Made by a program: the position numbers and the translations under genes. This document shows, in pieces, positions 1 to 64,000 of a stretch of 64,000 nt of DNA. The stretch's first letter is position 1; every line of letters starts with the position of its first letter. The notes beneath the pieces were generated by a model. That model saw nothing but the letters and a program-made list of their open reading frames with translations. It searched no databases and had not been told where the DNA came from. The DNA comes from Bacillota bacterium (GTDB taxonomy: Bacteria > Bacillota > SHA-98 > UBA4971). Location of the stretch: positions 388,650 to 452,649 of the forward strand of contig DUSX01000034.1 of NCBI GenBank assembly GCA_012842395.1, read 5' to 3'.

Positions 1-443
1 ACACCAATGGAGTTCACGTTGCGGACGAACGCGTCCTTGGAAAGGTCCACACGGAACCCGGGGATCGACTCAAGCTTGTCGAGGGTGCCGCCGGTATGCC
101 CAAGCCCGCGACCGGACATCTTCGCCACCGGCACCCCCGCCGCAGCCACGAGGGGCGCCAGAACGAGCGTTGTCTTGTCGCCGACCCCGCCGGTGCTGTG
201 TTTGTCCACCTTGACTCCGCGGATCGCCGAAAGGTCCACGGTCTCCCCTGACCTCGCCATGGCTATCGTGAGGTCGCGCGTTTCGCGCGCGCTCATCCCC
301 TGGAAGAACACAGCCATGCACCACGCCGACATCTGGTAATCCGGGATATCCCCCCGCGTGAATCCGTCCACGAGGAACGTTATCTCCTCACGGGAGAGTT
401 CCTCGCCCCGCCTCTTCTTGAGGATGATGTCATACGGCCTCAT
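1..443 (-). CDS. pdp: Pyrimidine-nucleoside (thymidine) phosphorylase, N-terminal part; gene continues beyond window start
   Basis: Manual reverse-complement translation from ATG at 443..441 gives [125 protein letters not shown]. This is the canonical pyrimidine/thymidine phosphorylase N-terminus. GGAGGG RBS 8 nt upstream. Not in ORF track because truncated at the edge. Confidence 0.8.
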
Positions 444-1500
444 CGCGCGTTTTCCCTCCTCGTGATCGCGCCAACGCGGGAGCCGGCGCCTTCCTCTGCG
501 CCCCCGCGGCAGCGTTCACGCTCGTGGATCCGAACGGACGCGGCTCTCCGACGGCGGAATCGTCGCCGGCCACGTCTCCGGGACGATCCGTCGACGCTGC
601 TGGCGCGCCCTCTACTCTTGCCCTCGGGTGCGCAGAGTCGTATATCTCCTTAAGCTTGCCCTTGGCAAGGTGCGTATAGACCTGCGTCGTCGCGATGTCG
701 ACATGTCCCAGCATCTCCTGGACGGACCGCAGGTCTGCGCCATTCTCGAGAAGGTGCGTCGCGAAACAGTGACGCAGGGTATGGGGCGTCACCCGCTTCT
801 GTATGCCCGCCTTCGCGGCGTACGCCTTGATTATCTTCCAAAAGCCCTGCCTGGTCATTCTTCTGCCGCGGGCGTTCACGAAGAGCGCGTTCTCAGCGTG
901 GTTCCGCACCAAGAGCGGCCTTGCAGAACGGAGATAAGCGCGCACCCAGCCCGACGCCACGCGGCCAACAGGAACGATCCTCTCCTTGGCTCCCTTCCCC
1001 AAGCACCTCACGTAGCCCATCTCGACGTTCAGGTCGCCGATATCGAGCGATACAAGCTCCGACACGCGCATGCCGGTCGCATAAAGCACCTCCAGCATCG
1101 CCTTGTCCCTCACCCCTGCCGGGGCCTCAGTGCTAGGCATTTCGAGAAGCCGGCCGACCTCCTCGAGGCTGAGGACGCCTGGAAGACGCCGTTCCTGCTT
1201 GGGAGAGCCGAGGTTCACCGTGGGATCCCGCTGGATCTTGCCCTCGCGATCGAGGAACCGATAAAACCCTCTGATCGCCGCGAGCTGCCTACACACGCTG
1301 GACGCGGCCTTTCCCTGCCGCTTGAGATGCTCGATGTACGCCATGATGGTGTCCTGCGTGACCTCGTCCAGCGTTCTGCCCTGGCACTCCTCCACGAAAC
1401 TGGTGAATTGGTTCAGGTCCCTAGCGTACGATTCCAGGCTGTTCTGCGCAAGGCCCCGTTCCACCGCTAGGTATGCGAGGAATTCGTCCAACAGGATCAC
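430..1500 (-). CDS. xerD: Tyrosine recombinase XerD/XerC family
   Basis: ORF 430..1707. Has ...[26 protein letters not shown]... and the catalytic C-terminus ...[38 protein letters not shown]...HPRA. Likely start is GTG at 1500 (GGAGG, then 10 nt), giving [10 protein letters not shown], which matches XerD N-termini. An unusual tail of about 60 aa follows HPRA and overlaps the pdp start. Confidence 0.8.
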
Positions 1501-1883
1501 GCCGCCCTCGCCTCCGTCGCGGGACAAATCCAGACCTGCCACGCTTGCCCGCTGTTTCCAGTATAACACCATGCAAGGGTGGCCGCAATTTCCTGCGCGG
1601 GGCCGGAGGACAAGCTCGGGCGTGCCGCCTGGGCATGAGGTCACGCGTTTTCCCTCGCCTCGTGACTTCGTGAGTTGTCGGCCGTCCCAGTGGTCCCACG
1701 AGAGCATTCAAGGTCAGGCCAGAGGCCGGACCCAGCCTGTCCCTGCTCTGGCGAACTACGCCTAAGTGAGGGTGCGGTGGCCCTTGCCTCATTCCTAGCA
1801 GTTGCCGGTCGCCGGCGTTGAACATCGGCAACCCCGGGCGTGGCCCCTCCGCCGGGAAGTAGCGCGAGCCTTCGGCGACATGC

Positions 1884-2537
1884 CTAAAGCAGGTACTTGG
1901 ATACCAGCCTGATGAACGCCGGTGCTACGTACGTGTCCGCGACGCTCCCGATGACTAGGAGGATCACGGCTCCGAGACACACGGCCGCCGTGAAGACGAA
2001 TTGCGGGTAGATTTGGGTTCTCCTCTGGCTCAGCCTGTCCACGGCGAGAGTCACCGCAAACGCGAGCGAAACCTCGCACGCCGCCAGTATCGCAGGGATT
2101 ATGAAGACATGCTGGGGGAGCACAGACGCGGCCGCCAGGATGACCCCCTTGGCACCCATCTCGTCGACGAGGAAACCCACGGTGAATCCGATGACGAAGC
2201 CTCTCAGGAACAGCAGAACCAGGATGCCGGGAGCCCCAATGACGGTGAGCCCTAACACCAGGGCCAACGCGACGGTCTTAAGGTTATTGTACAGCGCCTG
2301 CCTGGACGCAGCCGCCCCGCCAGCCTGGCCCTGTCCCTGGCCTCCGAAGCCCCTGAAAAAAACCATGAGGTCCTCAGCCAACTCCGCTCTTTGGCTCTCG
2401 GGCAATGCCTTCACCGAAAGGGAGCCGAAGATGACCCCCATCACAAACATGAACATGACCAGGACGAGGACGGGCAGGTGCCGCCTCAGGGAATCGCCGG
2501 AAGGCGCGAGAAGGGAACGCGAATCGTCCAGCATCAC
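1884..2537 (-). CDS. spoIIM: Stage II sporulation protein M (SpoIIM) family membrane protein
   Basis: 217 aa, multi-pass hydrophobic. Pattern ...VLPQHVFIIPAILAACEVSLAFAV... is typical of SpoIIM/DUF95. Firmicutes synteny with nudF and xerD. Confidence 0.65.
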   Translation of the reverse strand: MMLDDSRSLLAPSGDSLRRHLPVLVLVMFMFVMGVIFGSLSVKALPESQRAELAEDLMVFFRGFGGQGQGQAGGAAASRQALYNNLKTVALALVLGLTVIGAPGILVLLFLRGFVIGFTVGFLVDEMGAKGVILAAASVLPQHVFIIPAILAACEVSLAFAVTLAVDRLSQRRTQIYPQFVFTAAVCLGAVILLVIGSVADTYVAPAFIRLVSKYLL

Positions 2538-2599
2538 ACCACCCTCCTCCGGACTACCTCCCTAGATGTGTATGTCCGCACCCACGGCGATATTCCCGG

Positions 2600-3160
2600 C
2601 TAAACGAGCCCTCTCGCTATCGCCATGAAGAGGCCGAGGAGGGTCTTGCCGTCTCTGATCTCACCCCTCGCTATCATGTCATCTAGCTCCGCGCGGGACA
2701 CTCGCCTGGTCTCGATGACCTCGTCCTCATCGGGCCTCTCATCTCCCGGCTCAAGGCTCCTCGCAAAGAAAAGGTGCAGCACCTCATCACAGAACCCCGG
2801 GGACGTGTAGAACGGCACGACTTCCTCGAGGACGCCCGCCCGGTAACCAGTCTCTTCCTCGAGCTCGCGCGCGGCGCACCGAAGAGGGTCCTCGCCTGGC
2901 TCGAGCTTCCCCGCGGGGATCTCCCATAGAGCTGACCGAACCGGGTACCTGAATTGACGCACAAGGATCACCGAGCTGTCGTGGTCTACAGCGACCACCG
3001 CAACCCCGCCCGGATGTTCCACGACTTCGCGCCGCGACCGCCTGCCCGACGGAAGCTCCACATCGTCCACGCGCAGCCGCAGGACGCTCCCGCTGTACAC
3101 CGTCGTAGAGCGCAGCTGCCTTTCCACAAGGTTTGGTTCGTCCAATCTCGATCCCTCCAA
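2600..3160 (-). CDS. nudF: NUDIX hydrolase, ADP-ribose pyrophosphatase-like
   Basis: Nudix box GKLEPGEDPLRCAARELEEETGY. N-terminus resembles Bacillus NudF (…VLRLRVDDVELPSGRRSRREVVEH). Confidence 0.8.
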   Translation of the reverse strand: MEGSRLDEPNLVERQLRSTTVYSGSVLRLRVDDVELPSGRRSRREVVEHPGGVAVVAVDHDSSVILVRQFRYPVRSALWEIPAGKLEPGEDPLRCAARELEEETGYRAGVLEEVVPFYTSPGFCDEVLHLFFARSLEPGDERPDEDEVIETRRVSRAELDDMIARGEIRDGKTLLGLFMAIARGLV

Positions 3161-3240
3161 GATCGTGGGCCGGTGGCATCACACGGCCCAAAGATGCGTA
3201 TCCTAACTACGTGCGGGGCACAGGTCGTCGCCGCACTTGT

Positions 3241-3415
3241 GCGGGTTGCTAAGTATGTCGCCACAGGTTCGCGCTGCTCTCCGGCGGGGCGGTCCTGCCC
3301 AGGGTTGCCGGTGCTTGCACGACGGGGCGTAGGGAATTCGGCTGTCTTAAGCGCCAAACTCGAACGAAGAAGCGTAAGGTACGGGAGGCTGATTTGCGCA
3401 TGACCGTTATCATGC
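3241..3415. repeat. Copy E of the ~220-bp intergenic repeat family: left arm forward, core in inverted orientation
   Basis: gctaagtatgtcgccacaggttcgcgctgctctccggcggggcggtcctgcc matches the left arm of copies A and B. The following ...ggttgccggtgcttgcacgacggggcg...gaattcggc... is the reverse complement of the core of A and B. Confidence 0.6.
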
Positions 3416-3546
3416 ACGGGCACGCCATCTGGATAGCCGGAAAACCCAGGGAGGTCCTGCGGGCCCTTGCCGCCCTTTCCAAGAGTCACGCCACCCTCGG
3501 CGACCTTCTGTCGCCTGCCACGAAGCGCTGAGACTATGTCAAAGGT

Positions 3547-4740
3547 TCAGCGCACCGCTTGTGCGATCTTCCCCGCGAGCATGCCCGCAGCGCCCGCTGC
3601 CAGGAAGAACACCGGGTCCTCGTCTGGCCCCCTCCCCATGGACGTGACGCGGATGCCTTCCCGGTTGAGCCTGTCGACAGCCGGCCGTCCGTCCTCGGTG
3701 AGAATGACGTGCCGCCGGTCTATCCCGTGCTCGGCAAGTTGAGCCATGAGGCGGCGCCACTCGCTGCGATGCAGCTCTGGCAAGGCTACAAGGCAAGGTA
3801 CCAGGGCGATCTCAGAAAGCACCGTGAGGGTGTGGTGGCTCACCCCGAAATGCCTCGCACGCTCGTCCGAGAAACTCACCCTGGGGACAATGACCGGCGT
3901 CCCTCCGAGAGAATACGCCGCGTTTACCACTTGTCCCTGCTCGATTCCGGAGAACCCGTACTTCGTCCCCGTGCCTGCTTGCCCAGGGCCCATGCCTACG
4001 ATGACGGCGTCAGCACGGGCGCACGCTCGCGCCGCAGCGAGGGCAGAGTAGACCGTCACGGCCTCGAGGTCGCCGCCGAACGCGTGGCCGCAGGTGATGA
4101 CCGAGTCGACGAGGCCTCTCTTCTTTAGGGCCGGCACGAGCGTGCTGTACGCAACTGGTAAGGCTCCTCCGTCCGTCATCACGTATACGACCCGCGCCGC
4201 TCCGCCCGCAGCCTCCTTTATCCCGGCCGCAGCAGGCGCGATCATGCTGTGAAGCTCACAAGCGACCACCGGTATCCCACCCAGTGAGCGAAACGCCTCT
4301 ATCTCCCGCCGGTGCGGGCTCGCCTCCTCCTCGACGGCCAAGCACCGGACCTGCACCGGCGTGTAGCGGACCTTCATTATGTGGCCTGGACCCGCTCGCA
4401 TGTCCAAACGCGTCCTGCCGATCACCCACATCACGAAGTGGTGGCCCCCAGTGCCGAGGCCAAGCTCCACCGCGGTGGTGTTCAGGACGACCTCGTCGCC
4501 CGGCGCACACGGACCGGTCAACGCCTCGTAACACAACGCCTCCGCAGGCTGGCCGTCGCAAACCACGTCAGCCTTGGCCACCCCTGGACCGAATGGCGTA
4601 ACCGACTTCACCACGCCGGTCCTCGCCCTCACCAACGCGCCGGTCGCCGCAGCGCTGAAGGACCCTCGTGCAGGGGTACGGCGCCCCGTGTCGTATGTTG
4701 TACAGTGAGAACTGGTGTCGTGCGCCAAATGTGGTGCCAC
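3547..4740 (-). CDS. Conserved hypothetical protein, possibly DUF3866/YqxK-like
   Basis: 397-aa ORF with no recognisable catalytic motif. Sits next to nudF as yqxK does in Bacillus. Family assignment is from memory, not a search. Start uncertain. Confidence 0.35.
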   Translation of the reverse strand: MAPHLAHDTSSHCTTYDTGRRTPARGSFSAAATGALVRARTGVVKSVTPFGPGVAKADVVCDGQPAEALCYEALTGPCAPGDEVVLNTTAVELGLGTGGHHFVMWVIGRTRLDMRAGPGHIMKVRYTPVQVRCLAVEEEASPHRREIEAFRSLGGIPVVACELHSMIAPAAAGIKEAAGGAARVVYVMTDGGALPVAYSTLVPALKKRGLVDSVITCGHAFGGDLEAVTVYSALAAARACARADAVIVGMGPGQAGTGTKYGFSGIEQGQVVNAAYSLGGTPVIVPRVSFSDERARHFGVSHHTLTVLSEIALVPCLVALPELHRSEWRRLMAQLAEHGIDRRHVILTEDGRPAVDRLNREGIRVTSMGRGPDEDPVFFLAAGAAGMLAGKIAQAVR

Positions 4741-5340
4741 AGGTTTTCGTCTCCCTTCTTGACGGCGCTAAGTGGAGGTGCGAAAATGCTTCCGATCATG
4801 ATCATTGGGATGGGTTGCCCAACACCGGCAACGCGGCGACCGGTGAAAACGGGGCAAAGACTAACGCGCCCTCACTTAGGGTTTCCTTCCGGCGCTTGCG
4901 CGACGGGCATCTGGAATCTCGCTAGGCTGCGCGCGGAATTCCAATGAGACGCACTGCAAGCTCGCCTCCCTGTCCGGCAAGACCGGCAACTCTGGGCCGG
5001 GGTTGCACGCTGAAGAGCGGCGCAGCCTTGTGGCGGTCCGCTTAGAATATCTTCCCCGAGCCGGGGGCAGCATACTCGATAGTGATTGAGTGGGAGTTCA
5101 GGCACGCACCCGCCTCTCTAGTGAGTATGGTGCCATAAGTTCTCGTCTCTTTTCTTGAGGGCACTAGGGACGCCGGTGCCTGCACGACGGGGCGTCGACG
5201 ATTCGGCAGGCCTGCGCGGCAAATCCGAACGAGGCACGCCGCGGGCGCGCCGTCCCCGGAGGGCAAGGCCGATAGCCTTAGGCAGGGCTTGCGCGCTGAA
5301 AAGCAGCGCGAACTTGTGGCGAACTACTAGCTAGTAACGT
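4725..5340 (-). repeat. Tandem cluster of the intergenic repeat family: truncated copy D, diverged copy D2 and full copy C (all reverse orientation relative to A and B)
   Basis: 4729-4772 atggtgccacaggttttcgtctcccttcttgacggcg is the rc of the right arm of copy B. 5117-5335 is a full-length reverse-complement copy (...gcctgcacgacggggcgtcgacgattcggcaggcctgcgcggcaaatccgaacgaggc...ccgtccccggagggcaaggccgatagccttagg...). Confidence 0.7.
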
Positions 5341-5361
5341 CCCCGATCAGGAGGAATCAGC

Positions 5362-5976
5362 GTGAGCAGGTGGCAGTTTTGGATCGCGATCTTCATCGCC
5401 CTCGCGCTTGCGGGCTGGTCCGTGGGCTCTTCCATGAGGCTCGCCCGTGACCTTGCGCGTGTGGAGAAGGACCTCGACCGGGTCTTCACCGACCTCGCAG
5501 CGCTCTCGAAGCGCGTCTCGGAGATCAAGACGGCCGCCGTGGCTCCCCAGCCCGCTGCTCAGGTGACCGTGTACTATGCCCGCACCACGCTCACTGACTC
5601 GTACCTCGTGCCAGTCAAGGCTGCGGTGCCCGCAGGGACCGATGCTATGCGCGGTGCGGTGGAACTGCTCGCAAGGGGGCCCGCGCCCGAGACTGGCCTG
5701 GAGAGGCTCATCCCGGAAGGGACGAGGGTGTTAGGTGTCACCGCCAGCGGGGATCTCGCGACCGCCGACTTCTCAAGCGAGATCCGGACCCGTTTCCCCG
5801 GCGGCAGCCGCACTGAAGAGCTGCTTGTCTGGTCGATCGTGAATACCCTCACGGAATTCCCCGGGATTACAAGGGTGCAGATCCTTGTCGAAGGCAAAAA
5901 AGAGGAGAGCATCGGCGGCCATGTTGGCATCGACACTCCCCTGGAAAGGAACCCCGACCTCATCAGGCCTCAATAG
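5362..5976 (+). CDS. GerM-domain sporulation/germination protein with N-terminal membrane anchor
   Basis: GTG start 9 nt after AGGAGG. TM segment WQFWIAIFIALALAGWSV, then a GerM-like domain (…TVYYARTTLTDSYLVPV…RVQILVEGKKEESIGGHVGIDTPLER). Confidence 0.55.
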   Translation: MSRWQFWIAIFIALALAGWSVGSSMRLARDLARVEKDLDRVFTDLAALSKRVSEIKTAAVAPQPAAQVTVYYARTTLTDSYLVPVKAAVPAGTDAMRGAVELLARGPAPETGLERLIPEGTRVLGVTASGDLATADFSSEIRTRFPGGSRTEELLVWSIVNTLTEFPGITRVQILVEGKKEESIGGHVGIDTPLERNPDLIRPQ

Positions 5977-6038
5977 GCCACGATAGGTGGGCGTACGACA
6001 GGCCGGGCCCGTTCGGTCTGCGATCAGAGTCTCGCGCG

Positions 6039-6593
6039 TCACCCTGCCTTGAGGGCCGCGGCCGCGAGGTCCATTCCCTTTGCGAGGGCTTTCTCGTTGA
6101 GCGGGATGAGCCCGTGGCGGCGCTCCGGAAGCACCTTGTTCATCGCCTCAAGCACCGTGTCGACGCTCACCACGCCCGTCACACCAAGGTACGCACCGAG
6201 AGCCACCATGTTCGCCACTCTCGTGTCGCCGATGTCATTGGCTATCTCGTTCGCGGGGACCGCAAGCACCCTGACATCGTTCCTCGCAGGCTTGACGTCC
6301 ACGAGAGAGCTGTTATATATGATGAGGCCGCCAGGAGTCACCATGCCCTGGAATTTCTCCAGAGACGGCCTGTTCATCGCGACCACGCTCGTGGGCTCAC
6401 TCACAAGGGGCGAAGCGATCTCTCTCTCCGACACCACCACGCCACAATTGGCCGTGCCGCCGCGCATTTCCGGTCCGTACGACGGCATCCAGGTCACGTT
6501 CCGGCCTTCCATCATTCCGGCGTATGTCACGAGCTGTCCCATGAGGAGCACGCCCTGCCCGCCGAATCCCGCGAAGATGACCTCCTCGTGCAT
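6039..6593 (-). CDS. 2-oxoacid:ferredoxin oxidoreductase gamma subunit (VOR/KOR/POR family)
   Basis: AGFGGQGVLLMGQLVTYAGMMEGRNVTWMPSYGPEMRGGTANCGVVVS is the gamma-subunit signature. Confidence 0.85.
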   Translation of the reverse strand: MHEEVIFAGFGGQGVLLMGQLVTYAGMMEGRNVTWMPSYGPEMRGGTANCGVVVSEREIASPLVSEPTSVVAMNRPSLEKFQGMVTPGGLIIYNSSLVDVKPARNDVRVLAVPANEIANDIGDTRVANMVALGAYLGVTGVVSVDTVLEAMNKVLPERRHGLIPLNEKALAKGMDLAAAALKAG

Positions 6594-6595
6594 GC

Positions 6596-7342
6596 CTAGC
6601 CCACCTCCGGTACCTTGGTGTATTCCCCAAGCGGGTAATACACGGCCATCTTGTCATCCACCCACTTCAGGGCCTCAGCAGGGGTCATCCCCCAGTTCGT
6701 GGGGCACGTGGACAGGAATTCCACGAGGCTGAACCCCTTCCCCTCGAGCTGCGTCTCGAACGCCTTCTTCAGTGCGCGCTTGGCCTTCGCGACGTTGGCA
6801 GGGCTCGTCACAGAAACGCGGGCGATGTACGCGACCCCAGAAAGCGACGACAGGAGCTCGCACACTCTTATCGGGTGACCGGCCACCTCGGGATCGCGTC
6901 CCTTTGGAGACGTGGTGGTCTTCTGGCCAGGAAGGGTCGTGGGGGCCATCTGCCCGCCGGTCATGCCGTATATGGCGTTGTTGACAAAGATGACGGTGAT
7001 CTTCTCGCCCCTCGAAGCCGCGTGCACTATCTCGCCCGCTCCGATCGAAGCGAGGTCCCCGTCGCCCTGATAGCTAAAGACGACCGCGTTCGGCAGGGCA
7101 CGCTTGATCCCGGTCGCCACCGCGGGCGCCCTGCCGTGGGACGCCTCAACGAAGTCACAGTTGAAATACTCATACGCCAGCACAGCGCATCCGACCGGCG
7201 AGATCCCTATGGCCCGCTCACGCACGCCGAGCTCGTCGATGACCTCGGCGATGAGTCGATGGATGATGCCGTGGGTGCACCCCGGACAGTAATGGGTTGG
7301 CACGTCCGCCAGCGCCTCAGGTCGCCCGAACAGCTTCTGCAT
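6596..7342 (-). CDS. 2-oxoacid:ferredoxin oxidoreductase beta subunit (TPP-binding)
   Basis: [21 protein letters not shown] and [39 protein letters not shown] (TPP-binding motif). Confidence 0.85.
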
Positions 7343-7345
7343 TCT

Positions 7346-8410
7346 TCACGCCCCCTTCTCCACGATCTTGACGATCTCGTCCATTATCTCCCTGGGCGAG
7401 GGGCTCATGCCTCCGGTTCTCCCATAGAAGTGCACGGGCTTGGTTTCACCGCAAGCAAGCCGAACGTCCTCGATCATCTGACCGAGGCTCATCTCCACTA
7501 CCAGCACATGTGCTGCCCCGGCGGTTGCGGCGGCGAGCGCCTCGTATGGGAACGGCCACAAGCTTATCGGCCGGAAGAGACCGACCCGCAGCCCGCGCTC
7601 CCTGGCCCTCTCGAGTGCAGCGCGCGCGATACGGGCCGTAGTCCCGTAAGCCACCAGGACCACGTCCGCGTCCTCCGTCATGTACGTGGCGTAACGCACC
7701 TGCTCCGCGGCCATGCGCCTGTACTTCTCCGCAAGCCGAAGGTTGTGCTTCTCAAGCTTCGCCGGGTCGAGAAAGAGCGACGTTATCACGTTCTTCGGCC
7801 TGCCGCAAGCGCCGGTGGTGGCCCATGTCTTCGCAGGGAGGTCCGCCGTGGGCCGCGGCTCGGGCATCTCCACGGGCTCCATCATCTGACCTAGGATGGC
7901 ATCGCCGAGGATCATCACGGGGTTACGGTACATGTCCGCGAGGTCGAAGGCCTCCATGGTGAGGTTCACGAGTTCCTGAACCGTGCACGGGGCGAGCACC
8001 AGAAGGTGATAATCCCCGTGACCGCCCCCCTTGGTCGCCTGGAAGTAATCTGACTGCGCCCCCTGTATGCCGCCGAGCCCGGGCCCTCCGCGCACGATGT
8101 TCACGATAACGCACGGGAGCTCCGCGCCGGCCATGTACGAGATAGCCTCCTGCATGAGGCTTATCCCCGGGCTCGATGAGGTGGTCATGACCCGCGCCCC
8201 CGCGCACGCGGCACCGTAGACCATGTTGCTTCCCGCGACCTCGCTTTCGGCCTGCAGGAACACCCCTCCAACCTCCGGCATGCGCCTAGCCATGTACTCG
8301 GGGATCTCGTTCTGCGGTGTTATCGGGTACCCGAAAAAGCACCTACAACCTGCCATAATGGCGGCCTCAGCCACCGCCTCGTTCCCTTTCATCAGAACCT
8401 TCTCAGCCAT
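7346..8410 (-). CDS. 2-oxoacid:ferredoxin oxidoreductase alpha subunit
   Basis: [36 protein letters not shown]... is the canonical alpha-subunit N-terminus. Confidence 0.85.
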
Positions 8411-8422
8411 GCGCCCTCCCCC

Positions 8423-8626
8423 CTATCTGTAGACTTCGATGGCCACTTCAGGGCACATCCGGGCGCACGCGGTGCACGAGTTGCATCGTTCCTCATCTGT
8501 TATAGTGGCCGGATGAAATCCCTTGCTGTTGAAGTGCTCGGCCATGGTCAGGGCTTTCCGCGGACAGAAGGTTACGCACAGCTCGCACCCTTTGCACCGC
8601 TCCTCATTGAACACGACTTTGGGCAT
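8423..8626 (-). CDS. 2-oxoacid:ferredoxin oxidoreductase delta subunit (2x[4Fe-4S] ferredoxin)
   Basis: 67 aa with CKGCELCVTFCP and CNSCTACARMCP motifs. Confidence 0.8.
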   Translation of the reverse strand: MPKVVFNEERCKGCELCVTFCPRKALTMAEHFNSKGFHPATITDEERCNSCTACARMCPEVAIEVYR

Positions 8627-8638
8627 CTTGCCAACCTC

Positions 8639-9757
8639 CTACCTGTACGCCTTGGCCTGCTCCTCGCCCCTGAGGACGCGTAGAGAGGCCTCGGCGAGCG
8701 CCTGCATCTCGTTTTCGCCCGGGTACACCATGACTGGAGCTATAAAGCTCACTCTATCGCGTATCCAGTCCACCAGGCGGCGCGAGTGCGCGAGACCCCC
8801 CGTGAGGATTATAGCATCAACCTCCCCTGAAAGCACGGCCGCGTACGCCCCTATTTCCTTGGCGACCTGGTACGCCATGGCCTCGTACACAAACGCGGCA
8901 CGCTCGTCGCCTGCATCGATGCGCCGTTCGACCTCCGCAGCGTTGCTGGTTCCGAGGTACGCCACAAGCCCTCCTCCGCCCACGAGCTTTCTTCTCATCT
9001 CATCCTCGGTGTACTTGCCGGAAAAGCAGAGGTCCACCACGCCGAGGGTGGGAAGAGCGCCCGCTCTTTCGGGAGTGAACGGGCCCTCACCGTCCAGGCC
9101 GTTGCTTACGTCGACCACCCGTCCTTTGAGGTGGGCGCCGACGCTGATGCCGCCGCCCAGATGCGCCACGACGAGGTTCAGGTCTTCGTACCGCGAGCCC
9201 ATGTCCCTCGCCGCCTTCCTGGCGACGGCCTTGTGATTGAGCGCGTGGAAGATGGTGCGTCGCGGAATCTCAGGCAGCCCCGAAAGCCTCGCAACATCCC
9301 ATAGCTCGTCGACGACCACGGGGTCTGCGATGAATGCTCGCACCCCCGCCCGGGCCGCGATCTCCCGCGCCAGAAGCGCGCCAAGGTTCGAGGCGTGGGA
9401 CACCGACCCTCCACTGGTGAGGTCGCGCACCATCTCGTCGTTCACCTCGTACACTCCGCTCTCCACAGGCTTGAGAATGCCTCCGCGACCCGCCACTGCG
9501 TCGAACCCGCTCACGGGCTCTTTGTGTCTTTCAAGGGCTTCGAAGATAGCGTCAAGCCTCATGCGATACTGCGCCCAGACGTCGCCGAGCTTCGCCAGCT
9601 CCGCGCTGTCATGGGAGATAGTCTCCTGGAAAACCACATGGTCATCAAGGTAGACGGCGATCTTGGTCGAAGTTGAGCCGGGGTTGATCACGAGAATACG
9701 GAAACCACCGTGTTCGCTGGGCTTAGCCTCAGGCGCAACGCCTTCTGTGCGCGCCAT
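8639..9757 (-). CDS. buk: Butyrate (branched-chain acyl) kinase
   Basis: RILVINPGSTSTKIAVY... is the acetate/butyrate kinase family. RBS GAGGGGG 8 nt before the ATG at 9757. Confidence 0.85.
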   Translation of the reverse strand: MARTEGVAPEAKPSEHGGFRILVINPGSTSTKIAVYLDDHVVFQETISHDSAELAKLGDVWAQYRMRLDAIFEALERHKEPVSGFDAVAGRGGILKPVESGVYEVNDEMVRDLTSGGSVSHASNLGALLAREIAARAGVRAFIADPVVVDELWDVARLSGLPEIPRRTIFHALNHKAVARKAARDMGSRYEDLNLVVAHLGGGISVGAHLKGRVVDVSNGLDGEGPFTPERAGALPTLGVVDLCFSGKYTEDEMRRKLVGGGGLVAYLGTSNAAEVERRIDAGDERAAFVYEAMAYQVAKEIGAYAAVLSGEVDAIILTGGLAHSRRLVDWIRDRVSFIAPVMVYPGENEMQALAEASLRVLRGEEQAKAYR

Positions 9758-9954
9758 ACACTGCGCCCCCTCTTCATCCCGAGTTTGCCGGACGGCGCCT
9801 CAGCGTGCCGGGGAGAGCCATCGGCTTCGGCGGAGCTCGAGCTCGCACCCTGCAAGGTCTTTCATCCTTAGCCCGGATGAGCCGTCAAGCTCCGCCGGTC
9901 CTGCTGAAAGCGAAAGCCGCACACATGCTCCCGGCCCGGGTCACCTTGACCGCC

Positions 9955-11025
9955 TTACGCGGGCACGTACACTTTACGAATCTTGCCCAGTTTCTCGATT
10001 CTTTCTTCCGCGAGCCGGGCCGCCGCCTTGTACGTCGGAATCCCGTCCCGCTCCGCTATCGCTATCACCTTCAGGACGTTGTCATAAATGCCCGCCGCTT
10101 TGCGCAAGGCCCTTTCCCTGTTGTAACCGTAGAATTCGTCAGCGACGTTTATCACTCCTCCCGCGTTGATGATATAATCGGGCGCATAGAGTATCCCTGC
10201 ATCCTCCAGGGCGTCGCCGTGCCGATCCTCTTTGAGCTGGTTGTTCGCGGCCCCGGCCACGATCTTGCACTTAAGCCTCGGGAGCGTCTCGTCGTTTATC
10301 ACCGCGCCAAGGGCACACGGGCAAAACACGTCACACTCGACATCGAACACCTTGTCATAGGGAACGGGCTTCGCCCCGAAATCGTCAGCCGCCTTCTTGA
10401 CCCGGTCCTCGTAGATGTCGGCGATGTATACCTTCGCCCCTTCCTCGACAAGATACCTCACCACATGGTAGCCCACGTGGCCCACTCCCTGGACCACGAC
10501 GGTCTTGTCTTTGAGCGAGTCGCTTCCGAAGACCTCCAGCGCACAAGCCTTCATGCCGCGCACGACCCCGAACGCCGTGACGGGCGACGGGTCGCCACTT
10601 GAGCCGGTCGTCGCAGATAGACCCAGCACGTGGTCGGTCTCCATGTGCACGGTCTCCATGTCTTCCACACTCACGCCCACATCCTCGGCCGTGATGTACC
10701 GTCCGCCGAGCGTATCCACGAACCTCCCGAACGCGCGGAAGAGCGCCTCTGACTTGTCTTTGCGCGGATCTCCGATGATAACCGCTTTGCCCCCGCCGAA
10801 ATCGAGGCCGGCAGCGGCATTCTTGTACGTCATACCCCGGGCGAGTCGCAAGGCGTCGGTGAGCGCCTCCTCTTCGGACGAGTAGGGCCACATCCTACAC
10901 CCGCCGAGGGCAGGGCCGAGGGTTGTATCATGAATCGCTATGATGGCCCGCAGCCCCGAGACCTCGTCGGTCGCAAAGACCACTTGTTCAAACCCGTAGC
11001 GTCCCATCTCTTCAAAGAGCTTCAA
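9955..11025 (-). CDS. ldh: Leucine (branched-chain amino acid) dehydrogenase, Glu/Leu/Phe/Val DH family
   Basis: …[81 protein letters not shown] matches the leucine dehydrogenase N-terminus. True start is TTG at 11025 with AGGAGG 8 nt upstream ([14 protein letters not shown]). The upstream 75 aa of the track ORF are spurious. Confidence 0.85.
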
Positions 11026-11138
11026 TTCCGGATCTCCTCCTTTGGGCGCGTCCGTATTCCTCCAGGTGTCAACCTGGGTAACGCCGCATCCCGACAAGCT
11101 GGCAATCCCGACAAGCCGACCCCTTCCGATCCCCCACC

Positions 11139-12050
11139 TCACCTCGACAGAAGCACTCCGAGGGCGAGCGAGTACACCTTCGCCATGTGAGAGTCGGACC
11201 TCGACGTGACCACCACGGGCGCCCTCGCGCCCACCACGACGCTCGCAGCGCACCCGCCTGCAAGATAGACGAGCGCCTTGTAGAACACATTGCCCGTCTC
11301 GATGTCCGGCACGATGAGTATGTCCGCTCGGCCGGCGACCGGGCTCGAGATGCCCTTATGGTTCGCAGCTGCAGCCGATATGGCGTTGTCCAGCGCAAGC
11401 GGACCGTCCACGATCGCTCCTTTGATCTGCCCGCGTTCAGACATCTTGGCGAGACACGCGGCATCGATGGTCGCGGGCATGTCGGGATTCACGTTCTCCA
11501 CAGCCGCCAATGCCGCAACGCGCGGTTCCGCGATTCCGAGCGCATGCGCCACGTCAATGGCGTTCTGCGTGATCTGCGCTTTCTCAGCAAGCCCGGGCGC
11601 GATGTTCATCGCTCCGTCGCTGAAGATGAGGAGACGCTCGAACCTGGGCACTTCGAACACAGACACGTGCGAAAGCAGTCGCCCTGTACGAAGACCGACC
11701 TCCTTGTCAAGAACCGCCCTGAGAACATCCGCCGTGCTCACAAGCCCCTTCATCAGAAGGTCCGCCTTCCCCGCGCTGACCATGGCAACGCCTGCGCGAA
11801 CCGCCGCAAGTGTGTCCCTCTCCTCCACGAGCTCGTGGGACGACAGGTCGATGTCGCTTTCGGCGGCGGCTTTGCCTATGGCCACGGGATCCCCAATGAG
11901 GATACACCTCGCTATCCCCCGCCGCGACGCCTCGTCTGCTGCCAGGAGCACTTCCGGGTCTGCTGCAGCCACCACGGCGCACGTCCTCGGGCCCACCTCC
12001 CTCGCCGCCTTCGCGAGGTCATCAAGGCTCCTTATGACTCCGGCCCCCAA
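11139..12050 (-). CDS. ptb: Phosphate butyryltransferase (phosphate acyltransferase)
   Basis: …[36 protein letters not shown]…[17 protein letters not shown]…[17 protein letters not shown] aligns along its length with Clostridium Ptb. Probable TTG start at 12050 (AAGGGGGG, then 6 nt). The track ORF extends to 12092. Confidence 0.85.
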
Positions 12051-12063
12051 ATCCGTCCCCCCT

Positions 12064-13134
12064 TCATTCGTAAGTCCCAAGCTCCTCCTCACCGCGAAGG
12101 ACTCTGAAAGCCCCCATTGCGAGGGCTTCCATCTCTCTCTCGCCCGGATAGACCCTTACCTCGGCGATGAATTCGATCCGACTCCGGATCATGTCCACGA
12201 GACGGGTCGCATTCGCGAGGCCTCCCGTTATGAGAACGGCGTCCACGTCGCCAGCGAGCACGCAAGCCATCGCACCGATCTCTTTGGCCACCTGATAAGC
12301 CATTCCCTCATACACGAGCCGCGCGAACTCATCACCGCGGGCGATTCTCGCTTCGACCTCGACCGCGTCTGACGTCCCAAGATAAGCCGCGATGCCCCCT
12401 CGTCCAACGAGTCTCCTCACGAGCTCCTCTCTTGTGTACTTGCCGGAATAGGCGAGCCGGACAAGCGGGACCACAGGCACCCCACCCGCCCGCTCCGGAC
12501 TGTAGGGACCCTGCTCATTGGCGTTGTTCACGTCGATGATGCGCCCGCCACGGCACGCCGCCACAGATATGCCCCCGCCCAGGTGCGCGACGATGTAGTT
12601 TGCGACATCGAGGTCCGCCTGCATCTCCCGCGCCGCCTGCCTCAGCGTGGCCTTGATATTCAGCGCGTGGCTCAGACTGCGCCTGGGAAGCTCCGGCAGG
12701 CCCGACACCCTGGCCAGAGGCTCGAACTCGTCGCACGACACCGGGTCCACTACATAGGCCGGCACGCCCCAGGCGTCCGCTATCGCGCGGGCGATGATGC
12801 CCCCGAGGTTCGAGGCGTGGGGCCCTTGCACCTGGTTCCGAAGGTCCTCCAGCATCCTGTCGCTCACGACGTAAGTGCCGCCGGCGCAAGGCCGCAAAAG
12901 ACCACCACGAGCCACGACCGCCGCGACCGAATCCGGTTCCACGGCCGCCTCCTTCAGGGCGGCAATGACCTCGGACAGTCGATACTCGAATTGGTCCATG
13001 ATGCTGGAAAACGAGGCGAGCGTTTTGTGATCGTGGACAAGCTTCCTCTCGAAAAGCGGACCGGACGGGGTGTACAGGGCAATCCTGGTGGCAGTGGAGC
13101 CGGGATTAATCACGAGGACCTGCAACGTTTCCAC
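12064..13134 (-). CDS. buk: Butyrate kinase paralog
   Basis: METLQVLVINPGSTATRIALY... GTG start. Second acetate/butyrate-kinase family gene in the same operon. Confidence 0.85.
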   Translation of the reverse strand: METLQVLVINPGSTATRIALYTPSGPLFERKLVHDHKTLASFSSIMDQFEYRLSEVIAALKEAAVEPDSVAAVVARGGLLRPCAGGTYVVSDRMLEDLRNQVQGPHASNLGGIIARAIADAWGVPAYVVDPVSCDEFEPLARVSGLPELPRRSLSHALNIKATLRQAAREMQADLDVANYIVAHLGGGISVAACRGGRIIDVNNANEQGPYSPERAGGVPVVPLVRLAYSGKYTREELVRRLVGRGGIAAYLGTSDAVEVEARIARGDEFARLVYEGMAYQVAKEIGAMACVLAGDVDAVLITGGLANATRLVDMIRSRIEFIAEVRVYPGEREMEALAMGAFRVLRGEEELGTYE

Positions 13135-13248
13135 CTTCAGATCGTCTCCCGCCGCAGACCCGGGCAGGCCTGCCAGGTTGTCGGCTTGTCGCCAGCCTGT
13201 TCATGTGGGCCGAGAGGCCTTGCGCGCGGTGGCCGTAAGTTGATCCCA

Positions 13249-13264
13249 TGCAAGTGTCATGCCA
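13249..13264 (-). promoter_or_regulatory. Sigma-54 (-24/-12) promoter for the buk2-ptb-ldh-buk-oxidoreductase operon
   Basis: Minus-strand sequence TGGCATGACACTTGCA equals TGGCAT-N5-TTGCA, with correct GG-N10-GC spacing. About 100 nt upstream of the buk2 start. Confidence 0.5.
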
Positions 13265-13337
13265 TTCCCCTCGACGACCCTGATGCCCGCGATCGCCCGC
13301 AGACCAGGCAGCGCCGGCCGGATGACGGCAGGCTGCG

Positions 13338-13384
13338 TGCAAATCCGTGCAGTCCTCGCGGGCCGCGGCGTGCAAAAGATTGCA
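13338..13384. promoter_or_regulatory. Two candidate enhancer (UAS) sites, TGCA-N6-TGCA
   Basis: TGCAAATCCGTGCA (13338-13351) and TGCAAAAGATTGCA (13371-13384). They lie 75-120 nt upstream of the sigma-54 promoter, the typical position for an enhancer-binding protein. Confidence 0.4.
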
Positions 13385-13630
13385 CGCCGTCGGTCCCTCG
13401 CTTCCCTTCATACATACGAGGCGCACGAGCGGCCCTTGAGTCGGCCAACGAACCACGGGGTTCGTCCAAGCCCGCATCAACCTCGCACGTAAAGCCGGGC
13501 CGCACGCTCATCCTTCGCCCGCTTTTTGAAGGGATCGAGTCCTAGACGCAGAAAGATTCAAGGGATGCAAGGGATGCGCCAGCGCTTTCCCAAAGCGCAA
13601 ATCAGATCCGTAACGGAAGGGGGCATGCTG

Positions 13631-14479
13631 ATGGACGTCACGAGGCTCGCGGTGATCGGTGCCGGACAAATGGGGTCCGGTATAGCACAAGTGGCTGCGG
13701 CGGCCGGGGTCCAAGTAGTCATGTTGGACGTCTCGGAAGACCTCGCGCGAAGGGGTCTCGTCGCCGTCGAACGGGGGCTCTCCCGGGCGGTTGAGAAGGG
13801 CAAGATGGGACCCGAGGAACGGGACGCAGCGCTCGCACGGATCCGCGTCGGGGCAGACCTTTCCCTCGCGTCCGACGCCGACGTGGCGATCGAGGCTGTC
13901 ACGGAGAACGTCGATATCAAGAAGGATGTCCTCCGGAGGGTGGACGACCTCCTGCCGCCCAGGAGCATCATAGCCTCCAACACGTCTTCCATATCTATCA
14001 CGCGGCTTGCGGCCGCCACGAAACGGCCGGAGAAGGTCATCGGCATGCATTTCATGAATCCTGTTCCTGCCATGAAACTGGTGGAGATCATATCAGGCCA
14101 GGCCACTTCGGACGAGACGAGAAGGGACGCCTGGGCCCTCGCGGAAAGGATGGGGAAGACCCCCGTGTCGGTCTCCGACTACCCTGGGTTCGTCTCCAAC
14201 AGGCTCCTCATCCCCATGATCAATGAAGCAGCGTATTGCCTCATGGAAGGCGTTGCATCCCGTGAGGATATCGACACCGTGATGCGGCTCGGCATGAACC
14301 ATCCTATGGGCCCACTCGCCCTCGCCGACCTCATCGGGCTCGACACGTGCCTGTACATCATGGAGATCCTCTACGAGGGTTTTGGGGACCCGAAGTACCG
14401 GCCGTGTCCCCTCCTCCGCCGAATGGTGGACGCCGGGTGCCTGGGCAAAAAGACAGGGAAAGGGTTCTACACATATTGA
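13631..14479 (+). CDS. hbd: 3-hydroxybutyryl-CoA dehydrogenase (NAD-dependent 3-hydroxyacyl-CoA DH)
   Basis: MDVTRLAVIGAGQMGSGIAQVAAAAG... Rossmann N-terminus plus a C-terminal 3HCDH domain. ATG at 13631 with an 8-nt spacer after GGAAGGGGG. Track ORF is over-extended to 13526. Confidence 0.8.
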   Translation: MDVTRLAVIGAGQMGSGIAQVAAAAGVQVVMLDVSEDLARRGLVAVERGLSRAVEKGKMGPEERDAALARIRVGADLSLASDADVAIEAVTENVDIKKDVLRRVDDLLPPRSIIASNTSSISITRLAAATKRPEKVIGMHFMNPVPAMKLVEIISGQATSDETRRDAWALAERMGKTPVSVSDYPGFVSNRLLIPMINEAAYCLMEGVASREDIDTVMRLGMNHPMGPLALADLIGLDTCLYIMEILYEGFGDPKYRPCPLLRRMVDAGCLGKKTGKGFYTY

Positions 14480-14502
14480 GGCAGCGATGAGGAAGGGATT
14501 CG

Positions 14503-16302
14503 ATGGCGCAGGCTAAGAAGTTTCGGCTCTCCAACAGGGAACTCGAGGTCATATTGAACTCCACCCACGACGGGATGATCGCTGTGGACCGCCACGGTCT
14601 CATCACCATCTTCAACGCGGCCGCCGCCCGCATCACTGGGCTCGATCCGGATGAGATGATAGGACGGCGCGCGCAGGATGTGATCCCGAACACCAGGCTC
14701 CACGTGGTGCTGGAGACGGGCCAGGCCGAGTTGAACCAGCAACAGGTGTTAGGTGGGGTCAAGATCATCACCAACCGCGTGCCTGTAAGAGACGCCGAGG
14801 GCAGAGTGATCGGTGCGGTTGCGGTTTTCCGGGACATCAGCGAGGTCATCTCGCTCGCTGAGGAGATCACGAACCTGCGCCAGATCCAAGGCCTCCTGGA
14901 GGCCATAATCAATTCAACTCAGGACGCGATCTCGGTCGTGGACGAGAACGGCATGGGGCTCCTGATCAACCCCGCGTACACCCGTCTGACCGGACTCACC
15001 GAGGAGGACGTCATCGGCAAGCCGGCCACCACCGATATCGCGGAGGGTGAGAGCATGCACATGAAGGTGCTTCGCACGCGGCTTCCCGTGCGGGGCGCCC
15101 ACATGAAGGTCGGCCCGCGAAAGAAAGAGGTCATAGTCCATGCCGCGCCCATCATCGTTGATGACAAGCTCAAGGGGAGCGTGGCTGTGATTCACGATAC
15201 ATCCGAGATCCGGAGGCTCACCGAGGAGCTTGACAGGGCGAAAAGGCTCATCAGGCGGCTCGAGGCCAAGTACACCTTCGACGACATAGTCGGCGTAAGC
15301 CCGAAGATGGCACGGGCAATCGAACAAGCCAGGCGCGTGGCCGCGACGCCGGTCACCGTTCTCCTGAGAGGGGAGAGCGGAACCGGAAAGGAGCTCTTCG
15401 CACACGCCATCCACAACGCGAGCGACCGGGCACGAGGCCAGTTCATAAGGGTGAACTGCACGGCGATCGTAGATACGCTCCTCGAGTCGGAGCTCTTCGG
15501 CTACGAGGAAGGCGCTTTCACGGGCGCGAAGCGAGGCGGGAAGCGCGGCCTCTTCGAGGAGGCGAGCGGCGGGACCATCTTCCTGGACGAGGTGGGGGCC
15601 ACGAACCTCGCGCTGCAAGCCAAACTGCTGCGAGTCCTTCAGGAGAAGGAGATCGTGCGGGTCGGTGACACACGTCCCATACCCGTGGACGTCCGCGTGA
15701 TAGCCGCCACCAACACCGACCTCGAGAAGGCCGTCCGCGAGGGGCGGATGCGGGAGGATCTGTACTACCGGCTCAATGTGGTCCCCATTTTCATCCCACC
15801 CCTTCGGGAGCGCATCGAAGATATTCCTCTCCTGTGCCACAGCCTGATACGTCGGTTCAACCAGGCTTACGGGAGAAACGTGAGCCGCATCTCAGAGGAG
15901 GCCCTCGACATCCTCGCCGAGTACGATTGGCCGGGGAACGTGAGGGAGCTCGAGAACGTTCTTAGCCGCGCCATCATCAACATGCACTTCAGCGAGGTAG
16001 AGATCCTGCCGCGCCACCTGCCCGCCCTGGGCAGGTTCCAGCAGGGTCTTCAGGCGTGGCAAGCAGGCCAGGCAGTCCCGGGGAAGGGCTCCGAGGCCGA
16101 AGCAGAAGCCGAGGCGCTCGGGCGGGGCGGGCCATCCGCACAGGGCGTCCCAAGCCTTCGCGAGGCCGTCGAGCATGCCGAGAAACGGGCCATCCTTCGT
16201 GCCCTTCAGGCCTCAAAGGGCAGCAAGACCGCGGCCGCGAAGCTGCTCGGCATAGGCCTCCGCAGCCTCTACTACAAGATCAAGCGTTATCACATCTCGT
16301 GA
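14503..16302 (+). CDS. Sigma-54-dependent transcriptional activator with two PAS domains and a C-terminal Fis-type HTH
   Basis: Walker A GESGTGKE, GAFTGA motif (EEGAFTGAKRGG), ...WPGNVRELEN..., C-terminal TAAAKLLGIGLRSLYYKIKRY. N-terminal PAS repeats. Confidence 0.85.
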   Translation: MAQAKKFRLSNRELEVILNSTHDGMIAVDRHGLITIFNAAAARITGLDPDEMIGRRAQDVIPNTRLHVVLETGQAELNQQQVLGGVKIITNRVPVRDAEGRVIGAVAVFRDISEVISLAEEITNLRQIQGLLEAIINSTQDAISVVDENGMGLLINPAYTRLTGLTEEDVIGKPATTDIAEGESMHMKVLRTRLPVRGAHMKVGPRKKEVIVHAAPIIVDDKLKGSVAVIHDTSEIRRLTEELDRAKRLIRRLEAKYTFDDIVGVSPKMARAIEQARRVAATPVTVLLRGESGTGKELFAHAIHNASDRARGQFIRVNCTAIVDTLLESELFGYEEGAFTGAKRGGKRGLFEEASGGTIFLDEVGATNLALQAKLLRVLQEKEIVRVGDTRPIPVDVRVIAATNTDLEKAVREGRMREDLYYRLNVVPIFIPPLRERIEDIPLLCHSLIRRFNQAYGRNVSRISEEALDILAEYDWPGNVRELENVLSRAIINMHFSEVEILPRHLPALGRFQQGLQAWQAGQAVPGKGSEAEAEAEALGRGGPSAQGVPSLREAVEHAEKRAILRALQASKGSKTAAAKLLGIGLRSLYYKIKRYHIS

Positions 16303-16522
16303 GTCCTTAGGTGGGGAACGAATCAGTCGAACGAATCAGTAGAGGGGACATAAGCATGTCATGGTCCCGCGGGCGATAGCCCCAGGGGCGTTCCGGCGCG
16401 CCCCCCGCTCAACGCGTCAGCGTCGGGTGGGCGTTTGGGCAAGGCGGGCGCGCTATTCCCGTTCCCGTTCCCATTCCCGGGGCCTCGTGTGTTCGTTCTC
16501 CGCGACCTTGCTTTCGGCGACC

Positions 16523-18694
16523 TTACTTTCGGTGCCTGTACCCGCCGTGCTGTTCCGGCCGCCTTGGTGCCCCCGGCCTGCGCCCAGCCTCCAACGCGTG
16601 ATCTCTCGGGAGCACGTCCTTGCGCGACAGGTTTATCCGGCCCTGCCGGTCTATCTCGGTCACCTTGACCTCGATGGTGTCGCCCACCTTAACGACGTCT
16701 TCGACCCTGGGCACGCGCGTGTGCGCAAGCTCGGAGATGTGGACCAGACCCTCTCTGCCCGGGAGTATCTCCACGAACGCGCCGAAGTTCATTATGCGGG
16801 TCACGGTCCCCGTGTACACCTTTCCGACCTCGACCTCTGCGGTGAGATCCTCGATCATCTTCCTCGCTTTCGCTCCCGCCGTCTCGTCCACGGCCGCGAT
16901 GAAGACCCGCCCATCATCCTCGATATCGATCTTCGCACCGGTCTCGTCGATGATGTGTCGTATGACCTTGCCGCCGGGCCCGATAACGTCGCGGATCTTC
17001 TCCGGGTCGATGTTCATCCGTATGATCCTGGGGGCGTATGGTGAAAGCTCCTTGCGCGGCTCGGGTATCACCTCGAGCATCTTGCCGAGTATGAAGAGCC
17101 GTCCCTCCCTAGCCTGGGCAAGCGCTTTCGCCAGGATATCCCTGGTTATCCCGGGGATCTTGATGTCCATCTGGATGGCGGTGACCCCGCGTTCGGTGCC
17201 CGCCACCTTGAAATCCATGTCTCCGAGGGCGTCCTCGATGCCCTGAATGTCGGAGAGGATGACGACCCGGTCGCCTTCCTTGACGAGCCCCATGGCGATC
17301 CCCGCAACAGGCCGCTTGATTGGGACTCCCGCGTCCATGAGCGCGAGCGTGGACCCGCACACGCTGGCCTGTGAAGTGGAGCCGTTCGATTCGAGCACTT
17401 CCGATACGAGCCGGATCGTGTATGGGAACGTCTCCTCATCCGGGATCATCGCCGCAAGCGCTCTTTCAGCAAGTGCACCGTGGCCTATCTCGCGCCGACC
17501 CGGACCCCTCATGGGCCGCACTTCCCCTACGCTGTAGGGTGGGAAGTTGTAGTGGTGCATGTAGCGCTTGGACTCCTCTTCACCCAGCCCGTCGAGGAGC
17601 TGCTCCTCCCCGATTGCCCCCAGCGTCACGCTGGTAAGCACCTGCGTCTGGCCCCGGGTGAATAGCCCTGACCCGTGCACTCTTGGAAGCACCCCAACCT
17701 CGCACGATATCGGCCGGATCTCGTCAACCCTGCGCCCGTCAGGCCGGTAACCCTCCTCAAGGATCATCTTCCTGACCTCTTCCTTGACGATCTTGTCAAG
17801 GACCATGGTGACGTCCTTCTCGTACAACGCGAAGTCGGCGCCGAGGCTCTCCCTCATCTCCTCGACCACAGCCATCTTTACAGCGTCGGTCCGTTCCTCG
17901 CGCGCAAGCTTGTCTTCGCTCTTGAGCGCGTCACGCAACTCGGCTGTGGCCCGCTCTCTCACCTTCGCCTCGATGTCCGGATCGGGCTTGTACAGGGTGA
18001 CCTCTCGCTTGGGCTTCCCGCACACGGCCACGAGCCCTTCGATGAAGTCGACGATCCCTCGGATAGCCTCATGGCCGAACATTATCGCCTCGAGGATGAC
18101 GTCTTCGGGCACTTCGCTTGCGCCCGCTTCCACCATGAGGATGGCGTCTTTGGTTCCCGCAACCACAAGCGAGAGATCGCTCTTGAGGGATTGTTCGAGG
18201 GTCGGATTGATCACGAGCTGCCCATCGACCCTGCCGACTCGAACCCCGCCGATGGGCCCTCGGAACGGAATGTCGGAGATGCTAAGCGCGGCCGACGCGC
18301 CGATCATCGCCGTGACGTCGGGCTCGCAGTCCTGCTCCACCGACATCACCGTGCAGACCACCTGTACGTCGTGCCTGAACCCTTCGGGGAAGAGCGGCCT
18401 TATCGGCCTGTCGATCATGCGGGCTGACAGAGTGGCGACCTCCGAGGGCCTTCCCTCTCTCTTTATCCACCCGCCGGGAATCTTGCCCACAGCGTAGAGT
18501 CTCTCTTCATAGTCCACGAGAAGCGGGAAGAAGTCGATGCCTTCCCGGGGCTCCTTCGACATGCACGCTGTGACGAGCACGACTGTGTCGCCGTACCGGA
18601 CTAACACAGATCCGTTAGCTTGTTTCGCAACCTTCCCGACCTCAAGCGAAAGTCTCCTCCCGCCCAGAATCATATCCAGGCAGTGGTGTTCCAT
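16523..18694 (-). CDS. pnp: Polynucleotide phosphorylase (PNPase)
   Basis: Two RNase PH domains, KH (…[24 protein letters not shown]…) and S1 (…[20 protein letters not shown]…). Classic rpsO-pnp arrangement. Confidence 0.9.
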
Positions 18695-18724
18695 TACAAA
18701 TCGTTCCTCCTCAAGCTGTCGCTG

Positions 18725-18994
18725 CTACTTCCTGAGGCCGAGCCTATCGATGATGGCGCGATACCTTTCGATATCCTTCTCCTTAAGATAGTTAAGGAGA
18801 TTGCGCCGTTGACCGACCATCTTGAGCAGCCCTCTTCTCGAATGATGATCCTTCCTGTGCTCCTTGAGGTGCTCCGTGAGGCTGTTGATCCTCTCGGTGA
18901 GGATCGCGATCTGCACCTCCGGAGACCCCGTGTCTTTCTCGTGAAGCCTGTACTTTTCTATGATCGCCTGTTTCTCGCCGGCGGGTAGAGCCAC
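18725..18994 (-). CDS. rpsO: 30S ribosomal protein S15
   Basis: 89 aa. [64 protein letters not shown]. Confidence 0.9.
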
Positions 18995-19268
18995 GCCGAT
19001 CCACCTCCTTGAACCCTATCCCCCCATCGCCAAGAAACCCGTCGGAGGCTCGAGGAATCCTAGCGCTGGGTTCATCTTGTTCTGCGGCGGCATCGGGATT
19101 GCCGCCACGGACCAATTCTATCATACAACAGATCCGTTGTAAACGACGCGCGGCGCGCTCGCGGCTCACGGCTCCTGCGACTCCACCTCCGCGGCGCAGC
19201 CGCCATCTCGCCGCAAAGTGGGTGTGGGTCCCAAAGGTCCGACCCACTAAAGGTCACGCCTTCCGCAG

Positions 19269-20279
19269 TCAGCTTGGGGCCGTCTTGTCCCCGTTCACGC
19301 TCGCACCGGCCGCAGCGGCCATCGTCCTATCGTCAGTATTCCCCATGTGGAACGAAGAGAGCACCTTTCGAGCGTTCTTCACATCGTTGGCGATCTGGGA
19401 CGCAAGGGCGAGCGGCGAGCTGAACCTCATCTCGTCGCGGAGCCTCTCGATGAAGGACACCCTCATGGTCTCGCCGTAGAGGTTGCCTGCGAAATCCATG
19501 ACGAACACCTCGATGCCGGTGACCCGGCCGTCGAACGTGGGGCGCACGCCCACGTTGGCCACCGCCTGAAAGCATCCGCCCCTGACCTCCGCCAATACCG
19601 CGTATACCCCTCGCGCAGGAACGGCCATCGTCGAGCCGATCCCGATGTTCGCCGTGGGATATCCCAGGGTTCTGCCTCGCCCTTCGCCGGGAACGACCGC
19701 CCCCTTCACGGAGAACGGCCTGCCGAGCATGGCCCGTGCACCCGCCACGTCGCCCCGGGCAAGACGCGCCCTGATCTCTGTGCTGCCCACCGGCACGCCG
19801 CCGACGGAGACCGGCTGGGCGATCTCCACGTCAAACCCGTACTTCTGCCCGAGCTCAGCGAGGACGGTCGCAGTGCCGCGTGCCCGCCACCCGAAGGTGT
19901 AGTTGAACCCGACGACCGCCGCCGTCGCGCGTAGCCCGTCGACCAACACCCCGCGAACGAATTCTTCAGGCGTGGCGCGCGCGAACGCCTCGTCGAAACG
20001 CGCTATCACCGCAAGCTCGACCCCTGTCGCCTCGATGAGGGCCAGCTTGTCCCCAGTGTCCGTGAGCAGGGCAGGGGCGAGCTGGGGCCGGATCACTTGA
20101 AGCGGATGCTTATCGAAAGTGAAAGCCACGGCGCGTGCTCCGCAGCGCTTCGCACGGACCACGCACCGCCTGAGTATCTCCTGATGCCCGAGGTGCACGC
20201 CGTCGAACGTTCCGAGCGCGACTACAGACCTTGGAACATCGATGGCGTCAAGTTGCGCAAGATCCTGTACGACTCTCAC
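19269..20279 (-). CDS. ribF: Bifunctional riboflavin kinase / FMN adenylyltransferase
   Basis: …VVALGTFDGVHLGHQEIL… (FAD synthetase) plus a C-terminal riboflavin kinase domain (…GYPTANIG…). Confidence 0.85.
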   Translation of the reverse strand: MRVVQDLAQLDAIDVPRSVVALGTFDGVHLGHQEILRRCVVRAKRCGARAVAFTFDKHPLQVIRPQLAPALLTDTGDKLALIEATGVELAVIARFDEAFARATPEEFVRGVLVDGLRATAAVVGFNYTFGWRARGTATVLAELGQKYGFDVEIAQPVSVGGVPVGSTEIRARLARGDVAGARAMLGRPFSVKGAVVPGEGRGRTLGYPTANIGIGSTMAVPARGVYAVLAEVRGGCFQAVANVGVRPTFDGRVTGIEVFVMDFAGNLYGETMRVSFIERLRDEMRFSSPLALASQIANDVKNARKVLSSFHMGNTDDRTMAAAAGASVNGDKTAPS

Positions 20280-20333
20280 TGAAGACCTCCTAACCCCGGC
20301 TGGGCAATCCGTCGACCTCTTGCCCGCGCCCGA

Positions 20334-21314
20334 TCACCCAACAAACACCCTTATGGGGCGGATCATCGCCCGCCTCCCAGACATCTCCAGCTTCGCGACT
20401 CCGAGGAGCTCGCCGCCAGCCCCGTGCACTCTGACGATCCCTGCGGACGAGCGGTCGCACTCGCAGACCGTGTCCGCCTCCGGCCGCTCCTGGGTCACGC
20501 GTTCGTGTTCGGCGGCCGAAAGCTCGACCTGCGCCCCGCATGCCACCTTCCGTGCGTCCTCGCCGCTCACCGCCACCGCGGGCAGGTGGGACAGCCCCGC
20601 GGCGATCGGCAACACGAGCGCGCGAAGGCGGCCCTCCCTCGCAAGCGCCTCGACCTCATCCAGGGTGTGCGCGTCCGCCAATGTGAAGCGTCCCACGCGC
20701 GTTCGCACGAGCGACCCCAGGTGAGCGCCGCAGCCGAGCGCTTCGCCGATGTCCGCCGCAAGCTGGCGGATGTAGGTTCCTGAGGAGCAGACGACGCTCA
20801 GAGTTACCCGGGCACCCACGGTGAGCGGGTCGTCCGGCCATGACTCGACACGGATGTCGTACACGGTTACGCGCCTGGGGGCGCGTTCGACCTCGATTCC
20901 CGCACGCGCAAGCTCGTACAAGCGTTGCCCTTCGTGATGCACGGCGGACACCATCGGTGGCACCTGAAGGATCTCGCCTGTAAATCGCCGGGTCACGTCT
21001 TCAAAGAAGGCCCTCGATACCTTGACCTCGCTTGCGACTTGAACGACCGTGCCGGAAGCGTCGTGAGTATCAGTGACAATGCCCAAGACCATCTCGGCCC
21101 TGTAGGCCTTCGGTAATCCGAGCATAAACCGCATGGCGGCGGTCGCCCTGCCGAGAAGCACGACAAGGACACCCGTGGCATCAGGGTCGAGCGTTCCTGC
21201 GTGGCCGACCCGCCTCTGCCCCGTGGCGCGCCTTATTCGCGCCACCACGTCGTGGGACGTCATCCCCCCGGGTTTGGCTATGACCAGGATCCCGTCGATG
21301 CCGTTCATCGCCAC
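20334..21314 (-). CDS. truB: tRNA pseudouridine(55) synthase TruB
   Basis: GILVIAKPGGMTSHDVVARIRR…GHAGTLDPDATGVLVVLLGRAT, followed by a PUA domain. Confidence 0.9.
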   Translation of the reverse strand: MAMNGIDGILVIAKPGGMTSHDVVARIRRATGQRRVGHAGTLDPDATGVLVVLLGRATAAMRFMLGLPKAYRAEMVLGIVTDTHDASGTVVQVASEVKVSRAFFEDVTRRFTGEILQVPPMVSAVHHEGQRLYELARAGIEVERAPRRVTVYDIRVESWPDDPLTVGARVTLSVVCSSGTYIRQLAADIGEALGCGAHLGSLVRTRVGRFTLADAHTLDEVEALAREGRLRALVLPIAAGLSHLPAVAVSGEDARKVACGAQVELSAAEHERVTQERPEADTVCECDRSSAGIVRVHGAGGELLGVAKLEMSGRRAMIRPIRVFVG

Positions 21315-21320
21315 CCGGAC

Positions 21321-22292
21321 CTACCTGGCCGCCATCATCTCGTATACCTTGCTCAGGACCATCTGCCGCGCATCCTCCAGAGAAGCCGCGTCCACGCTGC
21401 ACCCCGCCGCTCTCGAGTGGCCGCCTCCGTCAAACGCCTCCGCAAGCGCGCTCACGTCGAAGTCTCCCCTGGACCTCATGCCAACGCGGATCTTGCCCTC
21501 CTCGCTTTCCCGAAAGAGGAGGGCCACCTCAACGCCCTTGACCATGCGGGGGTAGTTCACGAAACCCTCGGTCTGCCCCTCGTCGACGCCGAACTCCGAG
21601 AGCCACTCGCGCCTGATCTCAACCCACGCCACCTTGCCTGCGTCATCGATCTTCAGGGTATCAAGCACGCGGCCGAGCAGTTTAAGGCTGCTCAGAGTCT
21701 TGGTTTCGTACACTTGCTCGGAGATCCTGAAGGGCTCCGCTCCCTTTTCAACTAACCGCGCGGCGATGCGCAGGGTCGTCGGGGTCGTGTTCGAGAACCG
21801 GAAGAAGCCCGAGTCGGTCCCGAGGGCTGTGAAAAGGCAGGTCGCCATATCCCTATCGACAGGCACACGCATGGCGGTCAGGATCCTGTACACCTGCTCT
21901 CCGACGGCTGCCGCGCCCGGATCGACGTAATTGTACGTGCCGAACATCTTGTTCGTAACGTGGTGATCCACGTTGATCACAGGCGTGCCTGGAGGGATCT
22001 TCCCGGCGATGTCTTCGATACGATCGAGGTCGCTCGAGTCAAGGACCACGACCGCTTCGAACTCCCCTGCGATGCGGTCGGGCGTGACTATCCTGTTCGA
22101 ACCAGGCAGAAAGCTCAAGCTGTCAGGCACCCCACCCGGACACGACAGGATGGAGCGCCTTCCGGTCTTCTGAAGCCCGAAGCCCAGGCCGAGCGTGGAG
22201 CCGACAGCGTCCCCATCAGGCAGCACATGAGTCGCTACTAGAAACGTGCGATAACGCGTGAGGATGCGCGCGATGTCCTCGTGACTCTCCAC
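21321..22292 (-). CDS. nrnA: DHH-family phosphoesterase (NrnA-like oligoribonuclease / pAp phosphatase)
   Basis: …THVLPDGDAVGSTLGLG…VINVDHHVTN… are DHH motifs. C-terminal DHHA1 (…GGGHSRAAGCSV…). Confidence 0.75.
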   Translation of the reverse strand: MESHEDIARILTRYRTFLVATHVLPDGDAVGSTLGLGFGLQKTGRRSILSCPGGVPDSLSFLPGSNRIVTPDRIAGEFEAVVVLDSSDLDRIEDIAGKIPPGTPVINVDHHVTNKMFGTYNYVDPGAAAVGEQVYRILTAMRVPVDRDMATCLFTALGTDSGFFRFSNTTPTTLRIAARLVEKGAEPFRISEQVYETKTLSSLKLLGRVLDTLKIDDAGKVAWVEIRREWLSEFGVDEGQTEGFVNYPRMVKGVEVALLFRESEEGKIRVGMRSRGDFDVSALAEAFDGGGHSRAAGCSVDAASLEDARQMVLSKVYEMMAAR

Positions 22293-22669
22293 TAGTCTCG
22301 GCCCTCCTCTTCCTTTCCCGTCTCTTTCTCGCTTTGGATCTCCTTAAGGAGCTCGAACACCCGCGCCCCGCGCTTTATCGACGTATCGTAGCGGAAAACG
22401 ATCTCGGGAGTGTGCCGCAGCCTGATACGCCGCCCTATCTCGCTACGAACGAACCCGGTGGCGCTCTCGAGAGCCGCCATTGTCTCGTCAACCTGAGCCT
22501 TATCGCCCATAACGCTAACGAAGATCTTCACGTGCCGCAGGTCGTCCGATACCTCCACATCGGTGACGGTCGCGAACCCCAGCCTCGGGTCCTTGATTTC
22601 ACGAGCCAGGATGTCCGCGACCTCGGAACGGATCGCTTCCGCAACTCTCTCAACCCTGAGTCGAGCCAT
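22292..22669 (-). CDS. rbfA: Ribosome-binding factor A
   Basis: MARLRVERVAEAIRSEVADILAREIKDPRLGFATVTDVEVSDDLRHVKIFVSV... Confidence 0.85.
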   Translation of the reverse strand: MARLRVERVAEAIRSEVADILAREIKDPRLGFATVTDVEVSDDLRHVKIFVSVMGDKAQVDETMAALESATGFVRSEIGRRIRLRHTPEIVFRYDTSIKRGARVFELLKEIQSEKETGKEEEGRD

Positions 22670-22702
22670 CTCCCATCACCTTCCGGTGGTCAACGGTGGT
22701 CC

Positions 22703-22984
22703 TCAAATGATGGTCCTCTCCCAATTCGTGACCTCGAGGTCCGCATCGGTCTCGACGTCGCGCAGCACACGCGAGAGAACGCTGTCCACGAGCCTCGCCT
22801 CGTTGGAGACGCAGGCGACCCCGAGCGTGCAGCGCTGCCAAAGGTCACAGTCGGCTATCTCCGCAATAGCCACGTTGTGCCTTGCCCTCACCCTGTCGCA
22901 GACTCTCTTGACGACGCGTCGCTTGTCCTTAAGAGAGGTCGCCCCGCCTATGAAGAGCTCGAGCTTCAGAATGCCTACTATCAT
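22703..22984 (-). CDS. ylxP: DUF503 (YlxP-like) protein
   Basis: MIVGILKLELFIGGATSLKDKRRVVKRVCDRVRARHNVAIAEIADCDLWQRCTLGVACVSN... Sits between infB and rbfA as in Bacillus. Start is taken at the internal Met, by homology. Confidence 0.7.
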   Translation of the reverse strand: MIVGILKLELFIGGATSLKDKRRVVKRVCDRVRARHNVAIAEIADCDLWQRCTLGVACVSNEARLVDSVLSRVLRDVETDADLEVTNWERTII

Positions 22985-23078
22985 CGCACCCTTCCGACTC
23001 ACCTGCAACCCCTCCGAAGCATCGGCACGGACCCGGCTGCACGGCCGCGAACCGCGAGATCACGCGTCCGCGCAGCCC

Positions 23079-26000
23079 CTAGAGCTCTCGGCGGGTCTCC
23101 TCCACCGTGAAAGCCTCGATGACGTCGCCTTCCTTGATGTCGTGGAAGTTCGCAAGGCCGATCCCACACTCGTACCCCGTGGCCACCTCGGGGACGTCGT
23201 CCTTGAACCTTTTCAGCGATTCGATCCGGCCCTCGTGGATGACCACGTTGTCGCGGAGGACTCGTGCCAACGCGTCGCGGGTGATCTTGCCCTCGCTTAC
23301 CTTGCACCCAGCCACGACACCAACCTTGGGTACATGGAAGGTAGCCATGACTTCGGCGCGCCCGACGGTCACCTCGCGCCTCTCAGGCTCGAGCAAACCT
23401 TCCATGGCGGCCTTCACATCGGCCGTGGCGTCGTAGATGATGCGGTAGAGTCGGATATCCACGCCGTCACGCTCGGCCATCTTCTTCGCGTTGGCATCAG
23501 GCCGCACTTGGAACCCGATGATGATGGCACCTGATGCGGATGCCAGCATGACATCGCTCTCGGTGATCGCACCCACGCCAGCATGGATCACGTTCACCTT
23601 CACCTCGTCGGTGGAGAGGTGTTCCAGCGACTGGCGGAGCGCCTCGACCGATCCTTGCACGTCAGCCTTGATGATGAGATTGAGCTCTTTCACCTCACCT
23701 TCTTTGATCTTGCCGAACAACGCCTCCAGGCTGACGGGGCGGGCTCCCTGGATCTCCTCCGCCCGCTTCCTCTCAAGGCGTCTCGCAGCGAGCTGCTTGG
23801 CCAGCTTGTCTTCGGACACAACGTGAAGCACGTCGCCGGCCTGTGGCACCTCCGAGAACCCAAGCACCTCCACGGGCATGGAGGGCTCTGCGGCTTCGAC
23901 CGGCTTCCCCTGGTCGTCGGTCATGGCTCGGACCTTCCCGAATACTTCGCCGGCAACGATGGGATCGCCCACGCGAAGCGTTCCCTTCTCCACGAGCACG
24001 GTGGCAACCGGTCCCCTTCCTCTGTCGAGCCGCGCCTCTATTACGGTGCCCTTCGCCGGTCTATTCGGGTTGGCCTTCAGCTCCCTCATATCCGCAACCA
24101 GCAGGATCATCTCCAAGAGTTCCTCTATGCCCTGCTTGCGGAGGGCGGATATCTCCACGGTGACCGTGTCGCCGCCCCATTCCTCGGGCACGAGACCCTG
24201 CTGGGCGAGCTCCTGCTTGACCCTGTCGGGCTGGGCGTTCGCCTTGTCTATCTTGTTTATCGCGACCACGATCGGTACCTTGGCCGCCCTGGCGTGATTA
24301 ATGGCCTCCACGGTCTGCGGCATCACGCCGTCATCAGCTGCCACCACAAGCACCGCTATGTCTGTCACCTGAGCGCCGCGCGCGCGCATCGCCGTGAACG
24401 CCTCGTGACCGGGCGTGTCTATGAAAGTGATCTTCCTGCCGCCGAGCTCCACTTGGTACGCGCCGATGTGCTGCGTTATACCGCCGGCCTCCTGCGCGGT
24501 TACATTGGTTTGGCGAATCGCGTCGAGAAGCGAGGTCTTCCCATGGTCAACGTGTCCAAGCACCGTAACCACGGGCGGCCTCGGCTGGAGAGCCTCCGGA
24601 GCGTCAGGAACGTCCTCGATCCCGAATTCGCGAGCCTCCTTCTGCTCCAGCGGCTCGACATCAAAGCCGTGCTCATCAGCGACCAAGCTCGCAGCGTCGA
24701 AATCGATCTCCTGGTTTATGGTGGCAAGGACTCCCATGGTCATCAGGGACTTGATCACCTCGGCAGAGCCGATACCGAGCTTCTCGGCAAGCTCGCCAAC
24801 GGTGATCCGGGGCGGGAGCGCGATCTTAGTTTGCTTCTTCGGGTGCTCCCGTCTCTTCGCAGCTGTCGCCGGCTGCACGGTGGCTCCTCGTTTGGGCATC
24901 CTCGCTCTGATGATAGCCTCCGCTCTCGCCTCACGCAGCTTCTCAGCGCCCTTGCCGGTCTTGATGAGCTCGAGCCTCCGTTCCGTTGGGCGCTCTCTCC
25001 GGTCCTTGCGCTCGTCCTTGTGTTCCCTTCTCGTCTCGGGCTTCTCGCGCCGCTCGACAGGCGCGGCCGAAGGCTTCTTAGCCTCCGGAGCCGCCGGACC
25101 TTGGTGACCACCATGGGCAGGACGGGGCCGCGCCTCCGCGCCTGCCTCAACACCTGCCGACGGACGGACTGACTCAGGGCGCTTGACCGCGGGCTGTCTT
25201 GGACCGCGCTGGCTCGAGGGGCTCTCGGCAGCCGCCGAGGGTTGCGGCTTCTCCGCACCCCGGACATGCTCGACCGCGCCCGCCGCGCCGGCTCGCTCTT
25301 CCTCAGGAGGCGTAAGCCCGGCGGCAGACAGAGCTTCCTGGTGAACCTTTTCAGCCGGTGCGGCGCTCGCGCCGGTCGGTGCGGGAGCGCTCGCGCTGGC
25401 GGAAGCTGCGGCCTTTGCGGTAGTCTCTCCCTCGCTTCCGGTCACCCGCACAACCTCTGGGGCCTTCTCCGGTGCCTTTGCGGCAACCTCCGGTGTCTCA
25501 GGCACAGCCCCGGCAGGGGCCGGCGCCTGAGGAGCAGGAGTCGTCGCGACCTGCGCAACCTGCGGAGTAGGCTTTTCCGGCTGTTTCCTGTGCACAGCCG
25601 CGTCAGCGCCCGCAACAACGGAAGGAGACGCGGAGGCGGTCCCAGCGGCTGTCTCCGGCGCCCGACGCTCCGGTGGAGGGGGCGGCACACTGGGGCGAAT
25701 CTGCCGCGGCCTCCTCAGGACATCGGGTCTGCCATGCGCAGCACCGGGAGCCGTAGCAGGCCTCACGGTCGAGGCGCCAGCTCCAAGACCAGGCCGGGTG
25801 GGTTGAGCCTGTGGCCTCACCCCGGCACCGGGCACCGTGGGAGCGATCTGCGTCGGCCAATGCCTTGCCGGACCTGGCTTTTGAGCGACGGATGGAGCCC
25901 CTGCTGGAGTCCACCGCCGGTCCTCGCGGTCATGAGGCCGTCCGTGTGCCGCTCCAGGTCTCGTCTCGCCAGCCGGTCTCGGCGCCCAGCCCGGCCTCTG

Positions 26001-26405
26001 CGCAGATACGGGCAAGGCACCGGGATGACCTCCCCTCGCGTCGCCCGCAGTGGGACGAGGCCTGGCCGGACCGTGTGCCGACACGCCTCCGCGTGAGGCG
26101 GTCGGCCTCGGCAGAGGCACGGGCTTCGGCTTCGGTTTCGGCTTCTCACGGGCCGGCTGCTGCTCTTTCGGCGTCGGCTTCTCCTCCTCCGCGGCTGGCT
26201 GAGCACGTCCCGCGGCCGCGTTCTCGGGCTCCTTTCGCCCTTCCTTCTCCGCAAACCTGTTCTTTATGAACCTGACTACGTTGTCCTCCAGGGCGCTCAT
26301 ATGGTTCTTGTCGCGCACGCCCGACTCGGCGAGGAGATCAAGGATCTCCTTGCTGTTCTTGCCAAGCTCGCGTGCGAGCTCGTATACCCTGGTCTTCTTC
26401 CCCAT
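23079..26405 (-). CDS. infB: Translation initiation factor IF-2 with a very long Pro/Ala-rich N-terminal linker
   Basis: N-terminus [31 protein letters not shown]-domain …[19 protein letters not shown]…[16 protein letters not shown]… 1108 aa, with about 500 aa of low-complexity linker. Confidence 0.9.
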
Positions 26406-26425
26406 ACACCCACCACCTTCAAATC

Positions 26426-26773
26426 TTAGCGGCCTTCGGCGGGAGGCTTTCCACTCGTGAGCGAGGAGATCTCACGCATGAGGCTCTCCACCACTCCTTC
26501 TGGCACAGAGGCCTCGAGAGCTGCATCCAGCCGTTTGCCCTTCAACGCTAGCTCGAGGCACTTCGGGTCGGGGCAGATGTATGCCCCCCGCCCTGAGCGT
26601 TTCCCGGTGGGGTCCACCTCGATGACACCCTCCGGTGTGCGCACGATCCTGACGAGCTCCCTCTTGGGTCGGACCTGTCTGCATCCCACGCACGTACGCT
26701 GGGGAACCTTCTTTACTCTCTGCTGACGCGCCTTACCTCTCGCCATTGCGGCAATCCACCCGCCCCGCCTCAC
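26426..26773 (-). CDS. ylxR: YlxR/DUF448 RNA-binding protein (RnpM-like)
   Basis: …[23 protein letters not shown]…[22 protein letters not shown]… Lies between nusA and infB. Likely start is the internal M ([11 protein letters not shown]). Confidence 0.7.
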
Positions 26774-28380
26774 AGATCTACGTCCAGGTCCAGGTCATCG
26801 TCGAAATCGACGTCACGCTTGGACTTCTTCGGCACGCGGGTCTTCTTCGGTATCTCCTCGTCCAAGACCTCGTCTCTCTTCGCTTTGTCTTTCTTCTTGC
26901 GCCGGCCCGTAGTACCTTCGCCCGGGCCTTCCTTCTCCACCTGTTCGCCGCCCCTACCCGATGCTTCTGCGCCTGATGCTTCTGCGCTCGTTTCGGTGAC
27001 AGGCTCCGGCCGCTCAACCTCCTGCTCGTTCGCCTCGGACGAACCCGCAAACGCGCCCGCCTCAGCGGATCTCGGGCCTGAAAGCTCTACCGCCCGCTGC
27101 GATTCGGCAAGGCCTGCGGTCTCCCCGGCCTCGGCAGCCTCTCCGGTCTTGGGCTCGTCGTGAGCAGGCGCGGCTACATCCGGAATCACGTCTGGCGTCG
27201 CAGGCGGCAACTCTATCTCAGGCTGGGCCCGGCCTGCCGTCTCGGGCGCGGCCGGGCTCTCCGGCACGCCCTCGCAGGCCTCGGCGCGTGGCTCCTGCTC
27301 CCGCGCGGCCTCCTCTGCGGCCAGGCGTTCCTCTTCCTCCTCGAGCGCTCGGGCCTGCGAGTCGCTCTTGATGTCGATCTTCCACCCGGTGAGCTTGGCC
27401 GCGAGCCGGACGTTCTGGCCTTCCTTTCCGATCGCCAGGGAGAGCTGGTTGTCAGGCACGATCGCCCTGGCGATGTGGTTCGCCTCGTCGACGCGCGTCA
27501 AGATGACGCGCGCGGGACTCAGAGCGTTGGACACGTAAATGCCCGGATCATCATGCCATTGAATGATGTCTATCTTTTCGCCCCGCAGCTCAGCGACGAT
27601 CTTCTGGACCCGCATCCCCCGGGGGCCAACGCAGGCGCCTACGGCGTCCACATTCGGGTCATACGAAAGCACCGACACCTTGGCCCTGCTGCCAGCCTCT
27701 CTCGCAATGCCTTTTATCTCCACGGTCCCATCGTATACCTCAGGCACTTCGAGCTCCAACAGCCTCTTGAGAAGCCCTGGATGGCTCCGCGAGACGACCA
27801 CCTGAGGCCCTTTGGGCGTCTTTCTCGCCTCCACGATGTAGACCTTGATCCTGTCGCCGAATGAGTAGTTCTCCCGTTGCACCTGCTCAGATGGTGGCAT
27901 GACGGCCTCCACTCGGCCAAGGTCGACGATGACGTTGCGCATTTCCCGTCGCTGCACGATCCCCGTCACCACGTCGCCTTCCCTATTGCTGTACTCCTCG
28001 TAGATGACACCCCGCTCGGCCTCGCGGATCTTCTGCACCACCACCTGCTTGGCGGTCTGTGCCGCGATGCGCCCGAATTCACGGGGCGTGACCTCGACCT
28101 CGAAGACGTCGCCGATCTGGTGCGTCGGATCGACCGCCCGGGCCTCGTCCAGCGATATCTCCTGCCTGGGGTCCCGCGGCACCTCCACGACGTTCTTGTG
28201 AGCGTAGACGTTGATATCACCAGTTTCAGGGTCTATCTTCACCCTGACGTTCTGGGAAGAGCCGTAGTTGCGCTTGAACGCGGAGACCAGCGCTGTCTCA
28301 ATTGCCTCAAGCAGCGCAGCGCGCGGGATCCCCCGTTCTTTCTCAAGTTGCGTGAGCGCCTGAATGACCTCGGAATTCAT
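26770..28380 (-). CDS. nusA: Transcription termination/antitermination factor NusA with an acidic C-terminal tail of ~200 aa
   Basis: [40 protein letters not shown]… ATG at 28380 with GGAGGG 5 nt upstream. S1 and KH domains. Track ORF is over-extended to 28470. Confidence 0.9.
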
Positions 28381-28756
28381 CGTAACCCTCCTCGCCACCC
28401 GGCGAATTATCCCGTATTCCGTATCACAAGCCGCAAAATGCGGGCATTCCGCCCGCCCACCGAAGACCACGATCCAGGTCTACCCGCAGCCCAAGGCCCC
28501 AAGGCCCCAAGCAGGTCACCGGAAGTCCGCCGCGCCGCTTCTCGGCGCACAAGTCCCGCTCAGGGTCGCCGGCCTTGCTCTCCAGCTCCAGGCCTTGCCC
28601 TCCAGGGAGAAGACGCCTGCGGTGCGCCTCACCGAATCTCGCGCACGCTCCGCCCGAATTCCAGCCGCCCGGCCGTGCGAGCACCGGCAATCCTGGTACC
28701 GCCAAGAACCCCACAAGAAAGAGATGAAAACCCGTGGCACCGTGCCGCTCAGACGC

Positions 28757-29224
28757 CTAGACCTCCACAACGAGCCTCGCGTGGCTGATCTTCTCGCGTG
28801 GCACCTCCACCGTGCGCTCTCCCGTGTCGAGCCTGACCTTCCCGTCGGCCACGCCTAGAAGCCGGCCTTCAAGCGACTTCCTCCCGTCTACGGGCGCATA
28901 AGTCGTGATGAGCACCATGCGCCCGCGGAACCGCTCGTAATCACTCTCCCGCCTCAAAGGCTTCTCCCCCGAGGACGAGACCTCCAGCACGTAGCTCTGG
29001 GGGATCGGATCGAGCTCGTCCAGCTTGGCGCCGAGCTCGTTGTTGAGCCACTCGCAATCATCCATGGACACTCCCTCGGGCCGGTCGATATATACCCTGA
29101 GGTACCACTGCCCGCCTTCGCGGACATATTCCACGTCTACGAGCTCAATCCCTTTTCCGTCCAACATCGGTCGCAGGATCTCCGTGACCAGATTCTCGAC
29201 ATCCTCAGCTTTCACGTGATTTCC
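28757..29224 (-). CDS. rimP: Ribosome maturation factor RimP
   Basis: GTG at 29224 (GGAGGA, then 6 nt) gives MKAEDVENLVTEILRPMLDGKGIELVDVEYVREGGQWYLRVYIDRPEGVSMDDCEWLNNELGAKLD… Track ORF is over-extended to 29329. Confidence 0.85.
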   Translation of the reverse strand, partial: GNHVKAEDVENLVTEILRPMLDGKGIELVDVEYVREGGQWYLRVYIDRPEGVSMDDCEWLNNELGAKLDELDPIPQSYVLEVSSSGEKPLRRESDYERFRGRMVLITTYAPVDGRKSLEGRLLGVADGKVRLDTGERTVEVPREKISHARLVVEV

Positions 29225-29404
29225 TCCTCTGCTCGAACCCACAGTTCGAACGCACAGTGCAGGCCTCACGAGCCTGGTCTTCATCCCGGGCCGGGCCGCG
29301 TCGGGCCGCGTCGTGCAGGATGAAGCCAAACCACCTCACAACACGAGAGAGTGGGTTTCCCCACTCTCCACAATTGCTGCGACGTTCACAGCGCGAAGGC
29401 TCTG

Positions 29405-29418
29405 CCTTAGTATAACAC
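29405..29418 (-). promoter_or_regulatory. Candidate extended -10 promoter (TGTTATACT) for the rimP-nusA-ylxR-infB operon
   Basis: Minus strand reads gTGTGTTATACTaagg, about 180 nt upstream of the rimP start. No clear -35. Confidence 0.3.
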
Positions 29419-29689
29419 ACCAAGCGCCGCCGCGCAACAACAGAGGGCCGCAGGGGCGGCAAGGGGCCGCAACCTGCACGGATACAAAGCTCCAAGACCG
29501 TGTGTAAGGTCGCGAGGATTCCAAAGCGGCTGGCGGCGGAACGAGCTACGGTGCGCCTGAAGGCCGCTGGGCGGCGTGAGAGCTGTGGAGAACGCCCCTC
29601 GAACGGTCTCCATCTATCGCAGGGGAAGAAATCCGCGCGCAGAGCATATGATCGCTGTGACACGGCACAAAGCATCGGAGGCTTGTGGG

Positions 29690-29956
29690 ATGGCAGAGGA
29701 AAACAAAGTGGTTGCGGCCATGGCGTGTCTCAGGGCAGCTGGCGCGCTCGTCGAGATCCTCGGCGCGCTGCTCATGCTCAAGTGCAGCCGGGTCTCTGCA
29801 GCCCTAAGGATCAACGCCGTTCTGGGGCTCCTGGGCCCCGCCGTCGTTGCGCTCGTGTGCGCGCTGGGGCTCTCGGGCATCGCGGGTCGCGTGTCATGGG
29901 TGAAGATGTTTATCATCCTCTGTGGCTCCATGCTGATCGTGGCAGCAACTAGGTAG
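29690..29956 (+). CDS. Small two-TM membrane protein, DUF2619/YqhV-like
   Basis: MAEENKVVAAMACLRAAGALVEILGALLMLKCSRVSAALRINAVLGLLGPAVVALVCALGLSGIAG… shares a pattern with B. subtilis YqhV (A.LR..SG..E...A.LMLK..V..AL.IN..L...GP). GGAGG 8 nt before the ATG. Confidence 0.5.
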   Translation: MAEENKVVAAMACLRAAGALVEILGALLMLKCSRVSAALRINAVLGLLGPAVVALVCALGLSGIAGRVSWVKMFIILCGSMLIVAATR

Positions 29957-30066
29957 TCCTGGCCCGGTGCGCGCCCCGGACGCCATTCTCTTGAAATCAA
30001 GCAGGTCCAAGTGTAGAATAAGGAAGGCAACAGAAGATTGGACGAGCGTTCGATAACAGGGAGGAG

Positions 30067-32163
30067 ATGTTTTTGAAAAGATACCGGACGGAAGATCTCC
30101 GGAACGTGGCCCTCATCGCCCATGGCGGGGCGGGTAAGACCAGCCTTGCCGAGGCGATTTTGTTTGACGCCGGCGCGATCGACAGGCTCGGTAAGGTCGA
30201 CGATGGAACCAGCACGATGGACTATGACCCGGACGAGATCAGACGGAAGATCTCCATTTCCACCTCGGTAGCTCCCCTCGAGTGGAAGGGCGTCAAGATC
30301 AACCTCATCGACACCCCCGGGTACGCGGACTTCATAGGCGAGGTGAAGAGCGGGCTGCGCGTGGCGGACGCGGCGCTCGTGGTTGTTTGCGCCGTCTCCG
30401 GCGTCGAGGTGGGAACAGAGAACGTGTGGAAGTTCGCCGACGAGCGGCAGCTTCCCAGGGCCATCGTCGTCACGAAGCTGGACCGCGAAAACGCCGATTT
30501 CTTCAAAACCGTCGATGCTCTGCGAAGCACGTTCGGCAATCGTTGCGTCCCCGTTCAAATCCCCATAGGGTCTCAGGACAGCTTCCGAGGAGTGGTTGAC
30601 CTCATCACGATGAAGGCTGTCGTGTACGAGGACGGGTCGGGCACCAAGTTCAAGGAAGCGGATGTGCCCGGAGAACTCGCCGGGCGGGCGCAGGAGCTCC
30701 GGGACACGCTCGTCGAGATCGCAGCGGAAAGCGACGACGAGTTAATAGAGAAATACCTCGAGGGCAACGAGTTGTCCCAAGAGGAGATCGTGAGAGGGCT
30801 CAGGGCTGGGGTGATGCAGAGAAAGGCGTACCCGATCCTGTGCGCATCTGCGCTGCGGAACATCGGCGTTCAGCCTCTCATGGACGCCATCGTGTCCCTG
30901 TTGCCTTCGCCTGCGGACGCCGGCGCAGTTGAGGGTCAAGTGCCGGGGTCCGGAGAGAAAGCCGAGAGGCCTCCCGAGGACACCGCGCCGCTCGCGGCCC
31001 TCGTATTCAAGACCACGGCGGACCCGTTCGTGGGCAAGATCAGCATGTTTAGGGTTTACTCCGGCACGCTCAGATCAGACTCCCAGGTGTACAACATCAC
31101 CAGAGACGCGCAGGAGCGTATCGGCCAGGTTTTCTTCATGAAAGGAAAGCAGCAGGAGCCCGCGGGTGAGGTGGGCGCTGGCGATATCGCGGCCGTGGCG
31201 AAGCTTTCAGTGACGGGCACCGGTGATACGTTTACGGACAAGGCGAACCCAATAGTGCTCCCGGCAATAGACTTTCCCAAACCCACGCTGGCGATGGCCA
31301 TGAAGCCCAAGAGCAAGGGTGATGAGGACAAGATCAGCAGCGGACTTGCGAGGCTCGCCGAGGAGGATCCCACGGTCGTCGTCAGGCGGGACGTTGAGAC
31401 GTCCGAAACCATAGTTGAGGGCATGGGTGAGGTTCATATCGAGGTCATCGCGGAGAAGCTGAAGCGCAAGTTCGGCACAGACGTCGTCCTCGAGACGCCG
31501 AAGGTGCCCTATCGCGAGACCATTCGTGGCACCGCAAAGGTCGAGGGCAAACACAAGAAACAGACCGGCGGCCGAGGCCAGTACGGGCACGTGTTCCTGG
31601 AACTTGAGCCGCTGCCGCCCGGCGGAGAGTTCGAGTTCGTTGACAAGATCTTTGGAGGCGCTGTGCCCAGGCAGTACATCCCCGCGGTAGAAAAGGGCGT
31701 CAGAGAGGCTCTCCAGGATGGGGTGCTCGCGGGTTACCCGATGGTTGACATCAGGGTCACCCTTTACGATGGTTCGTATCACCCAGTAGACTCGTCCGAA
31801 ATGGCCTTCAAGATCGCGGCGTCAATGGCGTTCAAGAAAGGCGCCCTCGAGGCACACCCGGTGCTGCTCGAGCCCATAATGAACGTCCAGGTCGTGGTGC
31901 CTGAAAGCCAAATGGGGGATGTCATGGGTGATCTCAACAAGAGGCGTGGGCGGATCATGGGCATGGAACCGCACGGTAGATACCAGGTCATCAAGGCGCA
32001 GGTGCCCATGGCGGAGATGTTCAAGTACGCCATAGATCTGCGCTCCATCACGGGCGGCCGTGGGTCTTACTCCATGGAGTTCTCTCATTACGAGGAGGTT
32101 CCCGCACAGATCAGCCAGCAGATAATCGAGAAGGCGAAGAAAGAGAAGGAACAGCAGGGTTGA
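30067..32163 (+). CDS. Elongation factor G paralog (EF-G2-like translational GTPase)
   Basis: …LRNVALIAHGGAGKTSLAEAILF…DTPGYADF…VTKLDRENAD… plus EF-G domains II-V. The start may be TTG at 30073 (GGAGG, then 8 nt). Confidence 0.8.
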   Translation: MFLKRYRTEDLRNVALIAHGGAGKTSLAEAILFDAGAIDRLGKVDDGTSTMDYDPDEIRRKISISTSVAPLEWKGVKINLIDTPGYADFIGEVKSGLRVADAALVVVCAVSGVEVGTENVWKFADERQLPRAIVVTKLDRENADFFKTVDALRSTFGNRCVPVQIPIGSQDSFRGVVDLITMKAVVYEDGSGTKFKEADVPGELAGRAQELRDTLVEIAAESDDELIEKYLEGNELSQEEIVRGLRAGVMQRKAYPILCASALRNIGVQPLMDAIVSLLPSPADAGAVEGQVPGSGEKAERPPEDTAPLAALVFKTTADPFVGKISMFRVYSGTLRSDSQVYNITRDAQERIGQVFFMKGKQQEPAGEVGAGDIAAVAKLSVTGTGDTFTDKANPIVLPAIDFPKPTLAMAMKPKSKGDEDKISSGLARLAEEDPTVVVRRDVETSETIVEGMGEVHIEVIAEKLKRKFGTDVVLETPKVPYRETIRGTAKVEGKHKKQTGGRGQYGHVFLELEPLPPGGEFEFVDKIFGGAVPRQYIPAVEKGVREALQDGVLAGYPMVDIRVTLYDGSYHPVDSSEMAFKIAASMAFKKGALEAHPVLLEPIMNVQVVVPESQMGDVMGDLNKRRGRIMGMEPHGRYQVIKAQVPMAEMFKYAIDLRSITGGRGSYSMEFSHYEEVPAQISQQIIEKAKKEKEQQG

Positions 32164-32360
32164 TGGATAGCGTAGGCGGCACGCCACAACGCGGCGCCGT
32201 GCTCTAGCTGTTCTGAACGCCATCTCTTCACGCGACGACATCGGGGAGCTTGCCTCGGGCAGGCTCCCCGACAGCATGATCGGGCCCGTATAATAGCGAC
32301 GGCTGCAGGGAATACGAAAACCAGGCGCGGGTTGCGAATTGGACCTAGGAGGTAGGGCTC

Positions 32361-33572
32361 ATGCCTCTTCTCACTTATGATTCGCCCAACACCACCAGGG
32401 TTTTCGGAAGAGGACCGTACCAAACGAACGTCGCGGTAACGCAGCTTGTGTTCGGACGGCGATCCAATGCGGTGATACTCGCAAGCTCGGAGCATCCCTT
32501 GGACGCCGTGGCAGCCCTGTCGCTCGTCCATCAGCCGATCGACGGACCTGTGCTCCTTAGCCACCCGGGTGGTCTCGACCCCGTCGTCTTGGACGAGGTG
32601 CGGAGACTGGCACCAATCGGGGCAGAGGGACTTGCCCAGGTGATCATGATCGGGGCGCTCGACAGCGCGATTGAGCAGCAAGTGGCTTCCCTTGGCCTGT
32701 CGGTCATGAGGCTCACCGGTATCAATGCGTACCACACGGCGGCGGAGATCGCAAGGTTTCTTGGCTACCCTCGCGACGTGATGCTGTTGTCGGGGGAACA
32801 CCCGCTTTCCGGCCTGTGCGCAGGCGCAATGGCGGTGCACGGTGGCGTGCCGGTGCTGTTTACGCTCAAGGATGCCCTGCCACAGGAAACGGTTGCCGCG
32901 TTACGCGCCTCAGGAACGTCCACGAACGTCTTCATTATCGGGAACCGGGAGCTGATATCGGACAAGGTCGAGGAGACGGTGCGCGACCTCACCACGGGGA
33001 CGGTTGGACGAATCTCGGCTGAGGACCCGTTCGAGCTCGCCGTAAGGTTCGCGAAGTACCGTTCAGCAGACGGAAGGTTCGGATTTGGAAAGAACGACAA
33101 ACAGGGCCATGCGTTCACCTTCGTGAACCCGGGGAGATGGCAGGACGCGATATCCGGCGCGATCCTAGCGCACATGGGGAAACACACCCCGCTCCTTTTC
33201 TGCCGCCGGGACGACCTCCCTGCGGTCGTCCGCGACTACCTCCTTCGGATCAACCCGGCGCAGGGCAGGCCGGAGCCTCCCTTCATGCACGCGTTCATCG
33301 TGGGAGATCTCGACGCCATATCCGCGTCGGTGCAACTTGAGATAGACGAGACGATATCCATAGACAGAAAGGCTGATCACGAAGTCGTTCACACTGTCGC
33401 ACCAGGCGACAACCTTCTCCAAATCGCAAGGCGCTATGGCGTCCCGATCCGCGACATCGCCAGCGCGAACCAACTGTCGGGCGAGACCGGCCTTGCGCCT
33501 GGATCGCGACTGCTCATTCCCTATTCGGTGACGGGGTCGCCTCCCGCGCCGCCAGCGCAGGAGCTTCACTGA
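32361..33572 (+). CDS. LysM-domain protein with three cell-wall-binding (CWB2-like) repeats and no signal peptide
   Basis: Repeats of the type RVFGRGPYQTNVAVTQ…NAVILASSEHPLDAVAALSL…GPVLL. C-terminal LysM HTVAPGDNLLQIARRYGVPIRDIASANQLSGETGLAPGSRLLIP. AGGAGG 8 nt before the ATG. Confidence 0.6.
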   Translation: MPLLTYDSPNTTRVFGRGPYQTNVAVTQLVFGRRSNAVILASSEHPLDAVAALSLVHQPIDGPVLLSHPGGLDPVVLDEVRRLAPIGAEGLAQVIMIGALDSAIEQQVASLGLSVMRLTGINAYHTAAEIARFLGYPRDVMLLSGEHPLSGLCAGAMAVHGGVPVLFTLKDALPQETVAALRASGTSTNVFIIGNRELISDKVEETVRDLTTGTVGRISAEDPFELAVRFAKYRSADGRFGFGKNDKQGHAFTFVNPGRWQDAISGAILAHMGKHTPLLFCRRDDLPAVVRDYLLRINPAQGRPEPPFMHAFIVGDLDAISASVQLEIDETISIDRKADHEVVHTVAPGDNLLQIARRYGVPIRDIASANQLSGETGLAPGSRLLIPYSVTGSPPAPPAQELH

Positions 33573-33597
33573 ACCCGATCCCGTCGGATCGTCGCCC

Positions 33598-33820
33598 TAG
33601 ATATACCGCTACAAGCTCGGGCTGCCTTTGAGCGCGCGAGCGCGAACCCTGCCTGGGGTCGCCGGTTTGCCCCTCCCCTCCGGGAATGGCGCGCTTGCGG
33701 CGTCCCTCGTTCGGATTTGACGTGCAGGTTAGCAGACTCTCTGCGCCCCATCCTGCAGGCATTGGCAATCCTAGCCTACTCAAGCAATGATACGAAAACC
33801 TGTAGCGCCATGCTCAGAAT
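33598..33820 (+). repeat. Copy F (diverged) of the intergenic repeat family
   Basis: ctagatataccgctacaagc…ccctccgggaatggcgcgcttgcggcg.cctcgttcggatttgacg…cgaaaacctgtagcgccatgctcag aligns with copies A and B. Its right arm overlaps the stop codon of the beta-barrel gene. Confidence 0.55.
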
Positions 33821-35094
33821 CTGTACACGAGGGTGATTCCGGATTCGAACCCGTGGAGGTTTTTCGCCGGTCTGAGAGGGTACTCCCGGCGCTTGATCTC
33901 GGCCTCGTAGGCCACGTCAAGATCGCGTGACAGGGAGTAGGAGAGTCTCCACGTGGCCGTTGCCTCGTGATAATCGCCATCTCTTTCCCCCGAGTCGGTG
34001 TAACCCCTTTGGACGAACGCGCATCCGGCCCGCAAGGAGAGGTTCTTGCTCAGGGAGGTCTCCGCTTCGGCTCCAACGCTGCGAGCCTTGTATTCGTTTT
34101 TCGGGGACGCAGGCGCCTTGCGCTCGAACAACGCCCCTTCAAGAGTAAGGGTGCCAAGCACCGTCTTCTTCAGGCCGAGAGACATGGAGAGCTCGCGGTC
34201 GTGGTGGTCCTTCGCTGCCGCGAACGGGAACCGCTTGTCTACGTCGGAAAGCGCCACGTCTACCGAAAGGCGCGCCACAGGGTCCCACGACAAGGCGACC
34301 TCTCGGGTCGTTTGGTCGTAGGTTCGCCCCGTGGACTCGGGGTACATCGCGCGTTTTCGCTCGATTCTGACCCGCCCCTCCAGAGCCTTGGCCCGTTCGC
34401 CCGCAAGCTCGAGCCAGCATGCCGTGGTGGCCGAGCTCTTCTTCGGTTCGACCCAGTAATCCCTGCTAACAACGTCGAAGCCCGCCAGAACCGACACCTG
34501 TGATACCGGGGCCATCTTCAACTCGCCTGCCACTTCCCGGCGTTCGTGGTCGCTCTCAGGTCGGGCTGGATACGCGGTTTGCTCTCGTTCCCACGCAAGG
34601 TTCGCGGACAATCCGGTGGCAAGAGGCTTCCACCCGAGCGCCGCCCTGACAATCGTCGAGATGCATTCCCTCCCCTGGCCGGCAGAGTCATCGGACTCGA
34701 CCGTTCTGCTCTTCCTGGCGTCAAGGTCCAGGCTGAGCCCTCCCCCCATCTTGGCTGCAAGGGCCGCGGCCGCGTAGCCCAGCGCGCCGCGCCCGTCTGG
34801 AGCAGGCCGTGCGCCAAACGCGACATCGCACGACATCCCGCCGACGGACGGCAGGCGGAGCTTGCCGTCGAACGCCATGTCCAGCTTCATCCCATGGTTC
34901 GCGGGATCCTCGTGGAAAGAGAGGACCTCCAGCGTGAACTTGCCGCTTAGTCGCGCCGCCCCCAGTATCCACCAGCCGCCGGGATTTTCGTCGCCCGCCG
35001 CCGTCGCCTCTCCCGGAAAACAAGTCAACCACACCGCGAGTGCACACGCGACCACGCAGCCCAGCCTGATAACGCCCGCCTTGTTACTACCCAT
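33814..35094 (-). CDS. Putative outer-membrane beta-barrel protein (signal peptide; C-terminal ...TLVYRF)
   Basis: ATG at 35094 gives MGSNKAGVIRLGCVVACALAVWLTCFPGEATAAG (a signal peptide). Alternating hydrophobic strands. Terminal aromatic motif I-T-L-V-Y-R-F. Track ORF is over-extended to 35286. Confidence 0.4.
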   Translation of the reverse strand: MGSNKAGVIRLGCVVACALAVWLTCFPGEATAAGDENPGGWWILGAARLSGKFTLEVLSFHEDPANHGMKLDMAFDGKLRLPSVGGMSCDVAFGARPAPDGRGALGYAAAALAAKMGGGLSLDLDARKSRTVESDDSAGQGRECISTIVRAALGWKPLATGLSANLAWEREQTAYPARPESDHERREVAGELKMAPVSQVSVLAGFDVVSRDYWVEPKKSSATTACWLELAGERAKALEGRVRIERKRAMYPESTGRTYDQTTREVALSWDPVARLSVDVALSDVDKRFPFAAAKDHHDRELSMSLGLKKTVLGTLTLEGALFERKAPASPKNEYKARSVGAEAETSLSKNLSLRAGCAFVQRGYTDSGERDGDYHEATATWRLSYSLSRDLDVAYEAEIKRREYPLRPAKNLHGFESGITLVYRF

Positions 35095-35344
35095 GCCCGC
35101 CGTTGCCTCCCCGATAGTGCTGAGGGTCGAAGCGCGCAGCCTGCGTCGGCCCCTACTGACCGATGGCCTCCGCTGACTCATGGACAGGTGTCTCCATAAT
35201 ACCATGACCTGCCATGGATGCCAATCCCACTTTCGGGTGATTCTCCCTTGCACTGGCAACGGCTTCTCGCCGCCAAGTAAATGCAAAGACCCCCCGACGC
35301 AGCAGACATGCGCGCATCGGGAGGCCTTTTAAGCGCCGACTTGA

Positions 35345-35705
35345 CTCGTCTCTATCTAAGTATGTCGCCAAAAGTGCGCGCTACTCTCCGGCGGAGGGGA
35401 TCCTGTCTAAGGCTATCGGCTTTGCCCTCCGGGGACCGCGCGCTTGCAGCGCGCCTCGTTCGAATTCGGCGCGCAAGCCTGCCGAATTCTCCACGCCCCG
35501 TCGTGCAAGCACCGGCAACCCTAACGCCGTCAAGAAAGGAGACGAAAACTTACGGCGCCATACTTAGAGCAGATCGCCACAAGCTCGCCATACTTACATC
35601 GCAACGCTAAGGTCCTGTCCGCGATTGCCGCTGCCGTCCTCAGGGGGACGGCGCGCTCGCGGCGCGCCGCCTCGTCAGGATTCGGGGCCTTGAGGCGCAC
35701 TTGCG
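35345..35705 (+). repeat. Copies A (full) and A2 (partial), forward tandem pair of the intergenic repeat family
   Basis: A: ctaagtatgtcgccaaaagtgcgcgctactctccggcgg…ccctccggggaccgcgcgcttgcagcgcgcctcgttcgaattcggcgcgcaagcctgccgaattctccacgccccgtcgtgcaagcaccggcaaccctaacgccgtcaagaaaggagacgaaaacttacggcgccatacttag. A2 repeats the core (…cagggggacggcgcgctcgcggcgcgccgcctcgtcaggattcgg…ttgcgccatactcc). Confidence 0.7.
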
Positions 35706-35806
35706 CCATACTCCATGCTCCCAAGCCGTGCAAGCACTCGCAACAATCCAGGCGTCCCGGGAACGGGAGGCGAGGATTCCCGGCTCCGCAAAACCCAGAG
35801 CCTCAC

Positions 35807-36031
35807 CTATTTGCGCTTCTTCACAAGGCCCAGCGCCACAGCTTTTGCATAGTCCTTGCAGTGCTCGCAGTCCTTCCAGCAATCCAAGCACCCCTCGTCG
35901 GAATCCCAGCAGTTGTCGTGCCTGGCATAAACAGGGCAGATGAGGTAAAGGCTCGCAGGACACCCTCTCAACTGCCTGCAGCTTCTCAGGCTGGCAACGG
36001 ACACTCCTTCCGGGAGCTCGACCTCGGCCAC
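35807..36031 (-). CDS. Small cysteine-rich protein (74 aa, 9 Cys), function unknown
   Basis: GTG start preceded by AAAGGGTGA. Motifs CX5C…CX8C…CLDCWKDCEHC. Basic C-terminus KKRK. Its own sigma-A-like promoter lies upstream. Confidence 0.4.
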   Translation of the reverse strand: MAEVELPEGVSVASLRSCRQLRGCPASLYLICPVYARHDNCWDSDEGCLDCWKDCEHCKDYAKAVALGLVKKRK

Positions 36032-36082
36032 GCGTTATCACCCTTTCATGTCAGTTGGCCCAGATGTTTCCCCCGGTGGGAG

Positions 36083-36111
36083 TGTATCACAGGGCACCGC
36101 ACGCGTCAACT
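36083..36111 (-). promoter_or_regulatory. Sigma-A-type promoter for the Cys-rich ORF (TTGACG-N17-TACACT)
   Basis: Minus strand reads TTGACGCGTGCGGTGCCCTGTGATACACT, about 45 nt upstream of the GTG start. Confidence 0.35.
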
Positions 36112-36184
36112 TGGCCGCCGCCCAGCCCCACCGCCTTCGGCCGCGTGCTGCTGGCTTCCTGGCCTCATTCGCCGGTGTGCCCTC

Positions 36185-36385
36185 TACACGAGATGAGCTC
36201 TCGTTTCGTTGCATGGCGGTGTGCGGCTGCCGACGCTTGCATCACGGGTCTAGAGGATTTGCCCAGCTCGTGCGCGGAATTCGGGCGAAGCTCGCCCCGA
36301 GTGCGCCGTCCCCGGAGTGCAACGCCAGCACCCCCGCCACGACCACCGCTCCACAATGCAGCGCCGACTTCCGGCGATATGCTTA
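36185..36385 (-). repeat. Copy G of the intergenic repeat family (reverse orientation, inverted relative to copy A)
   Basis: …gcggaattcgggcgaagctcgccccgagtgcgccgtccccggagtgcaacgcc…gatatgcttagaac parallels reverse-orientation copy C (…gcgcgccgtccccggagggcaa…). Abuts the stop codon of the downstream P-loop gene. Confidence 0.5.
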
Positions 36386-37714
36386 GAACAGCCTGCCCGT
36401 GAACCTTTCCACGATTATCTCTTCCAGGGTCGGATGCCCGATCTCCTCGAGCTCATACCGCACCCGGAGCGCTGGCTTGGTTATGTTTATCACGCGGCGT
36501 AGATCGATAGGCGTGCCGATGACAACTACGTCCGCGGGTGTCCTGTTGATCGTCTCCTCCAATTCCCTTATTTGCTCCCTCCCGTAGCCCATGGCCGGCA
36601 GCAATGGTTCCAGCTCGGGGTATTTCCTCAAGGTGGCCTTGATGGAGCCAACGGCGTAAGGCTCCGGATCCACAAGCTCCGCTGCTCCATGGCGCCTAGC
36701 CGCTATCACGCCCGCACCGTAGGTCATGCCGCCGTGGGTAAGGGTAGGACCATCCTCGACCACGAGCACTCTCTTTCCGCGTATCATGTCGCCCTGTTCG
36801 AGCACGACCGGGGATGCCGCGCGGATGACCACAGCCCCCGGATTGATCTTCCTCACCGCGGCCTCGACCCGGTCCACATCGTCGGGTTTCGCGGTGTCGA
36901 CTTTGTTCAGGATGACCACGTCAGCCATGCGGAGATTGGTCTCGCCTGGGTGAAACGATGTCTCGTGCCCGGGCCTGTGCGGGTCGGCAAGGGTGATCAG
37001 GAGGTCCGGCTCATAGAATGGCATATCGTTGTTGCCGCCGTCCCAGAGCACAACCTCTGCCTCTTTCTCCGCCTCCCGCAGAATCGCGCCGTAATCGACG
37101 CCGGCGTAGACCACGAACCCCCTCGCGATGTGCGGCTCGTACTCTTCGCGCTCCTCGATCGTGGTGTCGTATCTGTCGAGGTCCTCAAACGTTGCAAACC
37201 TCTGCACCCTCTGCTTTATCAGGTCGCCGTACGGCATGGGATGCCGGACCACAACGGTCCTTTTCCCGTGTCTCTTCATGATCTCCGTCACCCTGCGCGT
37301 CGTCTGGCTCTTGCCAACACCCGTCCTCACAGCCGTTACCGCAATGACGGGCACCTGCGACCTCAGCATCGTGGTGGTGGGGCCCATAAGCCTGAAGTCG
37401 GGCCCCTTCGCAAGCGCGACCGACGCCTTGTGCATCACGTCCAGGTGAGAAACGTCACTGTACGCGAACACAACCTCGTCCACGCCGTGCTTCTCTATGA
37501 TGGCCGGGAGCTCTTCCTCGGAGAGGATCGGGATCCCGTCCGGGTAACCGTCGCCCGCGAGCTCGGGCGGATATCGTCTCCCCTCGATGTTCGGGATCTG
37601 TGTCGCGGTGAACGCCACCACCTCGTACTCTTGGTTGCCGCGGAAGAATGTGTTGAAATTGTGGAAGTCACGCCCAGCGGCGCCCATGATCACTACCTTG
37701 GTCTTGTTGGCCAC
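36383..37714 (-). CDS. P-loop NTPase of the cyclic 2,3-diphosphoglycerate synthetase-like family; candidate accessory/chaperone of the ornithine aminomutase operon
   Basis: …KVVIMGAAGRDFHNFNTFFRG… Walker A VTAVRTGVGKSQTT. Last gene of the ord-ort-ora operon. Start uncertain: GTG at 37714 (GAGG, then 6 nt), or ATG at 37768 as in the track. Confidence 0.55.
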   Translation of the reverse strand: MANKTKVVIMGAAGRDFHNFNTFFRGNQEYEVVAFTATQIPNIEGRRYPPELAGDGYPDGIPILSEEELPAIIEKHGVDEVVFAYSDVSHLDVMHKASVALAKGPDFRLMGPTTTMLRSQVPVIAVTAVRTGVGKSQTTRRVTEIMKRHGKRTVVVRHPMPYGDLIKQRVQRFATFEDLDRYDTTIEEREEYEPHIARGFVVYAGVDYGAILREAEKEAEVVLWDGGNNDMPFYEPDLLITLADPHRPGHETSFHPGETNLRMADVVILNKVDTAKPDDVDRVEAAVRKINPGAVVIRAASPVVLEQGDMIRGKRVLVVEDGPTLTHGGMTYGAGVIAARRHGAAELVDPEPYAVGSIKATLRKYPELEPLLPAMGYGREQIRELEETINRTPADVVVIGTPIDLRRVINITKPALRVRYELEEIGHPTLEEIIVERFTGRLF

Positions 37715-39134
37715 TTGAGACCTCACTCCCGTCTTTTCTTGAATGATACGGGCTCTCGCGAACGCCATGACAGCCCGCGAGCCCCAAGCTCCGAAGCATT
37801 ATCGCTACGGCGGCGTCTGGATGGAATCTCGCAAGCACGCCGCATGATGCCATCACGTAGTCCCTGTCTATCACGCACCTCGCGTCAGGCGGCGGAAGGA
37901 GCCGGGTGTCACCCCGTCGCCCTTTCGCGCCCTCCAATATGAACCCGCCGCCCGGCAGCCTCGCCACCGCCCCGCCGGTCCCGATGATCCACTTGACCTT
38001 CGTCAGGTCCTTTCCCTCGGCCACCGTCACCCTGCCGAGCGGGCCGTACAGGTGCCGGACTTGGCCCGCATGGCGCCGAACTGCTATCTGCGCGGCCTCC
38101 GCGGCGAGCGCACGTGCAAACCGAAGCCCCTTTTCCGTCGAAGGCACCGGCTCGAGCTCCTGCAGCGCCTCGACGGGATCAAAGCCAAGATCCTGTGCAA
38201 GCTTATCGGGACCCACGAGGTCGACAATGTTCGACGCGTTGATGAAAACGCCCAGATCGCCCTCAACCGTGCGCTTGGCAACAGGCTCTGGGCTCGTCAG
38301 GATCTTCGCGACCTCTTCCGATCCTTCGGTCACCGAGTGCACGTCAGTGGTCGCTCCTCCCACATCGATGACCACCAGGTCCCCAATCGCCTCATACAGC
38401 AGCTTGGCTGCAGCCATCACCGCACCGGGCGTCGGCATGATCCCGCTGCTCACCACCTCGCGCACGCGGGCCATTCCGGGAGCGGTCACGATGTGCTCCT
38501 CGAACACCCTCTGGATCGCCCGCCTTGCAGGCTCGATGTTCAGGACGTCTACCCGAGGGTACACGTTCTCGACGATCGTGACTGCCGTCCCGGCCCCGTC
38601 GAAAATGGCCTTTACCTCGCCCTGGATAGCTCTGTTGCCCGCGTATATCACGGGCGCGCCCATGCGCGCCGCAGCGATGAGCCGGGCGTTGCGAAGAACC
38701 GTGTCCCTGTCGCCGAAATCCACACCCCCGGCGAGCAGGATGATGTTCGGCCGAACCTCGCGGAGCCTGGCCAGGTCGGTGTCAGACAGCGGTCCCGCGG
38801 TCACCATCCTCAGGATCGCGCCGGCCCCGAGCGCGGCTTCCTTTGCGGCCTTGACCGTCATGTCGTATACGAGCCCGTGGACGGTCATCCTGAGGCCACC
38901 CGCCGCGCTCGACGTGGCGAGGAGCAACTTGTACCCTACTTTCTCCGCGCCGAGACAGCGAGCGAGATCTTCCATGGCCCTTTCCAGGCCCAGCCAGACG
39001 TCGCCTTGCCGAACGCTCGTGAGCGCCCGGCCTTGCCCCAGGAACACCGGATTCGGCCCGCCAAGCCCGTCGAAGGCGTTCACCAGAGTCGTAGTGCTCC
39101 CGATCTCTGCAATCAATGCGTCTACGTTTAACAT
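37668..39134 (-). CDS. GlmL/MutL-family protein (glutamate mutase L-like, actin-fold ATPase); putative B12-enzyme reactivase component
   Basis: MLNVDALIAEIGSTTTLVNAF… is the xIDIGSTxT signature of GlmL. Its ATG overlaps the oraE stop (ATGTTAA). The Arg-rich first 79 aa of the track ORF are spurious. Confidence 0.7.
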   Translation of the reverse strand: MLNVDALIAEIGSTTTLVNAFDGLGGPNPVFLGQGRALTSVRQGDVWLGLERAMEDLARCLGAEKVGYKLLLATSSAAGGLRMTVHGLVYDMTVKAAKEAALGAGAILRMVTAGPLSDTDLARLREVRPNIILLAGGVDFGDRDTVLRNARLIAAARMGAPVIYAGNRAIQGEVKAIFDGAGTAVTIVENVYPRVDVLNIEPARRAIQRVFEEHIVTAPGMARVREVVSSGIMPTPGAVMAAAKLLYEAIGDLVVIDVGGATTDVHSVTEGSEEVAKILTSPEPVAKRTVEGDLGVFINASNIVDLVGPDKLAQDLGFDPVEALQELEPVPSTEKGLRFARALAAEAAQIAVRRHAGQVRHLYGPLGRVTVAEGKDLTKVKWIIGTGGAVARLPGGGFILEGAKGRRGDTRLLPPPDARCVIDRDYVMASCGVLARFHPDAAVAIMLRSLGLAGCHGVRESPYHSRKDGSEVSSGQQDQGSDHGRRWA

Positions 39135-41419
39135 GCCGGGGCCCCCGAATCCGTGCCCTCGCTCGAGCCTCCGCCTGGGCCTGGGTCGTTTCTGCCCTCT
39201 GAGTGCGCCTCCTTTTCTTGGAGCGTCCGCACGAGGAAGGTGGCTACGTCTATGCCGCGGGTCCCGCGCCCGAACCCGGCGTCCATTCCTGATTCGGTTG
39301 CGATGTCCCGCGTGACCTGGGTGCCGCCGGCGACCAAAAGCACCCTGTCGCGGATACCCTTTTCGACACACAGGCTAGCGAGCTTCTTCATGTTCATCCT
39401 GTGGACATCGGCATGGGTGATTATCATGCTTGCGAGGATCGCGTCGGCACCGACCTCGATCGCCGCGTTCACGAGTTTTTCAACAGGGCAGGACGTTCCC
39501 AGGTAATGGCACTCGATCCCGAAGCCCTCAAGCCCGCCGTGCTTTATGTCTAGTATCTCCCGGAGCCCGACAGAGTGCTCGTCCTGGCCCACCGTGGCCG
39601 CGACGACCTTGACGCCTCCTCTCCGCCTCACGAACTCCCTGATTTCGTCAGGCGAAAGAGGCTTTTGTGACTCTGGCGTCTTGAGGCTCGCGAGGTCTAT
39701 CCCGAACGTCACCCTGCCCTTCACTTCCACCAGGGTGCCCTCCGCTGGATGCATGACCTCCTTGTGGATGACCTTGGGCTCCTCCAGTCCGAGCCTGCGC
39801 GCGGTCTCGAGCGCCGCCGCCTCTGCGCGGGCCTCGTCGATCGGCCAGAACATGGTCATGGTCACGACCCGGTCCGCAGCCCACTCGACCTCAGGATAAA
39901 CCAGGCCCGGCGGCCCGGCCTCCAGCGTCGCGAGCCTCGTATCGACGTTGTCCGTGGGGTCAAGTTCATCGACGTATACTATCTTGTCGGGGTTGCACAG
40001 AGTGCATCCCCCGATGAGATCGCATGGCCGGTCCGCCCTCGTTCCCTCGGGGAGATGGTTGTCACCGAAGTGAGCGCACACCGGTGCCATATAGTCTGCG
40101 TCGCGCGGCACTATGGTCCCTGCCGCCACGCCCCCCTCGGGGTCTCGCGCTATCCCGTCGCCGTTGCGCTCCGGATACATTCCGGAGTCGACGAAGAAGC
40201 CTTGCCGCACAGCCTCGAAGTACCCGCCGACGTCCAAGATCTCCTCGAGGAACAATACCGCCCGCTCGGTGATCTCGCGCGCTTTCCGCTCCAGCTCGCC
40301 GTTGGGGTCGTCGTCAAGCTTCACCATGTCTCGCAGCCCGTCAAGCCCGATGAGCACCTGTTTGGCGGTGGCCAGGGCAGCGATGTTGTTGTAGTGCCAG
40401 GGGACGTTCCGTCCCTCGTCAGGCGTGATGGTGCTCTGGATGTCGGCGCTTGTGAGCCTCGATAACACGAGGTTAAGAGCGTGGGTGACGGTCGCCTCGC
40501 GCGTGGACGATTCTATGTACTTCGTGTTCATTTGGGCCCGGAACCTGTACCCTGCGAAGAGCCTGCGAAGGGCCACAGCATACGGCAGATCCAGGCGCAT
40601 CTCTGGCGCAGGCGGGGCCGCAGGAGGGACGGTGGACAGGCATATGTTCTCCTTCGCCATCCCAACTTTCACTGAATAGGCGCAGTTGATGGCATGCTGC
40701 ACCATCAGCTCAGGCGTGACCTTCCACGCCTCACGGGCAGTGGCGTTCGCATTGTGCGCTCCGTCGATCTGCGCCATGCCGGCCCATTGCATCAAGGTCT
40801 TGGCCACCGCCGCGTCGACGAATGACCGGTACATGTTGACGTTCCTGTACAGCACGTTGTACTGCGGGTCCTGGTGTGCGCCGTTCACGCCCTCCTCGGC
40901 GAAAAGCACGGCGATCTCTGGGCCCGCCACACCACTCACATACGAGTGGAAGTTTATCGGCCGGCCTACTTCGTCCTCGATGAGATCCAGTGCCTTGCGC
41001 GTCGCACGCACCTGTTTTCGCGTGATAGGGACACCGCCCACCCCTTCCGGAGTGCCTTCGATGAGCCCGTCGAAATGGCTTTGACCGATGGTGCGGATGA
41101 CCATTATGTGATCCGCCCCGTGCCAGGCCGCCATCCTCATCCGCCTTATGTCATCCTCGAACCGGCCCGACGCGATCTCCGTGGTCACGACCACCTCTGG
41201 CTGGGGGTCTATGCCACCGAAGTACTTCGCCGCAGGAAGCGCCACAGATCGATCCAGTGGGCGCGATATCTGGCGGTACTCGAATGGTCCGACCTTTGTG
41301 CCGGGCGGTAGCTTCTCACGCCAGACCCAGCCTCGCCGCCTGGGTCTGTAATGCTCGAGATCGCGGAGGATCTCCCGCACGTCCAGCTTCTCGTCGGGCC
41401 GCAGCGTCGCTCCAGCCAC
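39128..41419 (-). CDS. oraE: D-ornithine 4,5-aminomutase E subunit (PLP barrel plus C-terminal B12-binding domain)
   Basis: 763 aa. …ALPAAKYFGGIDPQPEVVVTTEIASGRFEDDIRRMRMAAWHGADHIMVIRTIGQSHFDGLIEGTPEGVGGVPITRKQVRA… C-terminal Rossmann domain with the DxHxxG cobalamin motif (GQDEHSVGL). Confidence 0.85.
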   Translation of the reverse strand: MAGATLRPDEKLDVREILRDLEHYRPRRRGWVWREKLPPGTKVGPFEYRQISRPLDRSVALPAAKYFGGIDPQPEVVVTTEIASGRFEDDIRRMRMAAWHGADHIMVIRTIGQSHFDGLIEGTPEGVGGVPITRKQVRATRKALDLIEDEVGRPINFHSYVSGVAGPEIAVLFAEEGVNGAHQDPQYNVLYRNVNMYRSFVDAAVAKTLMQWAGMAQIDGAHNANATAREAWKVTPELMVQHAINCAYSVKVGMAKENICLSTVPPAAPPAPEMRLDLPYAVALRRLFAGYRFRAQMNTKYIESSTREATVTHALNLVLSRLTSADIQSTITPDEGRNVPWHYNNIAALATAKQVLIGLDGLRDMVKLDDDPNGELERKAREITERAVLFLEEILDVGGYFEAVRQGFFVDSGMYPERNGDGIARDPEGGVAAGTIVPRDADYMAPVCAHFGDNHLPEGTRADRPCDLIGGCTLCNPDKIVYVDELDPTDNVDTRLATLEAGPPGLVYPEVEWAADRVVTMTMFWPIDEARAEAAALETARRLGLEEPKVIHKEVMHPAEGTLVEVKGRVTFGIDLASLKTPESQKPLSPDEIREFVRRRGGVKVVAATVGQDEHSVGLREILDIKHGGLEGFGIECHYLGTSCPVEKLVNAAIEVGADAILASMIITHADVHRMNMKKLASLCVEKGIRDRVLLVAGGTQVTRDIATESGMDAGFGRGTRGIDVATFLVRTLQEKEAHSEGRNDPGPGGGSSEGTDSGAPAC

Positions 41420-41425
41420 GTCGCC

Positions 41426-41791
41426 TCACCTCCCGGCACCGAAGAGGCTCACAGCCTCGTCCCACATCCTGCCCTCGGCCAGGGCGACGCCGGCCTCGCG
41501 CACACTCATCCCTCGGGCGGTCGCGAGCTTCCACACCACGTGGCCCGCGCCCTTGCCGAGAAGGCCTCTCTCGACGCACCTATCCACGATGGCTTTCGCC
41601 TCCAGGCTGGAAAACCCCATCCGGAGGAGAACCGACCTTTCAATCGAGGGTGAAGTGTGGGTGCGCGCAAGCTCCACCAAAGGCTGCACCACTTTGTCCG
41701 CCAGCTCCCAAAAGTACCTCGCGAGCTCTTCATCGCTCATGCCGGCGAGATGCCGACGCCTCTCCTCGAAATCATCAGGCCGAACCATCAC
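41426..41791 (-). CDS. oraS: D-ornithine 4,5-aminomutase S subunit
   Basis: 121 aa (MMVRPDDFEERRRHLAGMSDEELARYFWELADKVVQPLVELAR…). Sits immediately upstream of oraE with ATGA-type coupling to ortB. Size and position match OraS. Confidence 0.8.
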   Translation of the reverse strand: MMVRPDDFEERRRHLAGMSDEELARYFWELADKVVQPLVELARTHTSPSIERSVLLRMGFSSLEAKAIVDRCVERGLLGKGAGHVVWKLATARGMSVREAGVALAEGRMWDEAVSLFGAGR

Positions 41792-43218
41792 TCTGGGACC
41801 TCCCCTCCCCTTTGCAGCTCGCGGATGGTTTCCTCGACGAAGCCCACGGTCGAATTGGTATCATCAGCGAGGAACCTCACGTCCTCCGCGGATATCTGCC
41901 GACCTTTTGCGCAAGACAAGGCATTCCGTATGTAGGACCTGCGCATGTCGGCGAGGGATACGTCCTTGACGTGGATCTGCGACGGGTGAAGAGGTATGAC
42001 TATCCGTTTTCCGGGGACGTTCTCGCGGGGATCCCCGCGTCTAATCTCGATCCCCATCTCGCGCGCGAACGAAAGCTGCGCATAAGGGTGCTTCCCTGCT
42101 CCCGTGTACTCGGTCTCCTGCACGACCACCACCTGGTCGCGATCCATCTCCCGCGCTACGGCGATGGCAGCGGCGAGCGACGTGTTCCCCGCGGGACCTC
42201 GCTCCATCCCCTCGAGCTTCGCCAGCATCTCGGTGACGTAAAAGACCTCGCCCTGGGTCACGGTGACGTACCTGTCCATGTAGCGCAGGGGCCTCGCGGC
42301 GTTTCGAGGAACATCCGCCCTATCCGGCCACGTCGCAAATGGAATCCCGAAGCCCGTGTGCCCGGTCGTAAAGGATTTCCTGTTGAAATCGGTGTCGCTG
42401 GCCATGTGAAGCCCGAGAAGGTCGACGCTCGCAGCGATGACCTGAGTGTGCCGGCACCCCGCCTTGCGGAGACCCCGCGCCGTTCCGGTAACATTCCCGC
42501 CGCCCGCGTGGGTCACGATGACCGCATCCGGGAAGCGCCCTGTCATCCGCAGCGTCTCCGTGCCCACCTCGTACCCGAGGGTCTCGATGCCCGCGACGCT
42601 AAACGGCGTATAGAGGGAAGCGTTGAAGAAACCTGTCTCCTCGAGGAGCCTCAGGAAGACGTAGAAGAGCTCGGGCCCCACTGTGAGCTGGTGGACTTCG
42701 GCCCCGTACGCTTCGCACGCCCGTCCCTTCTCAATGATCTCGGGCTGGCCGCGCCCCTTCGAATCGTAGGTTTCTTGCACAATGATGCACTTGAGGCCAT
42801 GCTTAGCGGCCTGCGACGCCACGGCTGCCCCGTAATTGCCGCTGGTTGCGGCTATGACCCCTGGATACCCCTTCTTCTTGGCACAGTACACGGATACCGA
42901 CGCGCGCCTGTCCTTAAAGCTCCCCGACGGATTCGCAGATTCGTCTTTCACCAGGATCCGGGCGCCCTTGCCAGGAGCGGATATCCGCCGCACCACCTCG
43001 GTGATGTTGCGGAGCTCGACCAGGGGCGTTCGCCCGACGCTCGTTTCTTCCTGGATGGCGTGGACTTCGTCGAGCGTGTACCCGACCTCGTCCATCATCC
43101 CCTCGTAATCAAAGGCGATCGCGCCGAGCTCGAACTTCTCGTAGTCGATGCCCACCGCCGATCTCATGATGTCTTGGCGCCTCGCCATGACATCCGCGTA
43201 ACTCGTGCCGGGCATCAC
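41788..43218 (-). CDS. ortB: 2-amino-4-ketopentanoate thiolase beta subunit (PLP-dependent)
   Basis: 476 aa fold-type II PLP enzyme (…KDESANPSGSFKDRRASVSV…GVIAATSGNYGAAVASQAAKHGLKCIIV…). Context is ord-ortA-ortB-oraSE. Confidence 0.8.
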   Translation of the reverse strand: MMPGTSYADVMARRQDIMRSAVGIDYEKFELGAIAFDYEGMMDEVGYTLDEVHAIQEETSVGRTPLVELRNITEVVRRISAPGKGARILVKDESANPSGSFKDRRASVSVYCAKKKGYPGVIAATSGNYGAAVASQAAKHGLKCIIVQETYDSKGRGQPEIIEKGRACEAYGAEVHQLTVGPELFYVFLRLLEETGFFNASLYTPFSVAGIETLGYEVGTETLRMTGRFPDAVIVTHAGGGNVTGTARGLRKAGCRHTQVIAASVDLLGLHMASDTDFNRKSFTTGHTGFGIPFATWPDRADVPRNAARPLRYMDRYVTVTQGEVFYVTEMLAKLEGMERGPAGNTSLAAAIAVAREMDRDQVVVVQETEYTGAGKHPYAQLSFAREMGIEIRRGDPRENVPGKRIVIPLHPSQIHVKDVSLADMRRSYIRNALSCAKGRQISAEDVRFLADDTNSTVGFVEETIRELQRGGEVPE

Positions 43219-43580
43219 GGTTCACCACCCTCTTTGTTCCTCCCGGCCTCCCGTGCGCCGAGAAGCCCCCATAGTTCCTCGCCAATGTGGAGGAGCTCGG
43301 GCACGGGCCTAGCAAAGGAATGGGGGTACGGAGGATTCACCGCGACCAGCCGTCCCCTGACCTTTCTCCCAAGCACCGTGGTGATCGTCACCTCATCTCC
43401 AACGAGCGCGTCGTGGTCCAGATACCCCTTGATTCGCAGCTCCAAAGGAACCTTCTGGGTGTCCTCGGGGACTTGCGGGGCCCGCTCGCCAGGTTTCAGA
43501 ATGATCGAGTGCACCTGCACGTACTCCCCGGACCGCACGCGCTTGCTGTTTTCTGACTCCGGAACGTTCACGTCACACAT
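43215..43580 (-). CDS. ortA: 2-amino-4-ketopentanoate thiolase alpha subunit
   Basis: ~120 aa (…GEYVQVHSIILKPGERAPQVPEDTQKVPLELRIKGYL…) between ord and ortB, with overlapping stop/start codons. Start may be internal. Confidence 0.65.
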   Translation of the reverse strand: MCDVNVPESENSKRVRSGEYVQVHSIILKPGERAPQVPEDTQKVPLELRIKGYLDHDALVGDEVTITTVLGRKVRGRLVAVNPPYPHSFARPVPELLHIGEELWGLLGAREAGRNKEGGEP

Positions 43581-44634
43581 GCTCCCTGCGTCCTCCCTCC
43601 CCCCGGGCGAGCTTCGCTATGTCTCCCATGAAGCACGCGGGCACACGCAGGTCTTTCATGGTGACAAGGCCGGGCTCCGCATTCAACACATGCGGGATCA
43701 TGTTCACCGCGATGGCGATCGTGCCGGTGCCGCCCGGGATCTCCGGCTTTATCGCTAGGTTCACGGGCGGGGTGCCTTCGATCCAGATGTAGTCCCCGGT
43801 CTCCACGCCCTCCAGACCCGGCAGAACCTGTTGCGGATGTTCGAGGGTGATCACTTCCTCCCCGTTCATGAAGGCATGAGCCGTGTGGTTGCAGCCCGCA
43901 ACCATCCCCGGCTTCACGTCGACGTAAGGCGTCTTGCGCCTCGTGGCCGAGACGATGGGCTCGCGGGTCTGCCGGATCTCGTCAAGCTTCCACCCGAGCG
44001 CATCCGCGATCATACCGCATGACTGGACAAACCCGATGTGTCCGACTATGGTGCCTTTAGCAAGCCCATCTCTGAACTCCTCGACGGTGGTGCCCACGCC
44101 CTGGGTTCGCATGACCGTCGGCCCGAAAGGAGAGAGGTCGTTGACGCGCCTGGCCTTCACTCTTCTGACCCCGGTGCAGATGCCGGTGAGAGCGATTATG
44201 AGAGTATCGAGGACAAACCCTGGATTGATGCCCGTGCCGAGCACGCTCACCCCGTACTTGCGCGCAAGCTGGTCGATCTCTGCAGCAAGCTTCGGGTCGG
44301 TTTGCCAGAGATACGCCATCTCCTCCGCCACCGTGATGACATCCGACCCCGCGGCCATGGCCGCGTCCAGCTGGTGATAGATCTCTTTCGCAAACGACGA
44401 GGTGGCGTGAAGCACCACGTCCGCGCCCGCCTCGAGGGCTTCCTCCGGATTGCTCGTGACCCTCACGCCAAGCTCGCGTCCAACCCCGAGTACCTCCCCC
44501 AGATCGCGCCCTGCTTTCTCTGGCCTCGAGGCTACGGCCCCAACGATCCTGACTCCTTTACGCTCTAGCAGGGCTCTCGCCATGCCGGAGCCCATCGCAC
44601 CGAGCCCCCAACACACCACCGTGACATCGTCCAC
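43573..44634 (-). CDS. ord: 2,4-diaminopentanoate dehydrogenase (DapB-like N-terminal Rossmann fold)
   Basis: GTG at 44634 (AAGGGGGAG, then 8 nt) gives MDDVTVVCWGLGAMGSGMARALLERKGVRIVGAV… First gene of the operon. Track ORF extends to 44679. Confidence 0.75.
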   Translation of the reverse strand: MDDVTVVCWGLGAMGSGMARALLERKGVRIVGAVASRPEKAGRDLGEVLGVGRELGVRVTSNPEEALEAGADVVLHATSSFAKEIYHQLDAAMAAGSDVITVAEEMAYLWQTDPKLAAEIDQLARKYGVSVLGTGINPGFVLDTLIIALTGICTGVRRVKARRVNDLSPFGPTVMRTQGVGTTVEEFRDGLAKGTIVGHIGFVQSCGMIADALGWKLDEIRQTREPIVSATRRKTPYVDVKPGMVAGCNHTAHAFMNGEEVITLEHPQQVLPGLEGVETGDYIWIEGTPPVNLAIKPEIPGGTGTIAIAVNMIPHVLNAEPGLVTMKDLRVPACFMGDIAKLARGEGGRREHV

Positions 44635-44814
44635 TGCGATCACTCCCCCTTGCATAGTTCCTGGTGAGCTGCGCAGCACCGAACCGGCAGCCGCAGCCTA
44701 CTCGCTGCATACTCTGTCAACTGGCCGCACCGAACCGCGAGCGGCGCGCCTCGTGCCACCGTTGCCTCACGCATGCTTGGATGACCAGCCCGCTCGGCCG
44801 CATCTATGCAGCTA

Positions 44815-44828
44815 TGCATAATTATGCA
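44815..44828. promoter_or_regulatory. Perfect 14-bp palindrome TGCATAATTATGCA (TGCA-N6-TGCA) upstream of the ornithine operon, inside a TGCA-rich tract
   Basis: Seen directly. Same TGCA-N6-TGCA architecture as the two sites upstream of the buk2 sigma-54 promoter. A possible -24/-12 element TGGCAC-N5-GCGCC lies on the minus strand at 44743-44758. Confidence 0.35.
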
Positions 44829-45064
44829 CCCACTGCATACGCGCGGCCGAAAAATGTGCCGCCTCCCCCACTCAGATGTTCGGCAGCTTCCCGCACTTAG
44901 GTTCCCTAGTTTTCCCTATGGTATTCTACTCGATGCTCCGGATTCCTGCCCCACCAAACGTGAGAGGGAAGCGGGAAGCCGTGGGCGGGCGGAACTCGCG
45001 GGGGCGCAGGTGGCAGTGCAACCGTGCGAGGTGCGGGCAGGCCGTTCCGGAGCAAATCGAGGGA

Positions 45065-45110
45065 TCGAAAGCGAAACGGGCCGCCGAAACGGGCCGCCCA
45101 TGAACGGGCG
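45065..45110 (-). terminator. Intrinsic-terminator-like hairpin downstream of lon
   Basis: Minus strand reads GGGCCGCCCGTTCATGGGCGGCCC, a 9-bp perfect stem, followed by GTTTCGGCGGCCCGTTTCGCTTTCG. It sits immediately after the lon stop. Includes tandem GAAACGGGCCGCC units. Confidence 0.45.
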
Positions 45111-45175
45111 GCCCATCCTCAGGAACACGTGACACAGCTAGCTTCGGGAAATCGGGGGTATCTCCACGTCCTCAC

Positions 45176-47641
45176 TTAGCAGGACTCGTAGTAGAGCTGG
45201 TCCGGGACCGGTGCGGGCGGACCGTCCTGAACAATCGCTGGCAGCACCCGCTCTTCTTCGTCCTCCGCGTTCCGCTGCCCCTCGCACAGCTCGTCCCGGC
45301 GCTGAAGCGCGACGTCGAGCACTTCGTCCATGTGCTCCACGAATACCAGCTTCATGTCGTCGAGGACGCTCTTCGGGATCTCCTCGGTGTCCTTGCGGTT
45401 CTCGCTGGGAAGCACCACCGTGAAAACCCCCGCCCGGTGCGCCGCTACGACTTTCTCCTTCACGCCGCCCACAGGCAGGACCCTTCCCCGCAAGGTGATC
45501 TCGCCGGTCATGGCGATGTCGCACCTCACCGGCCTGCCAGAAAGGGCGGACGCGAGGGCGGTCGCCATCGCGATCCCGGCGGAGGGCCCGTCCTTCGGTA
45601 TAGCGCCCTCAGGCACGTGGATGTGCACATCCCGGTCCTGATAGAAATTGGGGTCTATCCCGAGATCATCCGCGCGGGACCTGATGTACGTGAAGCCGGC
45701 CTGCGCGGACTCCTTCATCACCTCGCCCAGCTTGCCCGTGAGCGTGAGCTTCCCGGTACCTTTCATAACCGAGACCTCGATGGCCAGGATATCCCCGCCC
45801 ACCTCTGTAACAGCGAGACCGGTCGCAACGCCCACCCTGTCCTCGGACTCGGCGACGCCGTACCTGTACTGCGGTATGCCGAGGTACCCTTCAACGTCGG
45901 CTGGCCCCACAACTATGCGAGCGCCCTCGGCGTCAGACGGCGCGCTCACCACCTTCTTCGCGATCTTCCTCAATATCGAGGAGATCTCCCTCTCGAGCCC
46001 GCGCACCCCCGCCTCCCGGGTGTACTGCCTGATGATCGTCCTTATGGCGTCCTCGGTGAACTCGATGTTGTATCGCTCGAGCCCGTTCTCCTTCAACTGC
46101 TTCGGCACGAGGAAATGCAGGCCGATCTGCACCTTCTCTTCCTCGGTGTAGCCTGGTATGGAAATGATCTCCATGCGGTCCGCAAGCGGCTTGGGGATGG
46201 CATGGAGCACGTTCGCCGTCGTTATGAACATGACGTCGGACAGGTCGAACGGGATCTCGATGTAGTGATCGCCGAACGCGAAGTTCTGCTCAGGATCAAG
46301 GACCTCGAGAAGCGCCGACGAAGGGTCTCCCCGGAAGTCGTAGCTCATCTTGTCTACCTCGTCGAGGAGGATCACCGGGTTCTTCGAGCCAGCTTGACGC
46401 ATGGCCTGGATGATCTTGCCAGGGAGCGCACCTACGTATGTGCGACGGTGCCCGCGGATCTCGGCCTCATCCTTTATGCCGCCCAGCGAGAACCTGACGA
46501 ATTTCCTGTCAAGCGCCCGAGCTATGGACTTGCCAAGGGAGGTCTTGCCCACGCCAGGCGGCCCGACGAGGCAGAGGATCGGGCCCTTGAGCTTGCTTGT
46601 AAGTTGGCGGACGGCCAGGAACTCAAGGATGCGCTCCTTGACCTTCTCCAAGCCGTAATGATCCTCGTCAAGGACCTTGGCCGCGGCCTCGATATCCAAG
46701 CGGTCCTGGGTTTTGCGTGTCCATGGGAGAGCCAAGAGCCAGTCAAGATAGGTTCGCACCACGACAGCCTCCGCAGCCATGGGAGGCATCTTCTCGAGCC
46801 TCTCCACCTCACGGAGCGCCCGTTCCTCGACTTCCTTGGGCAGGTCCGCGGCAGCGATCTTCTCGCGGTATTCCTCGCCCTCCTGGGACTTGTCGTCCCG
46901 TTCGCCGAGCTCCTTCTGTATGGCCTTCATCTGCTCGCGGAGGTAATACTCCTTCTGGGTCCTCTCCATTTGCTTTCGCACGCGCGAGTTGATCTTCTTC
47001 TCAAGCTCGAGGATTTCCATTTCCTTGAGCAAGATGGCGCACAGTCTCTCCAGCCTAAGCCTGGGAGACGCAGCCTCGAGCACCTTCTGTTTGTCCTCCG
47101 TTCGCAGAGGCAGATGGGCCGCTATGTCGTCAGCGAGTCTCCCTGGGTCTTCTATTGTTTGGACGGATGCCAGCACTTCGGTGGGTATCTTCTTGCCGAC
47201 TCTGACGTAGGACTCGAAGTACCCAAGAACGCTGCGCATGAGGGCTTCGGTCTCCTTGGTCATGCGCTCGGAAACCTCGAGGGGCTCGATTCTCACCTTG
47301 TAGAACGGATCGACCTGCGTGTACTCGGCGATCCTCGCGCGTTGCACGCCTTCGACCAGCACCCTGATGGTGCCGTCCGGGTACCTGGCGAGCTGTTTGA
47401 CCTCAGAAATCGTGCCGACCTCGTAGATCTCCTTCGGCGTTGGCTCGTTCACCTTGGCCTGCTTCTGAGCCGCAAGAAGGATGAGCCTGTCATTCATCAT
47501 CGCGTCTTCGAGCGCGGCCACAGACCTATCTCTGCCCACGTCGAGCGGAACGGTCATGAACGGAAACACGATCACGCCACGCAATGGGAGAAGAGGTACC
47601 AAGTCCCTCGTTCTTGCTGCTTTGGTTTCGTCCTTTGGCAT
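45176..47641 (-). CDS. lon: ATP-dependent Lon protease (LonA)
   Basis: …[36 protein letters not shown]… (Lon N-domain). AAA+ …[18 protein letters not shown]… Protease …[23 protein letters not shown]…. Confidence 0.9.
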
Positions 47642-48068
47642 GCTGCATCTGCACCTCCTCGGCTACTCAGGTGGACTCGTCCCCGCTTCACACCACGAGC
47701 GGCACCGCGCCGCGTGCCCGCGTCCCCGCGTCCCGATGGGATGCTCGGCGATCCGCGGCCGGCCCGGGCGCTCTCACTAGTCAGTGTATTCTGCCCGGCC
47801 TGTCCGATTCCTGCCCTTGGCTGCGCGGGCGGGCCGCACCCACTTCCCCTGCGTCCCTTCTGGGCCGTCCCGGTTCACGATGCGCTGCGCCTGATCTGAC
47901 AGTGCGGGCGTGGTGAATGGATGGCGTCCAGTGGCTGAGCATCCAATGGCTGGCCGAACACAACAACGAGAAAACGAGGAAAGCCCTGCCTCACAGGCAA
48001 GGCTATCACAGAAGCAGGCATTATGTCAACGCGGGGCAGCTGTCAGTTTCTGTAACAACGAGGAGACT

Positions 48069-49766
48069 CTAGCAACCTGCAGACACGCCTGCAGCAACTG
48101 CCTGCTGAGGCCGGGTGCCGGTCCCAAGACACCCTGAGAGCGTCCCTGTCTCGACGACCATCGCCGCCTGTACCACCTCTTCGATGCGGTCCACAGGCAC
48201 GACGGTGATGTCTTCCCTCCCGCCGAAGCTCTCCTGCCAGTTGTCGCGCGGGATCAGGACTTTCTTGGCCCCGGCCAACGCCGCGGCCTCGACTTTGGCC
48301 ACGATCCCGCCGACTGGCTTCACATAGCCCCGTATTGACACCTCTCCGGTCATGGCCAGTTCGTTGTCCACAGCACTCTGGGTGATGGCCGAGTAGATAG
48401 CCGTCACGATGGCCACCCCTGCCGAAGGCCCGTCGAGCGGGATCCCTCCCGGGAAGTTCACGTGGATGTCGTAGTCCTCCGGCCTTACCGCGAGGAACTT
48501 GCGCAGGACGGTGATGACGTTCTCCACGGAGCCCCTCGCCATGCTCTTCCGCCGCATTATCCGCCCGGTCTCGCCCATCTCCTCCTCGTCGATGAGGCCG
48601 GTCGTGATGACTTTGCCAGTGCCTCTCTCCACGGGCACGGCTGTGGCCTCGATCTCCACGAGCATCCCATTCATCGCGCCGTACACAGCAAGCCCGTTTG
48701 CGTACCCGACTTGAGGAGCCGAGGGAACCTTCTTGAAAGGCCTCGGCGAGTACTGACCCGAATTCACCACCCACTCCACGTCCGCCCTGGTGACGACCTG
48801 CCGCCCTGATGTGAGCGCGGCGCCACCCGCGATCTGAAGGATGTTCACGGCGTCGCGCCCGTTGGAGGCGTATTTCTTAATGACCTCGAGCGCGCCCGTC
48901 TCTAGCACGAAGCCAGCTTTCTGAGCCGCGTTCGCGGCGATGATCCCGACCTCGTCCGGGGTCAGGGCCCTGAAGAAGACCTCGATGCACCTGCTCCGGA
49001 TCGCCGGCGGGATCTCCTCCGGAGACCTCGTAGTCGCGCCGACCAGGCGGAAATCCGCCGGGAGGCCGTTCTGGAATATGTCGTGGATGTGCTGTGGGAT
49101 ATTCGGGTCCTCCGAACTATAGTAGGCGCTCTCCAGGAAGACCTTTCTGTCCTCAAGCACTTTCAGCAGCTTGTTTATCTGAACTGGATGAAGCTCGCCG
49201 ATCTCGTCAATGAAGAGGATGCCGCCGTGGGCCTTCGTCACCGCCCCTGGCTTGGGCTGCGGGATGCCCGCTATCCCCAGCGGACCAGCGCCCTGGTATA
49301 TGGGGTCGTGGACCGATCCTATCAAGGGGTCCGCTATCCCCCGGTCGTCGAATCTGGAGGTGGCGCCGTCCACCTCAACGAACTTCGCCCACTGCTTGAA
49401 AGGCGAGCGCGGGTTCTTCTTTGCCTCCTCCAGAACGACCCTTGCAGCGGCTGTCTTGCCCACACCCGGGGGTCCGTACATTATCACATGTTGCGGGTTG
49501 GGTCCACAGAGAGCAGCCCGCAACGCCCGGAGCCCCTCCTCTTGCCCAATGATATCCTTGAGCGTCGTAGGCCGGGTTTTCTCTGACAATGGCTCCGTGA
49601 GGGATATGCTCCGCAGCTTTTGGAGCTTCTCCATCTCCTTGCGGGACTCCCGGTCCACAGCGATCCTGTTCCCCTGCTGCGTTCTCAGGAGGTTCCAGAA
49701 GTACAGGCCTATGACGATCCCGAAGAAGAGGTTGATGAGCCCGAACACGTTGCTTGCGAAGTCCAT
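48069..49766 (-). CDS. lonB: Membrane-anchored Lon-like protease LonB (sporulation-associated paralog)
   Basis: N-terminal TM (FGLINLFFGIVIGLYFWNLL). AAA+ …[16 protein letters not shown]… Protease …DGPSAGVAIVTAIYSAITQ… Follows clpX as in the Bacillus tig-clpX-lonB-lonA arrangement. Confidence 0.8.
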   Translation of the reverse strand: MDFASNVFGLINLFFGIVIGLYFWNLLRTQQGNRIAVDRESRKEMEKLQKLRSISLTEPLSEKTRPTTLKDIIGQEEGLRALRAALCGPNPQHVIMYGPPGVGKTAAARVVLEEAKKNPRSPFKQWAKFVEVDGATSRFDDRGIADPLIGSVHDPIYQGAGPLGIAGIPQPKPGAVTKAHGGILFIDEIGELHPVQINKLLKVLEDRKVFLESAYYSSEDPNIPQHIHDIFQNGLPADFRLVGATTRSPEEIPPAIRSRCIEVFFRALTPDEVGIIAANAAQKAGFVLETGALEVIKKYASNGRDAVNILQIAGGAALTSGRQVVTRADVEWVVNSGQYSPRPFKKVPSAPQVGYANGLAVYGAMNGMLVEIEATAVPVERGTGKVITTGLIDEEEMGETGRIMRRKSMARGSVENVITVLRKFLAVRPEDYDIHVNFPGGIPLDGPSAGVAIVTAIYSAITQSAVDNELAMTGEVSIRGYVKPVGGIVAKVEAAALAGAKKVLIPRDNWQESFGGREDITVVPVDRIEEVVQAAMVVETGTLSGCLGTGTRPQQAVAAGVSAGC

Positions 49767-49927
49767 GGGAAAGCCGCCTCTGCCATGCTGGATGGGTGTT
49801 TCTCACGCTTATTATGTCCATGGCGCCAGCGCTTAAGTGCAAGGCCAAAACATCAAAAAGAAAGGAGGCCTTTGCCAGGCCTCCCGTCACAACCCAGAGG
49901 AGCCAGACAACGTGGCCCCCTGTCTTG

Positions 49928-51193
49928 CTATGCGGTTTCTTCCCTTTTCTTCGCCGTCTTCCGCTCCTGCAACACCAAGGTAGGCTTCGCCAGGCCCTCC
50001 ACCACTTCCTTGGTCACGACGACCTTCTTGACATCTGTCCGTGATGGGACCTCGTACATGATGTCGAGCATGATCTTCTCCAGGATGGAGCGCAGCCCCC
50101 TCGCCCCGGTGTTGCGCGTTATGGCCTGCTTGGCCACGGCCACGAGCGCATCCTCGGTGATCTCTAGCTCCACGCCGTCCAGCTCGAACATCCTCTTGTA
50201 CTGCTTCGCAAGCGCATTCCTCGGTTCTGTGAGTATCCTCACGAGGGCGCGCTCGTCGAGAGCGTCAAGCGGCACCACCACGGGCAGCCTGCCTATGAAC
50301 TCGGGAATGAGCCCGAACTTGAGGAGGTCTTCAGGCATGACCTGCCTCAGGATATCGCCGATGTTCGCATCGACCTTGGGCCGGAGTTCCGCCCCGAAGC
50401 CGAGCGTTTTCTTTCCTATTCGGTTCTGTATGATCTTCTCAAGCCCCTCGAATGCTCCCCCGCATATGAACAAGATGTTCGTCGTGTCTATCTGGATGAA
50501 CTCCTGGTGCGGGTGTTTTCGACCACCCTGCGGAGGGACGCTCGCGATCGTGCCCTCGAGGATCTTCAGGAGAGCCTGTTGCACGCCCTCGCCGGACACA
50601 TCGCGCGTGATCGACGGGTTCTCGGACTTCCGCGCTATCTTGTCAACCTCGTCGATGTAGACGATGCCCTTCTCAGCCTTCTCGATGTCGTAATCGGCCG
50701 CCTGGATCAGCCTGAGCAGAATGTTCTCCACGTCCTCGCCGACATAACCCGCCTCTGTGAGCGAGGTGGCGTCGGAGATCGCGAAGGGCACATTCAAGAT
50801 CTTTGCCAACGTTTGTGCGAGCAACGTCTTCCCGACGCCCGTGGGGCCGAGCAGCAGGATGTTGCTCTTCTGAAGCTCCACGTCGTCGACCCGCGCATTC
50901 GCGCCGATCCGCTTGTAATGGTTGTACACCGCCACCGCTAGGGTCTTCTTGGCATCCTCTTGGCTGATGACGTATTGATCCAGGATCTCCTTGATTTCCT
51001 TGGGCTTCGGGATGTTGCCCAATTCGACATCCGCTTCTTCGCCCAGCTCTTCCTCGATGATCTCATTGCAGAGCTCGATACACTCGTCGCAAATATAGAC
51101 GCCAGGCCCGGCTATGAGCTTCTTCACCTGATCCTGAGCCTTGCCACAAAACGAGCATTTGAGCTGGCCTTTTTCGTCGCCGAATTTGAACAC
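49928..51193 (-). CDS. clpX: ATP-dependent Clp protease ATP-binding subunit ClpX
   Basis: Zinc finger [30 protein letters not shown]. Walker [26 protein letters not shown]. Confidence 0.9.
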
Positions 51194-51204
51194 CCTACCA
51201 CCCC

Positions 51205-51792
51205 CTACTTCTTCTTGGTCCTGAAGATCTCGTCTACGATGCCGTAAGCCTTCGCCTCCTCAGCCGACATGAAGAAATTCCTGTCTGTATCCGCCGCTAT
51301 CTTCTCCATGGGCTGTCCTGTATGCTTCGCCAGGATCTGCTGTGTTATCTCGCGCAGCTTGACGATCTCCCTCGCCTGTATCTCGATGTCGGTGGCCTGA
51401 CCCTGGGCTCCACCAAGCGGCTGATGGATCATCACTCTTGAGTATGGGAGTGCGTACCTCTTGCCCTTCGTGCCCGCCGCCAGGAGGAGCGCCCCCATGC
51501 TGGCGGCCATGCCGATACACGTGGTGGCGACATCAGGCTTGATGTACTGCATCGTGTCGTATATGGCCAGCCCGGACGTGACCACGCCGCCAGGGCTGTT
51601 GATATAAAGGTTGATGTCTTTGTCCGGATCCTCTCCCTGGAGGAACAGCATCTGGGCGATGACGAGGTTTGCGACGTCATCGTCTATTGGGCCGCCGATG
51701 AAGATGATCCTGTCCTTCAGAAGCCTCGAGTATATATCGTAAGCCCGTTCCCCGCGGTTGGTCTGCTCTACGACGATCGGGACAAGATTCAC
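51205..51792 (-). CDS. clpP: ATP-dependent Clp protease proteolytic subunit ClpP
   Basis: …[76 protein letters not shown]…. Confidence 0.9.
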
Positions 51793-51840
51793 GATCGACC
51801 CCTCCTCCCTTGCATCCTGATCATATGTCGGTTCTCGCGC

Positions 51841-53166
51841 TCACTCGCCACTGGCGTCGCCCGCGCCGCCCGCGAGCTGAACCAATCGATCTATCGTCTT
51901 CTCCCTGACTATTGTCTCTTCTATATTGTGAATACGCCCTGTCCTTGTCAAGAGTTCCCGTACCTCGTCGACGGGCCGGCCTTGACGAGATGCGATCTCG
52001 GCGATTCGCGAGTCTACTTCGTCGCGACTGGCGGCAAATCCTTCCGCCTTGCTTATGGCATCAAGCACCAGATCGGCCTTGACCAGTGCCCTAGCCTCAT
52101 CCCGATAACTTCGCCTGAGCGCTTCCTCGTCCATGCCGCACGCGTCCAGGTATCCTTCGAGCGTCATGCCCTGCTGGGCAAGGTTCTGAGTGAGATCCAT
52201 GATCATGGAGTTCACCTGACGATCCACGAGGGCCTCAGGGACATCCACCTCGGCTTCCTGCGTGATTCTATCCACGACCGCCTTTCTGTATTCCACCTCG
52301 GCCCGGCTCTGCGCCGATTTCTGAAGTCGCTCCCGGATGTCTCGCCTCATGGCGTCCAGGCTGTCGTAGCCGCCCACGGCTTTGGCGAACTCGTCATTCA
52401 CTTCAGGCAGCTTCCTGACCCGGATATCCTTGATGGTCACATGCGCCTGCGCTGGTTTTCCCGCAAAAGCCTTGTCCGGGTAAGTCTCCGGCACGGTGGT
52501 CTCGATCGCCCGCGCCTCGCCGCGCTTCAGCCCGATGAGGCCCTCACCAAGTCCTGGAAGATCCTGCTTTGGCGCTGCCTCCACGGTTAGATCCTTGCCG
52601 CCGCCTCTCACCTCAAGAGGCTTGCCGTCCGAGACGAGCTTGAGGTCCACAGTGACGAGGTCCCCCGCCTCCACGGTATCGCGGGCAACCGGCTCTGCCG
52701 TGGCCCGGTTTCTACGGAGAACCTCAATGTAACGGTCAACCTCGTCGTCGCCGACCTCGGGGACCGTCTTCTCCACCCGTATGGCGCGATAGTCCGGGAG
52801 CTTCACCTCCGGCCTCACGAGCACCTTCGCCTTGAATCTAAGCGGCTTCCCCTCTTCGATCTGCTCTATGTCGAAATCGGGCTCGTCCACGGGGTCGATG
52901 CCCGTTTGTCTCACGGCCTCCACGTACCCGGTCGGCACGAGGCGCTTCAACGCATCCTCGTACAGCGCCCCCTTGCCCAACCTCATCTCAAGGATCTGGC
53001 GCGGGACTTTGCCCTTCCGGAAACCGGGCACCGTGACGCGCTGGGCCAGCCTCCGATAGCTCTCGTTGAGCGCCCGGTCGACCTGGGCCTCATCCACCTC
53101 GATATCCAAGTGAGCGAAGTTCCCCTCTATTCTCTCCACCGCAGCCTTCACCATATTCGCCGCCAC
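51841..53166 (-). CDS. tig: Trigger factor
   Basis: …VKAAVERIEGNFAHLDIEVDEAQ…VTVPGFRKGKVPRQILEMRLG… Start is GTG at 53166, or ATG at 53154. Confidence 0.85.
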   Translation of the reverse strand: MAANMVKAAVERIEGNFAHLDIEVDEAQVDRALNESYRRLAQRVTVPGFRKGKVPRQILEMRLGKGALYEDALKRLVPTGYVEAVRQTGIDPVDEPDFDIEQIEEGKPLRFKAKVLVRPEVKLPDYRAIRVEKTVPEVGDDEVDRYIEVLRRNRATAEPVARDTVEAGDLVTVDLKLVSDGKPLEVRGGGKDLTVEAAPKQDLPGLGEGLIGLKRGEARAIETTVPETYPDKAFAGKPAQAHVTIKDIRVRKLPEVNDEFAKAVGGYDSLDAMRRDIRERLQKSAQSRAEVEYRKAVVDRITQEAEVDVPEALVDRQVNSMIMDLTQNLAQQGMTLEGYLDACGMDEEALRRSYRDEARALVKADLVLDAISKAEGFAASRDEVDSRIAEIASRQGRPVDEVRELLTRTGRIHNIEETIVREKTIDRLVQLAGGAGDASGE

Positions 53167-53874
53167 GAAGCCACGGGACCTTGCCGCCCCGGGCGATCGG
53201 CAGCCTCCCTCCTCTTCGATTGTCCTTCGTCCGCCTTCCGCCGCGGTTCAGCGCAACGCACAAAAACAATACCTCGGTAGGCGCCGATCCAGCGACCGCC
53301 GAGGCAGTGTCGTGCGACTCCTTCGGCCGTTGGTATTCTAACACGCGTGCAGGACGTTGTAAAGGCAGCCCTAGCCGACCTACCTTGCCCTGACGGGGAT
53401 CTCGTGTGCTCCTACCCGGTAGGCGGCTGGTTCGGAACTCCTAAGGCTTTCGTCCAAGTCGTCTATGCCAGCCTGCGGCTGACCCCATCGAAAGGATGTA
53501 GATGGCAGCCATCGATCGTTTTCAAGGTAGTCGCCCATGGTGGCCAGGTGCCGCCGCCACGGAGGGATTGAAAACGACAACTGAGTGCTACTTTCAAGAC
53601 AGTCGTCCGTGACGGCGGGCTGCCGCCGCCATCAAGAAGATGAGGCTAGCGACCGCCGCCCGTTTTCGGGGTAGAAAGCTGTTCCCTGTAGAAGGATATG
53701 TGACGGAGGCAGCGAAATACTTTTACGAGAATCAATATAGCCTATGTTGCATATAGCATCGAGTCATTCGAATATACAGACAACAACTTTGCGTCCTGCA
53801 ATGGGACGTGCGTGGACGCTATGATCACGGCCCTATAAGCGGTCGCTTCGGGCCGCGGGAGCGAATAGCGAGAC

Positions 53875-53914
53875 CGGCCACGCACCTGTTTAGGTGTGTG
53901 GCCGGTTATTTCGC
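53875..53914 (+). terminator. Rho-independent terminator on the plus strand in the tig/helicase intergenic region
   Basis: CCGGCCACGCACC-TGTTTA-GGTGTGTGGCCGG followed by TTATTTCG. No annotated plus-strand gene ends here. Confidence 0.45.
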
Positions 53915-54110
53915 CCCTGCAGGTCCGCGGGCACACCAATGGGATCGGGGTGAAATGGGATGGAACTCGCTCGAAGAGCAAGGCGCTGGTGGCACCGGCA
54001 GCTCATAATCAACCCGGGTCGCGTTGATTCCTGGCTCGTGAGCCTCCTCAGCATCCTCGCAACGGCTGGCATCGTAGCGGTGATCGTGCGCTTCATGGGG
54101 TAGCCGCTTG

Positions 54111-56795
54111 TCATCTTGTGTTCCGAGGCACGCCGCGAAGCCACTTGGTGACTTCCGTCGAGCCCTCTTCGCGCCACGCCCCGCCGAGCGAGGCGAGGAA
54201 GGTGAAGTACGGGCTGGGCCCACGGGGCTTTCCGTTGTTGGCCGCGTGCCCGGTAAGGAAAAGCGCCTTCCTCGCCCTGGTTATCGCGACGTAAAACACC
54301 CGACGCTCTTCCGCGCCTTTCCTTTCCTTGAGCGCGGGGTACGAGGGGAATTCATGCTCCGACAAGCCCGCCACGAAGACGATGTCGAACTCGAGCCCCT
54401 TCGCCTGGTGGACGGTGAGCACCCTCACGCGCTCGTCGTTGGGATCCAGACGATCCACGTTTCTTGCGAGCGCCACGAAGCCGAGAAGCGACTCGAGGGA
54501 CGAAAGGGCGTCCAAGTCTGCGGAATCGCGATTCTTGAAGACGCGAAGGAGCTCTTCGAGGTTGGCGAGGCGTCGCGCTCTCTCGGGGTCTCTCGCATAG
54601 TACTCGCGCAGCCCCGACTCGTTGAGCACCCGGTCGAGCAACTCGTGAGGTCGCAGTCGACCCAGTTCCCGGCGCAGCCTAGCCACCTCTTGCGCGAGAG
54701 ACGAGAACGCGGCACCTACATCCTTCACCGCGCGCATCCTTTCGGGGGCCGTGGCTCTCACGAGCGGCGCGAGACACGTGATAATGCTGCAGGTCGCCTC
54801 AACGTCGTCCGCCGCCCGATGCGTGGGCAACGCCGCCACGTTCAGCCTCCGGCACAGCGCCTCAAGGGAAAAGTCGTCACCGCCCAGAAAGCGTCGGGCC
54901 ATTTCAAGAGTATCGATGTACTCGGCGAGGCCACCCGTCCCGAGGCCCAGGCGTTGCCGGTACGCCGCGAGCATGCGCGCGTCGAAGCCCACGTTGTGCC
55001 CGACGAGCACACTGCCCGCTGCAAAACGATCGAACTCTTCGAGCGCACGCCGCGGATCCTCGCCGTTTGACGCAAGGAACGAGTCGGAAAGCCCGTGGAC
55101 CTCTTCCGACTCGCCGACGCTCACCGTGTTTCTCAAATACCGGTGGAATCGCGCTGTCGCCTTGCCCTTTTCCAACCTGACAGCCGCGAGCTCCACGATC
55201 TCGTCAGAGGCCGGGTCGAGCCCGGTGGTCTCCGTGTCGAACACGGTGACGACGCCTCCCCCGAGCGCAGCGAGGAACGTGCCAAATGGATCTCCTGTGG
55301 TAAGGGTCGATTCGGCCACCATATCGGGGAGACGCAGGCCGGCCTGTTCTGCCTCCAGAACCCGTGAAACGGTCCGGTCGCCGATGTTGCGTGGAGGACG
55401 TTGCAGGATACGCCGGAAGCTACGCCCGTCCGCTGGGCTGCAAAGGAACCGGAGGTACGCCACGGCATCCTTCACCTCCTGGCGCCGGAAGAACTCGTAT
55501 GCCTCCACGGTGAGGTGAGGAATGCCGTGTTTCTGGAGCGCTTCGGAAATGGCCGCTCCCCGGCTGTTGGCCCGGGTAAGGACGCCTATCCGCCCATACG
55601 GGACACGGCCCGCCGCGTCACCACCCGGCCCGACATTGGCGAGAGTTCGGATCTTGCGGGCGATCCAGTCCGCCTCCGCCTCGCTATCGCGCCCGAAATG
55701 CACGATCACCGGGTCTCCAACGTCGGCTGACGGGGCTGGTTGCGCCACGCCGCGCACGCTGTACTCCCGGGCCACGCACCCGGCCAAACCCACGAGCACG
55801 CGGGTCGCCCGGTGATTCCGCGTGAACGAGAAGTCCCTGGCACCCGGGAAGTCCGCACGGAAGCTGCTCAGCACTTTGTCGGGCATGGAACCCCGCCACT
55901 CATAAATGGTCTGGTCAAAATCGCCTGCAAGAACGAGGTTCCTCGAGCGCCAAGCCAGCGCTCGCACGATCTCATATTCCGAGAAGTGGGTATCCTGCAT
56001 CTCGTCCACCTGGATCATGGAGAAGCGAGATTCCCAGCGGCGCCGGATGCCGGGAACGAGTGCTAGCATCGCACGGGTGAAGTAAACGAGATCCCCGAAG
56101 TCAAAGGCATGATTGGACGCGAGCTCGCGTTGGTACTCAACGGCTAGCGTGCGGTACGCCGCGGTGAGGCCTTGAAAGACATCGTCGGCCACCGTGCCCA
56201 GCGAGAGCGCGGTATGAGGTGCCTCGCTCTTAGCTCTCTCGATGACATCATAGATGTCGGACACCTTGGGCTCGCGGTCGCCACGCCTGTACGCCGGTGC
56301 AACGACGACCGGTGCAGGAGGGCCTCCGCGCCGCGATATCTCGCCTGCCGTCCGCCTCAGGATGGATCGAAGGATCTCGGCCGAGTCTTCGTCGTCGAAG
56401 ATGGTGAAATCCGAGGGGAGGCCCATCGTCTTCGCCTCGAGTCGAAGCATCCACGCGCACAACGCGTGAAAGGTGCGGACCACGACTCTCTTCGCGCGGT
56501 CGCCGCAGTGAACCGCGACGCGCTGACGTAGCTCCTCCGCAGCCCGGTTGGTGAACGTGAGGCACAGGATGCGAGACGGCTCCACCCCGCGCCTAATCGC
56601 CTCGGCCGTCCGCTCTGCCAGGGCGAGGGTTTTGCCCGTTCCCACGGGAGCATGGAGGACCGCGCAGCCATCCTGAAACTCAACGAAGGCCCGCTGCTCG
56701 TCATCGAGCTCGATGTCTTCAGGCACGTTACGCCCCGCCGCGAGGGTCACAGCCCTTCCGGACAAGCTTCTACTAGGCATCCCCTGACCCGCCAT
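54111..56795 (-). CDS. UvrD/PcrA-family superfamily-1 helicase with an embedded DnaQ-like DEDDh 3'-5' exonuclease domain
   Basis: Helicase motifs: I APVGTGKT, Ia LCLTFTNRAAEEL, II DEMQD, III GDFDQTIYEWRGS, V VHQAKGLEFDIVFV, VI RRVFYVAITRARKALFLT. Between motifs IV and V sits an exonuclease domain: FDTETTGLD (Exo I), LVGHNVGFDARML (Exo II), THRAADDVEATCSI (Exo III, H-x4-D). Confidence 0.8.
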   Translation of the reverse strand: MAGQGMPSRSLSGRAVTLAAGRNVPEDIELDDEQRAFVEFQDGCAVLHAPVGTGKTLALAERTAEAIRRGVEPSRILCLTFTNRAAEELRQRVAVHCGDRAKRVVVRTFHALCAWMLRLEAKTMGLPSDFTIFDDEDSAEILRSILRRTAGEISRRGGPPAPVVVAPAYRRGDREPKVSDIYDVIERAKSEAPHTALSLGTVADDVFQGLTAAYRTLAVEYQRELASNHAFDFGDLVYFTRAMLALVPGIRRRWESRFSMIQVDEMQDTHFSEYEIVRALAWRSRNLVLAGDFDQTIYEWRGSMPDKVLSSFRADFPGARDFSFTRNHRATRVLVGLAGCVAREYSVRGVAQPAPSADVGDPVIVHFGRDSEAEADWIARKIRTLANVGPGGDAAGRVPYGRIGVLTRANSRGAAISEALQKHGIPHLTVEAYEFFRRQEVKDAVAYLRFLCSPADGRSFRRILQRPPRNIGDRTVSRVLEAEQAGLRLPDMVAESTLTTGDPFGTFLAALGGGVVTVFDTETTGLDPASDEIVELAAVRLEKGKATARFHRYLRNTVSVGESEEVHGLSDSFLASNGEDPRRALEEFDRFAAGSVLVGHNVGFDARMLAAYRQRLGLGTGGLAEYIDTLEMARRFLGGDDFSLEALCRRLNVAALPTHRAADDVEATCSIITCLAPLVRATAPERMRAVKDVGAAFSSLAQEVARLRRELGRLRPHELLDRVLNESGLREYYARDPERARRLANLEELLRVFKNRDSADLDALSSLESLLGFVALARNVDRLDPNDERVRVLTVHQAKGLEFDIVFVAGLSEHEFPSYPALKERKGAEERRVFYVAITRARKALFLTGHAANNGKPRGPSPYFTFLASLGGAWREEGSTEVTKWLRGVPRNTR

Positions 56796-57100
56796 CTTGC
56801 CACGCCACCTCTTCGGCAGCGCCCCGGACCCGGCCGATACCGGGAACCGGGGCCCGTTCCGTCAGCCAGAATAGCTATTGGTGGCTAACTTCGACGGGTT
56901 CTGGGGCTATCCTGCCACGGCAGGATAAATCTGCCTGAGCGCGCCACGCGTCGAGTCCGGGAGTAGTACAACTCCGAATGCCTCGGAATGACCCCAGGGC
57001 AGACGAATGCAGCCCAAAACATGAAAACAGGCGACGGTTAGGCAATGCCAACCGTCGCCTGTTTGCGTTTTCCCAGCGTACAAGCCCCGTAACAACAGGA

Positions 57101-57177
57101 TGGGGTGGATGATGGGATTCGAACCCACAGCCTCTGGAGCCACAGTCCAGCGCTCTCACCATTGAGCTACATCCACC
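57101..57177 (-). tRNA. tRNA-His (anticodon GTG), with encoded G-1 and CCA
   Basis: Reverse complement folds as G|GTGGATG|TA|GCTC|AATGGTGA|GAGC|G|CTGGA|CTGTGGC|TCCAG|AGGCT|GTGGG|TTCGAAT|CCCAT|CATCCAC|C|CCA. The extra 5' G pairs with discriminator C73, which is His-specific. Confidence 0.85.
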
Positions 57178-57284
57178 GCAAAACCTTCGTCGCCCTCATG
57201 CCGCGACACTCACAGGATACCACAGAAATCCCGACGCGTCAAGGCCGCACAGCCGCGCAGCCGCGCACGCTCGCGGCCGCGCCT

Positions 57285-58112
57285 TCATCCTTTCAGCGCA
57301 CCGGCGAGGAGCCCGCGGATGAAATAGCGCCCCAAGAGCACATACACCACAACTGTTGGCAGCGCCGTCAAAACGGACCCCGCCATCGGCAGGTTCCACG
57401 ATACTGCCTGACCGCCGGCCAAGTTGGCCAAGGCCACGGTTATGGGTTGAGAGGCGGGCCGGGCAAGCGTTACCGCGAAAAGGAACTCGTTCCATATCTG
57501 CGTGAACTGCCATATCGCCACCACGAGGAAAGGCGGGCCTGATAGCGGCAGGATAAGCCACCTGTATATACCGAAAAAGTCGGCGCCGTCGATGAACGCA
57601 GCCCCGAGGAGCTCGTCGGGGATCTCCGCATAGAAGCTGCGGAAGAGCAGCGTGGTTATGGGCAGGCCGTACACGACGTGCACCAGGACCAGGCCCGGAA
57701 GCCCCCCGTAGAGCCCGATCCCCCGCATGAACTGGAATAGAGGTACAAGGATGCTTTGGTACGGTATGAACATGCCGAACACCACGAGAGGCAACACGAA
57801 GCGGGCGCCAGGGAAGTCCCACTTGCAGAGCACGTACCCATTGATGGAGCCGAGCGCCGCAGAGAGAAGTGTGGCGCTCACAGAAAGGATTATGCTGTTC
57901 TTGAGCGACGGGGCGAAGTTCTTGACCGCCGTCACGTAGCTTTCCCAGTAAGGACGCGATGGGGGAACCCAGGCCGTCATGAGGTTTATGTCCGCGGGCG
58001 CTTTCAGGCTCGTAATCACTGTGAGGTACACAGGTATGAGGTAAACCACCGCGAGGAGCACAAGAAGCGCCTGTAAGAACCATCTGCTTACTCTTGCACT
58101 GCGCCCGTACAT
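57285..58112 (-). CDS. Carbohydrate ABC transporter permease (MalG/UgpE-like)
   Basis: Six TM helices. EAA loop [23 protein letters not shown]. Confidence 0.8.
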
Positions 58113-58119
58113 GAGTTCA

Positions 58120-59295
58120 TCAAGTCCTCCCCGTCCGGAACGATGCGACCAGGTAAGGCACTATCAGCACGGACACCATGAGCAGTAGAATCACCGCGAT
58201 GGACGCGCCCTTCGCCAGCTCGTTCCCGCGGAAGGTCGTCAGGAACATCAGGATGGCGGGCACGCTCGTAGGGGCGTTGTCCGGTCCTGCCATTGCGAAC
58301 ACGAGATCGAAGATCTTGAGGGCGATGTGTCCGAGCACTATTATCGCGCTCCACGTGATCGGGGCGAGGAGTGGAAGCTCCACGTATCGGTACACCTGCA
58401 GTGTGTTCGCGCCGTCCACCCGCGCCGCCTCGCGTAGCTCGTCCGGGATGGTGCGAAGGCCGGCGAGGTACAGCGCCATGGTATATCCTGACATCTGCCA
58501 TGCGGCCGCTACGACCACTCCGATAAGCGCCAGGTTGAAGCCATGAGGCTCAGGAAACGGCAGAGCCTTCAATTGCGCCGCCCCTCCCAAAGCGACCCAC
58601 GTCGCCAGCACCAGGCCTGGCAGACCCGTGATGGCGGCCGTCCGGAAGCGCCTTCGCGCTGCGGACCACGCCGCCCAGGCAACGAGCGCAAGCGCCACGA
58701 CCATCACGACAAGTCGAGGCAACGCCTGCCAGTCGAACTGGAGGACTTGGTCCCGGCTCGTGAGCCAGAGGAAGTCCGCGGGGCGCAAACCCACGAGCGT
58801 AGGAAGCACGTTCACGCCGCCCCTGGGTTGAAGGAGCCATCGCCAGATAGTGCCCGTGACGATGAACGAAAGCGACATCGGAAAGAGGAAGATCGTGCGG
58901 AAGACCGCTTCGCCCCGGATGCGCTGGTCGAGAATGGTAGCGAGAAGGAGGCCGAGCGCAAGCGAGGCGGCAACGAAGAGCACCGTGAAGAAAAGCATGT
59001 TCACGATGTCCTGCCTGAAGCGCACGTTGAGAAAGCCGCTGAAAAGGTCGCGGTAGTTGTACGCCCCCATGAAATGTATCTCGGGCTTCAACGCGAGGGC
59101 AGCTCCCTTGCCCCAGTCTGTGAGGGAGATATACACAGTCTGCGCGATGAAGCCGTACACGAATACAGCCAGGAGAGCGAGGGATGGCAACACGACGAGT
59201 ATGGCCATGACCTGGTCGCGCCTGGACCGCACCAACCCCACCCCTTTCCAACCGAGTCCGGCGTCGGCCCGCCGCGCGGTCTCAATGCCCGCCAT
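58120..59295 (-). CDS. Carbohydrate ABC transporter permease (MalF/UgpA-like)
   Basis: …[26 protein letters not shown]… Probable ATG at 59295 (MAGIETARR…). The N-terminal 58 aa of the track ORF are low-complexity and probably not translated. Confidence 0.75.
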
Positions 59296-59465
59296 GACTA
59301 TCGAAGCTCGATGCTCGTCATGACCACGACATGGCACGCCAGCGGGCCGAGCGCCGGAGATTGACACCGGGCTTCGCGGGCCCGTCGCTCTGCTCCACCG
59401 CGTGTCCGGAAGGGGCCTCGGGACACGCTGGTGAGTCTCACGTGGCGGCGGGCCCGCCTCATGAC

Positions 59466-60731
59466 TCACTTCCCTATGCCGGCCTGAATCGCGATCGCCT
59501 GGGCCGCGTTCGCCGCAGCCTCAGGATTCCGGCTATTGAGGAAGATCTCGATGACCGTCGCGAAATCGTTCATGAACCGCTCGTTCGCTACCACCCCGTG
59601 GATGAGGCTTCCCACGATGGCGTTGGTCCTCCAGTCCTTGGCAGCGCTTTGGAGGTAAGCGTTGTACTTGGACAGGTCGCTGTCCACCCGTGGGCTGATA
59701 GATCCCTTGAGCGGGTTGAAGATGTCCTGGGCCTCCCGGCTTCCGAGCATCTTCAGCCACGCGAGGGTGTTGTCACGGTGCGGAGCGCCCACCGGAAGGC
59801 CGAAGGAGTCGGAAAGCATCATAAACACGCCTGAAGTGCCGGGTGAGGGCGCCCAACCAAAGTCCTTGCCGGGCTGCAGCTTGAGCGTGGTGACCATGTA
59901 ACCTGCAGCCCAGTCCCCCATTACATTGAACGCGGCCTGCCCCTTCACCACCATGTCTGTGGCTTGCTGCCACGACAGCGACGGCGCGTCTTGGTTGGTG
60001 TACTCGAGCACCTTCCCGAACGTCCTCCACACGTCTACGACCTCAGGGCTCTTCCACGACAGCTTGCCCTGCCAGAGTGCTTCCCACTTGTCCTTGCCAA
60101 GGCGCGCGAGGGCGACGCTCTCCCAGAGGTGGGTGACGGTCCAGTTCTCGCCCAGGGAGAGCGGGATCACGCCCTTCGCCTTGAGCGTCGGAGCGATAGA
60201 AAGGAATTCGTCCCATGTGGCAGGGACTTTTACCCCCCACTTCTTGAGGTTATCTGGTATGTACCAAAGCACGTTGGACCTGTGGACGTTGACCGGAACG
60301 GACCAGATGCCCTTGTCGGTGCTGAGGAGTTTCAAGAGCCCCTCAGGGAATACGGACTTCCAACCCTCTTTAGCGTAGAGGTCGCTGAGGTCTTCCATGC
60401 GGCCGGCCACGACCCACGTGCCGATGAGCTCCTGTCCGGCGTGAACCTGGAAGGTGTCCGGCGGTTCGCCGCCCAGCATGCGCGTCTTGAGGACGGCCTT
60501 CGCATTTACGCCGGCCCCGCCGGTCACGGTGGAGTTGATGACTTCGACACCAGGATGCTGCTTCTCATAGAGCTCAATGAGCGCTTCCAGCGCGGGGCCT
60601 TCGTCTCCCGCCCACCAGGAGAAGATCTCGAGTTTGCCGCTGGCAGGAGCCGAACTCGCCACGGCGCCCAGACACGCAACCAAAGTCAGGCCAACCACGA
60701 GAATAGCGAGGCACTTCGACGTCCTCATCAT
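59466..60731 (-). CDS. Sugar ABC transporter substrate-binding lipoprotein (family 1 SBP)
   Basis: Lipoprotein signal [20 protein letters not shown]. …[32 protein letters not shown]…. Confidence 0.8.
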
Positions 60732-61025
60732 CTATCCCTCCTGACGAATTGGTATCCGGGAGCAAATCCTCTTCCACACTCGCGCCACTTCGAGCCACGT
60801 GAATCCTGCAGGTCCTGGAGGTTCCAACGGCTCTCGGGCCCGCGTCGCACTACGGGACCCTCGACCGCCGGACTGATTGCAGCCGACACCACCCCCTTCG
60901 ACTTCAAGTTGCTCGCGGGCAGCGTGCACGCATCAACTGGATGGGCTGCCTCTCAACTTCGTCCACGGCCTGGCGGAGCGCCATGATCCCGTCCGCCACC
61001 ACGCACGACCAGCCCACCCCGCCTT

Positions 61026-61262
61026 GTTCATCTAAGTATGTCGCCAAAAGTTCGCGCTACTTTTCGGCGGGCGGTCCTGCCTGAGGCTATCCTATCGGCC
61101 TTGCCCTCCGGGGACGGCGCGCTTGTGGCGCCGCGCCTCCGCCGCGCCTCGTTCGGATTCGGCGCCTAGGACGGCCGAATCCTCCACGCCCCGTCGTGCA
61201 CGTACCGGCAACCCCAACGCCGTCAAGAAAGGAGACGAAAACCTGTGGCGCCATAATTAGGC
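61026..61262 (+). repeat. Copy B (full-length) of the intergenic repeat family
   Basis: atctaagtatgtcgccaaaagttcgcgctacttttcggcgggcggtcctgcc…ccctccggggacggcgcgcttgtggcgccgcgcctccgccgcgcctcgttcggattcggcgcctaggacggccgaatcctccacgccccgtcgtgcacgtaccggcaaccccaacgccgtcaagaaaggagacgaaaacctgtggcgccataattagg. Confidence 0.7.
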
Positions 61263-61386
61263 GCAGGACGGCTGCCGATGACGCAGCTCACTGGACGTTC
61301 ATTAACGATTTAAACAAAGTCGGCCAAACACTCTCCCGCGCCTCACACCGAACAAGCTTATTTTCGACGCCTGTTGCCTAACTCCT

Positions 61387-62709
61387 TCATGCGCTCACCC
61401 CAGCCCGCGAGAGCTTCGCCCGTTTCTCCTGCAAGTACCGCCCCAGGCTCCGGAGATCGCCGTCGATAGTCAACGCCATCGCCGCATACAGCACGGCGCA
61501 CGGTATCCACATAAAGACCGCGAACAGCATCGCGTACAGGTAGCCGTGGCTGCGAATGAGCATGCCGCCTAGGAATGGGCCTATTCCCCTGCCCAGGCTG
61601 TCTGCGATGTTGTGGATGCCGAAAACCGATCCCCTCCTTTCGGGCGGGTTTACGTTGATGAGCATGGCCTTGATGTTCGCAGACGGAATCGTCACGATGA
61701 CCCCCGTCAAGAAGCTCGCGACGACCGGTATCATCAACGCTCCCAATCCCATATCCGGCCTGAGCTGCATGTTCATGATGACATACCCAGGGCCCACCCC
61801 AGCCAGCACGGCGCCCGCGCAGAAGAGCGGGAGCGCCTTGGGGAGCCTTTGGAATATCCTGTCGCCTGCCCATCCGCCCAAGAGCCCTCCCGCAGTCGCG
61901 CCGAGGCCTAGAATGAGCGTAAGCGTCGTCGCGAACTCTTTCGTGAAGCCCTTGCCTTCGTAGAAGGGAATGAGAAAGAACGGGATGAGCCCCCACGGGA
62001 TAGATCCCGGTATACCCTGCACAAATCCCAAGAGATTCGTCTTGTTGGTGAACACGGCCTTGAGGTCTCGCAGCTTGATCCTCTCCGTGTATTCAAAGCC
62101 CTGCTCCAACAGATCAGCAAGCTCCTTCTCACGAGCCCCTCGCTTGGGCTCTCTGGCTATGATCAGGAACACCGGCACGAGAACGAAGTTCGGGGCCGCA
62201 GCGAGCATGAACGGCAAGCGCCAGCCATATGTCCCGGCCAGGAAGCCCGGCATCACCTGCCCGAGCATCTCACCGATGCCCCAAGCCGTGCTGACGAACG
62301 CTACCGCCGTAGCCCTGTGCTCGGTGCTGAAGTAGTCCCCCACCAACGAGAAAGTGATCGGGAAGATTCCGCCCACCCCGAGGCCTGTGAGGATTCTCAA
62401 GGTCAGGAGCTGCTCGTAAGTGGAGGTAAAAGCCTTCAGCCCCGTCATGAAGCAAGGTATCTCGCCGAGCAGCACGGTGAACGCGAGCAGCTTCTTGCGC
62501 GAGAAACGATCGGTGAAGTACCCGAAGAACATGCTCACGAGCGCCCCGAGGATCGTGAACGCCGAGCCTATGATCCCGATCTGCCTCTCGTCTATCTGGT
62601 ACTCAGCCATGATCTCGCGCACGACAGGGTTCATGGCATTCTGATCCGCGAACAACCATACCGAGATCATGACCAAGACGGCTAGGGTCCACTTCTCTCT
62701 CTTGGACAC
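61387..62709 (-). CDS. MFS transporter
   Basis: 12-TM protein. …FGYFTDRFSRKKLLAF…LRILTGLGVGGIFPITFSLVGDYF… Probable GTG start at 62709 (AAGGGGGAAG, then 6 nt), giving MSKREKWTLAVLV. The Arg-rich N-terminal 40 aa of the track ORF are spurious. Confidence 0.75.
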   Translation of the reverse strand: MSKREKWTLAVLVMISVWLFADQNAMNPVVREIMAEYQIDERQIGIIGSAFTILGALVSMFFGYFTDRFSRKKLLAFTVLLGEIPCFMTGLKAFTSTYEQLLTLRILTGLGVGGIFPITFSLVGDYFSTEHRATAVAFVSTAWGIGEMLGQVMPGFLAGTYGWRLPFMLAAAPNFVLVPVFLIIAREPKRGAREKELADLLEQGFEYTERIKLRDLKAVFTNKTNLLGFVQGIPGSIPWGLIPFFLIPFYEGKGFTKEFATTLTLILGLGATAGGLLGGWAGDRIFQRLPKALPLFCAGAVLAGVGPGYVIMNMQLRPDMGLGALMIPVVASFLTGVIVTIPSANIKAMLINVNPPERRGSVFGIHNIADSLGRGIGPFLGGMLIRSHGYLYAMLFAVFMWIPCAVLYAAMALTIDGDLRSLGRYLQEKRAKLSRAGVSA

Positions 62710-64000
62710 TACCTGCTTCCCCCTTTGCGCGCTCTTATCACCCGCATGCCCAGGACGCGCTCGGGAACCACCGTTTCCCCATTGACCCTGTAGCTGTCCT
62801 CGCCCTCGGGCACCCCGACGTACACGTCGCACCTCCTGCGCGCCCGCTCATGGTACTCGATCACGATATCGCTGCCATCCACAGCGATCCTCGACACCTC
62901 GCATCCGGGAAACAGGTGGCCCGTGCTTCCCACGACCGAGAAGGCATCCTCACCGGCCCTCAAGAAACACTTGGATTGATATGGCCTCAGGTTGATGCGC
63001 GCACCGCCTGGGGCGAAGCCGTCCTCACCGAAATAGACGCCGGGTCCTAGTTCGGCCACTCCCTCGCGCGCCTCGAGGTTCGCGAAGACTTCATAGCGCC
63101 TCTCCTCTATGGTGAACTCCACGTGGACCACGCCACCCGAGCGCTCGACGCGGTGTATCCGCTTCTCCACCACGGGAAACTGCGAAAGATACATTTCCAG
63201 CTCCTGCGTGGAGTAGGCGCTGATGTCGTCAGACGTGAACACCAATGTCCCGAACACGTGGTTGAGCAGGAACAGCGTGTACCGTTGGTCCGCGCTGAGC
63301 CTGTTTCCCTCGCTCCTCAGAATGAAAACGTCGGGATCGCTGCCGAACACGTTGCCGTTCAGCTGCCAACGTCCGATCACGCTCCGAAGCGCGTTTGCCG
63401 TGGACACCCTCTCGCGATACCCGAGCCACCTCAGAAAGCGGTCCTCCCACGTAAGAGCCACGTCGCTGCCCACCCGGCAGTAATCGACCCGGCCGAACGC
63501 CGGGCCCAGTGGCACCCCGCAGCCGAGGATCACCCTGTCGCCCGCGGCTTTCCTGAGGAAGTCCATGGCCTCGGTCATTACCTGACCGCGTGGTCTTCCG
63601 TCCCGGTGGATCAGCGCGACGGCGTAAAGAAAGTCCAGCTTAACCATGTCGAAGCCCCACGCGTTCAGGACCGTGTCGAACACCCGGGCTAGATAGGACC
63701 TCACCGCGGGATTGTAGAAATCGAGGGCATAAAACACCCCGCTCCAGTTGGGATTGAAGCCCGCCCTCACGAGTCTGCCCCGCGCGTCGCGCAAGAGCCA
63801 CTCTGGGTGCTCGCGGAAGACGATAGACCCTTTCTCGCAGACGAAGGGCGCAAGCCAGAGGCCCGCCTTGTATCCCCGCGCTTTCACCTCGTCGGCGATG
63901 GGCTTCATGCCGCGAGGGAACTTGTGATTCGCCACGAGCCAGTCGCCCACGGCGTTCTCGTATCCATCGTCTACCTGGAAATAGTCGATTGGGATGCCCC
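62709..64000 (-). CDS. Glycoside hydrolase family 36 alpha-galactosidase, C-terminal part; gene continues beyond the window end
   Basis: The reading frame stays open upstream of the track ORF start. Manual translation of 63951-64000 gives …GIPIDYFQVDDGYENAVGDWLVANHKFPRGMKPIADEVKARGYKAGLWLAPF… …GFDMVKLDFLY… This is the GH36 signature. Confidence 0.65.
   Translation of the reverse strand, partial: GIPIDYFQVDDGYENAVGDWLVANHKFPRGMKPIADEVKARGYKAGLWLAPFVCEKGSIVFREHPEWLLRDARGRLVRAGFNPNWSGVFYALDFYNPAVRSYLARVFDTVLNAWGFDMVKLDFLYAVALIHRDGRPRGQVMTEAMDFLRKAAGDRVILGCGVPLGPAFGRVDYCRVGSDVALTWEDRFLRWLGYRERVSTANALRSVIGRWQLNGNVFGSDPDVFILRSEGNRLSADQRYTLFLLNHVFGTLVFTSDDISAYSTQELEMYLSQFPVVEKRIHRVERSGGVVHVEFTIEERRYEVFANLEAREGVAELGPGVYFGEDGFAPGGARINLRPYQSKCFLRAGEDAFSVVGSTGHLFPGCEVSRIAVDGSDIVIEYHERARRRCDVYVGVPEGEDSYRVNGETVVPERVLGMRVIRARKGGSR

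Follow-up and report, generated by a model that had tools for sequence, protein, structure and literature searches.

A previously unnamed family of MITEs in the intergenic DNA of uncultured biogas-reactor Bacillota

REP and BIME repeats are G+C-rich palindromic units of ∼20–40 nt that have neither terminal inverted repeats (TIRs) nor target-site duplications (TSDs) and are associated with a Y1 RAYT gene. IS200/IS605 elements also lack TIRs, and the PATEs derived from them have sub-terminal hairpins and insert, with strand bias, 3′ of a fixed target of four or five nucleotides, which is not duplicated. The TIR-bearing Correia/NEMIS repeats give rise to transcripts that are processed by RNase III. 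Bacterial MITEs are small (below ∼300 bp), non-autonomous DNA transposons that encode no protein. Typical members carry TIRs and TSDs, end in 5′-TA-3′ and yield transcripts that fold into long stem-loops (PMC2229807). Elements of the IS630 family insert at TA and duplicate it (PMC2170065), and a passage of the same paper, citing Tenzen & Ohtsubo 1991, gives TA within CTAG as the preferred target of IS630.

The DNA analysed here, termed the window, is a 64,000-nucleotide stretch of a contig from a Bacillota bacterium. An initial annotation of the window described one sequence family recurring at six intergenic loci. A search with an nhmmer profile built from three copies bears out the single family and returns 10 elements or fragments across eight intergenic loci; loci 28507-28749 and 1762-1887 had been missed. 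Profile matches were obtained at 35357-35567 (+), 5122-5329 (-), 61033-61260 (+), 33601-33817 (+) and 36194-36385 (-), with further matches at 3249-3369, 4877-5039 (-), 35568-35744 (+) and 4727-4772 (-); E values of these matches range from 6e-71 to 1e-8. At least three arm types (A, ∼211 bp; B, ∼186 bp; C, ∼106–126 bp) and A/B hybrids have a core in common. The copies in the window are as follows.

1762..1887, strand not assigned: short hybrid of ∼126 bp, from its inverted repeats and a profile match at 1827-1884 (E=0.0035); a type-C left arm (CTAAGTGAGGGTGCG...) is fused to an inverted type-A 5′ arm (...GGCGACATGCCTAAAG)
3249..3376, plus strand: truncated type-A element (nhmmer, profile 2-76 on + and 98-211 on - in the same stretch); the 5′ arm in + is followed by an inverted core (“flop”), and the 3′ part is absent
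4725..5045, minus strand: second type-A element, host of a nested insert; 321 bp as found, 213 nt minus the insert and one TA
4768..4879, minus strand: nested 106-bp type-C element (4771-4876), from the minus-strand sequence and an excision test
5118..5331, minus strand: intact type-A element of ∼211 bp (nhmmer 225 bits, profile positions 3-210; aligned with other copies); the minus strand reads (G)CTAGTAGTTCGCCAC ... GGCACCATACTCAC(TAG)
28507..28749, plus strand: diverged full-length type-A element, 243 bp with small insertions (nhmmer 63.8 bits, profile 3-204), between rimP (28757-29329, -) and nusA (26770-28470, -) by Pfam assignment
33597..33817, plus strand: diverged type-A element, 221 bp (profile match); its last bases are the stop codon of minus-strand gene 33814-35286
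35356..35567, plus strand: intact type-A element, 212 bp (nhmmer 233 bits)
35566..35768, plus strand: diverged, 3′-degenerate type-A element (nhmmer 43 bits, profile 4-163), directly abutting the 35356..35567 copy
36185..36386, minus strand: diverged type-A element (profile match); its terminal TTA gives the TAA stop of gene 36383-37768 (-)
61032..61260, plus strand: intact type-A element, 229 bp (nhmmer 220 bits, alignment), with a ∼14-nt internal insertion in the first tip hairpin, between the genes for an ABC solute-binding protein and an MFS transporter

These copies occupy ∼3% of the window and ∼23% of its intergenic DNA. As the initial annotation had noted, they occur in both orientations (five on the plus strand, six on the minus strand) and interrupt no gene, since all lie between ORF-based gene calls. 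The copy that it placed at 3241-3415 does belong to the family, but is truncated (3249 to ∼3376) and has its core inverted relative to its arm. Flanking genes are of the housekeeping kind (nusA, rimP, fusA, spoIIM, xerD-like); no IS or prophage occurs close by.

A full copy is ∼211 bp long, has a G+C content of 60–65% and has sharp ends, C-TA-AGTAGATCGCC…GGCGCCATACT-TA-G. Conservation has abrupt limits, position 1 and the last position, beyond which the flanks are random; the first eight and last eight positions are conserved in 46–65 of 66 copies, and 13 of these 16 positions exceed 75%. The two TIRs, of ∼25–30 bp, read AGTAGATCGCCAC... and ...ATGGCGCCATACT, the left end CTAAGTAGATCGCCACAAGTTCGCGC matching the reverse complement of the right end CTAAGTATGGCGCCATAAGTTTGCGC. 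The termini originally quoted for the family, CTAAGTATGTCGCCA and GGCGCCATA(C/A)TTAG, are present in the sequence, as are the AAGAAAGGAGACGAAAAC tract and the CGCGCGCTTGCAGCGCGC hairpin. The arms are terminal inverted arms as claimed, except that their outermost C-TA and TA-G are derived from the target and lie outside the element. The inverted-repeat halves surround a conserved core of ∼110 nt with two small hairpins. Coding capacity is absent: there is no conserved ORF, and the ORFs over 61032-61260 are all shorter than 62 amino acids and overlap on both strands. Deletion derivatives occur, including one copy with an internal deletion.

A profile search of related Bacillota MAGs (Yes71-24, JASEJE01; MAG107, JBLNDE01; UBA6811, DKEX01) yielded ∼170 additional family matches, to be exact 173 profile matches in 99 8-kb blocks from at least five related MAGs, among which are 72 non-redundant full-length copies. 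A plasmid or phage origin was rejected because the consensus had no match in PLSDB or INPHARED by blastn in distant mode. Three pattern matches in contigs of Mycobacteriales, Ideonella and Phycisphaeraceae are due to chance, with no element there. A literature search confined to IS630/CTAG-type MITEs found nothing resembling the family. The statement that this is not a known family is consistent with these results and with the absence of an Rfam match. We conclude that the family consists of previously unnamed MITEs of uncultured biogas-reactor Bacillota, undescribed in themselves and of a well-known kind.

The initial annotation suggested looking for target-site duplications and for empty sites, and both exist. 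Between MAG107 and Yes71-24, which are separated by at least four filled/empty differences, three orthologous filled and empty sites have flanks that are 93–98% identical. The filled site L003 reads CGG-C-TA-[AGTGTG...CACACT]-TA-G and the empty site L041 reads CGGCTAGG, a clean TA duplication. For filled L076 (C-TA-[GGTAG...ATACT]-TA-G-agacc) and empty L070 (CCAGagacc), a TA duplication fits with one substitution, and for filled L046 and empty L067 (ggtgCTAActctt) a clean TA duplication needs two extra substitutions. With the nested insertion in the window, which has a TA on either side and occupies a CTAG that is unbroken in paralogues, there are four insertions into CTAG-like sites, two of them with a clean TA duplication. 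Many further insertions are nested at CTAG sites inside other copies (GGCTAGCC and CCCTAGCAAG). An automated excision test over all loci, for which the TIR threshold was too strict, added one further nested case (L057:1657-1855). Duplication of TA at a CTAG-like target is the signature of IS630/Tc1-mariner elements.

Across the family, the base flanking the element is C in 62 of 66 copies on one side and G in 61 of 66 on the other. Among the 66, 33 keep a TA at each end, and this retention in only half of the copies was counted against the MITE explanation. Three strains of the species to which the window belongs (99.5% identity) show no insertion polymorphism and hence no sign of current activity; two bioreactor contigs of this species, 99.5% identical, have the same element content.

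The cluster at 4725-5340 provides the nested case. It had been read as a tandem cluster of 2.5 copies, a reading that we reject: TRF detects no tandem array there, and the region instead comprises an intact copy (∼5118-5331, -), a 75-nt spacer and a split second copy (4725-5045, -). The second copy is interrupted by a related 106-bp element flanked by TA (4768-4879), whose left arm is related to 1762-1807 by inverted-repeat match. The duplicated TA lies at 4877-4878 and 4769-4770, between the C (4879) and G (4768) of the split target, and the minus strand across the insert reads ...AAACC C TA AGTGAGGGCGCG...CACCTCCACT TA G CGCCGTC. When the insert is excised in silico, a 213-nt element results that aligns end to end with the profile and gives one match of 94.5 bits (profile 8-209), compared with split matches of 50.5 and 29.8 bits before excision. 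The restored junction reads CCCTAGCGCC, the sequence found in paralogues L058 and L056, which have no insert.

Mobilisation by another class of enzyme was weighed against this evidence. An IS5-group transposase would produce a 3–4-bp duplication at CTAG/YTAR, and a Y1 (HUH) enzyme, acting as on IS200/IS605 PATEs or in REP/RAYT systems, would insert the element 3′ of CTAA/CTAG without duplication. All three empty sites have exactly one C-Y-A-R tetranucleotide at the junction, and the L046/L067 pair requires fewer substitutions as an insertion 3′ of CTAA than as a TA duplication. Moreover, the IS5-derived MITEPsy1 duplicates CTAG or YTAA (PMC3189936), and the whole element described here can fold as a single-stranded DNA hairpin. 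However, A occupies position 4 in 46 of 66 copies and T occupies position -4 in 60 of 66, such that the outer tetranucleotides CTAA/TTAG are inverted rather than direct repeats, which excludes a 4-bp duplication. The nested case and L003/L041 fit C-TA-[...]-TA-G exactly, and overall a 3-bp or 4-bp TSD or an IS200/IS605-like insertion 3′ of CTAA fits the evidence less well than TA duplication. An IS200/IS605 PATE was rejected on the grounds of the 25–30-bp TIRs, which IS200/IS605 elements lack, the TA on both sides of the nested insert, and the mixed orientation in the window (no bias, 5 + to 6 -). The REP-like identity entertained in the initial annotation, and likewise that of a BIME, fails because REPs are only ∼20–40 nt, in comparison with a ∼211-nt unit with 25–30-bp TIRs and TA duplication. 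We therefore regard another enzyme class as extremely unlikely.

The best explanation overall is probably a CTAG-inserting, TA-duplicating MITE that is mobilised in trans. The MITE-like option of the initial annotation has good support in the TIRs, sharp boundaries, presence/absence polymorphism, TA duplication at CTAG, nesting and deletion derivatives. A transposase supplied in trans would bind the TIRs, excise the element and re-insert it at the TA of 5′-CTAG-3′, with duplication of the TA; this transposase is presumably a TA-duplicating DDE enzyme of the IS630/Tc1-mariner type. No autonomous partner whose ends match was detected in ∼0.8 Mb of related DNA: long elements with matching TIRs on both sides all proved to be pairs of MITEs, a search for isolated left and right ends of an autonomous parent returned nothing, and the protein families that recur near copies comprise transporter-like paralogues only, with no multi-copy transposase.

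The distribution of CTAG speaks for this explanation. CTAG is approximately four-fold under-represented in the window (57 observed versus 218 expected from composition) and three-fold denser in spacers. CTAG sites that tolerate insertion would lie mostly in spacers, at TAG stops that follow a C, and within copies inserted earlier. The rarity of CTAG and these tolerant locations would restrict copies to intergenic DNA. CTAG has a TAG on each strand, which makes stop codons one of the main places where an element can land safely, and insertion there regenerates the stop. Correspondingly, the 72 full copies have 144 ends, of which 20 are exactly the stop codon of a neighbour, and ∼28% of full copies are placed in this manner. 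Elements also carry CTAG internally and thereby seed their own nested or abutting clusters, such as those at 4725-5340 and 35356-35768. Hybrids may have arisen when an element inserted, nested, into the CTAG that the core itself carries and the duplicated core segments then recombined.

It might be argued that the elements are instead dispersed genes for structured noncoding RNAs or cis-regulatory RNA leaders, whose hairpins are kept by selection on the RNA fold. The copy at 35354-35569 has predicted RNA folds of -91.6 and -101.4 kcal/mol on its two strands (z ∼-3.7 and -3.9), and the two strands of the consensus fold at -112 and -118 kcal/mol. These folds are very stable, but the opposite strand folds at least as well. 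Since the halves are inverted repeats around a core, either strand folds into a long rod, which is no evidence of an RNA gene; the fold results from the architecture of the transposon, and possibly also from cis-requirements for transposition.

Covariation was the basis on which selection on structure had been proposed. The compensatory change GAATTCGGC/GCCGAATTC versus GGATTCGGC/GCCGAATCC between copies 35356 and 61032 is indeed seen in the alignment, the tip hairpin shows clear compensatory differences, and a diverged subfamily (L090:1375, L052:6352, L029:6521, L025:1401) has both tip hairpins rebuilt with different sequence, as might be expected of a selected RNA. RNAalifold applied to a MAFFT alignment of 67 sequences was nearly empty (15 pairs) owing to gap placement, and the consensus minimum free energy structure was therefore mapped back onto the alignment for the tests of pairing and covariation. 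Pairs changed on both sides number 30, versus 19.7 in shuffles (0 of 500), an excess that favors an RNA. Nonetheless, paired cells amount to 88.9% compared with 88.5% in shuffles, so that column conservation explains nearly all of the pairing. The family-wide excess of compensatory changes is small. Co-evolution of transposase-binding arms or template switching at quasi-palindromes can yield double changes without RNA selection.

An apparent 2:1 excess of G·U over A·C comes from five consensus G·U positions that are fixed in the plus orientation. These might be taken in favor of an RNA, but outside them G·U (∼255) balances A·C (249), such that neither strand is favored, and the excess was rejected as a signal for the strand of transcription. 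Relative to the genes beside them, the elements are randomly oriented (20/12/16/11), and they share no recurrent promoter or terminator. A cis-regulatory leader, prompted by AAGGAGA...ATG near the 3′ end, was rejected because of this random orientation; moreover, the motif is limited to the window's subfamily, and other subfamilies read CAGGGAAGATGGCGC or CAAGAAAAGTGGCG. Rfam 15 at the gathering threshold detects only tRNA and a c-di-GMP-II-GAG riboswitch in the window, and at E≤10 no element match over 33500-36500, which holds four copies, consistent with the initial annotation. Of two pairs of copies at corresponding sites of sister species, one is only 59–64% identical along its entire length, core included. 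Considering also that insertion polymorphism, TA duplication, nesting and truncation are the behavior of transposons, the noncoding RNA option of the initial annotation is very unlikely.

In the core, an inner stem, GGGTTGCCGGTGTTGC / GCAAGCACCGGCAACCC, closes off a junction from which two hairpins extend. Most of its columns are at least 90% conserved, and it is common to arm types A and B and to hybrids with unrelated arm sequences. Conservation of the inner core equals or exceeds that of the termini, and is higher than that of the sub-terminal arms. Such strong core conservation is unusual for a MITE, and binding of a transposase to the tips alone does not explain it. The core is inverted relative to its own arms (“flop”) in two of 74 copies and in the window copy at 3249.

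These features raise the alternative of a MITE with a domesticated core of ∼110 nt, to which the arms provide only mobility, and which might bind a host protein, act as a hairpin in mRNA stability or processing, or serve as a DNA-structure element. High conservation across unrelated arm types is as expected for such a core, and the copy inside the rimP–nusA operon would be co-transcribed. Copies also persist at the same intergenic sites between species with surrounding DNA that is ∼70–82% identical; in Yes71-24, counterparts of 33597..33817 and 35356..35567 lie at L050:3590-3800 and L050:5175-5385, and that of 36185..36386 (L050:6007-6221) is in reversed orientation. Yet in one of the two corresponding pairs the core is only 64% identical, the same as the arms, and the core can lie either way round with respect to genes and, in a few copies, with respect to its own arms. 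Its conservation may equally mirror cis needs of transposition or recent amplification from few masters. Domestication is thus unlikely, and we similarly doubt that the core is itself a functional module, rather than inert filler, that spreads by hitch-hiking on different TIRs. If it were, it could act in inner-site transposase recruitment, in mRNA processing or stabilisation, or as a protein-binding platform, and only a functional core would represent a new kind of biology.

Read as a MITE, the family is of modest interest and ordinary in kind. It offers a clean natural case, in G+C-rich Bacillota, of transposition that is specific for CTAG and duplicates TA, and a named profile would improve annotation of an abundant, uncultured lineage of anaerobic digesters. 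The family breaks short-read assemblies, as with two Logan contigs that end near the cluster, 69 nt upstream of the gene beside it, and the elements may help explain carrier contigs in a bin labelled ‘Betaproteobacteria’. Gene prediction can also go wrong at these elements, one called start codon falling inside an element end.

Among described systems, RUP/IS630-Spn1 is likewise a non-coding MITE of Firmicutes (Bacillota) with TIRs, insertion at TA and many intergenic copies, and RUP tends to enter other mobile elements, an IS630-family transposase being the proposed agent of its mobilisation in trans (PMC2229807). However, RUP is 107 bp long and A+T-rich with 9-bp TIRs, whereas the family here is ∼211 bp long with 60–65% G+C and a branched conserved core; the two have no sequence similarity, and RUP has a proposed partner, IS630-Spn1, where none was found here. 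IS630 of Shigella sonnei and ISY100 also insert at TA with a 2-bp TA duplication, and the preference of IS630 for TA within 5′-CTAG-3′, as given in a passage of PMC2170065, is for the target that we infer here too. In contrast to the non-coding family, both are autonomous elements of ∼1–1.2 kb that encode a DDE transposase.

The Correia/NEMIS elements of Neisseria are short MITEs with TIRs of ∼24–26 bp, TA duplication, no known transposase, intergenic copies that number in the hundreds and face either way, size variants differing in an internal block, and long-hairpin transcripts (PMC2229807). They differ in their length of 105–155 bp and in carrying an IHF site and promoter elements, whereas the family here has no recurrent promoter-like signal, a G+C-rich Bacillota host and a target that extends to CTAG. 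ERIC/IRU and YPAL (RU-2) are imperfect palindromes of ∼127–168 bp that lie in transcribed intergenic regions in either orientation, with a central inverted repeat as their most constant part and with copies that persist at orthologous sites across species (PMC2229807). ERIC, however, has TIRs of ∼7 bp and poorly documented mobility, in contrast to the clear filled and empty sites, TA duplication and nesting of the present family. Finally, MITEPsy1 of Pseudomonas syringae is a small MITE with CTAG/YTAA targets (PMC3189936), but is of IS5-family origin and duplicates all 4 bp, whereas here TA alone is duplicated.

A scan of the window with an nhmmer profile built from three full copies yields 12 matches (E 6e-71 to 3.5e-3), and a generic repeat finder also recovers the family. 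Thus, the single recurring sequence family described in the initial annotation is real. The copies located by nhmmer include the following:

35357-35567, plus strand, best copy
5122-5329, minus strand, best copy
61033-61260, plus strand, best copy
33601-33817, plus strand, diverged copy
36194-36385, minus strand, diverged copy
28509-28742, plus strand, diverged copy
4877-5039, minus strand, diverged copy
35568-35744, plus strand, diverged copy
3249-3369, fragment
4727-4772, fragment
1827-1884, fragment

Elements occupy 3.3% of the window (∼2.1 kb) and make up 23% of the non-coding DNA in it. As initially annotated, matches lie on both strands and every window copy falls between gene calls; the quoted termini, the AAGAAAGGAGACGAAAAC tract, the CGCGCGCTTGCAGCGCGC hairpin and the GAATTCGGC/GCCGAATTC versus GGATTCGGC/GCCGAATCC difference between copies are all found in the sequence. 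The loci listed there were recovered, although two had been omitted, at 1762-1887 and at 28507-28749 in the rimP/nusA spacer. That description is largely accurate, apart from its reading of 4725-5340 as a tandem cluster of 2.5 copies and the weight it gave to one compensatory change. Genes flanking elements in the window are housekeeping genes. The diverged copy at 28507-28749 sits inside the usual rimP-nusA-infB operon and faces the opposite way from the genes; the polycistronic mRNA would therefore include the reverse complement of this copy.

The window is contained in a 498-kb biogas-fermenter metagenome contig (ENA ERZ925059, k127_8635), and its host is a spore-forming member of the Bacillota. 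Its first 16 kb carries a spoIIAA/spoIIAB/sigF-like operon, spoIIM, an xerD-like integrase, DUF3866 and a Germane-domain gene. Relatives were sought with the 22-nt core motif GCCCCGTCGTGCANGNACCGGC in one genome per GTDB species, which matched in 99 blocks of 8 kb: 44 from MAG Yes71-24, 31 from MAG107, 12 from UBA6811, 6 from MAG135 (a bin labelled Betaproteobacteria), 3 from other Bacillota/Clostridia MAGs (one per MAG) and 3 from unrelated phyla, these last being chance matches from which the element is absent. With nhmmer, these blocks yield 173 non-redundant copies, 72 of them full length. Searches of Rfam, PLSDB plasmids and INPHARED phages gave no match; the Rfam result, a check proposed in the initial annotation, means that the family corresponds to no known RNA family there.

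MAG135 and MAG107 derive from one study, and MAG135 contigs have protein families in common with the Bacillota loci. The “Betaproteobacteria bacterium MAG135” (JBLNCC01) blocks that carry the element (L025, L056, L058, L065, L082 and L095) include copies nearest to the window's subfamily, and their proteins group with those of Bacillota MAGs. This bin is probably mis-binned or mislabelled.

A full copy of arm type A spans ∼211 nt, with conservation sharp from C1 to G211 and random flanks (consensus CTAAGTAGATCGCCACAAGTTCGCGCTACTTTTCAGCGCGCAAGTCC..CCAGGGTTGCCGGTGTTGCCCTCCGGGGACGGCGCGCTTGCGGCGCGCCTCGTTCGAATTTGGCGC....GCCAAATTCTCGACGCCCCGTCGTGCAAGCACCGGCAACCCCAACACCGTCAGGAAAAGTGGCGCAAACTTATGGCGCCATACTTAG). 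Because its 3′ half is an imperfect inverted repeat of its 5′ half, each strand forms one long rod with two small tip hairpins, at -112 and -118 kcal/mol for the two strands of the consensus; the copy at 35354-35569 folds at -91.6 and -101.4 kcal/mol (z ∼ -3.7 and -3.9). The inner stem and tip form a core of ∼110 nt, the best-conserved part of the element, which is carried by several arm types. Many copies are of type B (CTAAGTGTGGGTTCAGAAATCACCGCCACTTTTCCAGGG-core-GAATCTTCTCCCAAACCGGCATGGATTTCTGAACTCACACTTAG, ∼186 nt), type C is more distant (CTAAGTGAGGGTGCG...CTGCACCCTCACTTAG), A/B hybrids exist, and the outermost C-TA-AGT...ACT-TA-G is common to all. Why the core is so strongly conserved among unrelated arms is only partly explained. 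Two of 74 complete copies (L061:4583-4794 and L088:4928-5153), as well as the truncated window copy 3249-3376, have the core inverted relative to arms that retain their usual left/right identity, a likely result of the inverted inner stems recombining or undergoing template switching. Internal deletion derivatives that keep only the ends also exist, as at L016:1525-1616.

The 3′ arm of copies belonging to the window's subfamily (35525-35567 and 61221-61260) reads AAGGAGACGAAAAC(T/C)T(A/G)(C/T)GGCGCCATA.TTAG. Here AAGGAGA resembles a Shine-Dalgarno sequence and lies 8 nt ahead of an ATG/GTG-like codon whose outward reading frame stays open as far as the flank. This motif could make translational starts into downstream DNA, but it is probably incidental, since other subfamilies lack it.

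The termini were tallied over 66 copies. The first base is C in 62 of them and the final base G in 61, and TA occupies both flanking dinucleotides in 33. Because position 4 is mostly A (46/66) and position -4 mostly T (60/66), the outer tetranucleotides are inverted (CTAA...TTAG) rather than direct, an arrangement that rules out a 4-bp duplication. IS630/Tc1-mariner elements characteristically insert at TA and duplicate those 2 bp (PMC2170065), and IS630 itself is described as favouring TA within CTAG (Tenzen & Ohtsubo 1991, as cited in PMC2170065). TIRs, TSDs and TA termini are typical features of bacterial MITEs, whose transcripts adopt long stem-loop folds (PMC2229807).

Among palindromic tetranucleotides of the same composition class, none is rarer in the window than CTAG (57 observed versus 218 expected). 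Its density is 2.1 per kb in spacers versus 0.7 per kb in coding DNA, and 10 of the 19 non-coding sites fall in or at elements. Since CTAG has TAG on both strands, a TAG stop codon that follows a C offers a target. Of the 144 ends contributed by the 72 full copies, 20 fall exactly on a stop codon belonging to the adjoining ORF, window copies 33597-33817 and 36185-36386 being among the examples, and the stop is retained after insertion (C-TAA...). CTAG targeting at stops and spacers, together with purifying selection, therefore accounts for copies never interrupting a gene. The minus-strand copy at 36185-36386 and the plus-strand copy at L050:6007-6221 occupy one intergenic site in two species, each adjoining the orthologous gene at its stop codon, which suggests independent insertions into the same target or an inversion.

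Filled and empty sites with target-site duplications, which the initial annotation had proposed seeking, came to light between MAG107 and Yes71-24 in orthologous 8-kb blocks whose flanks are 93-98% identical. Filled L003 reads CATCGG-C-TA-[AGTGTGAG...CCCACACT]-TA-G-CTGGCG and empty L041 reads CATCGGCTAGGTGGCG, a clean TA duplication within CTAG. The pair L076 (gcgt-C-TA-[GGTAGATC...CCATACT]-TA-G-agacc) and L070 (empty, gagtCCAGagacc) fits the same duplication if the empty allele is allowed one substitution. A single target tetranucleotide is present in the comparison of L046 (ggtg-C-TA-[AGTAG...CATACT]-TG-G-ctctt) with L067 (empty, ggtgCTAActctt), where a perfect fit requires two substitutions. 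Element content is identical in three strains of the window species (99.5% identical), which thus give no sign of ongoing transposition. MAG107 also carries a 562-bp insertion relative to Yes71-24 (L022:1748-2311 versus L053:∼3037-3040) composed of ∼12 short palindromic units, TGGTCGC-N-GCGACCA, at ∼40-nt spacing; this array is REP/BIME-like, belongs to a separate repeat family and is absent from the window.

The supposed tandem cluster at 4725-5340 instead contains a nested insertion. On the minus strand from 5045 to 4725, a type-A copy runs to ...CCGGAAGGAAACC-C-TA, is interrupted by a 106-nt type-C element (AGTGAGGGCGCG...CACCTCCACT), and resumes as TA-G-CGCCGTCAAGAAGGGAGACG...CCACATTTGG. 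Removal in silico of the insert and one TA leaves 213 nt, which the profile matches in a single piece (94.5 bits, positions 8-209), versus 50.5 and 29.8 bits before excision, and the junction CCCTAGCGCC is exactly that of the uninterrupted paralogues in L058 and L056. Many more nested insertions occur in related loci at the elements' own CTAG sites, GGCTAGCC in the second tip hairpin and CCCTAGCAAG. Such internal targets account for clustering, as at 4725-5340 and in the adjoining copies 35356-35567 / 35566-35768.

Element ends can mislead start-codon prediction. The public call for the DUF3866 protein starts with TTG at 4728 and the longest ORF with GTG at 4740, both inside the 3′ end of an element just past a GGGAGA tract (window 4725-4740; L100:9364-9367 region), and the true start is probably ∼100 nt downstream. 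Two Logan contigs, L101 (SRR31366474_327491) and L102 (SRR31359995_2915330), stop at the boundary of the element cluster, 69 nt upstream of the Germane-domain gene; the repeats break up short-read assemblies of the host.

The initial annotation had left a choice among a MITE-like element, a dispersed structured RNA and a REP-like element. Empty and filled sites, TA duplication and nesting bear out the first. An RNA gene is not supported: orientation relative to upstream and downstream genes is random (opposite/opposite 20, opposite/same 12, same/opposite 16, same/same 11), with copies enriched in convergent and divergent spacers, and no recurrent promoter- or terminator-like signal was found inside copies. 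Pairing mostly reflects plain conservation, since 88.9% of cells are paired in the consensus structure versus 88.5% after shuffling. G.U cells outnumber A.C cells (526 versus 249), but ∼271 come from five consensus-G.U positions and the rest are balanced (∼255 versus 249). A point in favour of RNA, an excess of pairs changed on both sides (30 versus 19.7 in shuffles, 0/500; related sequences can exceed such shuffles, as the tool itself warns), clusters in the tip hairpin and outer arms and is small family-wide. It can also arise without RNA function, as arms that bind one transposase can co-evolve, and template switching within a quasi-palindrome can correct one arm by the other. Between the window species and Yes71-24, one pair at corresponding sites is 59-64% identical over its whole length; in a second, identity is 86% for the core and 67-78% for the arms. 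The hairpin is thus an architectural property of a transposon.

The window also holds a lone tRNA gene unrelated to the repeats (57104-57176, minus strand; Rfam 75.2 bits) and a c-di-GMP-II-GAG riboswitch aptamer (53805-53888, plus strand; Rfam 66.4 bits versus a gathering score of 40). Just upstream of the aptamer are two 40-nt direct repeats (53520-53559 / 53592-53631). The gene calls place no clear plus-strand gene downstream, where a 320-aa plus-strand ORF (54108-55070) overlaps an 894-aa minus-strand ORF (54111-56795).

No autonomous partner with matching ends was found in the related blocks, where isolated element ends are remnants or hybrids and long stretches bounded by matching TIRs are only MITE pairs; nor does a multi-copy transposase family occur near copies. 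We conclude that these repeats are G+C-rich MITEs that target CTAG, duplicate TA and are hosted by an uncultured anaerobic-digester lineage of Bacillota. They form an undescribed family, or a small superfamily comprising arm types A, B and C, of a kind already well known from RUP/IS630-Spn1, Correia and ERIC-like elements.

Follow-up and report, generated by a model that had tools for sequence, protein, structure and literature searches.

The question raised by this locus is how transcription of an eight-gene operon on the minus strand, buk2-ptb-ldh-buk-vorDABG, is controlled. The operon lies in the window (the whole stretch of 64,000 nucleotides that was analysed), and the first-pass annotation, made from the letters of that stretch, had read it as a branched-chain fermentation operon driven by a sigma-54 promoter with two upstream enhancer sites and a regulator encoded nearby. 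It is proposed that the region in front of buk2 controls the operon in the manner of BkdR, through sigma-54, and that the operon serves to break down branched-chain amino acids, a reading to which we give a probability of about 0.85 on comparative sequence evidence. Contigs identical to the window come from biogas fermenter metagenomes, and the host is an uncultured Bacillota MAG that appears to be a spore-forming member of the phylum.

The first gene of the operon, buk2 (12064-13125, minus strand), encodes a butyrate kinase paralogue (NCBIfam butyrate kinase, 486 bits). Its start codon is likely the TTG at 13125, which is preferred over the GTG at 13134 given by the ORF finder; this start yields a product beginning with MQVLVINPGS, the N-terminus MQVLV(I/V)NPG being as in the relatives L083 and L087, and a 353-aa product is called in two of three identical contigs. 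Gene ptb (11139-12050, minus strand) encodes a phosphate butyryltransferase (Pfam PTA_PTB, 2.9e-55, and NCBIfam) and starts with a TTG at 12050 that is served by a ribosome-binding site. The product of ldh, also named bcd (9955-11025, minus strand; TTG start at 11025 preceded by AAAGGAGGAG), is a Leu/Val-type NAD-dependent amino-acid dehydrogenase with ELFV dehydrogenase domains, 59-66% identical to the product of the gene after ptb in Bacillaceae bkd operons. Gene buk (8639-9757, minus strand) encodes a butyrate (branched-chain acyl) kinase (NCBIfam butyrate kinase, 543 bits). The last four genes, vorDABG (6039-8626, minus strand), specify a 2-oxoisovalerate-type 2-oxoacid:ferredoxin oxidoreductase (VOR) according to both Pfam and NCBIfam: vorD (8423-8626), vorA (7346-8410), vorB (6596-7342) and vorG (6039-6593) carry the Pfam domains Fer4, POR_N/PFOR_II, TPP_enzyme_C and POR, and NCBIfam PRK07119, "3-methyl-2-oxobutanoate dehydrogenase subunit VorB", scores 569 bits. 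Since the gene that follows (5362-5976, plus strand) is convergent, vorG is taken to be the last gene of the operon. All of the earlier gene assignments, including the four oxidoreductase subunits, hold by Pfam and NCBIfam. The genes expected of a BkdR regulon, ptb, a Leu/Val dehydrogenase gene and buk, are all present in the operon; the genes of the branched-chain keto acid dehydrogenase (BCKDH) complex, lpdV-bkdAA-bkdAB-bkdB, are not, and VorDABG stands instead. Judged from their families, the operon products would together cover the whole oxidative branch of Leu, Ile and Val fermentation, with a yield of ATP. Further downstream of the operon are, besides the convergent gene, which encodes a Germane-domain protein, genes for a DUF3866 protein (3547-4740, minus strand) and SpoIIM (1884-2537, minus strand), and the gene at 430-1707 (minus strand) encodes a tyrosine recombinase, of either the XerC/D or the phage-integrase type. 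It is this gene content that makes the host appear to be a spore-former.

On the other side of buk2, an intergenic region of 496 nt (13135-13630) separates the operon from a divergent unit. This unit consists of hbd (13631-14479, plus strand; NCBIfam PRK05808, 442 bits), encoding a 3-hydroxybutyryl-CoA dehydrogenase, and of a gene for a BkdR-like enhancer-binding protein of 599 aa (14503-16302, plus strand), which starts 23 nt after hbd and is probably co-transcribed with it.

The sigma-54 -24/-12 element TGGCATGACACTTGCA is read on the minus strand at 13264-13249. The first-pass annotation had called it near-consensus; it is in fact the single match to the exact pattern TGGCAY-N5-TTGCW on both strands of the 64 kb window, where 0.08 matches are expected, it has the GG and GC dinucleotides 10 nt apart within TGGCAC-N5-TTGCW, and it is conserved in relatives. 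At least one exact match occurs in 8 of 100 shuffled windows. When up to two mismatches are allowed, 22 matches are seen against 24.3 expected, which is the chance rate, so that only the exact match is informative. Transcription of the buk2 operon is predicted to start near 13238, about 12 nt downstream of the -12 GC, and the promoter position together with the TTG at 13125 predicts a 5' leader of about 113 nt (13126-13238, minus strand). The element had been placed about 100 nt upstream of the operon; its position stands, and the distance is corrected to about 124 nt between the -12 element and the buk2 start codon. No Rfam family matches the intergenic region, the predicted leader included, and the predicted fold of the leader is no more stable than those of its shuffles (z = 0.56); on these two grounds the idea of a riboswitch or other RNA leader in front of buk2 was rejected. 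The intergenic region contains no intrinsic terminator on either strand, and no protein with an RpoN box is encoded within the 64 kb window.

This intergenic region holds another -24/-12-like element of like orientation, TGGCGCATCCCTTGCA (13581-13566, minus strand), which has one mismatch to TGGCAC-N5-TTGCW and might be an additional promoter in tandem or even the true sigma-54 promoter. We regard this as highly improbable, since elements with up to two mismatches occur no more often than by chance, the closest relative (L084, 97% activator identity) lacks it and reads CGACGCGTCCCTTGAA, and it is situated upstream of the enhancer sites and not downstream of them. The element arose by a small local duplication, CCCTTGCATCCCTTGAA in the window corresponding to CCCTTGAA in L084, and is rejected as a chance match.

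Two dyads precede the proposed promoter at 13264-13249 and are candidate enhancer sites (upstream activating sequences, UAS), neither of them being assigned to a strand. The distal one, UAS1 (13368-13387), is a perfect 8+8 dyad, GCGTGCAA-TCTT-TTGCACGC, with the core TGCAAAAGATTGCA at 13371-13384, which reads TGCAATCTTTTGCA on the minus strand (13384 to 13371). The proximal one, UAS2 (13334-13355), has the core TGCAAATCCGTGCA at 13338-13351, reading TGCACGGATTTGCA on the minus strand (13351 to 13338). The two TGCA-N6-TGCA sites are thus found where the first-pass annotation had put them and with the sequences that it gave. The TGCA-N6-TGCA pattern occurs five times in the window against 0.69 expected, and two of the five occurrences fall within the 120 nt upstream of the promoter. 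UAS2 is 87 nt and UAS1 is 120 nt upstream of the -24 TGG, which places their centres at about -107 and -140 from the predicted start; they are 33 nt apart from centre to centre, or three helical turns, and hence are on the same face of the helix. The other three occurrences of the pattern (37193, 42776 and 44815) do not fit the TGCAA-N4-TTGCA box described below, have no -24/-12 element near them and are considered to be outside the BkdR-type system. The last of them is an AT-rich palindrome, (A)TGCATAATTATGCA, at 44815-44828, which stands out from its GC-rich intergenic surroundings and precedes the gene at 43573-44679 (minus strand) by about 140 nt; it is not a BkdR box, and may be the operator of an unrelated regulator.

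The activator encoded next to hbd is composed of two PAS domains, an AAA+ domain and an HTH_8 domain (Pfam: Sigma54_activat, 1.2e-70; AAA_lid_14; HTH_8, 1.8e-13) and has the GAFTGA loop at 15511-15528. The description of the 14503-16302 product as a PAS-PAS sigma-54 enhancer-binding protein is therefore confirmed by its Pfam domains and by this loop. Over residues 15-599, which include PAS1, PAS2, AAA+ and HTH, it shows 57% identity to the 690-aa BkdR of a Bacillus cereus-group locus (L029), and PAS2 is very highly conserved with respect to Bacillus BkdR. The Bacillus-type protein of about 690 aa (L029, 5641-7713) begins with an N-terminal Rossmann-like domain of about 100 aa (MKQKVLIVGAGEGGS...), which is missing from the protein in the window; the latter begins at PAS1. 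The same domain is also missing from many clostridial homologues of about 575-600 aa, and both length classes occur among the homologues. The absence of this domain means that the signal input may differ from that of Bacillus BkdR. At the position of GAFTGA in the window, B. cereus BkdR has GAFSGA. An identity with PrdR was considered and rejected, the score being 485.6 bits against the equivalog cutoff of 795 for NCBIfam NF041552. From the 57% identity, the synteny and the validated promoter at L029, we identify the activator as a BkdR orthologue. The first-pass annotation had not recognised the pairing of this site motif with this regulator; that statement does not stand, since a BkdR orthologue with a sigma-54 promoter is a known pairing.

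A word-indexed protein search turned up an identical activator, encoded by an uncultured Firmicutes MAG, and a clade of relatives with identities of 85-97% and of about 70%. The contexts of seven relatives (L081-L087; activator identity 69-97%) were compared, six of them at 86-97% and L087 at 69%. In a MAFFT alignment of the window with six relatives the mean column identity is 65%, and the invariant columns cluster at TGCA/TTGCA of UAS1, at TGCA/TGC of UAS2 and at TGGCA/ACA/TTGC of the -24/-12 element, with diverged flanks; about seven isolated invariant columns lie outside these three elements. Such clustering is a classic phylogenetic footprint. All six close relatives have UAS1 at 119-120 nt from -24 and UAS2 at an offset of 33 nt from UAS1, and L087 has three boxes 32 nt apart.

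The hbd-activator pair is kept in all close relatives, sometimes with acd-thl before hbd, and its orientation is not constant. The order (acd-thl-)hbd-activator is co-directional with buk2 in L083 and L087; in the window, L082, L084 and L085 the hbd-activator cassette has the opposite orientation, as has acd-thl-hbd-activator in L081 and L086. This inversion, which affects part of the clade, is judged against the buk2 operon and against the gene for PNPase. Genes acd-thl are deleted in some members of the clade including the window, and L082 retains a remnant of the 5' end of acd upstream of hbd.

These rearrangements bear on whether the dyads could be operators for the divergent hbd-activator unit, acting in autoregulation or bound by some other repressor, and not enhancers of buk2 at all. 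The arrangement in the window would allow it, the dyads being in the shared 496-nt divergent intergenic region and 250-290 nt upstream of hbd, and autoregulation by enhancer-binding proteins is common. In the co-directional loci L083 and L087, however, the dyads lie between the activator stop codon and buk2, a long way from the start of hbd or acd. The footprint and its spacing to -24 stay constant, whereas the dyads differ by more than 100 nt in how far they are from the start of hbd or acd, and for this reason the dyads appear to be tied to the sigma-54 promoter and not to the divergent hbd. An exclusive operator role for hbd is thus quite unlikely; a secondary autoregulatory role of the dyads in the divergent arrangement is possible.

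To place the proposed enhancer-promoter pair in a wider context, one genome per species was scanned, giving 594 activator relatives, and the best 80 of the 594 loci (40-64% identity) were used. In most of these 80 the activator is syntenic with ptb/ldh/buk operons. In Bacillaceae the activator gene is followed co-directionally by ptb-ldh-buk, the start of the bkd operon with its BCKDH genes, while the genes next to it in Clostridia and related anaerobes are (buk2)-ptb-(ldh)-buk-vorDABG; VOR also takes the place of BCKDH in Clostridia loci such as L001, L002, L005, L012 and L043. The syntenic set comprises the 67 loci, among the best 80 of 594, that have an operon gene no more than 900 nt after the activator gene. 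The pattern TGG[CT]A-N6-TTGC is present in the spacer between the activator gene and the ptb/ldh/buk operon in 63 of the 67, and within 170 nt upstream of the promoter a TGCAA-N4-TTGCA box with at most one mismatch is found in 57 of those 63. Random 170-nt windows of the same loci contain such a box in 1.8% of cases, so that the enrichment is roughly 50-fold. There are 1.65 boxes per locus on average, and the consensus of 103 sites is aGCATGCAA-wwww-TTGCAtg. In Bacillaceae and Clostridia the dyads are always between the activator gene and the operon, which is a further point against their being operators of hbd.

A weight matrix built from the distant orthologous loci only finds UAS1 as its best match in the whole window (score 19.5), UAS1 being a GC-rich version of the family consensus. 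UAS2 matches the family box less well, with TGCAC for TGCAA (C for A at position 5) and a matrix score below 12; its TGCA/TGC is conserved in the relatives at a fixed offset from UAS1. The view of the two dyads as enhancer sites is therefore supported by conservation and by fixed geometry, the binding of the activator to them being putative. Another matrix match, at 9847-9868 in the ldh-buk spacer, is absent from L082, L083 and L087, has a score within the range of shuffles and is rejected. Activator homologues of 51-61% identity also occur in Nitrospirota, Thermotogae and other non-Bacillota MAGs (L006, L008, L032, L061-L063, L070, L071 and L073). In the DNA examined at L006, L008, L032, L061-L063 and L070-L073 there is no adjacent buk, ptb, ldh or vor and no strict -24/-12 element, and the Nitrospirota and Thermotogae loci were for that reason set aside as evidence on the box. 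At L029, of the B. cereus group, the promoter TTGGCACGGTATTTGCT lies upstream of ptb together with two boxes of the TGCAAT-N2-ATTGCA type, and TTGGCACGGTATTTGCT is exactly the HD73_4468 promoter reported for Bacillus thuringiensis (PMC4428206). The activity of this promoter (P4468) is markedly reduced in a mutant of bkdR (HD73_4469) of B. thuringiensis HD73 and is controlled by sigma-54 (PMC4428206).

The comparative data also bear on whether the operon is mainly transcribed from a housekeeping sigma-A promoter, the -24/-12 match being non-functional. No sigma-70-like promoter is found on either strand in the 650 nt from 13050 to 13700, although a consensus scan is a weak test at 62.6% G+C, where promoters may escape it. 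Among the relatives the -24/-12 positions are invariant amid diverged flanks, and they recur in 63 of the 67 orthologous loci, and the orthologous B. thuringiensis promoter is sigma-54-dependent (PMC4428206). Transcription mainly from a sigma-A promoter is accordingly very unlikely. That the motifs match by chance alone, in intergenic DNA rich in G+C, has a negligible probability: the exact matches in 8 of 100 shuffles speak for it, but the promoter and the two dyads are packed within 136 nt in the right orientation and at the right distance to the operon, with the cognate activator adjoining, and the phylogenetic footprint and the roughly 50-fold box enrichment in 63 genomes effectively refute it. 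The claim that the promoter serves a branched-chain amino acid fermentation operon is likewise backed by the comparative evidence.

We propose the following mechanism for the BkdR-type, sigma-54-dependent control favoured here, in which we infer from sequence the dependence on sigma-54, the binding of the activator to the dyads and the identity of the inducer. Sigma-54 RNA polymerase would form a closed complex at the -24/-12 element (13264-13249). The activator, with its PAS-PAS-AAA+-HTH make-up, would bind as dimers to UAS1 and UAS2, whose centres are at about -140 and -107, and the dimers would build up an AAA+ oligomer or ring, which DNA looping would bring into contact with the sigma-54 holoenzyme, and ATP hydrolysis would open the promoter via the GAFTGA loop. 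The activity of the activator should be gated by its PAS domains, which, as in Bacillus, presumably sense a branched-chain amino acid or its keto acid. The resulting transcript would span all eight genes. Leu, Ile or Val would then be deaminated by Ldh to the 2-oxoacid, which VorDABG would decarboxylate to the branched acyl-CoA with formation of reduced ferredoxin; Ptb would convert the branched acyl-CoA to the acyl phosphate, from which the two Buk enzymes would generate the branched-chain fatty acid and ATP.

The proposed layout of the enhancer resembles that of Escherichia coli glnAp2, in which the NtrC enhancer consists of two strong dyad sites near -140 and -108. Both have two dyads separated by about three helical turns, those in the window being centred at about -140 and -107, and both would act on the sigma-54 holoenzyme by looping. 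They differ in the site, TGCA-N6-TGCA in the window and TGCACC-N5-GGTGCA at glnAp2, and in the signal input, which is by PAS control in the former and by a phosphorylated receiver domain in the latter.

The closest known system is the bkd operon of Bacillus subtilis, which is reportedly ordered ptb-bcd-buk-lpdV-bkdAA-bkdAB-bkdB and controlled by BkdR and SigL. The gene for a PAS-containing sigma-54 activator is said to adjoin that operon, which reportedly has a -24/-12 promoter and requires a UAS. Common to this operon and the one in the window are the adjoining PAS sigma-54 activator, the -24/-12 promoter, the leading position of ptb, the Leu/Val dehydrogenase gene and buk, and a role in branched-chain catabolism. 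In contrast to B. subtilis with its NAD-dependent BCKDH, the operon in the window has a ferredoxin-dependent four-subunit VOR and an extra buk2; its activator of 599 aa is without the N-terminal domain of about 100 aa and is encoded divergently in a unit with hbd, and its host is a high-GC anaerobe. BkdR has been known since 1999 as the SigL-dependent activator of the Bacillus ptb-bcd-buk-bkd operon (Debarbouille et al. 1999, J Bacteriol 181:2059, as cited in PMC4428206 and PMC4524646). In B. cereus ATCC 14579 (BC4165; BC4163-4157) the bkd operon is down-regulated in an rpoN mutant (PMC4524646). The window differs from B. thuringiensis and B. cereus in the downstream oxidoreductase, and its activator is 57% identical from PAS1 to HTH. 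The circuit is thus an anaerobic version of the Bacillus BkdR/sigma-54 switch, a concept that is itself already known, and it extends the Bacillus BkdR/SigL paradigm to a ferredoxin-dependent pathway.

Clostridia are known to control amino-acid fermentation by sigma-54 regulons, as described for PrdR, LeuR, OrdR and ZypR (Nie et al. 2019, PMC6615313). They share with the present locus a local enhancer-binding protein, a UAS and a -24/-12 element that direct a Stickland-type or fermentative pathway. None of the 39 groups in PMC6615313 corresponds to a buk-ptb-vor regulon or to its regulator, and the supplementary data examined contain no ptb, buk or vor entries. A literature search for a link between sigma-54 and VOR, buk or ptb found nothing specific, and one on BkdR and RegPrecise gave no useful result. 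It is conceivable, if on balance doubtful, that the VOR-linked anaerobic branch of BkdR, with its short activator, its TGCAA-N4-TTGCA box and its rigid 33/120 nt geometry, is not yet formally described. If it is not, the box consensus drawn from 63 genomes would define the BkdR operator explicitly across Bacillota for the first time. It would provide a transferable operator motif for regulon prediction in uncultured Bacillota and would allow the control of branched-chain fatty acid production in digesters and guts to be predicted genome-wide. Isobutyrate, isovalerate and 2-methylbutyrate are products that mark the fermentation of protein in guts and in anaerobic digesters, and the organism of the window recurs in biogas-reactor metagenomes; if its Ldh-VOR-Ptb-Buk route is under a BkdR-type sigma-54 circuit, this would offer a testable regulatory handle.

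One further element of the intergenic region, TTTTTGAAGGGATCGAGTCCTAGACGCAGAAAGATTCAAGG at 13520-13563 (plus strand), lies 70-110 nt upstream of the divergent hbd-activator unit and is conserved in L081-L087, where it precedes acd or hbd. Its core, TG[A/C]AGGGAT-N12/13-G[A/G]AGAAAGA, is retained even in the relative of 69% identity. The element does not match the sigma-70 consensus and bears what we take to be a vague resemblance to a sigma-H promoter; it could be a promoter or an operator that controls the regulator gene itself.

Follow-up and report, generated by a model that had tools for sequence, protein, structure and literature searches.

An orthologue of the arginine synthetase ArcE adjoins a canonical oxidative ornithine degradation cluster in an uncultured Bacillota lineage

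Results

Gene content of the locus

The stretch of DNA analysed here (64,000 nucleotides, hereafter the window) comes from an uncultured Bacillota lineage of 63% GC, whose nearest records are MAGs. Positions 36383-44634 are filled by seven minus-strand open reading frames (ORFs), the layout proposed in an earlier sequence-only reading of this DNA, and its assignment of five of them to the oxidative (Stickland-type) ornithine pathway is borne out by family-model matches. The first six proteins all match known families, with NCBIfam equivalogs above cut-off for Ord, OrtA, OrtB, OraE and Or-4, and a Pfam model for OraS. The genes are ord (43573..44634), for 2,4-diaminopentanoate dehydrogenase (NF040740, 523 bits, cut-off 400; Pfam DAP_DH_C, 342 bits); ortA (43215..43580), for the small subunit of 2-amino-4-oxopentanoate thiolase (NF040739, 126 bits, cut-off 70; Pfam OrtA); ortB (41788..43218), for the PLP-dependent subunit of the same enzyme (NF040741, 846 bits, cut-off 550); oraS (41426..41791), for the small subunit of D-ornithine 4,5-aminomutase (Pfam OAM_alpha, 187 bits); oraE (39128..41419), for its large, AdoCbl- and PLP-dependent subunit (NF040743, 1337 bits, cut-off 800; Pfam Lys-AminoMut_A, OAM_dimer and B12-binding); and or-4 (37668..39134), for a GlmL/MutL-family 'GlmL-related ornithine degradation protein' (NF040744, 663 bits, cut-off 600). 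The seventh gene (36383..37717), a P-loop NTPase gene, is assigned by homology to PF0547 of Pyrococcus furiosus as arcE, encoding a predicted arginine synthetase (ATP-forming arginine deiminase).

The start of ord is probably the GTG at 44634, located 3' of GGGGGAG; the longest ORF begins at 44679. The ortA ATG lies over the ord stop in an 8-nt overlap, the ortA/ortB and ortB/oraS junctions are both 4-nt overlaps in which GTGA contains the stop of the preceding gene, and oraS and oraE are separated by 6 nt. At the next junction, the string ATGTTAA is the Or-4 start placed over the oraE stop, and not the pair of overlapping stops for which it had been taken. The start of arcE is probably the conserved GTG at 37717, preceded by GGGAGTGAGG, which gives an overlap of 50 nt with or-4; with the ATG at 37768 the overlap would be 101 nt. 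The Or-4 ORF extends ~27-38 aa beyond the end of its family model, and both the Shine-Dalgarno sequence and the start of arcE fall within this tail. In a 91%-identical relative, Or-4 stops 47 nt ahead of arcE, and an 11-nt indel separates that relative from the window; the long overlap is therefore due to an Or-4 ORF that outruns its family model as a result of the indel. A terminator scan of the or-4/arcE junction gave no terminator-like site beyond chance.

Upstream of ord, a block at 44800..44950 (minus strand) is conserved in two relatives (loci L081 and L168), in which the remaining intergenic region has diverged, and may serve the operon as a leader or an operator. The block consists of a hairpin, GCTGCC-N18-GGCGGC, followed by ACATTTTTCG and then by the nested palindromes TATGCA..TGCATAATTATGCA..TGCATA, and its RNA fold has a z-score of -3.9. 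Among 171 loci, the pattern was found only in relatives of this clade and in one further locus (L036), whose match to TATGCA-N-TGCATA precedes an unrelated radical-SAM-like gene and was taken as chance. No Rfam riboswitch or leader family matched in 35200-45300, even at E <= 1, and a consensus promoter and terminator scan gave counts no higher than in shuffles. A possible sigma-54 promoter upstream of ord (GGCAC...TTTTTCG) lacks the GG-N10-GC spacing in the window and was rejected by eye.

The ornithine degradation genes

In the oxidative pathway, OraSE shifts the terminal amino group of D-ornithine with the help of adenosylcobalamin and PLP, Ord oxidises 2,4-diaminopentanoate to 2-amino-4-oxopentanoate, and OrtAB, together with CoA, cleaves the latter to acetyl-CoA and alanine. 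The co-directional presence of ord, ortA, ortB, oraS, oraE and or-4 identifies the locus as an oxidative ornithine degradation cluster. The aminomutase is OraSE by all sequence measures applied: the OraE equivalog score, a separate OraS, the OAM_alpha and OAM_dimer domains, and the DxHxxG motif for B12, which reads 'DEHSVG' in the OraE translation. The models for lysine 5,6-aminomutase (KamDE), the enzyme named earlier as the possible alternative, score far under their cut-offs on OraE (NF052385, 150 against 280; NF052384, 143 against 600), and that enzyme is excluded by these scores. OraE also carries a low-complexity tail of ~27 aa past its family model.

In Clostridium sticklandii and Clostridioides difficile, the genes ord, ortA, ortB, oraS, oraE, or-4 and orr have been described as a conserved cluster for oxidative L-ornithine degradation (Fonknechten et al. 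2009, J Bacteriol, as cited in PMC3091704), and the pathway has been summarised in PMC8803604. The six-gene set of the window is thus canonical and already known, an ordinary finding to which the arcE assignment adds a useful re-annotation. The reported absence of orr from the window was confirmed by tblastn with Orr from two related loci (L039 and L074; best E 0.5). Of 35 sampled oraE loci that extend 5 kb or more downstream, 27 contain orr and 8 lack it, making it frequent in cis and no obligatory member of the cluster.

Or-4, the GlmL-related protein

Or-4 belongs to the actin-fold (ASKHA) ATPases and carries a flavodoxin-like domain as an insertion, an assignment that rests on its equivalog and on its actin-like fold. 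It scores 296 bits with the GlmL family model TIGR01319 and passes the ornithine-specific equivalog NF040744, while its score of 404 with the true GlmL equivalog is under the cut-off of 475; no related solved structure was detectable by sequence. Or-4 was found in 33 of the 35 sampled oraE loci. It is a standard member of the cluster with an equivalog of its own, rather than the operon 'extension' it had been called. Its history was drawn from its NCBIfam name, from source annotations and from citing papers. In one public annotation it appears as the reactivating factor of D-ornithine aminomutase, and no experimental paper on Or-4 reactivating or chaperoning OraSE was found in the literature searched. 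Or-4 presumably has a maintenance role as a putative reactivase or chaperone of OraSE, a proposal that is already published; within the ornithine pathway, Or-4 is the uncharacterised component. Two long GlmL-like proteins (P0265 and P0266) were considered as fusions with a P-loop protein and rejected, being partial internal duplications.

The seventh gene is an arcE orthologue

The seventh protein, 444 aa long, is 68% identical to P. furiosus AAL80671.1 over 434 aligned residues, with no gaps and the same length. The gene for AAL80671.1 adjoins hypC and hypD. Supplementary Table 1 of PMC13260591 lists PF0547 as arcE, PF0548 as hypC and PF0549 as hypD, and since these neighbours agree, AAL80671.1 can be equated with PF0547. 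Biochemistry is available for TK2200, the arginine synthetase ArcE of Thermococcus kodakarensis (Michimori, Yokooji, Atomi 2024, PMC11032458), and the link to it is made through the P. furiosus orthologue, which was named arcE by the same laboratory; Thermococcus and Palaeococcus homologues fall in the family of the window protein. The latter has the ArcE motifs (Walker A TGVGKSQT, WDGGNND and NKVD), its invariant motifs being common with the P. furiosus orthologue. It is also a P-loop NTPase with LpxK and cyclic 2,3-diphosphoglycerate synthetase (cDPGS) as predicted fold neighbours and with low sequence similarity to cDPGS, as expected of the ArcE fold. By sequence, the seventh gene is an orthologue of the arginine synthetase ArcE, a metabolic enzyme whose activity is here predicted. 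In the literature searched, no assay of any bacterial ArcE was found, the reported assays being those for Thermococcus. The family is very widespread, with 63-70% identity between archaea and the sampled bacterial phyla, and its public names, still 'cyclic 2,3-diphosphoglycerate synthase' or 'GTPase', are outdated.

Family contexts and synteny

In a sample of 80 ArcE family loci from many phyla, the gene for ArgRS lies directly upstream of arcE in 15, that for ornithine carbamoyltransferase (OTC, arcB) directly downstream in ~10, and that for carbamate kinase (CK, arcC) in ~7, so that ~17 of the 80 loci have one or the other in this position. Conversely, arcE is present in 6 of the 35 sampled oraE loci; OTC accompanies it in all six and CK in three. 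Gene orders in such loci vary (orr-arcC-arcB-arcE; orr-arcE-arcB), and ornithine operons joined by arcE and arcB, with or without arcC, occur in several unrelated lineages with GC contents of 50-71%. No match to arcB, arcC or ArgRS was found within the 64-kb window.

Relatives with ArcE proteins 85-91% identical to that of the window share the seven-gene arrangement, placed between lon and fusA, and one with 87% identity, on a truncated contig, still has arcE next to or-4 and the same synteny downstream. In three lineages with ArcE 73-76% identical, arcE stands between tig-clpP-clpX-lonB-lon and fusA-rimP-nusA without ornithine genes, and has ~60-200 nt of upstream sequence of its own after lon. 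An oraE contig (L116, FZPS01000141) and an arcE contig (L084) share an assembly prefix; their GC contents (60% and 49%) indicate a mixed assembly, and therefore no conclusion on an ornithine operon in a sister lineage was drawn from them.

Discussion

Starting from the observed gene identities, family contexts and synteny, we infer co-transcription of arcE with the ornithine genes, a catabolic direction for ArcE and a functional coupling of the two. In the reading that we prefer, with a probability of roughly 0.78, the canonical six-gene operon lies directly upstream of arcE, and ArcE is most likely catabolic and feeds it with ornithine derived from arginine. ArcE would act in the catabolic direction together with OTC and CK encoded outside the window; the three enzymes would convert arginine to the ornithine that the operon consumes, and the fermentation of arginine would yield acetyl-CoA, alanine, CO2 and ammonia as well as extra ATP. 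In this reading, arcE already occupied its site between lon and fusA; only in this clade does the ornithine cassette lie upstream of it.

A broader proposal, whose odds we judge to be even, is that arcE, usually with arcB and sometimes with arcC, has repeatedly been joined to the ornithine operons of uncultured anaerobes (~17% of the oraE loci sampled, with three or more gene orders, in Bacillota and Actinomycetota), forming single transcription units for a complete and hitherto undescribed arginine fermentation, with the cassette inserted before a resident arcE in the present clade. If this is true, energy would be conserved at three substrate-level steps, namely ArcE, carbamate kinase and the conversion of acetyl-CoA to acetate. 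The gene linkage suggests that in anaerobic bacteria ArcE feeds Stickland-type ornithine oxidation, which is a testable physiological role.

It is also conceivable, if unlikely, that the adjacency is incidental. The ancestral lon-fusA resident arcE would then have a role of its own, such as arginine biosynthesis from citrulline or the supply of carbamoyl phosphate, and the cassette would have inserted beside it without any coupling. The related lineages in which arcE follows lon alone, with its own upstream region, point in this direction, as the adjacency may be a by-product of the landing of the cassette and arcE may have its own promoter; so does the lack of arcB, arcC, orr and ArgRS in the 64-kb window, which counts against the feeding of the operon by ArcE. 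Moreover, the ArcE reaction is reversible, and its discoverers consider that some bacteria may use it for biosynthesis, and mention a possible supply of carbamoyl phosphate in Thermococcus (PMC11032458). Yet arcE and arcB, with or without arcC, have joined ornithine operons in several unrelated lineages, far more often than would be expected of a random gene; the intergenic space in this clade has shrunk to 47 nt or given way to an overlap, with no terminator-like site; and ornithine is what the ArcE-ArcB route directly yields. These points speak against an incidental adjacency.

The sequence-only reading had paired the P-loop protein with Or-4 as a dedicated chaperone or reactivase of the AdoCbl aminomutase; such a pair would be nucleotide-dependent, by analogy with MeaB-type G-proteins and diol dehydratase reactivase. 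The position of the gene directly after or-4, with overlapping ORFs, a weak partial match to the Pfam cobW model (CobW/HypB/UreG, G3E; 25.8 bits, 64 residues) and the NKVD motif all speak for this attractive idea. It is now largely refuted and highly improbable. Along its entire length the protein is 68% identical to an ArcE orthologue whose reaction has been demonstrated, and TK2200p favours ADP over GDP, with a relative activity of 8.4% on the latter (PMC11032458). The MeaB Pfam model gives E = 0.68, and neither family-model matches nor mutase co-occurrence place the protein among the G3E/MeaB chaperones of B12 enzymes: just 2 of the 80 family loci have oraE or glmL within 10 kb, leaving 78 without, and 29 of the 35 oraE loci lack the P-loop gene. 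In the co-occurrence profile that had been suggested as a check, Or-4 is in 33/35 and the P-loop gene in 6/35 of the oraE loci. In addition, the P-loop gene occupies the same site in sister lineages without ornithine genes, and OTC is present in every case of its linkage to an ornithine operon. Mechanistically it has no functional tie to the aminomutase, an outcome that the sequence-only reading had itself named as refuting its proposal; metabolically it is related to the pathway. The idea of a novel G-protein as chaperone of a B12 aminomutase gives way to a homology-based assignment as ArcE.

Least probable of all is a cDPGS activity, as in the source name 'cyclic 2,3-diphosphoglycerate synthase' that the NCBI pipeline gives most members: the earlier label of a 'cDPGS-like superfamily' was fair, as a phmmer match of 124 residues to cDPGS 9sxb (E = 5e-4) indicates, but close similarity to a characterised cDPGS is lacking (16% identity to 8ork in a structural alignment), the family is only distantly similar to cDPGS, which served as its outgroup (PMC11032458), and its gene neighbourhood is one of arginine metabolism rather than of glycolysis.

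Among known systems, the locus has the same six genes as the clusters of C. sticklandii and C. difficile, and ord-ortA-ortB-oraS-oraE-or-4 is the commonest order among 80 metagenomic loci; here, however, arcE instead of orr directly follows or-4. Or-4 shares its GlmL family membership, its actin-like ATPase fold and the constant company of a B12 mutase with the GlmL/MutL of glutamate mutase operons, the diol dehydratase reactivase DdrAB and EutA, and it differs from GlmL of glutamate mutase operons in the equivalog that it passes. With MeaB/MMAA, the G3E GTPase chaperones of methylmalonyl-CoA mutase, the window ArcE has in common a P-loop core of the SIMIBI class, an NKxD motif and a neighbouring gene for a B12 mutase. 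A further parallel is the ArcE-ArcB-ArcC pathway of T. kodakarensis (PMC11032458; PMC13260591), which involves a protein with the same fold neighbours and motifs, from a family whose genes are in many genomes clustered with arcB and arcC. Unlike its archaeal counterpart, the window ArcE is bacterial, is known from sequence and adjoins an ornithine-consuming operon without arcB or arcC in the window; and while ornithine goes to proline synthesis in Thermococcus, it would here be fermented.

Results

The seven co-directional minus-strand ORFs that the sequence-only reading placed at 36383-44634 are present in the window (GC content 63%), with a housekeeping run, tig-(clpP)-clpX-lonB-lon, upstream of the ornithine genes and a small Cys-rich ORF, a 490-aa ORF, a CWB2/LysM protein, fusA and nusA downstream of arcE. 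Six of the seven genes have family matches at equivalog level: the NCBIfam scores were 523 bits for Ord (cut-off 400), 126 for OrtA (70), 846 for OrtB (550), 1337 for OraE (800) and 663 for Or-4, the 'GlmL-related ornithine degradation protein' (600), and OraS matched Pfam OAM_alpha with 187 bits. Models of lysine 5,6-aminomutase scored far under their cut-offs, so the enzyme encoded here is an ornithine aminomutase, as originally read. The locus is a real, complete-looking and ordinary catabolic operon. Counting from ord, its genes overlap by 8, 4 and 4 nt and are then separated by a 6-nt gap; the next junction, ATGTTAA, had been taken for two overlapping stops of the GlmL-like gene and oraE, and is instead the Or-4 start lying over the oraE stop.

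The last gene of the run (36383-37717), previously described as a P-loop gene, is an orthologue of arcE, the arginine synthetase gene. Taken alone, its product matches only cobW, weakly and in part, and cyclic 2,3-diphosphoglycerate synthetase, over 124 residues; NCBIfam release 20 contains no model for its family, which is extraordinarily conserved (homologues in Bathyarchaeia, WOR-3, Anaerolineae, Thermoplasmata and others are 63-70% identical). In 80 family loci fetched from species genomes, inspection of the neighbours revealed ornithine carbamoyltransferase (OTC) immediately downstream in about 10, carbamate kinase as a recurrent neighbour in about 7, and arginyl-tRNA synthetase (ArgRS) 20-50 nt upstream on the same strand in 15 (L013, L053 and 13 others), these last mostly labelled Anaerolineae or Chloroflexota. 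Such a neighbourhood fits ArcE, a protein formerly annotated as 'hypothetical' or 'putative GTPase', with distant similarity to cDPGS and LpxK as its closest structure, whose genes often lie near arcB and arcC (PMC11032458). With an archaeal family member as the query, Thermococcales proteins were recovered, and Pyrococcus furiosus AAL80671.1 and the window protein share 68% identity across a gap-free alignment of 434 residues. The gene for AAL80671.1 adjoins hypC and hypD, in agreement with the order PF0547 (arcE), PF0548 (hypC) and PF0549 (hypD) in Supplementary Table 1 of a 2026 paper from the laboratory of PMC11032458 (PMC13260591), which links this protein to ArcE. Public names for the family (P0001-P0251) include 'cyclic 2,3-diphosphoglycerate synthase', 'GTPase' and 'CobW/HypB/UreG domain protein'.

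The proposal that this protein forms a chaperone or reactivase pair with Or-4 is rejected on ArcE orthology, family context and synteny. Only 2 of the 80 arcE loci have oraE or glmL within 10 kb, and a B12 mutase is absent nearby in the other 78; conversely, of 80 metagenomic oraE loci, 35 extend 5 kb or more downstream, and among these Or-4 is present in 33 and orr (ornithine racemase) in 27, but arcE in only 6 (17%). Neither side ties arcE to the aminomutase. OTC is found in all six arcE-bearing oraE loci and carbamate kinase in three, in same-strand contiguous orders that include orr-arcC-arcB-arcE and orr-arcE-arcB. A Symbiobacterium MAG locus (L039) has the run oraE-or4-orr...OTC...arcE, with an AMMECR1/LigB fusion and a radical-SAM gene (3491-5805) between orr and OTC. 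Relatives whose ArcE is 85-91% identical have the window's arrangement, lon, six ornithine genes, arcE and then fusA; in an 87% relative, whose contig is truncated, Or-4 again adjoins arcE and the genes downstream are the same. In three lineages with ArcE at 73-76%, tig-clpP-clpX-lonB-lon is followed by arcE and then fusA-rimP-nusA, and the ornithine genes are absent. The arcE gene is therefore a resident able to exist without OraSE, and the ornithine cassette is a clade-specific addition at its site.

Or-4 (37668-39134) is 488 aa long, against 450-460 in most homologues, its ORF extending 27-38 aa past the family-model end and overlapping arcE by 50 nt. Relative to L081, a locus from a 91%-identical relative in which the or-4 stop sits 47 nt before the next gene, an 11-nt indel has removed the normal stop (region 37668-37780). 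Disorder is predicted for the tail (residues 463-488), which is also present in P0252, a 99%-identical database protein of 488 aa, and therefore is not a one-off sequencing error. The 3' end of oraE (39128-39210) likewise encodes a low-complexity Gly/Ser/Pro-rich tail, about 27 aa past the family-model end; OraE of L081 is longer still (782 aa).

Of the sequence separating lon from ord, a block of some 150 nt (44800-44950, minus strand) is conserved in the clade relatives L081 and L168 and the remainder is not. This block contains a hairpin, GCTGCC-N18-GGCGGC (GGCAGC in L168), then a T-run, ACATTTTTCG, and nested palindromes, TATGCA..TGCATAATTATGCA..TGCATA; its RNA fold has z = -3.9, and no Rfam match was found. 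From these three sequences, the block may be a leader/attenuator or operator of the ornithine operon. Just after lon, a GC-rich hairpin, GGGCCGCCC-GTTCAT-GGGCGGCCC, followed by GTTTCGG (45091-45114, minus strand), has equivalents in L081 and L168 and looks like a lon terminator overlooked by the T-run rule of the scan. Upstream of ord, no sigma-54 promoter looked convincing; at 14503-16302 (plus strand), about 28 kb from the operon, lies the gene for a sigma-54-dependent enhancer-binding protein that has PAS domains.

Just downstream of arcE, a cysteine-rich 74-aa ORF (35810-36032, minus strand) lacks a Pfam match, has positional counterparts of 74-98 aa in L081, L082 and L168, and is preceded by its own promoter-like site (36109-36081: TTGACG, 17-nt spacer, TACACT after TG). 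The 490-aa ORF (33814-35286, minus strand) has no significant family match, only a faint beta-barrel porin match (E = 0.001), and relatives keep it in place as a 425-428-aa gene. A c-di-GMP-II-GAG riboswitch aptamer lies at 53805-53888 on the plus strand (66 bits, gathering score 40); it is followed by just one long plus-strand ORF (54108-55070), which matched no family and overlaps a UvrD-like helicase/exonuclease gene on the opposite strand.

Discussion

Presence in 33 of 35 oraE loci makes Or-4 a canonical, ordinary member of the ornithine cluster rather than the extension it was first thought to be. Its role as a putative OraSE reactivase or chaperone is a reasonable idea that has already been proposed, one public record naming a homologue 'reactivating factor for adenosylcobalamine-dependent D-ornithine aminomutase'. 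Our literature search found no experiment on Or-4 as a reactivating factor, and no solved relative was detectable by sequence.

What connects arcE with the ornithine operons is probably metabolism. Although arcE is a single-copy gene and lies near oraE in so few family loci, its linkage together with arcB to these operons is recurrent and independently arranged, and this speaks for a link through metabolism. ArcE and OTC would convert arginine to ornithine, which the operon would then use up. The terminator scan detected no terminator between or-4 and arcE, and the or-4 reading frame takes in both the Shine-Dalgarno sequence and the start of arcE; co-transcription of the two genes is therefore likely on sequence grounds. 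The 64-kb window contains no arcB, arcC, ArgRS or orr, the last as already noted from the sequence. In the literature searched, no paper mentions arcE together with ornithine operons, and the ArgRS-arcE linkage, itself arginine-related, goes without mention in the cited ArcE papers. The new points are modest: the re-annotation of the P-loop gene as a predicted arcE and its recurrent linkage to ornithine operons.

What the first reader, a model, noticed from the sequence alone, without database searches (positions are those of the whole stretch)
54111..56795. UvrD/PcrA-type helicase with a DEDDh 3'-5' exonuclease domain inserted into the 2B region
A single 894-aa protein carries all SF1A helicase motifs. 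A complete DnaQ-like exonuclease is inserted between motifs IV and V: FDTETTGLD, HNVGFD, H-x4-D. A helicase-nuclease fusion in one polypeptide suggests a dedicated end-resection or repair enzyme rather than a canonical UvrD or PcrA. The gene sits next to tRNA-His and the tig operon.
Basis: seen in the sequence. Interest (0 to 1): 0.5.

Follow-up and report, generated by a model that had tools for sequence, protein, structure and literature searches.

The report
PcrA-like helicase with built-in exonuclease
This is a real, intact gene for a UvrD/PcrA-like DNA helicase with a complete 3'-5' exonuclease nested inside its regulatory 2B domain; it belongs to a widespread but unstudied family, some of whose cyanobacterial members sit beside defence-type reverse transcriptases.

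Summary
Window 54111..56795 (-) is one uninterrupted 894-aa ORF. It has all SF1A helicase motifs and a DnaQ-like DEDDh exonuclease (Pfam RNase_T, residues 518-671). The exonuclease is nested in the 2B subdomain, just after the GIG duplex-binding motif, between motifs IV and V.

It is not an artefact. About 360 species-level genomes carry the same colinear architecture, and so do at least 137 clusters at 50% identity. In all 76 near-full-length members checked, every ATPase and exonuclease catalytic residue is invariant.

It is not the PcrA or UvrD orthologue. It scores far below the equivalog cut-offs and has no C-terminal Tudor domain hit. In Acetoanaerobium noterae a homologue coexists with a bona fide PcrA.

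In a cyanobacterial clade of the family the gene is translationally coupled to the UG35 methylase-reverse transcriptase (PADLOC 'RTasHel'). The only paper found calls that partner just a 'UvrD-like helicase'. The window copy lies in a Bacillota clade with no RT. There it is vertically inherited in the order tRNA-His, helicase, tig, clpP, clpX, lonB.

Most likely it unwinds and degrades a 3'-ended strand, like UvrD plus ExoI/ExoX in one protein. Whether it serves repair or defence is unresolved. I found no biochemical study. Interest is moderate.

The parts
54111..56795 (-). Complete CDS, 894 aa: SF1A UvrD/PcrA-like helicase with a nested DEDDh exonuclease
   Evidence: ORF. Pfam and NCBIfam domains. 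AlphaFold model with pLDDT 87.3 and pTM 0.82.
55854..56708 (-). Residues 30-314: helicase domains 1A/1B with the Q motif, Walker A (GTGKT 52-56), Ia, II (DEMQD) and III
   Evidence: Pfam UvrD-helicase E 1e-54. Aligns to PcrA from residue 12 onward. Motif residues are invariant in 76 of 76 members, apart from 1-2 gapped sequences at the N-terminal motifs.
55353..55829 (-). Residues 323-481: 2A N-terminal part with motif IV, and the first half of 2B ending in the GIG-type motif (RNIGD 469-473)
   Evidence: Continuous alignment up to PcrA residue 432. The family consensus is RGIGD; the I and the second G are near-invariant.
54711..55352 (-). Residues 482-695: the inserted segment, made of linker helices, the DEDDh exonuclease and a long return helix. 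It replaces PcrA residues 433-462.
   Evidence: Gap between the two PcrA-aligned blocks. Secondary structure and pLDDT of about 86-97, apart from one loop near residue 625.
54783..55244 (-). Residues 518-671: DnaQ-like DEDDh 3'-5' exonuclease core (D520, E522, D605, H659, D664)
54249..54710 (-). Residues 696-849: second half of 2B and the return to 2A, with motifs V and VI
   Evidence: Aligns to PcrA 463-619. Pfam UvrD_C and UvrD_C_2.
56796..56945 (-). Conserved 5' leader or promoter region of the gene. It includes a 16-bp near-palindrome (56910-56925, TCCTGCCACGGCAGGA) and a GC-rich hairpin just before the ribosome-binding site. A regulatory role is inferred, not shown.
   Evidence: The block is conserved in 6 syntenic loci whose proteins are only 69-87% identical. 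The palindrome occurs once in the 64-kb window, against 0.09 expected. No Rfam family matches.

Best explanation
The gene encodes a functional, stand-alone helicase-exonuclease. It is an SF1A (UvrD/PcrA/Rep-type) motor that translocates 3'->5' on ssDNA. A DnaQ-like DEDDh 3'-5' exonuclease has been inserted at the tip of its mobile 2B subdomain, right after the GIG duplex-contact motif. It is a paralogue of PcrA, not its orthologue. It belongs to a conserved, sparsely distributed and experimentally uncharacterised family. In the window's Bacillota lineage it is a vertically inherited chromosomal gene with its own conserved upstream region. It has no partner gene that is conserved across the clade.

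Proposed mechanism (inferred): the motor loads on a strand with a free 3' end, at a nick, a gap or a 3' tail. It peels that strand off its complement, and the tethered exonuclease digests it from the 3' end. This would be a one-polypeptide equivalent of E. coli UvrD working with the DEDDh exonucleases ExoI/ExoX in 3'-directed mismatch-repair excision, or of B. subtilis MrfA helicase plus MrfB DEDDh exonuclease. Because the nuclease rides on 2B, the open/closed swivel of 2B that regulates UvrD-family helicases probably also gates nuclease access.

Shown: architecture, intact catalytic residues, fold, family membership, paralogy, synteny. Inferred: substrate, coupling, and biological role. I favour DNA repair or clearance of unwanted 3'-ended strands.
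For: Architecture and topology.

Both active sites are under selection. Walker A K55, D264/E265, the ssDNA-stacking Y298/W300/R301, H796, R840, and D520/E522/D605/H659/D664 are invariant in 76 genome-derived members and in 35 database members.

Family size: 360 species genomes. 137 clusters at 50% identity match the whole 2B-exonuclease-2B segment at E<=1e-30, and nearly all full-length ones match at about residues 380-740 of proteins 800-890 aa long.

Paralogy: the protein scores 377 bits against the pcrA cut-off of 911. A. noterae has both a 720-aa PcrA (937 bits, passes) and an 828-aa fusion (335 bits).

Vertical inheritance: the order tRNA-His, helicase, tig, clpP, clpX, lonB recurs in L003-L007. 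Helicase identity (87->69%) falls in step with Tig (92->78%) and ClpX (99->94%). GC content is 0.63-0.67, slightly above the window mean of 0.626 and within the range of neighbouring genes.

The gene is not phage-borne and not on true plasmids. The exonuclease is closest to DNA-acting members: PolC exonuclease, epsilon and ExoX.
Against: No activity has been measured for any family member that I could find. No repair-specific signal was seen: there is no Cheo/LexA box and no adjacent repair genes.

The geometry is untested. In UvrD/PcrA-DNA complexes 2B sits ahead of the motor, on the duplex, while the 3' end of the tracked strand trails behind on the 1A side. A simple 'chew the trailing 3' end' model therefore needs 2B to swing or the enzyme to act as a dimer. 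I could not read model coordinates to check distances.

The best-scoring profile is the defence-database model RTasHel (572 bits). Part of the family is RT-linked or sits beside R-M systems. A defence role therefore cannot be excluded. Whether this genome also has a canonical PcrA is unknown. There is none in the 64-kb window.
Confidence: 0.5

Rival explanations
1. It is a stand-alone anti-phage or anti-plasmid helicase-nuclease. It would be an RT-less relative of the UG35 DRT accessory helicase that recognises and degrades foreign DNA ends or replication intermediates. Single-protein nuclease-helicase defences such as Nhi, or UvrD-like GajB in Gabija, are comparable.
For: The best profile in any library is PADLOC RTasHel (572 bits, against 377 for pcrA). 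29 of the 80 loci fetched, all cyanobacterial, have the gene overlapping or abutting a UG35 methylase-RT in two gene orders. Three more loci abut a UG14 RT, a group with strong defence enrichment. Three loci follow a HindVP restriction-modification pair. The gene evolves faster than its housekeeping neighbours. It lies next to a tRNA gene, a common site for island insertion.
Against: In the NJ tree the window sits in a Bacillota clade in which none of the 22 members has an RT. No UG35 or UG14 RT is found in the 64-kb window. The neighbours are a sugar ABC transporter, tRNA-His, tig, clpP, clpX and lon, with no integrase or defence genes. Synteny is stable and divergence is congruent across at least 6 species-level genomes, with no clear compositional anomaly. 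The family is absent from viral contigs and from true plasmids. Even for UG35 itself the defence prediction was inconclusive (PMC9226505).
Confidence: 0.25
2. It is this lineage's working PcrA. The canonical gene would have been replaced by a version that gained an exonuclease, and it would perform the usual PcrA roles: RecA-filament removal, replication-transcription conflict resolution and rolling-circle plasmid unwinding.
For: PcrA is the closest solved or curated helicase by sequence. All motor residues are conserved. It has a housekeeping-type chromosomal context. No second UvrD-family gene lies in the 64-kb window.
Against: It fails the pcrA equivalog cut-off by a wide margin (377 against 911). 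No PcrA/UvrD Tudor C-terminal domain was detected; only about 45 residues follow motif VI. It is not next to ligA. In the one complete cultured genome I could examine, the fusion coexists with a PcrA that passes the cut-off. The family is found in only about 360 of 185,579 species genomes, a patchy spread that does not fit an essential orthologue.
Confidence: 0.12
3. The nested DEDDh domain works on RNA, in the manner of RNase T or oligoribonuclease. The enzyme would then clear R-loops or RNA:DNA hybrids, or in the RT-linked relatives process RT template or product, rather than resect DNA.
Against: The strongest sequence and structure matches are DNA exonucleases: PolC exonuclease, epsilon and ExoX. 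The window copy has no RT partner. Sequence alone cannot assign sugar specificity.
Confidence: 0.1
4. It is an artefact: a frameshifted or chimeric assembly joining a helicase gene and an exonuclease gene, or a decaying pseudogene.
For: None found.
Against: It is a single ORF with helicase sequence on both sides of the exonuclease. The identical protein is on record on at least 3 contigs in ENA and Logan data. The same colinear architecture occurs in hundreds of genomes with invariant catalytic residues. The model is a confident single-chain fold.
Confidence: 0.01

Closest known systems
PcrA / UvrD / Rep (SF1A helicases; PDB 1PJR, 3PJR, 2IS1, 1UAA)
   Different: A 214-residue segment carrying a DEDDh exonuclease replaces 30 residues in the middle of 2B. 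There is no C-terminal Tudor (RNA polymerase-binding) domain. It scores below all equivalog cut-offs. It coexists with a true PcrA in A. noterae.
PADLOC 'RTasHel': the UvrD-like helicase associated with UG35 methylase-RT (Mestre et al. 2022, PMC9226505)
   Same: It belongs to the same protein family, with the same nested exonuclease and invariant catalytic residues. RTasHel is the best-scoring profile for the window protein at 572 bits.
   Different: The window copy is in a separate, RT-free Bacillota clade and has no RT within 64 kb. RT-linked members score 1064 bits. The paper describes only a 'putative UvrD-like helicase' and never mentions an exonuclease.
E. coli UvrD with ExoI/ExoX in mismatch-repair excision; B. 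subtilis MrfA helicase with MrfB DEDDh exonuclease
   Different: In those systems the activities are on separate proteins, and MrfA is an SF2 helicase. Here they are in one chain, with the nuclease on the regulatory 2B domain. The functional equivalence is my inference, not a test.
Firmicute DinG (S. aureus, B. subtilis) and human WRN
   Different: Those are SF2 helicases (XPD-like 5'->3', RecQ 3'->5') with the exonuclease as an N-terminal appendage. Here the helicase is SF1A and the exonuclease is nested inside a helicase subdomain.
AddA / RecB / AdnB helicase-nucleases
   Same: Each has an SF1A UvrD-like motor fused to a nuclease in one chain, and they give weak homology hits.
   Different: Their nuclease is a C-terminal PD-(D/E)XK endonuclease placed behind the motor, and they work in heteromeric complexes. 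The window protein has no such domain and scores far below their cut-offs.

Membership tests
SF1A UvrD/Rep/PcrA-like helicase superfamily | Motifs Q, I, Ia, II, III, IV, V and VI, with catalytic Lys, DE and Arg finger | tested here: met
   All motifs were located and are invariant in the family. Pfam UvrD-helicase E 1e-54 and UvrD_C E 1e-77.
SF1A UvrD/Rep/PcrA-like helicase superfamily | Four-subdomain fold: 1A, 1B, 2A, 2B | tested here: met
SF1A UvrD/Rep/PcrA-like helicase superfamily | ATP-dependent 3'->5' translocation and unwinding | not testable with these tools
   Needs biochemistry. It is only inferred from the conserved motor and ssDNA-stacking residues.
PcrA (NCBIfam TIGR01073 equivalog) | Whole-protein score at or above the curated cut-off of 911.2 bits | tested here: not met
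   The score is 376.7 bits, in two stretches. For comparison, the A. noterae PcrA scores 937.
PcrA (NCBIfam TIGR01073 equivalog) | C-terminal Tudor-like RNA polymerase-binding domain | tested here: not met
   No such Pfam hit at E<=0.01. Only about 45 residues follow motif VI.
UvrD (TIGR01075) / Rep (TIGR01074) | Score at or above the curated cut-offs (1144 and 951 bits) | tested here: not met
   297.6 and 288.2 bits.
DEDDh (DnaQ-like) 3'-5' exonuclease | ExoI D-x-E, ExoII D, ExoIII H-x4-D | tested here: met
   D520/E522, D605 and H659/D664 are present and invariant in 76 of 76 members. Pfam RNase_T scores 89.5 against a cut-off of 24.
DEDDh (DnaQ-like) 3'-5' exonuclease | RNase H-like alpha/beta fold of the DnaQ type | tested here: met
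UG35 DRT system (PADLOC RT_UG35 + RTasHel) | Helicase matching the RTasHel profile | tested here: met
   572 bits, E 5e-172. This is lower than RT-linked members at 1064 bits. The profile has no curated cut-off.
UG35 DRT system (PADLOC RT_UG35 + RTasHel) | Adjacent UG35 methylase-reverse transcriptase gene | tested here: not met
   tblastn with two UG35 RTs and one UG14 RT finds nothing in the 64-kb window or in any of the Bacillota-clade loci among those fetched. The neighbours are tRNA-His, an ABC transporter and tig.
AddA / RecB helicase-nuclease | C-terminal PD-(D/E)XK nuclease domain and an equivalog-level score | tested here: not met
   125 and 114 bits against cut-offs of 708 and 696. 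No PD-(D/E)XK Pfam hit.
Gabija GajB | UvrD-like helicase encoded next to the GajA OLD-family nuclease | tested here: not met
   The GajB profile hits reflect generic UvrD homology and score below RTasHel. No GajA-like gene is adjacent.

The most novel reading that the evidence does not exclude
The family is a previously undescribed class of self-contained 'unwind-and-digest' enzymes. The exonuclease is mounted on the swivelling 2B regulatory domain, so the open/closed switch that licenses UvrD-type helicases also gates nuclease access. In this reading the stand-alone chromosomal form seen in the window is ancestral. It was later recruited as the effector or processing arm of reverse-transcriptase systems (UG35, possibly UG14) in cyanobacteria. 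That would link a housekeeping repair enzyme to DRT-type systems.
Probability: 0.25. Interest if true: 0.65.

Novelty: new variant of a known kind. Interest (0 to 1): 0.45.

Why it matters
Helicase-nuclease fusions (RecB, AddA, DinG, WRN) are central to repair and to many defence systems. In the examples compared here the nuclease is a terminal appendage. Here it is nested in the 2B domain, the element that autoinhibits and activates UvrD, Rep and PcrA. That makes this family a natural test of how 2B movement could be coupled to a second catalytic activity.

The family is conserved across Bacillota, Cyanobacteria and several other phyla, yet I found no experimental work on it. The one paper that met it, as the partner of UG35 reverse transcriptases, did not mention the exonuclease. 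Knowing that the partner is a helicase-exonuclease would change how UG35 systems are modelled. The RT-free, syntenic Bacillota clade offers a simpler setting in which to define the enzyme's basic chemistry.

For this window specifically, the gene is a well-behaved member of that family, not a one-off.

Tried and rejected
1. Frameshift or chimera: rejected.
2. SOS regulation: a Cheo-box search (CGAAC-N4-GTTCG, up to 2 mismatches) found nothing between tRNA-His and the start codon, and window-wide counts were at chance level.
3. Known RNA element in the conserved leader: Rfam at E<=1 gave only noise. RNAalifold shows a GC hairpin with a few compensatory changes, but six sequences are too few to decide.
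4. Phage or plasmid carriage: there were only 3 distant viral hits, two of them too short to contain the exonuclease. The one plasmid-database record covering more than 80% of the query is a 2.6-Mb chromosome-sized replicon.
5. Literature: five searches found no characterisation of a UvrD/PcrA helicase with a nested DEDDh exonuclease, and one further paper read in full had none either. Only Mestre 2022 mentions the UG35-associated 'UvrD-like helicase', and its supplements are not held.
6. AFDB fold search: the library was unavailable.
7. Co-occurrence with canonical pcrA in the window's own genome: this could not be tested.
8. Distance from the exonuclease active site to the DNA path: model coordinates are not exposed, so this was not measured.
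Full report

Yes. One search lists a single ORF at 54111..56795 on the minus strand, 894 aa with an ATG start. A GAGGTGG ribosome-binding site lies 9 nt upstream. Pfam finds UvrD-helicase at residues 30-314 (E 1e-54). UvrD_C matches as one stretch over 323-849 (E 1e-77), and RNase_T at 518-671 (E 5e-25) is nested inside it.

So do the helicase motifs: I (52-56), Ia (80-86), II (263-268), III (291-302), IV (404-410), V (794-804) and VI (835-842). tRNA-His is at 57101-57176 (-). tig, clpP, clpX, lonB and lon follow downstream.

**2. Where exactly is the insertion?**

phmmer against PDB aligns residues 30-481 to Geobacillus PcrA 12-432 and residues 696-849 to PcrA 463-619. So 214 residues (482-695) stand in place of 30 PcrA residues.

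By established PcrA/UvrD domain boundaries, 2B spans roughly residues 380-550. The insertion point is therefore in the middle of 2B. It lies directly after the helix-hairpin 'GIG' motif that contacts duplex DNA. That motif reads RNIGD at 469-473 in the window and RGIGD in the family consensus. Both halves of 2B are retained, so this is an insertion and not a replacement.

**3. Is it an artefact?**

No. The identical protein is on record on at least 3 contigs in ENA and Logan data from biogas-fermenter metagenomes, the longest 498 kb. The top 120 database homologues all carry PF00580 + PF13361 + PF00929.

A scan of one genome per species found 360 matching loci, of which the best 80 were fetched. 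phmmer with only the 2B-exonuclease-2B segment (residues 440-760), run against 1.84 billion cluster representatives, found 137 clusters at E<=1e-30. Nearly all of the full-length ones are 800-890 aa and match at about residues 380-740.

In 76 near-full-length genome-derived members every catalytic residue is invariant: Walker A K55, D264/E265, Q295/Y298/W300/R301, R408, H796/K799/G800/E802, R840, and the exonuclease residues D520/E522/D605/H659/D664. Both enzymes are therefore under purifying selection.

**4. Is it the organism's PcrA or UvrD?**

The evidence says no.
- It scores 377, 298 and 288 bits against the pcrA, uvrD and rep equivalog cut-offs of 911, 1144 and 951.
- No Tudor C-terminal domain hit was found, and only about 45 residues follow motif VI.
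- It is not beside ligA.
- In the one cultured, complete replicon I could examine (Acetoanaerobium noterae DSL2, NZ_CP154629.1), an 828-aa homologue with the same nested RNase_T lies among housekeeping genes. A separate 720-aa PcrA in the same record passes the equivalog cut-off at 937 bits.

So the family is a paralogue of PcrA, at least in that genome. I could not test whether the window's own genome has a canonical pcrA. There is none in these 64 kb.

**5. The unexpected relative**

The best profile in any library is PADLOC 'RTasHel' (DRT) at 572 bits.

I clustered the neighbours of the 80 fetched loci. In 29 of them, all cyanobacterial, the helicase-exonuclease gene overlaps or abuts a 1020-1180-aa protein. 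The overlap is 3-12 nt in most cases, which fits translational coupling. Two gene orders occur. That neighbour is RT_UG35 (1190-1358 bits) with a Pfam RVT_1 core.

Mestre et al. 2022 (PMC9226505) defined UG35 as a methylase-RT-alphaRep protein 'associated with cluster 22 ... a putative UvrD-like helicase'. They rated its defence association inconclusive. The word 'exonuclease' does not occur in the paper.

Three further cyanobacterial loci carry a different RT, RT_UG14 (696 bits), just downstream. UG14 is a group with strong defence enrichment. Three Anabaena/Dolichospermum loci place the gene directly after a HindVP restriction-methylase pair.

**6. Where the window copy sits**

A neighbour-joining tree of 76 helicases splits into two groups:
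- a Bacillota-type clade with no RT in any member, which includes the window;
- a second clade in which the RT-linked cyanobacterial genes are nested among RT-free lineages (Acidimicrobiia, Desulfobacterales, Caldilineales, Nodosilinea/Spirulina/Phormidium).

With midpoint rooting this suggests the stand-alone state is ancestral and RT linkage is derived. That is an inference from a simple tree.

No UG35 or UG14 RT is detectable anywhere in the window. Within the window's subclade (L003-L008, 69-87% identity) the order tRNA-His, helicase, tig, clpP, clpX, lonB is largely conserved. Helicase identity falls in step with its neighbours: HEL 87->69%, Tig 92->78%, ClpX 99->94%. GC content (0.63-0.67) is slightly above the window mean of 0.626 and within the range of neighbouring genes. 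The family is essentially absent from viral contigs and from true plasmids. All of this points to a vertically inherited chromosomal gene rather than a mobile defence cassette. It does evolve faster than the chaperone and protease genes next to it.

**7. How it most likely works**

Shown:
- an intact SF1A motor with the ssDNA-stacking residues used by PcrA/UvrD;
- an intact DnaQ-type active site;
- the nuclease tethered to the tip of 2B.

Established background: SF1A enzymes track 3'->5' on ssDNA. DEDDh enzymes hydrolyse from a free 3'-OH. 2B swivels between open and closed states and regulates helicase activity. In E. coli mismatch repair, UvrD displaces the nicked strand and the DEDDh exonucleases ExoI and ExoX digest it when excision runs 3'->5'. 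B. subtilis MrfA and MrfB are another helicase plus DEDDh pair.

Inference: this protein fuses the two steps. It would load at a 3' end (nick, gap or tail), unwind, and digest the 3'-ended strand, with 2B movement gating the nuclease.

Weak point: in DNA-bound UvrD/PcrA, 2B lies on the duplex ahead of the motor, while the tracked strand's 3' end trails behind. Direct hand-off would need the open conformation, a dimer, or a different target such as a 3' end in the duplex ahead. I could not measure this because model coordinates are not exposed.

I put about 0.5 on a coupled unwind-and-degrade enzyme with a repair or strand-clearance role. I put about 0.25 on a stand-alone defence role, about 0.12 on PcrA replacement and about 0.1 on an RNA-directed nuclease.

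**8. Regulation (minor)**

The 150 nt upstream of the start codon are strikingly conserved in six syntenic loci. They include a 16-bp near-palindrome, TCCTGCCACGGCAGGA at 56910-56925. It occurs once in the window, against 0.09 expected. A GC-rich hairpin before the ribosome-binding site shows a few compensatory changes. There is no Cheo/LexA box and no Rfam match. This suggests dedicated regulation by an unknown factor.

**9. Comparison with known systems, and novelty**

By fold and motifs the protein is a member of the SF1A superfamily and of the DEDDh superfamily. It is not a member of the PcrA, UvrD, Rep, AddA or RecB equivalogs. It is not a complete UG35 DRT system either, because the RT partner is absent.

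Helicase-nuclease fusions are a known kind, but a DEDDh domain nested in 2B of an SF1A helicase is not described in any paper I could find. Databases already hold many members under generic names. So the window gene is an ordinary member of a catalogued but uncharacterised family. I rate it a new variant of a known kind, with moderate interest (0.45).

The most novel reading not excluded is a 2B-gated unwind-and-digest enzyme class whose stand-alone form was later recruited by DRT reverse transcriptases. I give it a probability of about 0.25.

Noticed in passing
window 53805-53888 (+) and 53960-54103 (+): A c-di-GMP-II-GAG riboswitch aptamer (Rfam RF03169, 66.4 bits against a gathering score of 40) is followed by a 47-aa ORF, MELARRARRWWHRQLIINPGRVDSWLVSLLSILATAGIVAVIVRFMG, which has a hydrophobic C-terminal stretch. 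The pair is convergent with the helicase, and the two stop codons are only 7 nt apart. The riboswitch plus the conserved peptide (INPGRVDSW core) recur in L003, L004, L005 and L007. In L007 they lie upstream of the helicase, so they are not strictly linked to it.
   Followed up: partly
window 56796-56945 (-), palindrome at 56910-56925: The helicase has a highly conserved upstream leader with a 16-bp near-palindrome (TCCTGCCACGGCAGGA; TCCTGCCATGGAAGGA in relatives) and a GC-rich hairpin before the Shine-Dalgarno sequence. The palindrome occurs once in the window. No Rfam family and no LexA box match. It is possibly an operator for an unknown regulator.
   Followed up: partly
L029, L030, L045 (cyanobacteria), just downstream of the helicase-exonuclease gene: A 384-521-aa reverse transcriptase of a different group (PADLOC RT_UG14, 696 bits) sits directly after the helicase-exonuclease gene in three loci that lack UG35. 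It may be a second RT partner or just a neighbour in a defence island.
   Followed up: partly
L056, L062, L076 (Anabaena/Dolichospermum): The helicase-exonuclease gene immediately follows a HindVP restriction endonuclease and a C5-cytosine methylase, and a DUF2288 gene follows it. This looks like a defence-island context with no RT.
   Followed up: no
L065, L075, L079 (Phormidium/Spirulina/Nodosilinea): A second RT-free lineage has its own conserved, non-defence synteny: an upstream methyltransferase and SH3 protein in all three loci, and a downstream cation-efflux gene in L065 and L075. It parallels the Bacillota situation.
   Followed up: no
L003 (JBLNCC010000042.1): The MAG is labelled 'Betaproteobacteria bacterium'. 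Yet this contig is 86-87% identical in the helicase and 92-100% identical in Tig, ClpP, ClpX and LonB to the window, and it is fully syntenic with the Bacillota MAG loci. The label or the binning is probably wrong.
   Followed up: no
NZ_CP154629.1 (L086, L087): The record is filed as a 2.63-Mb 'plasmid' of Acetoanaerobium noterae DSL2. It carries pcrA, PFOR, ychF and other core genes, so it is chromosome-like. It is almost unannotated in the PLSDB table, with 4 features.
   Followed up: no
window 57025-57064 (-): A strong 17-bp-stem intrinsic terminator lies directly after tRNA-His. It separates the tRNA transcript from the helicase gene. A sigma-70-like promoter precedes the tRNA at 57214-57242.
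   Followed up: no
window CDS residues 1-26 and about 155-178: Two low-confidence segments (pLDDT below 50). One is an N-terminal tail. The other is a Pro/Arg-rich insertion in domain 1B that has no counterpart in PcrA. Together with a longer C-terminus, they account for most of the extra length of this subclade (879-894 aa against about 817-826 aa in cyanobacteria).
   Followed up: no
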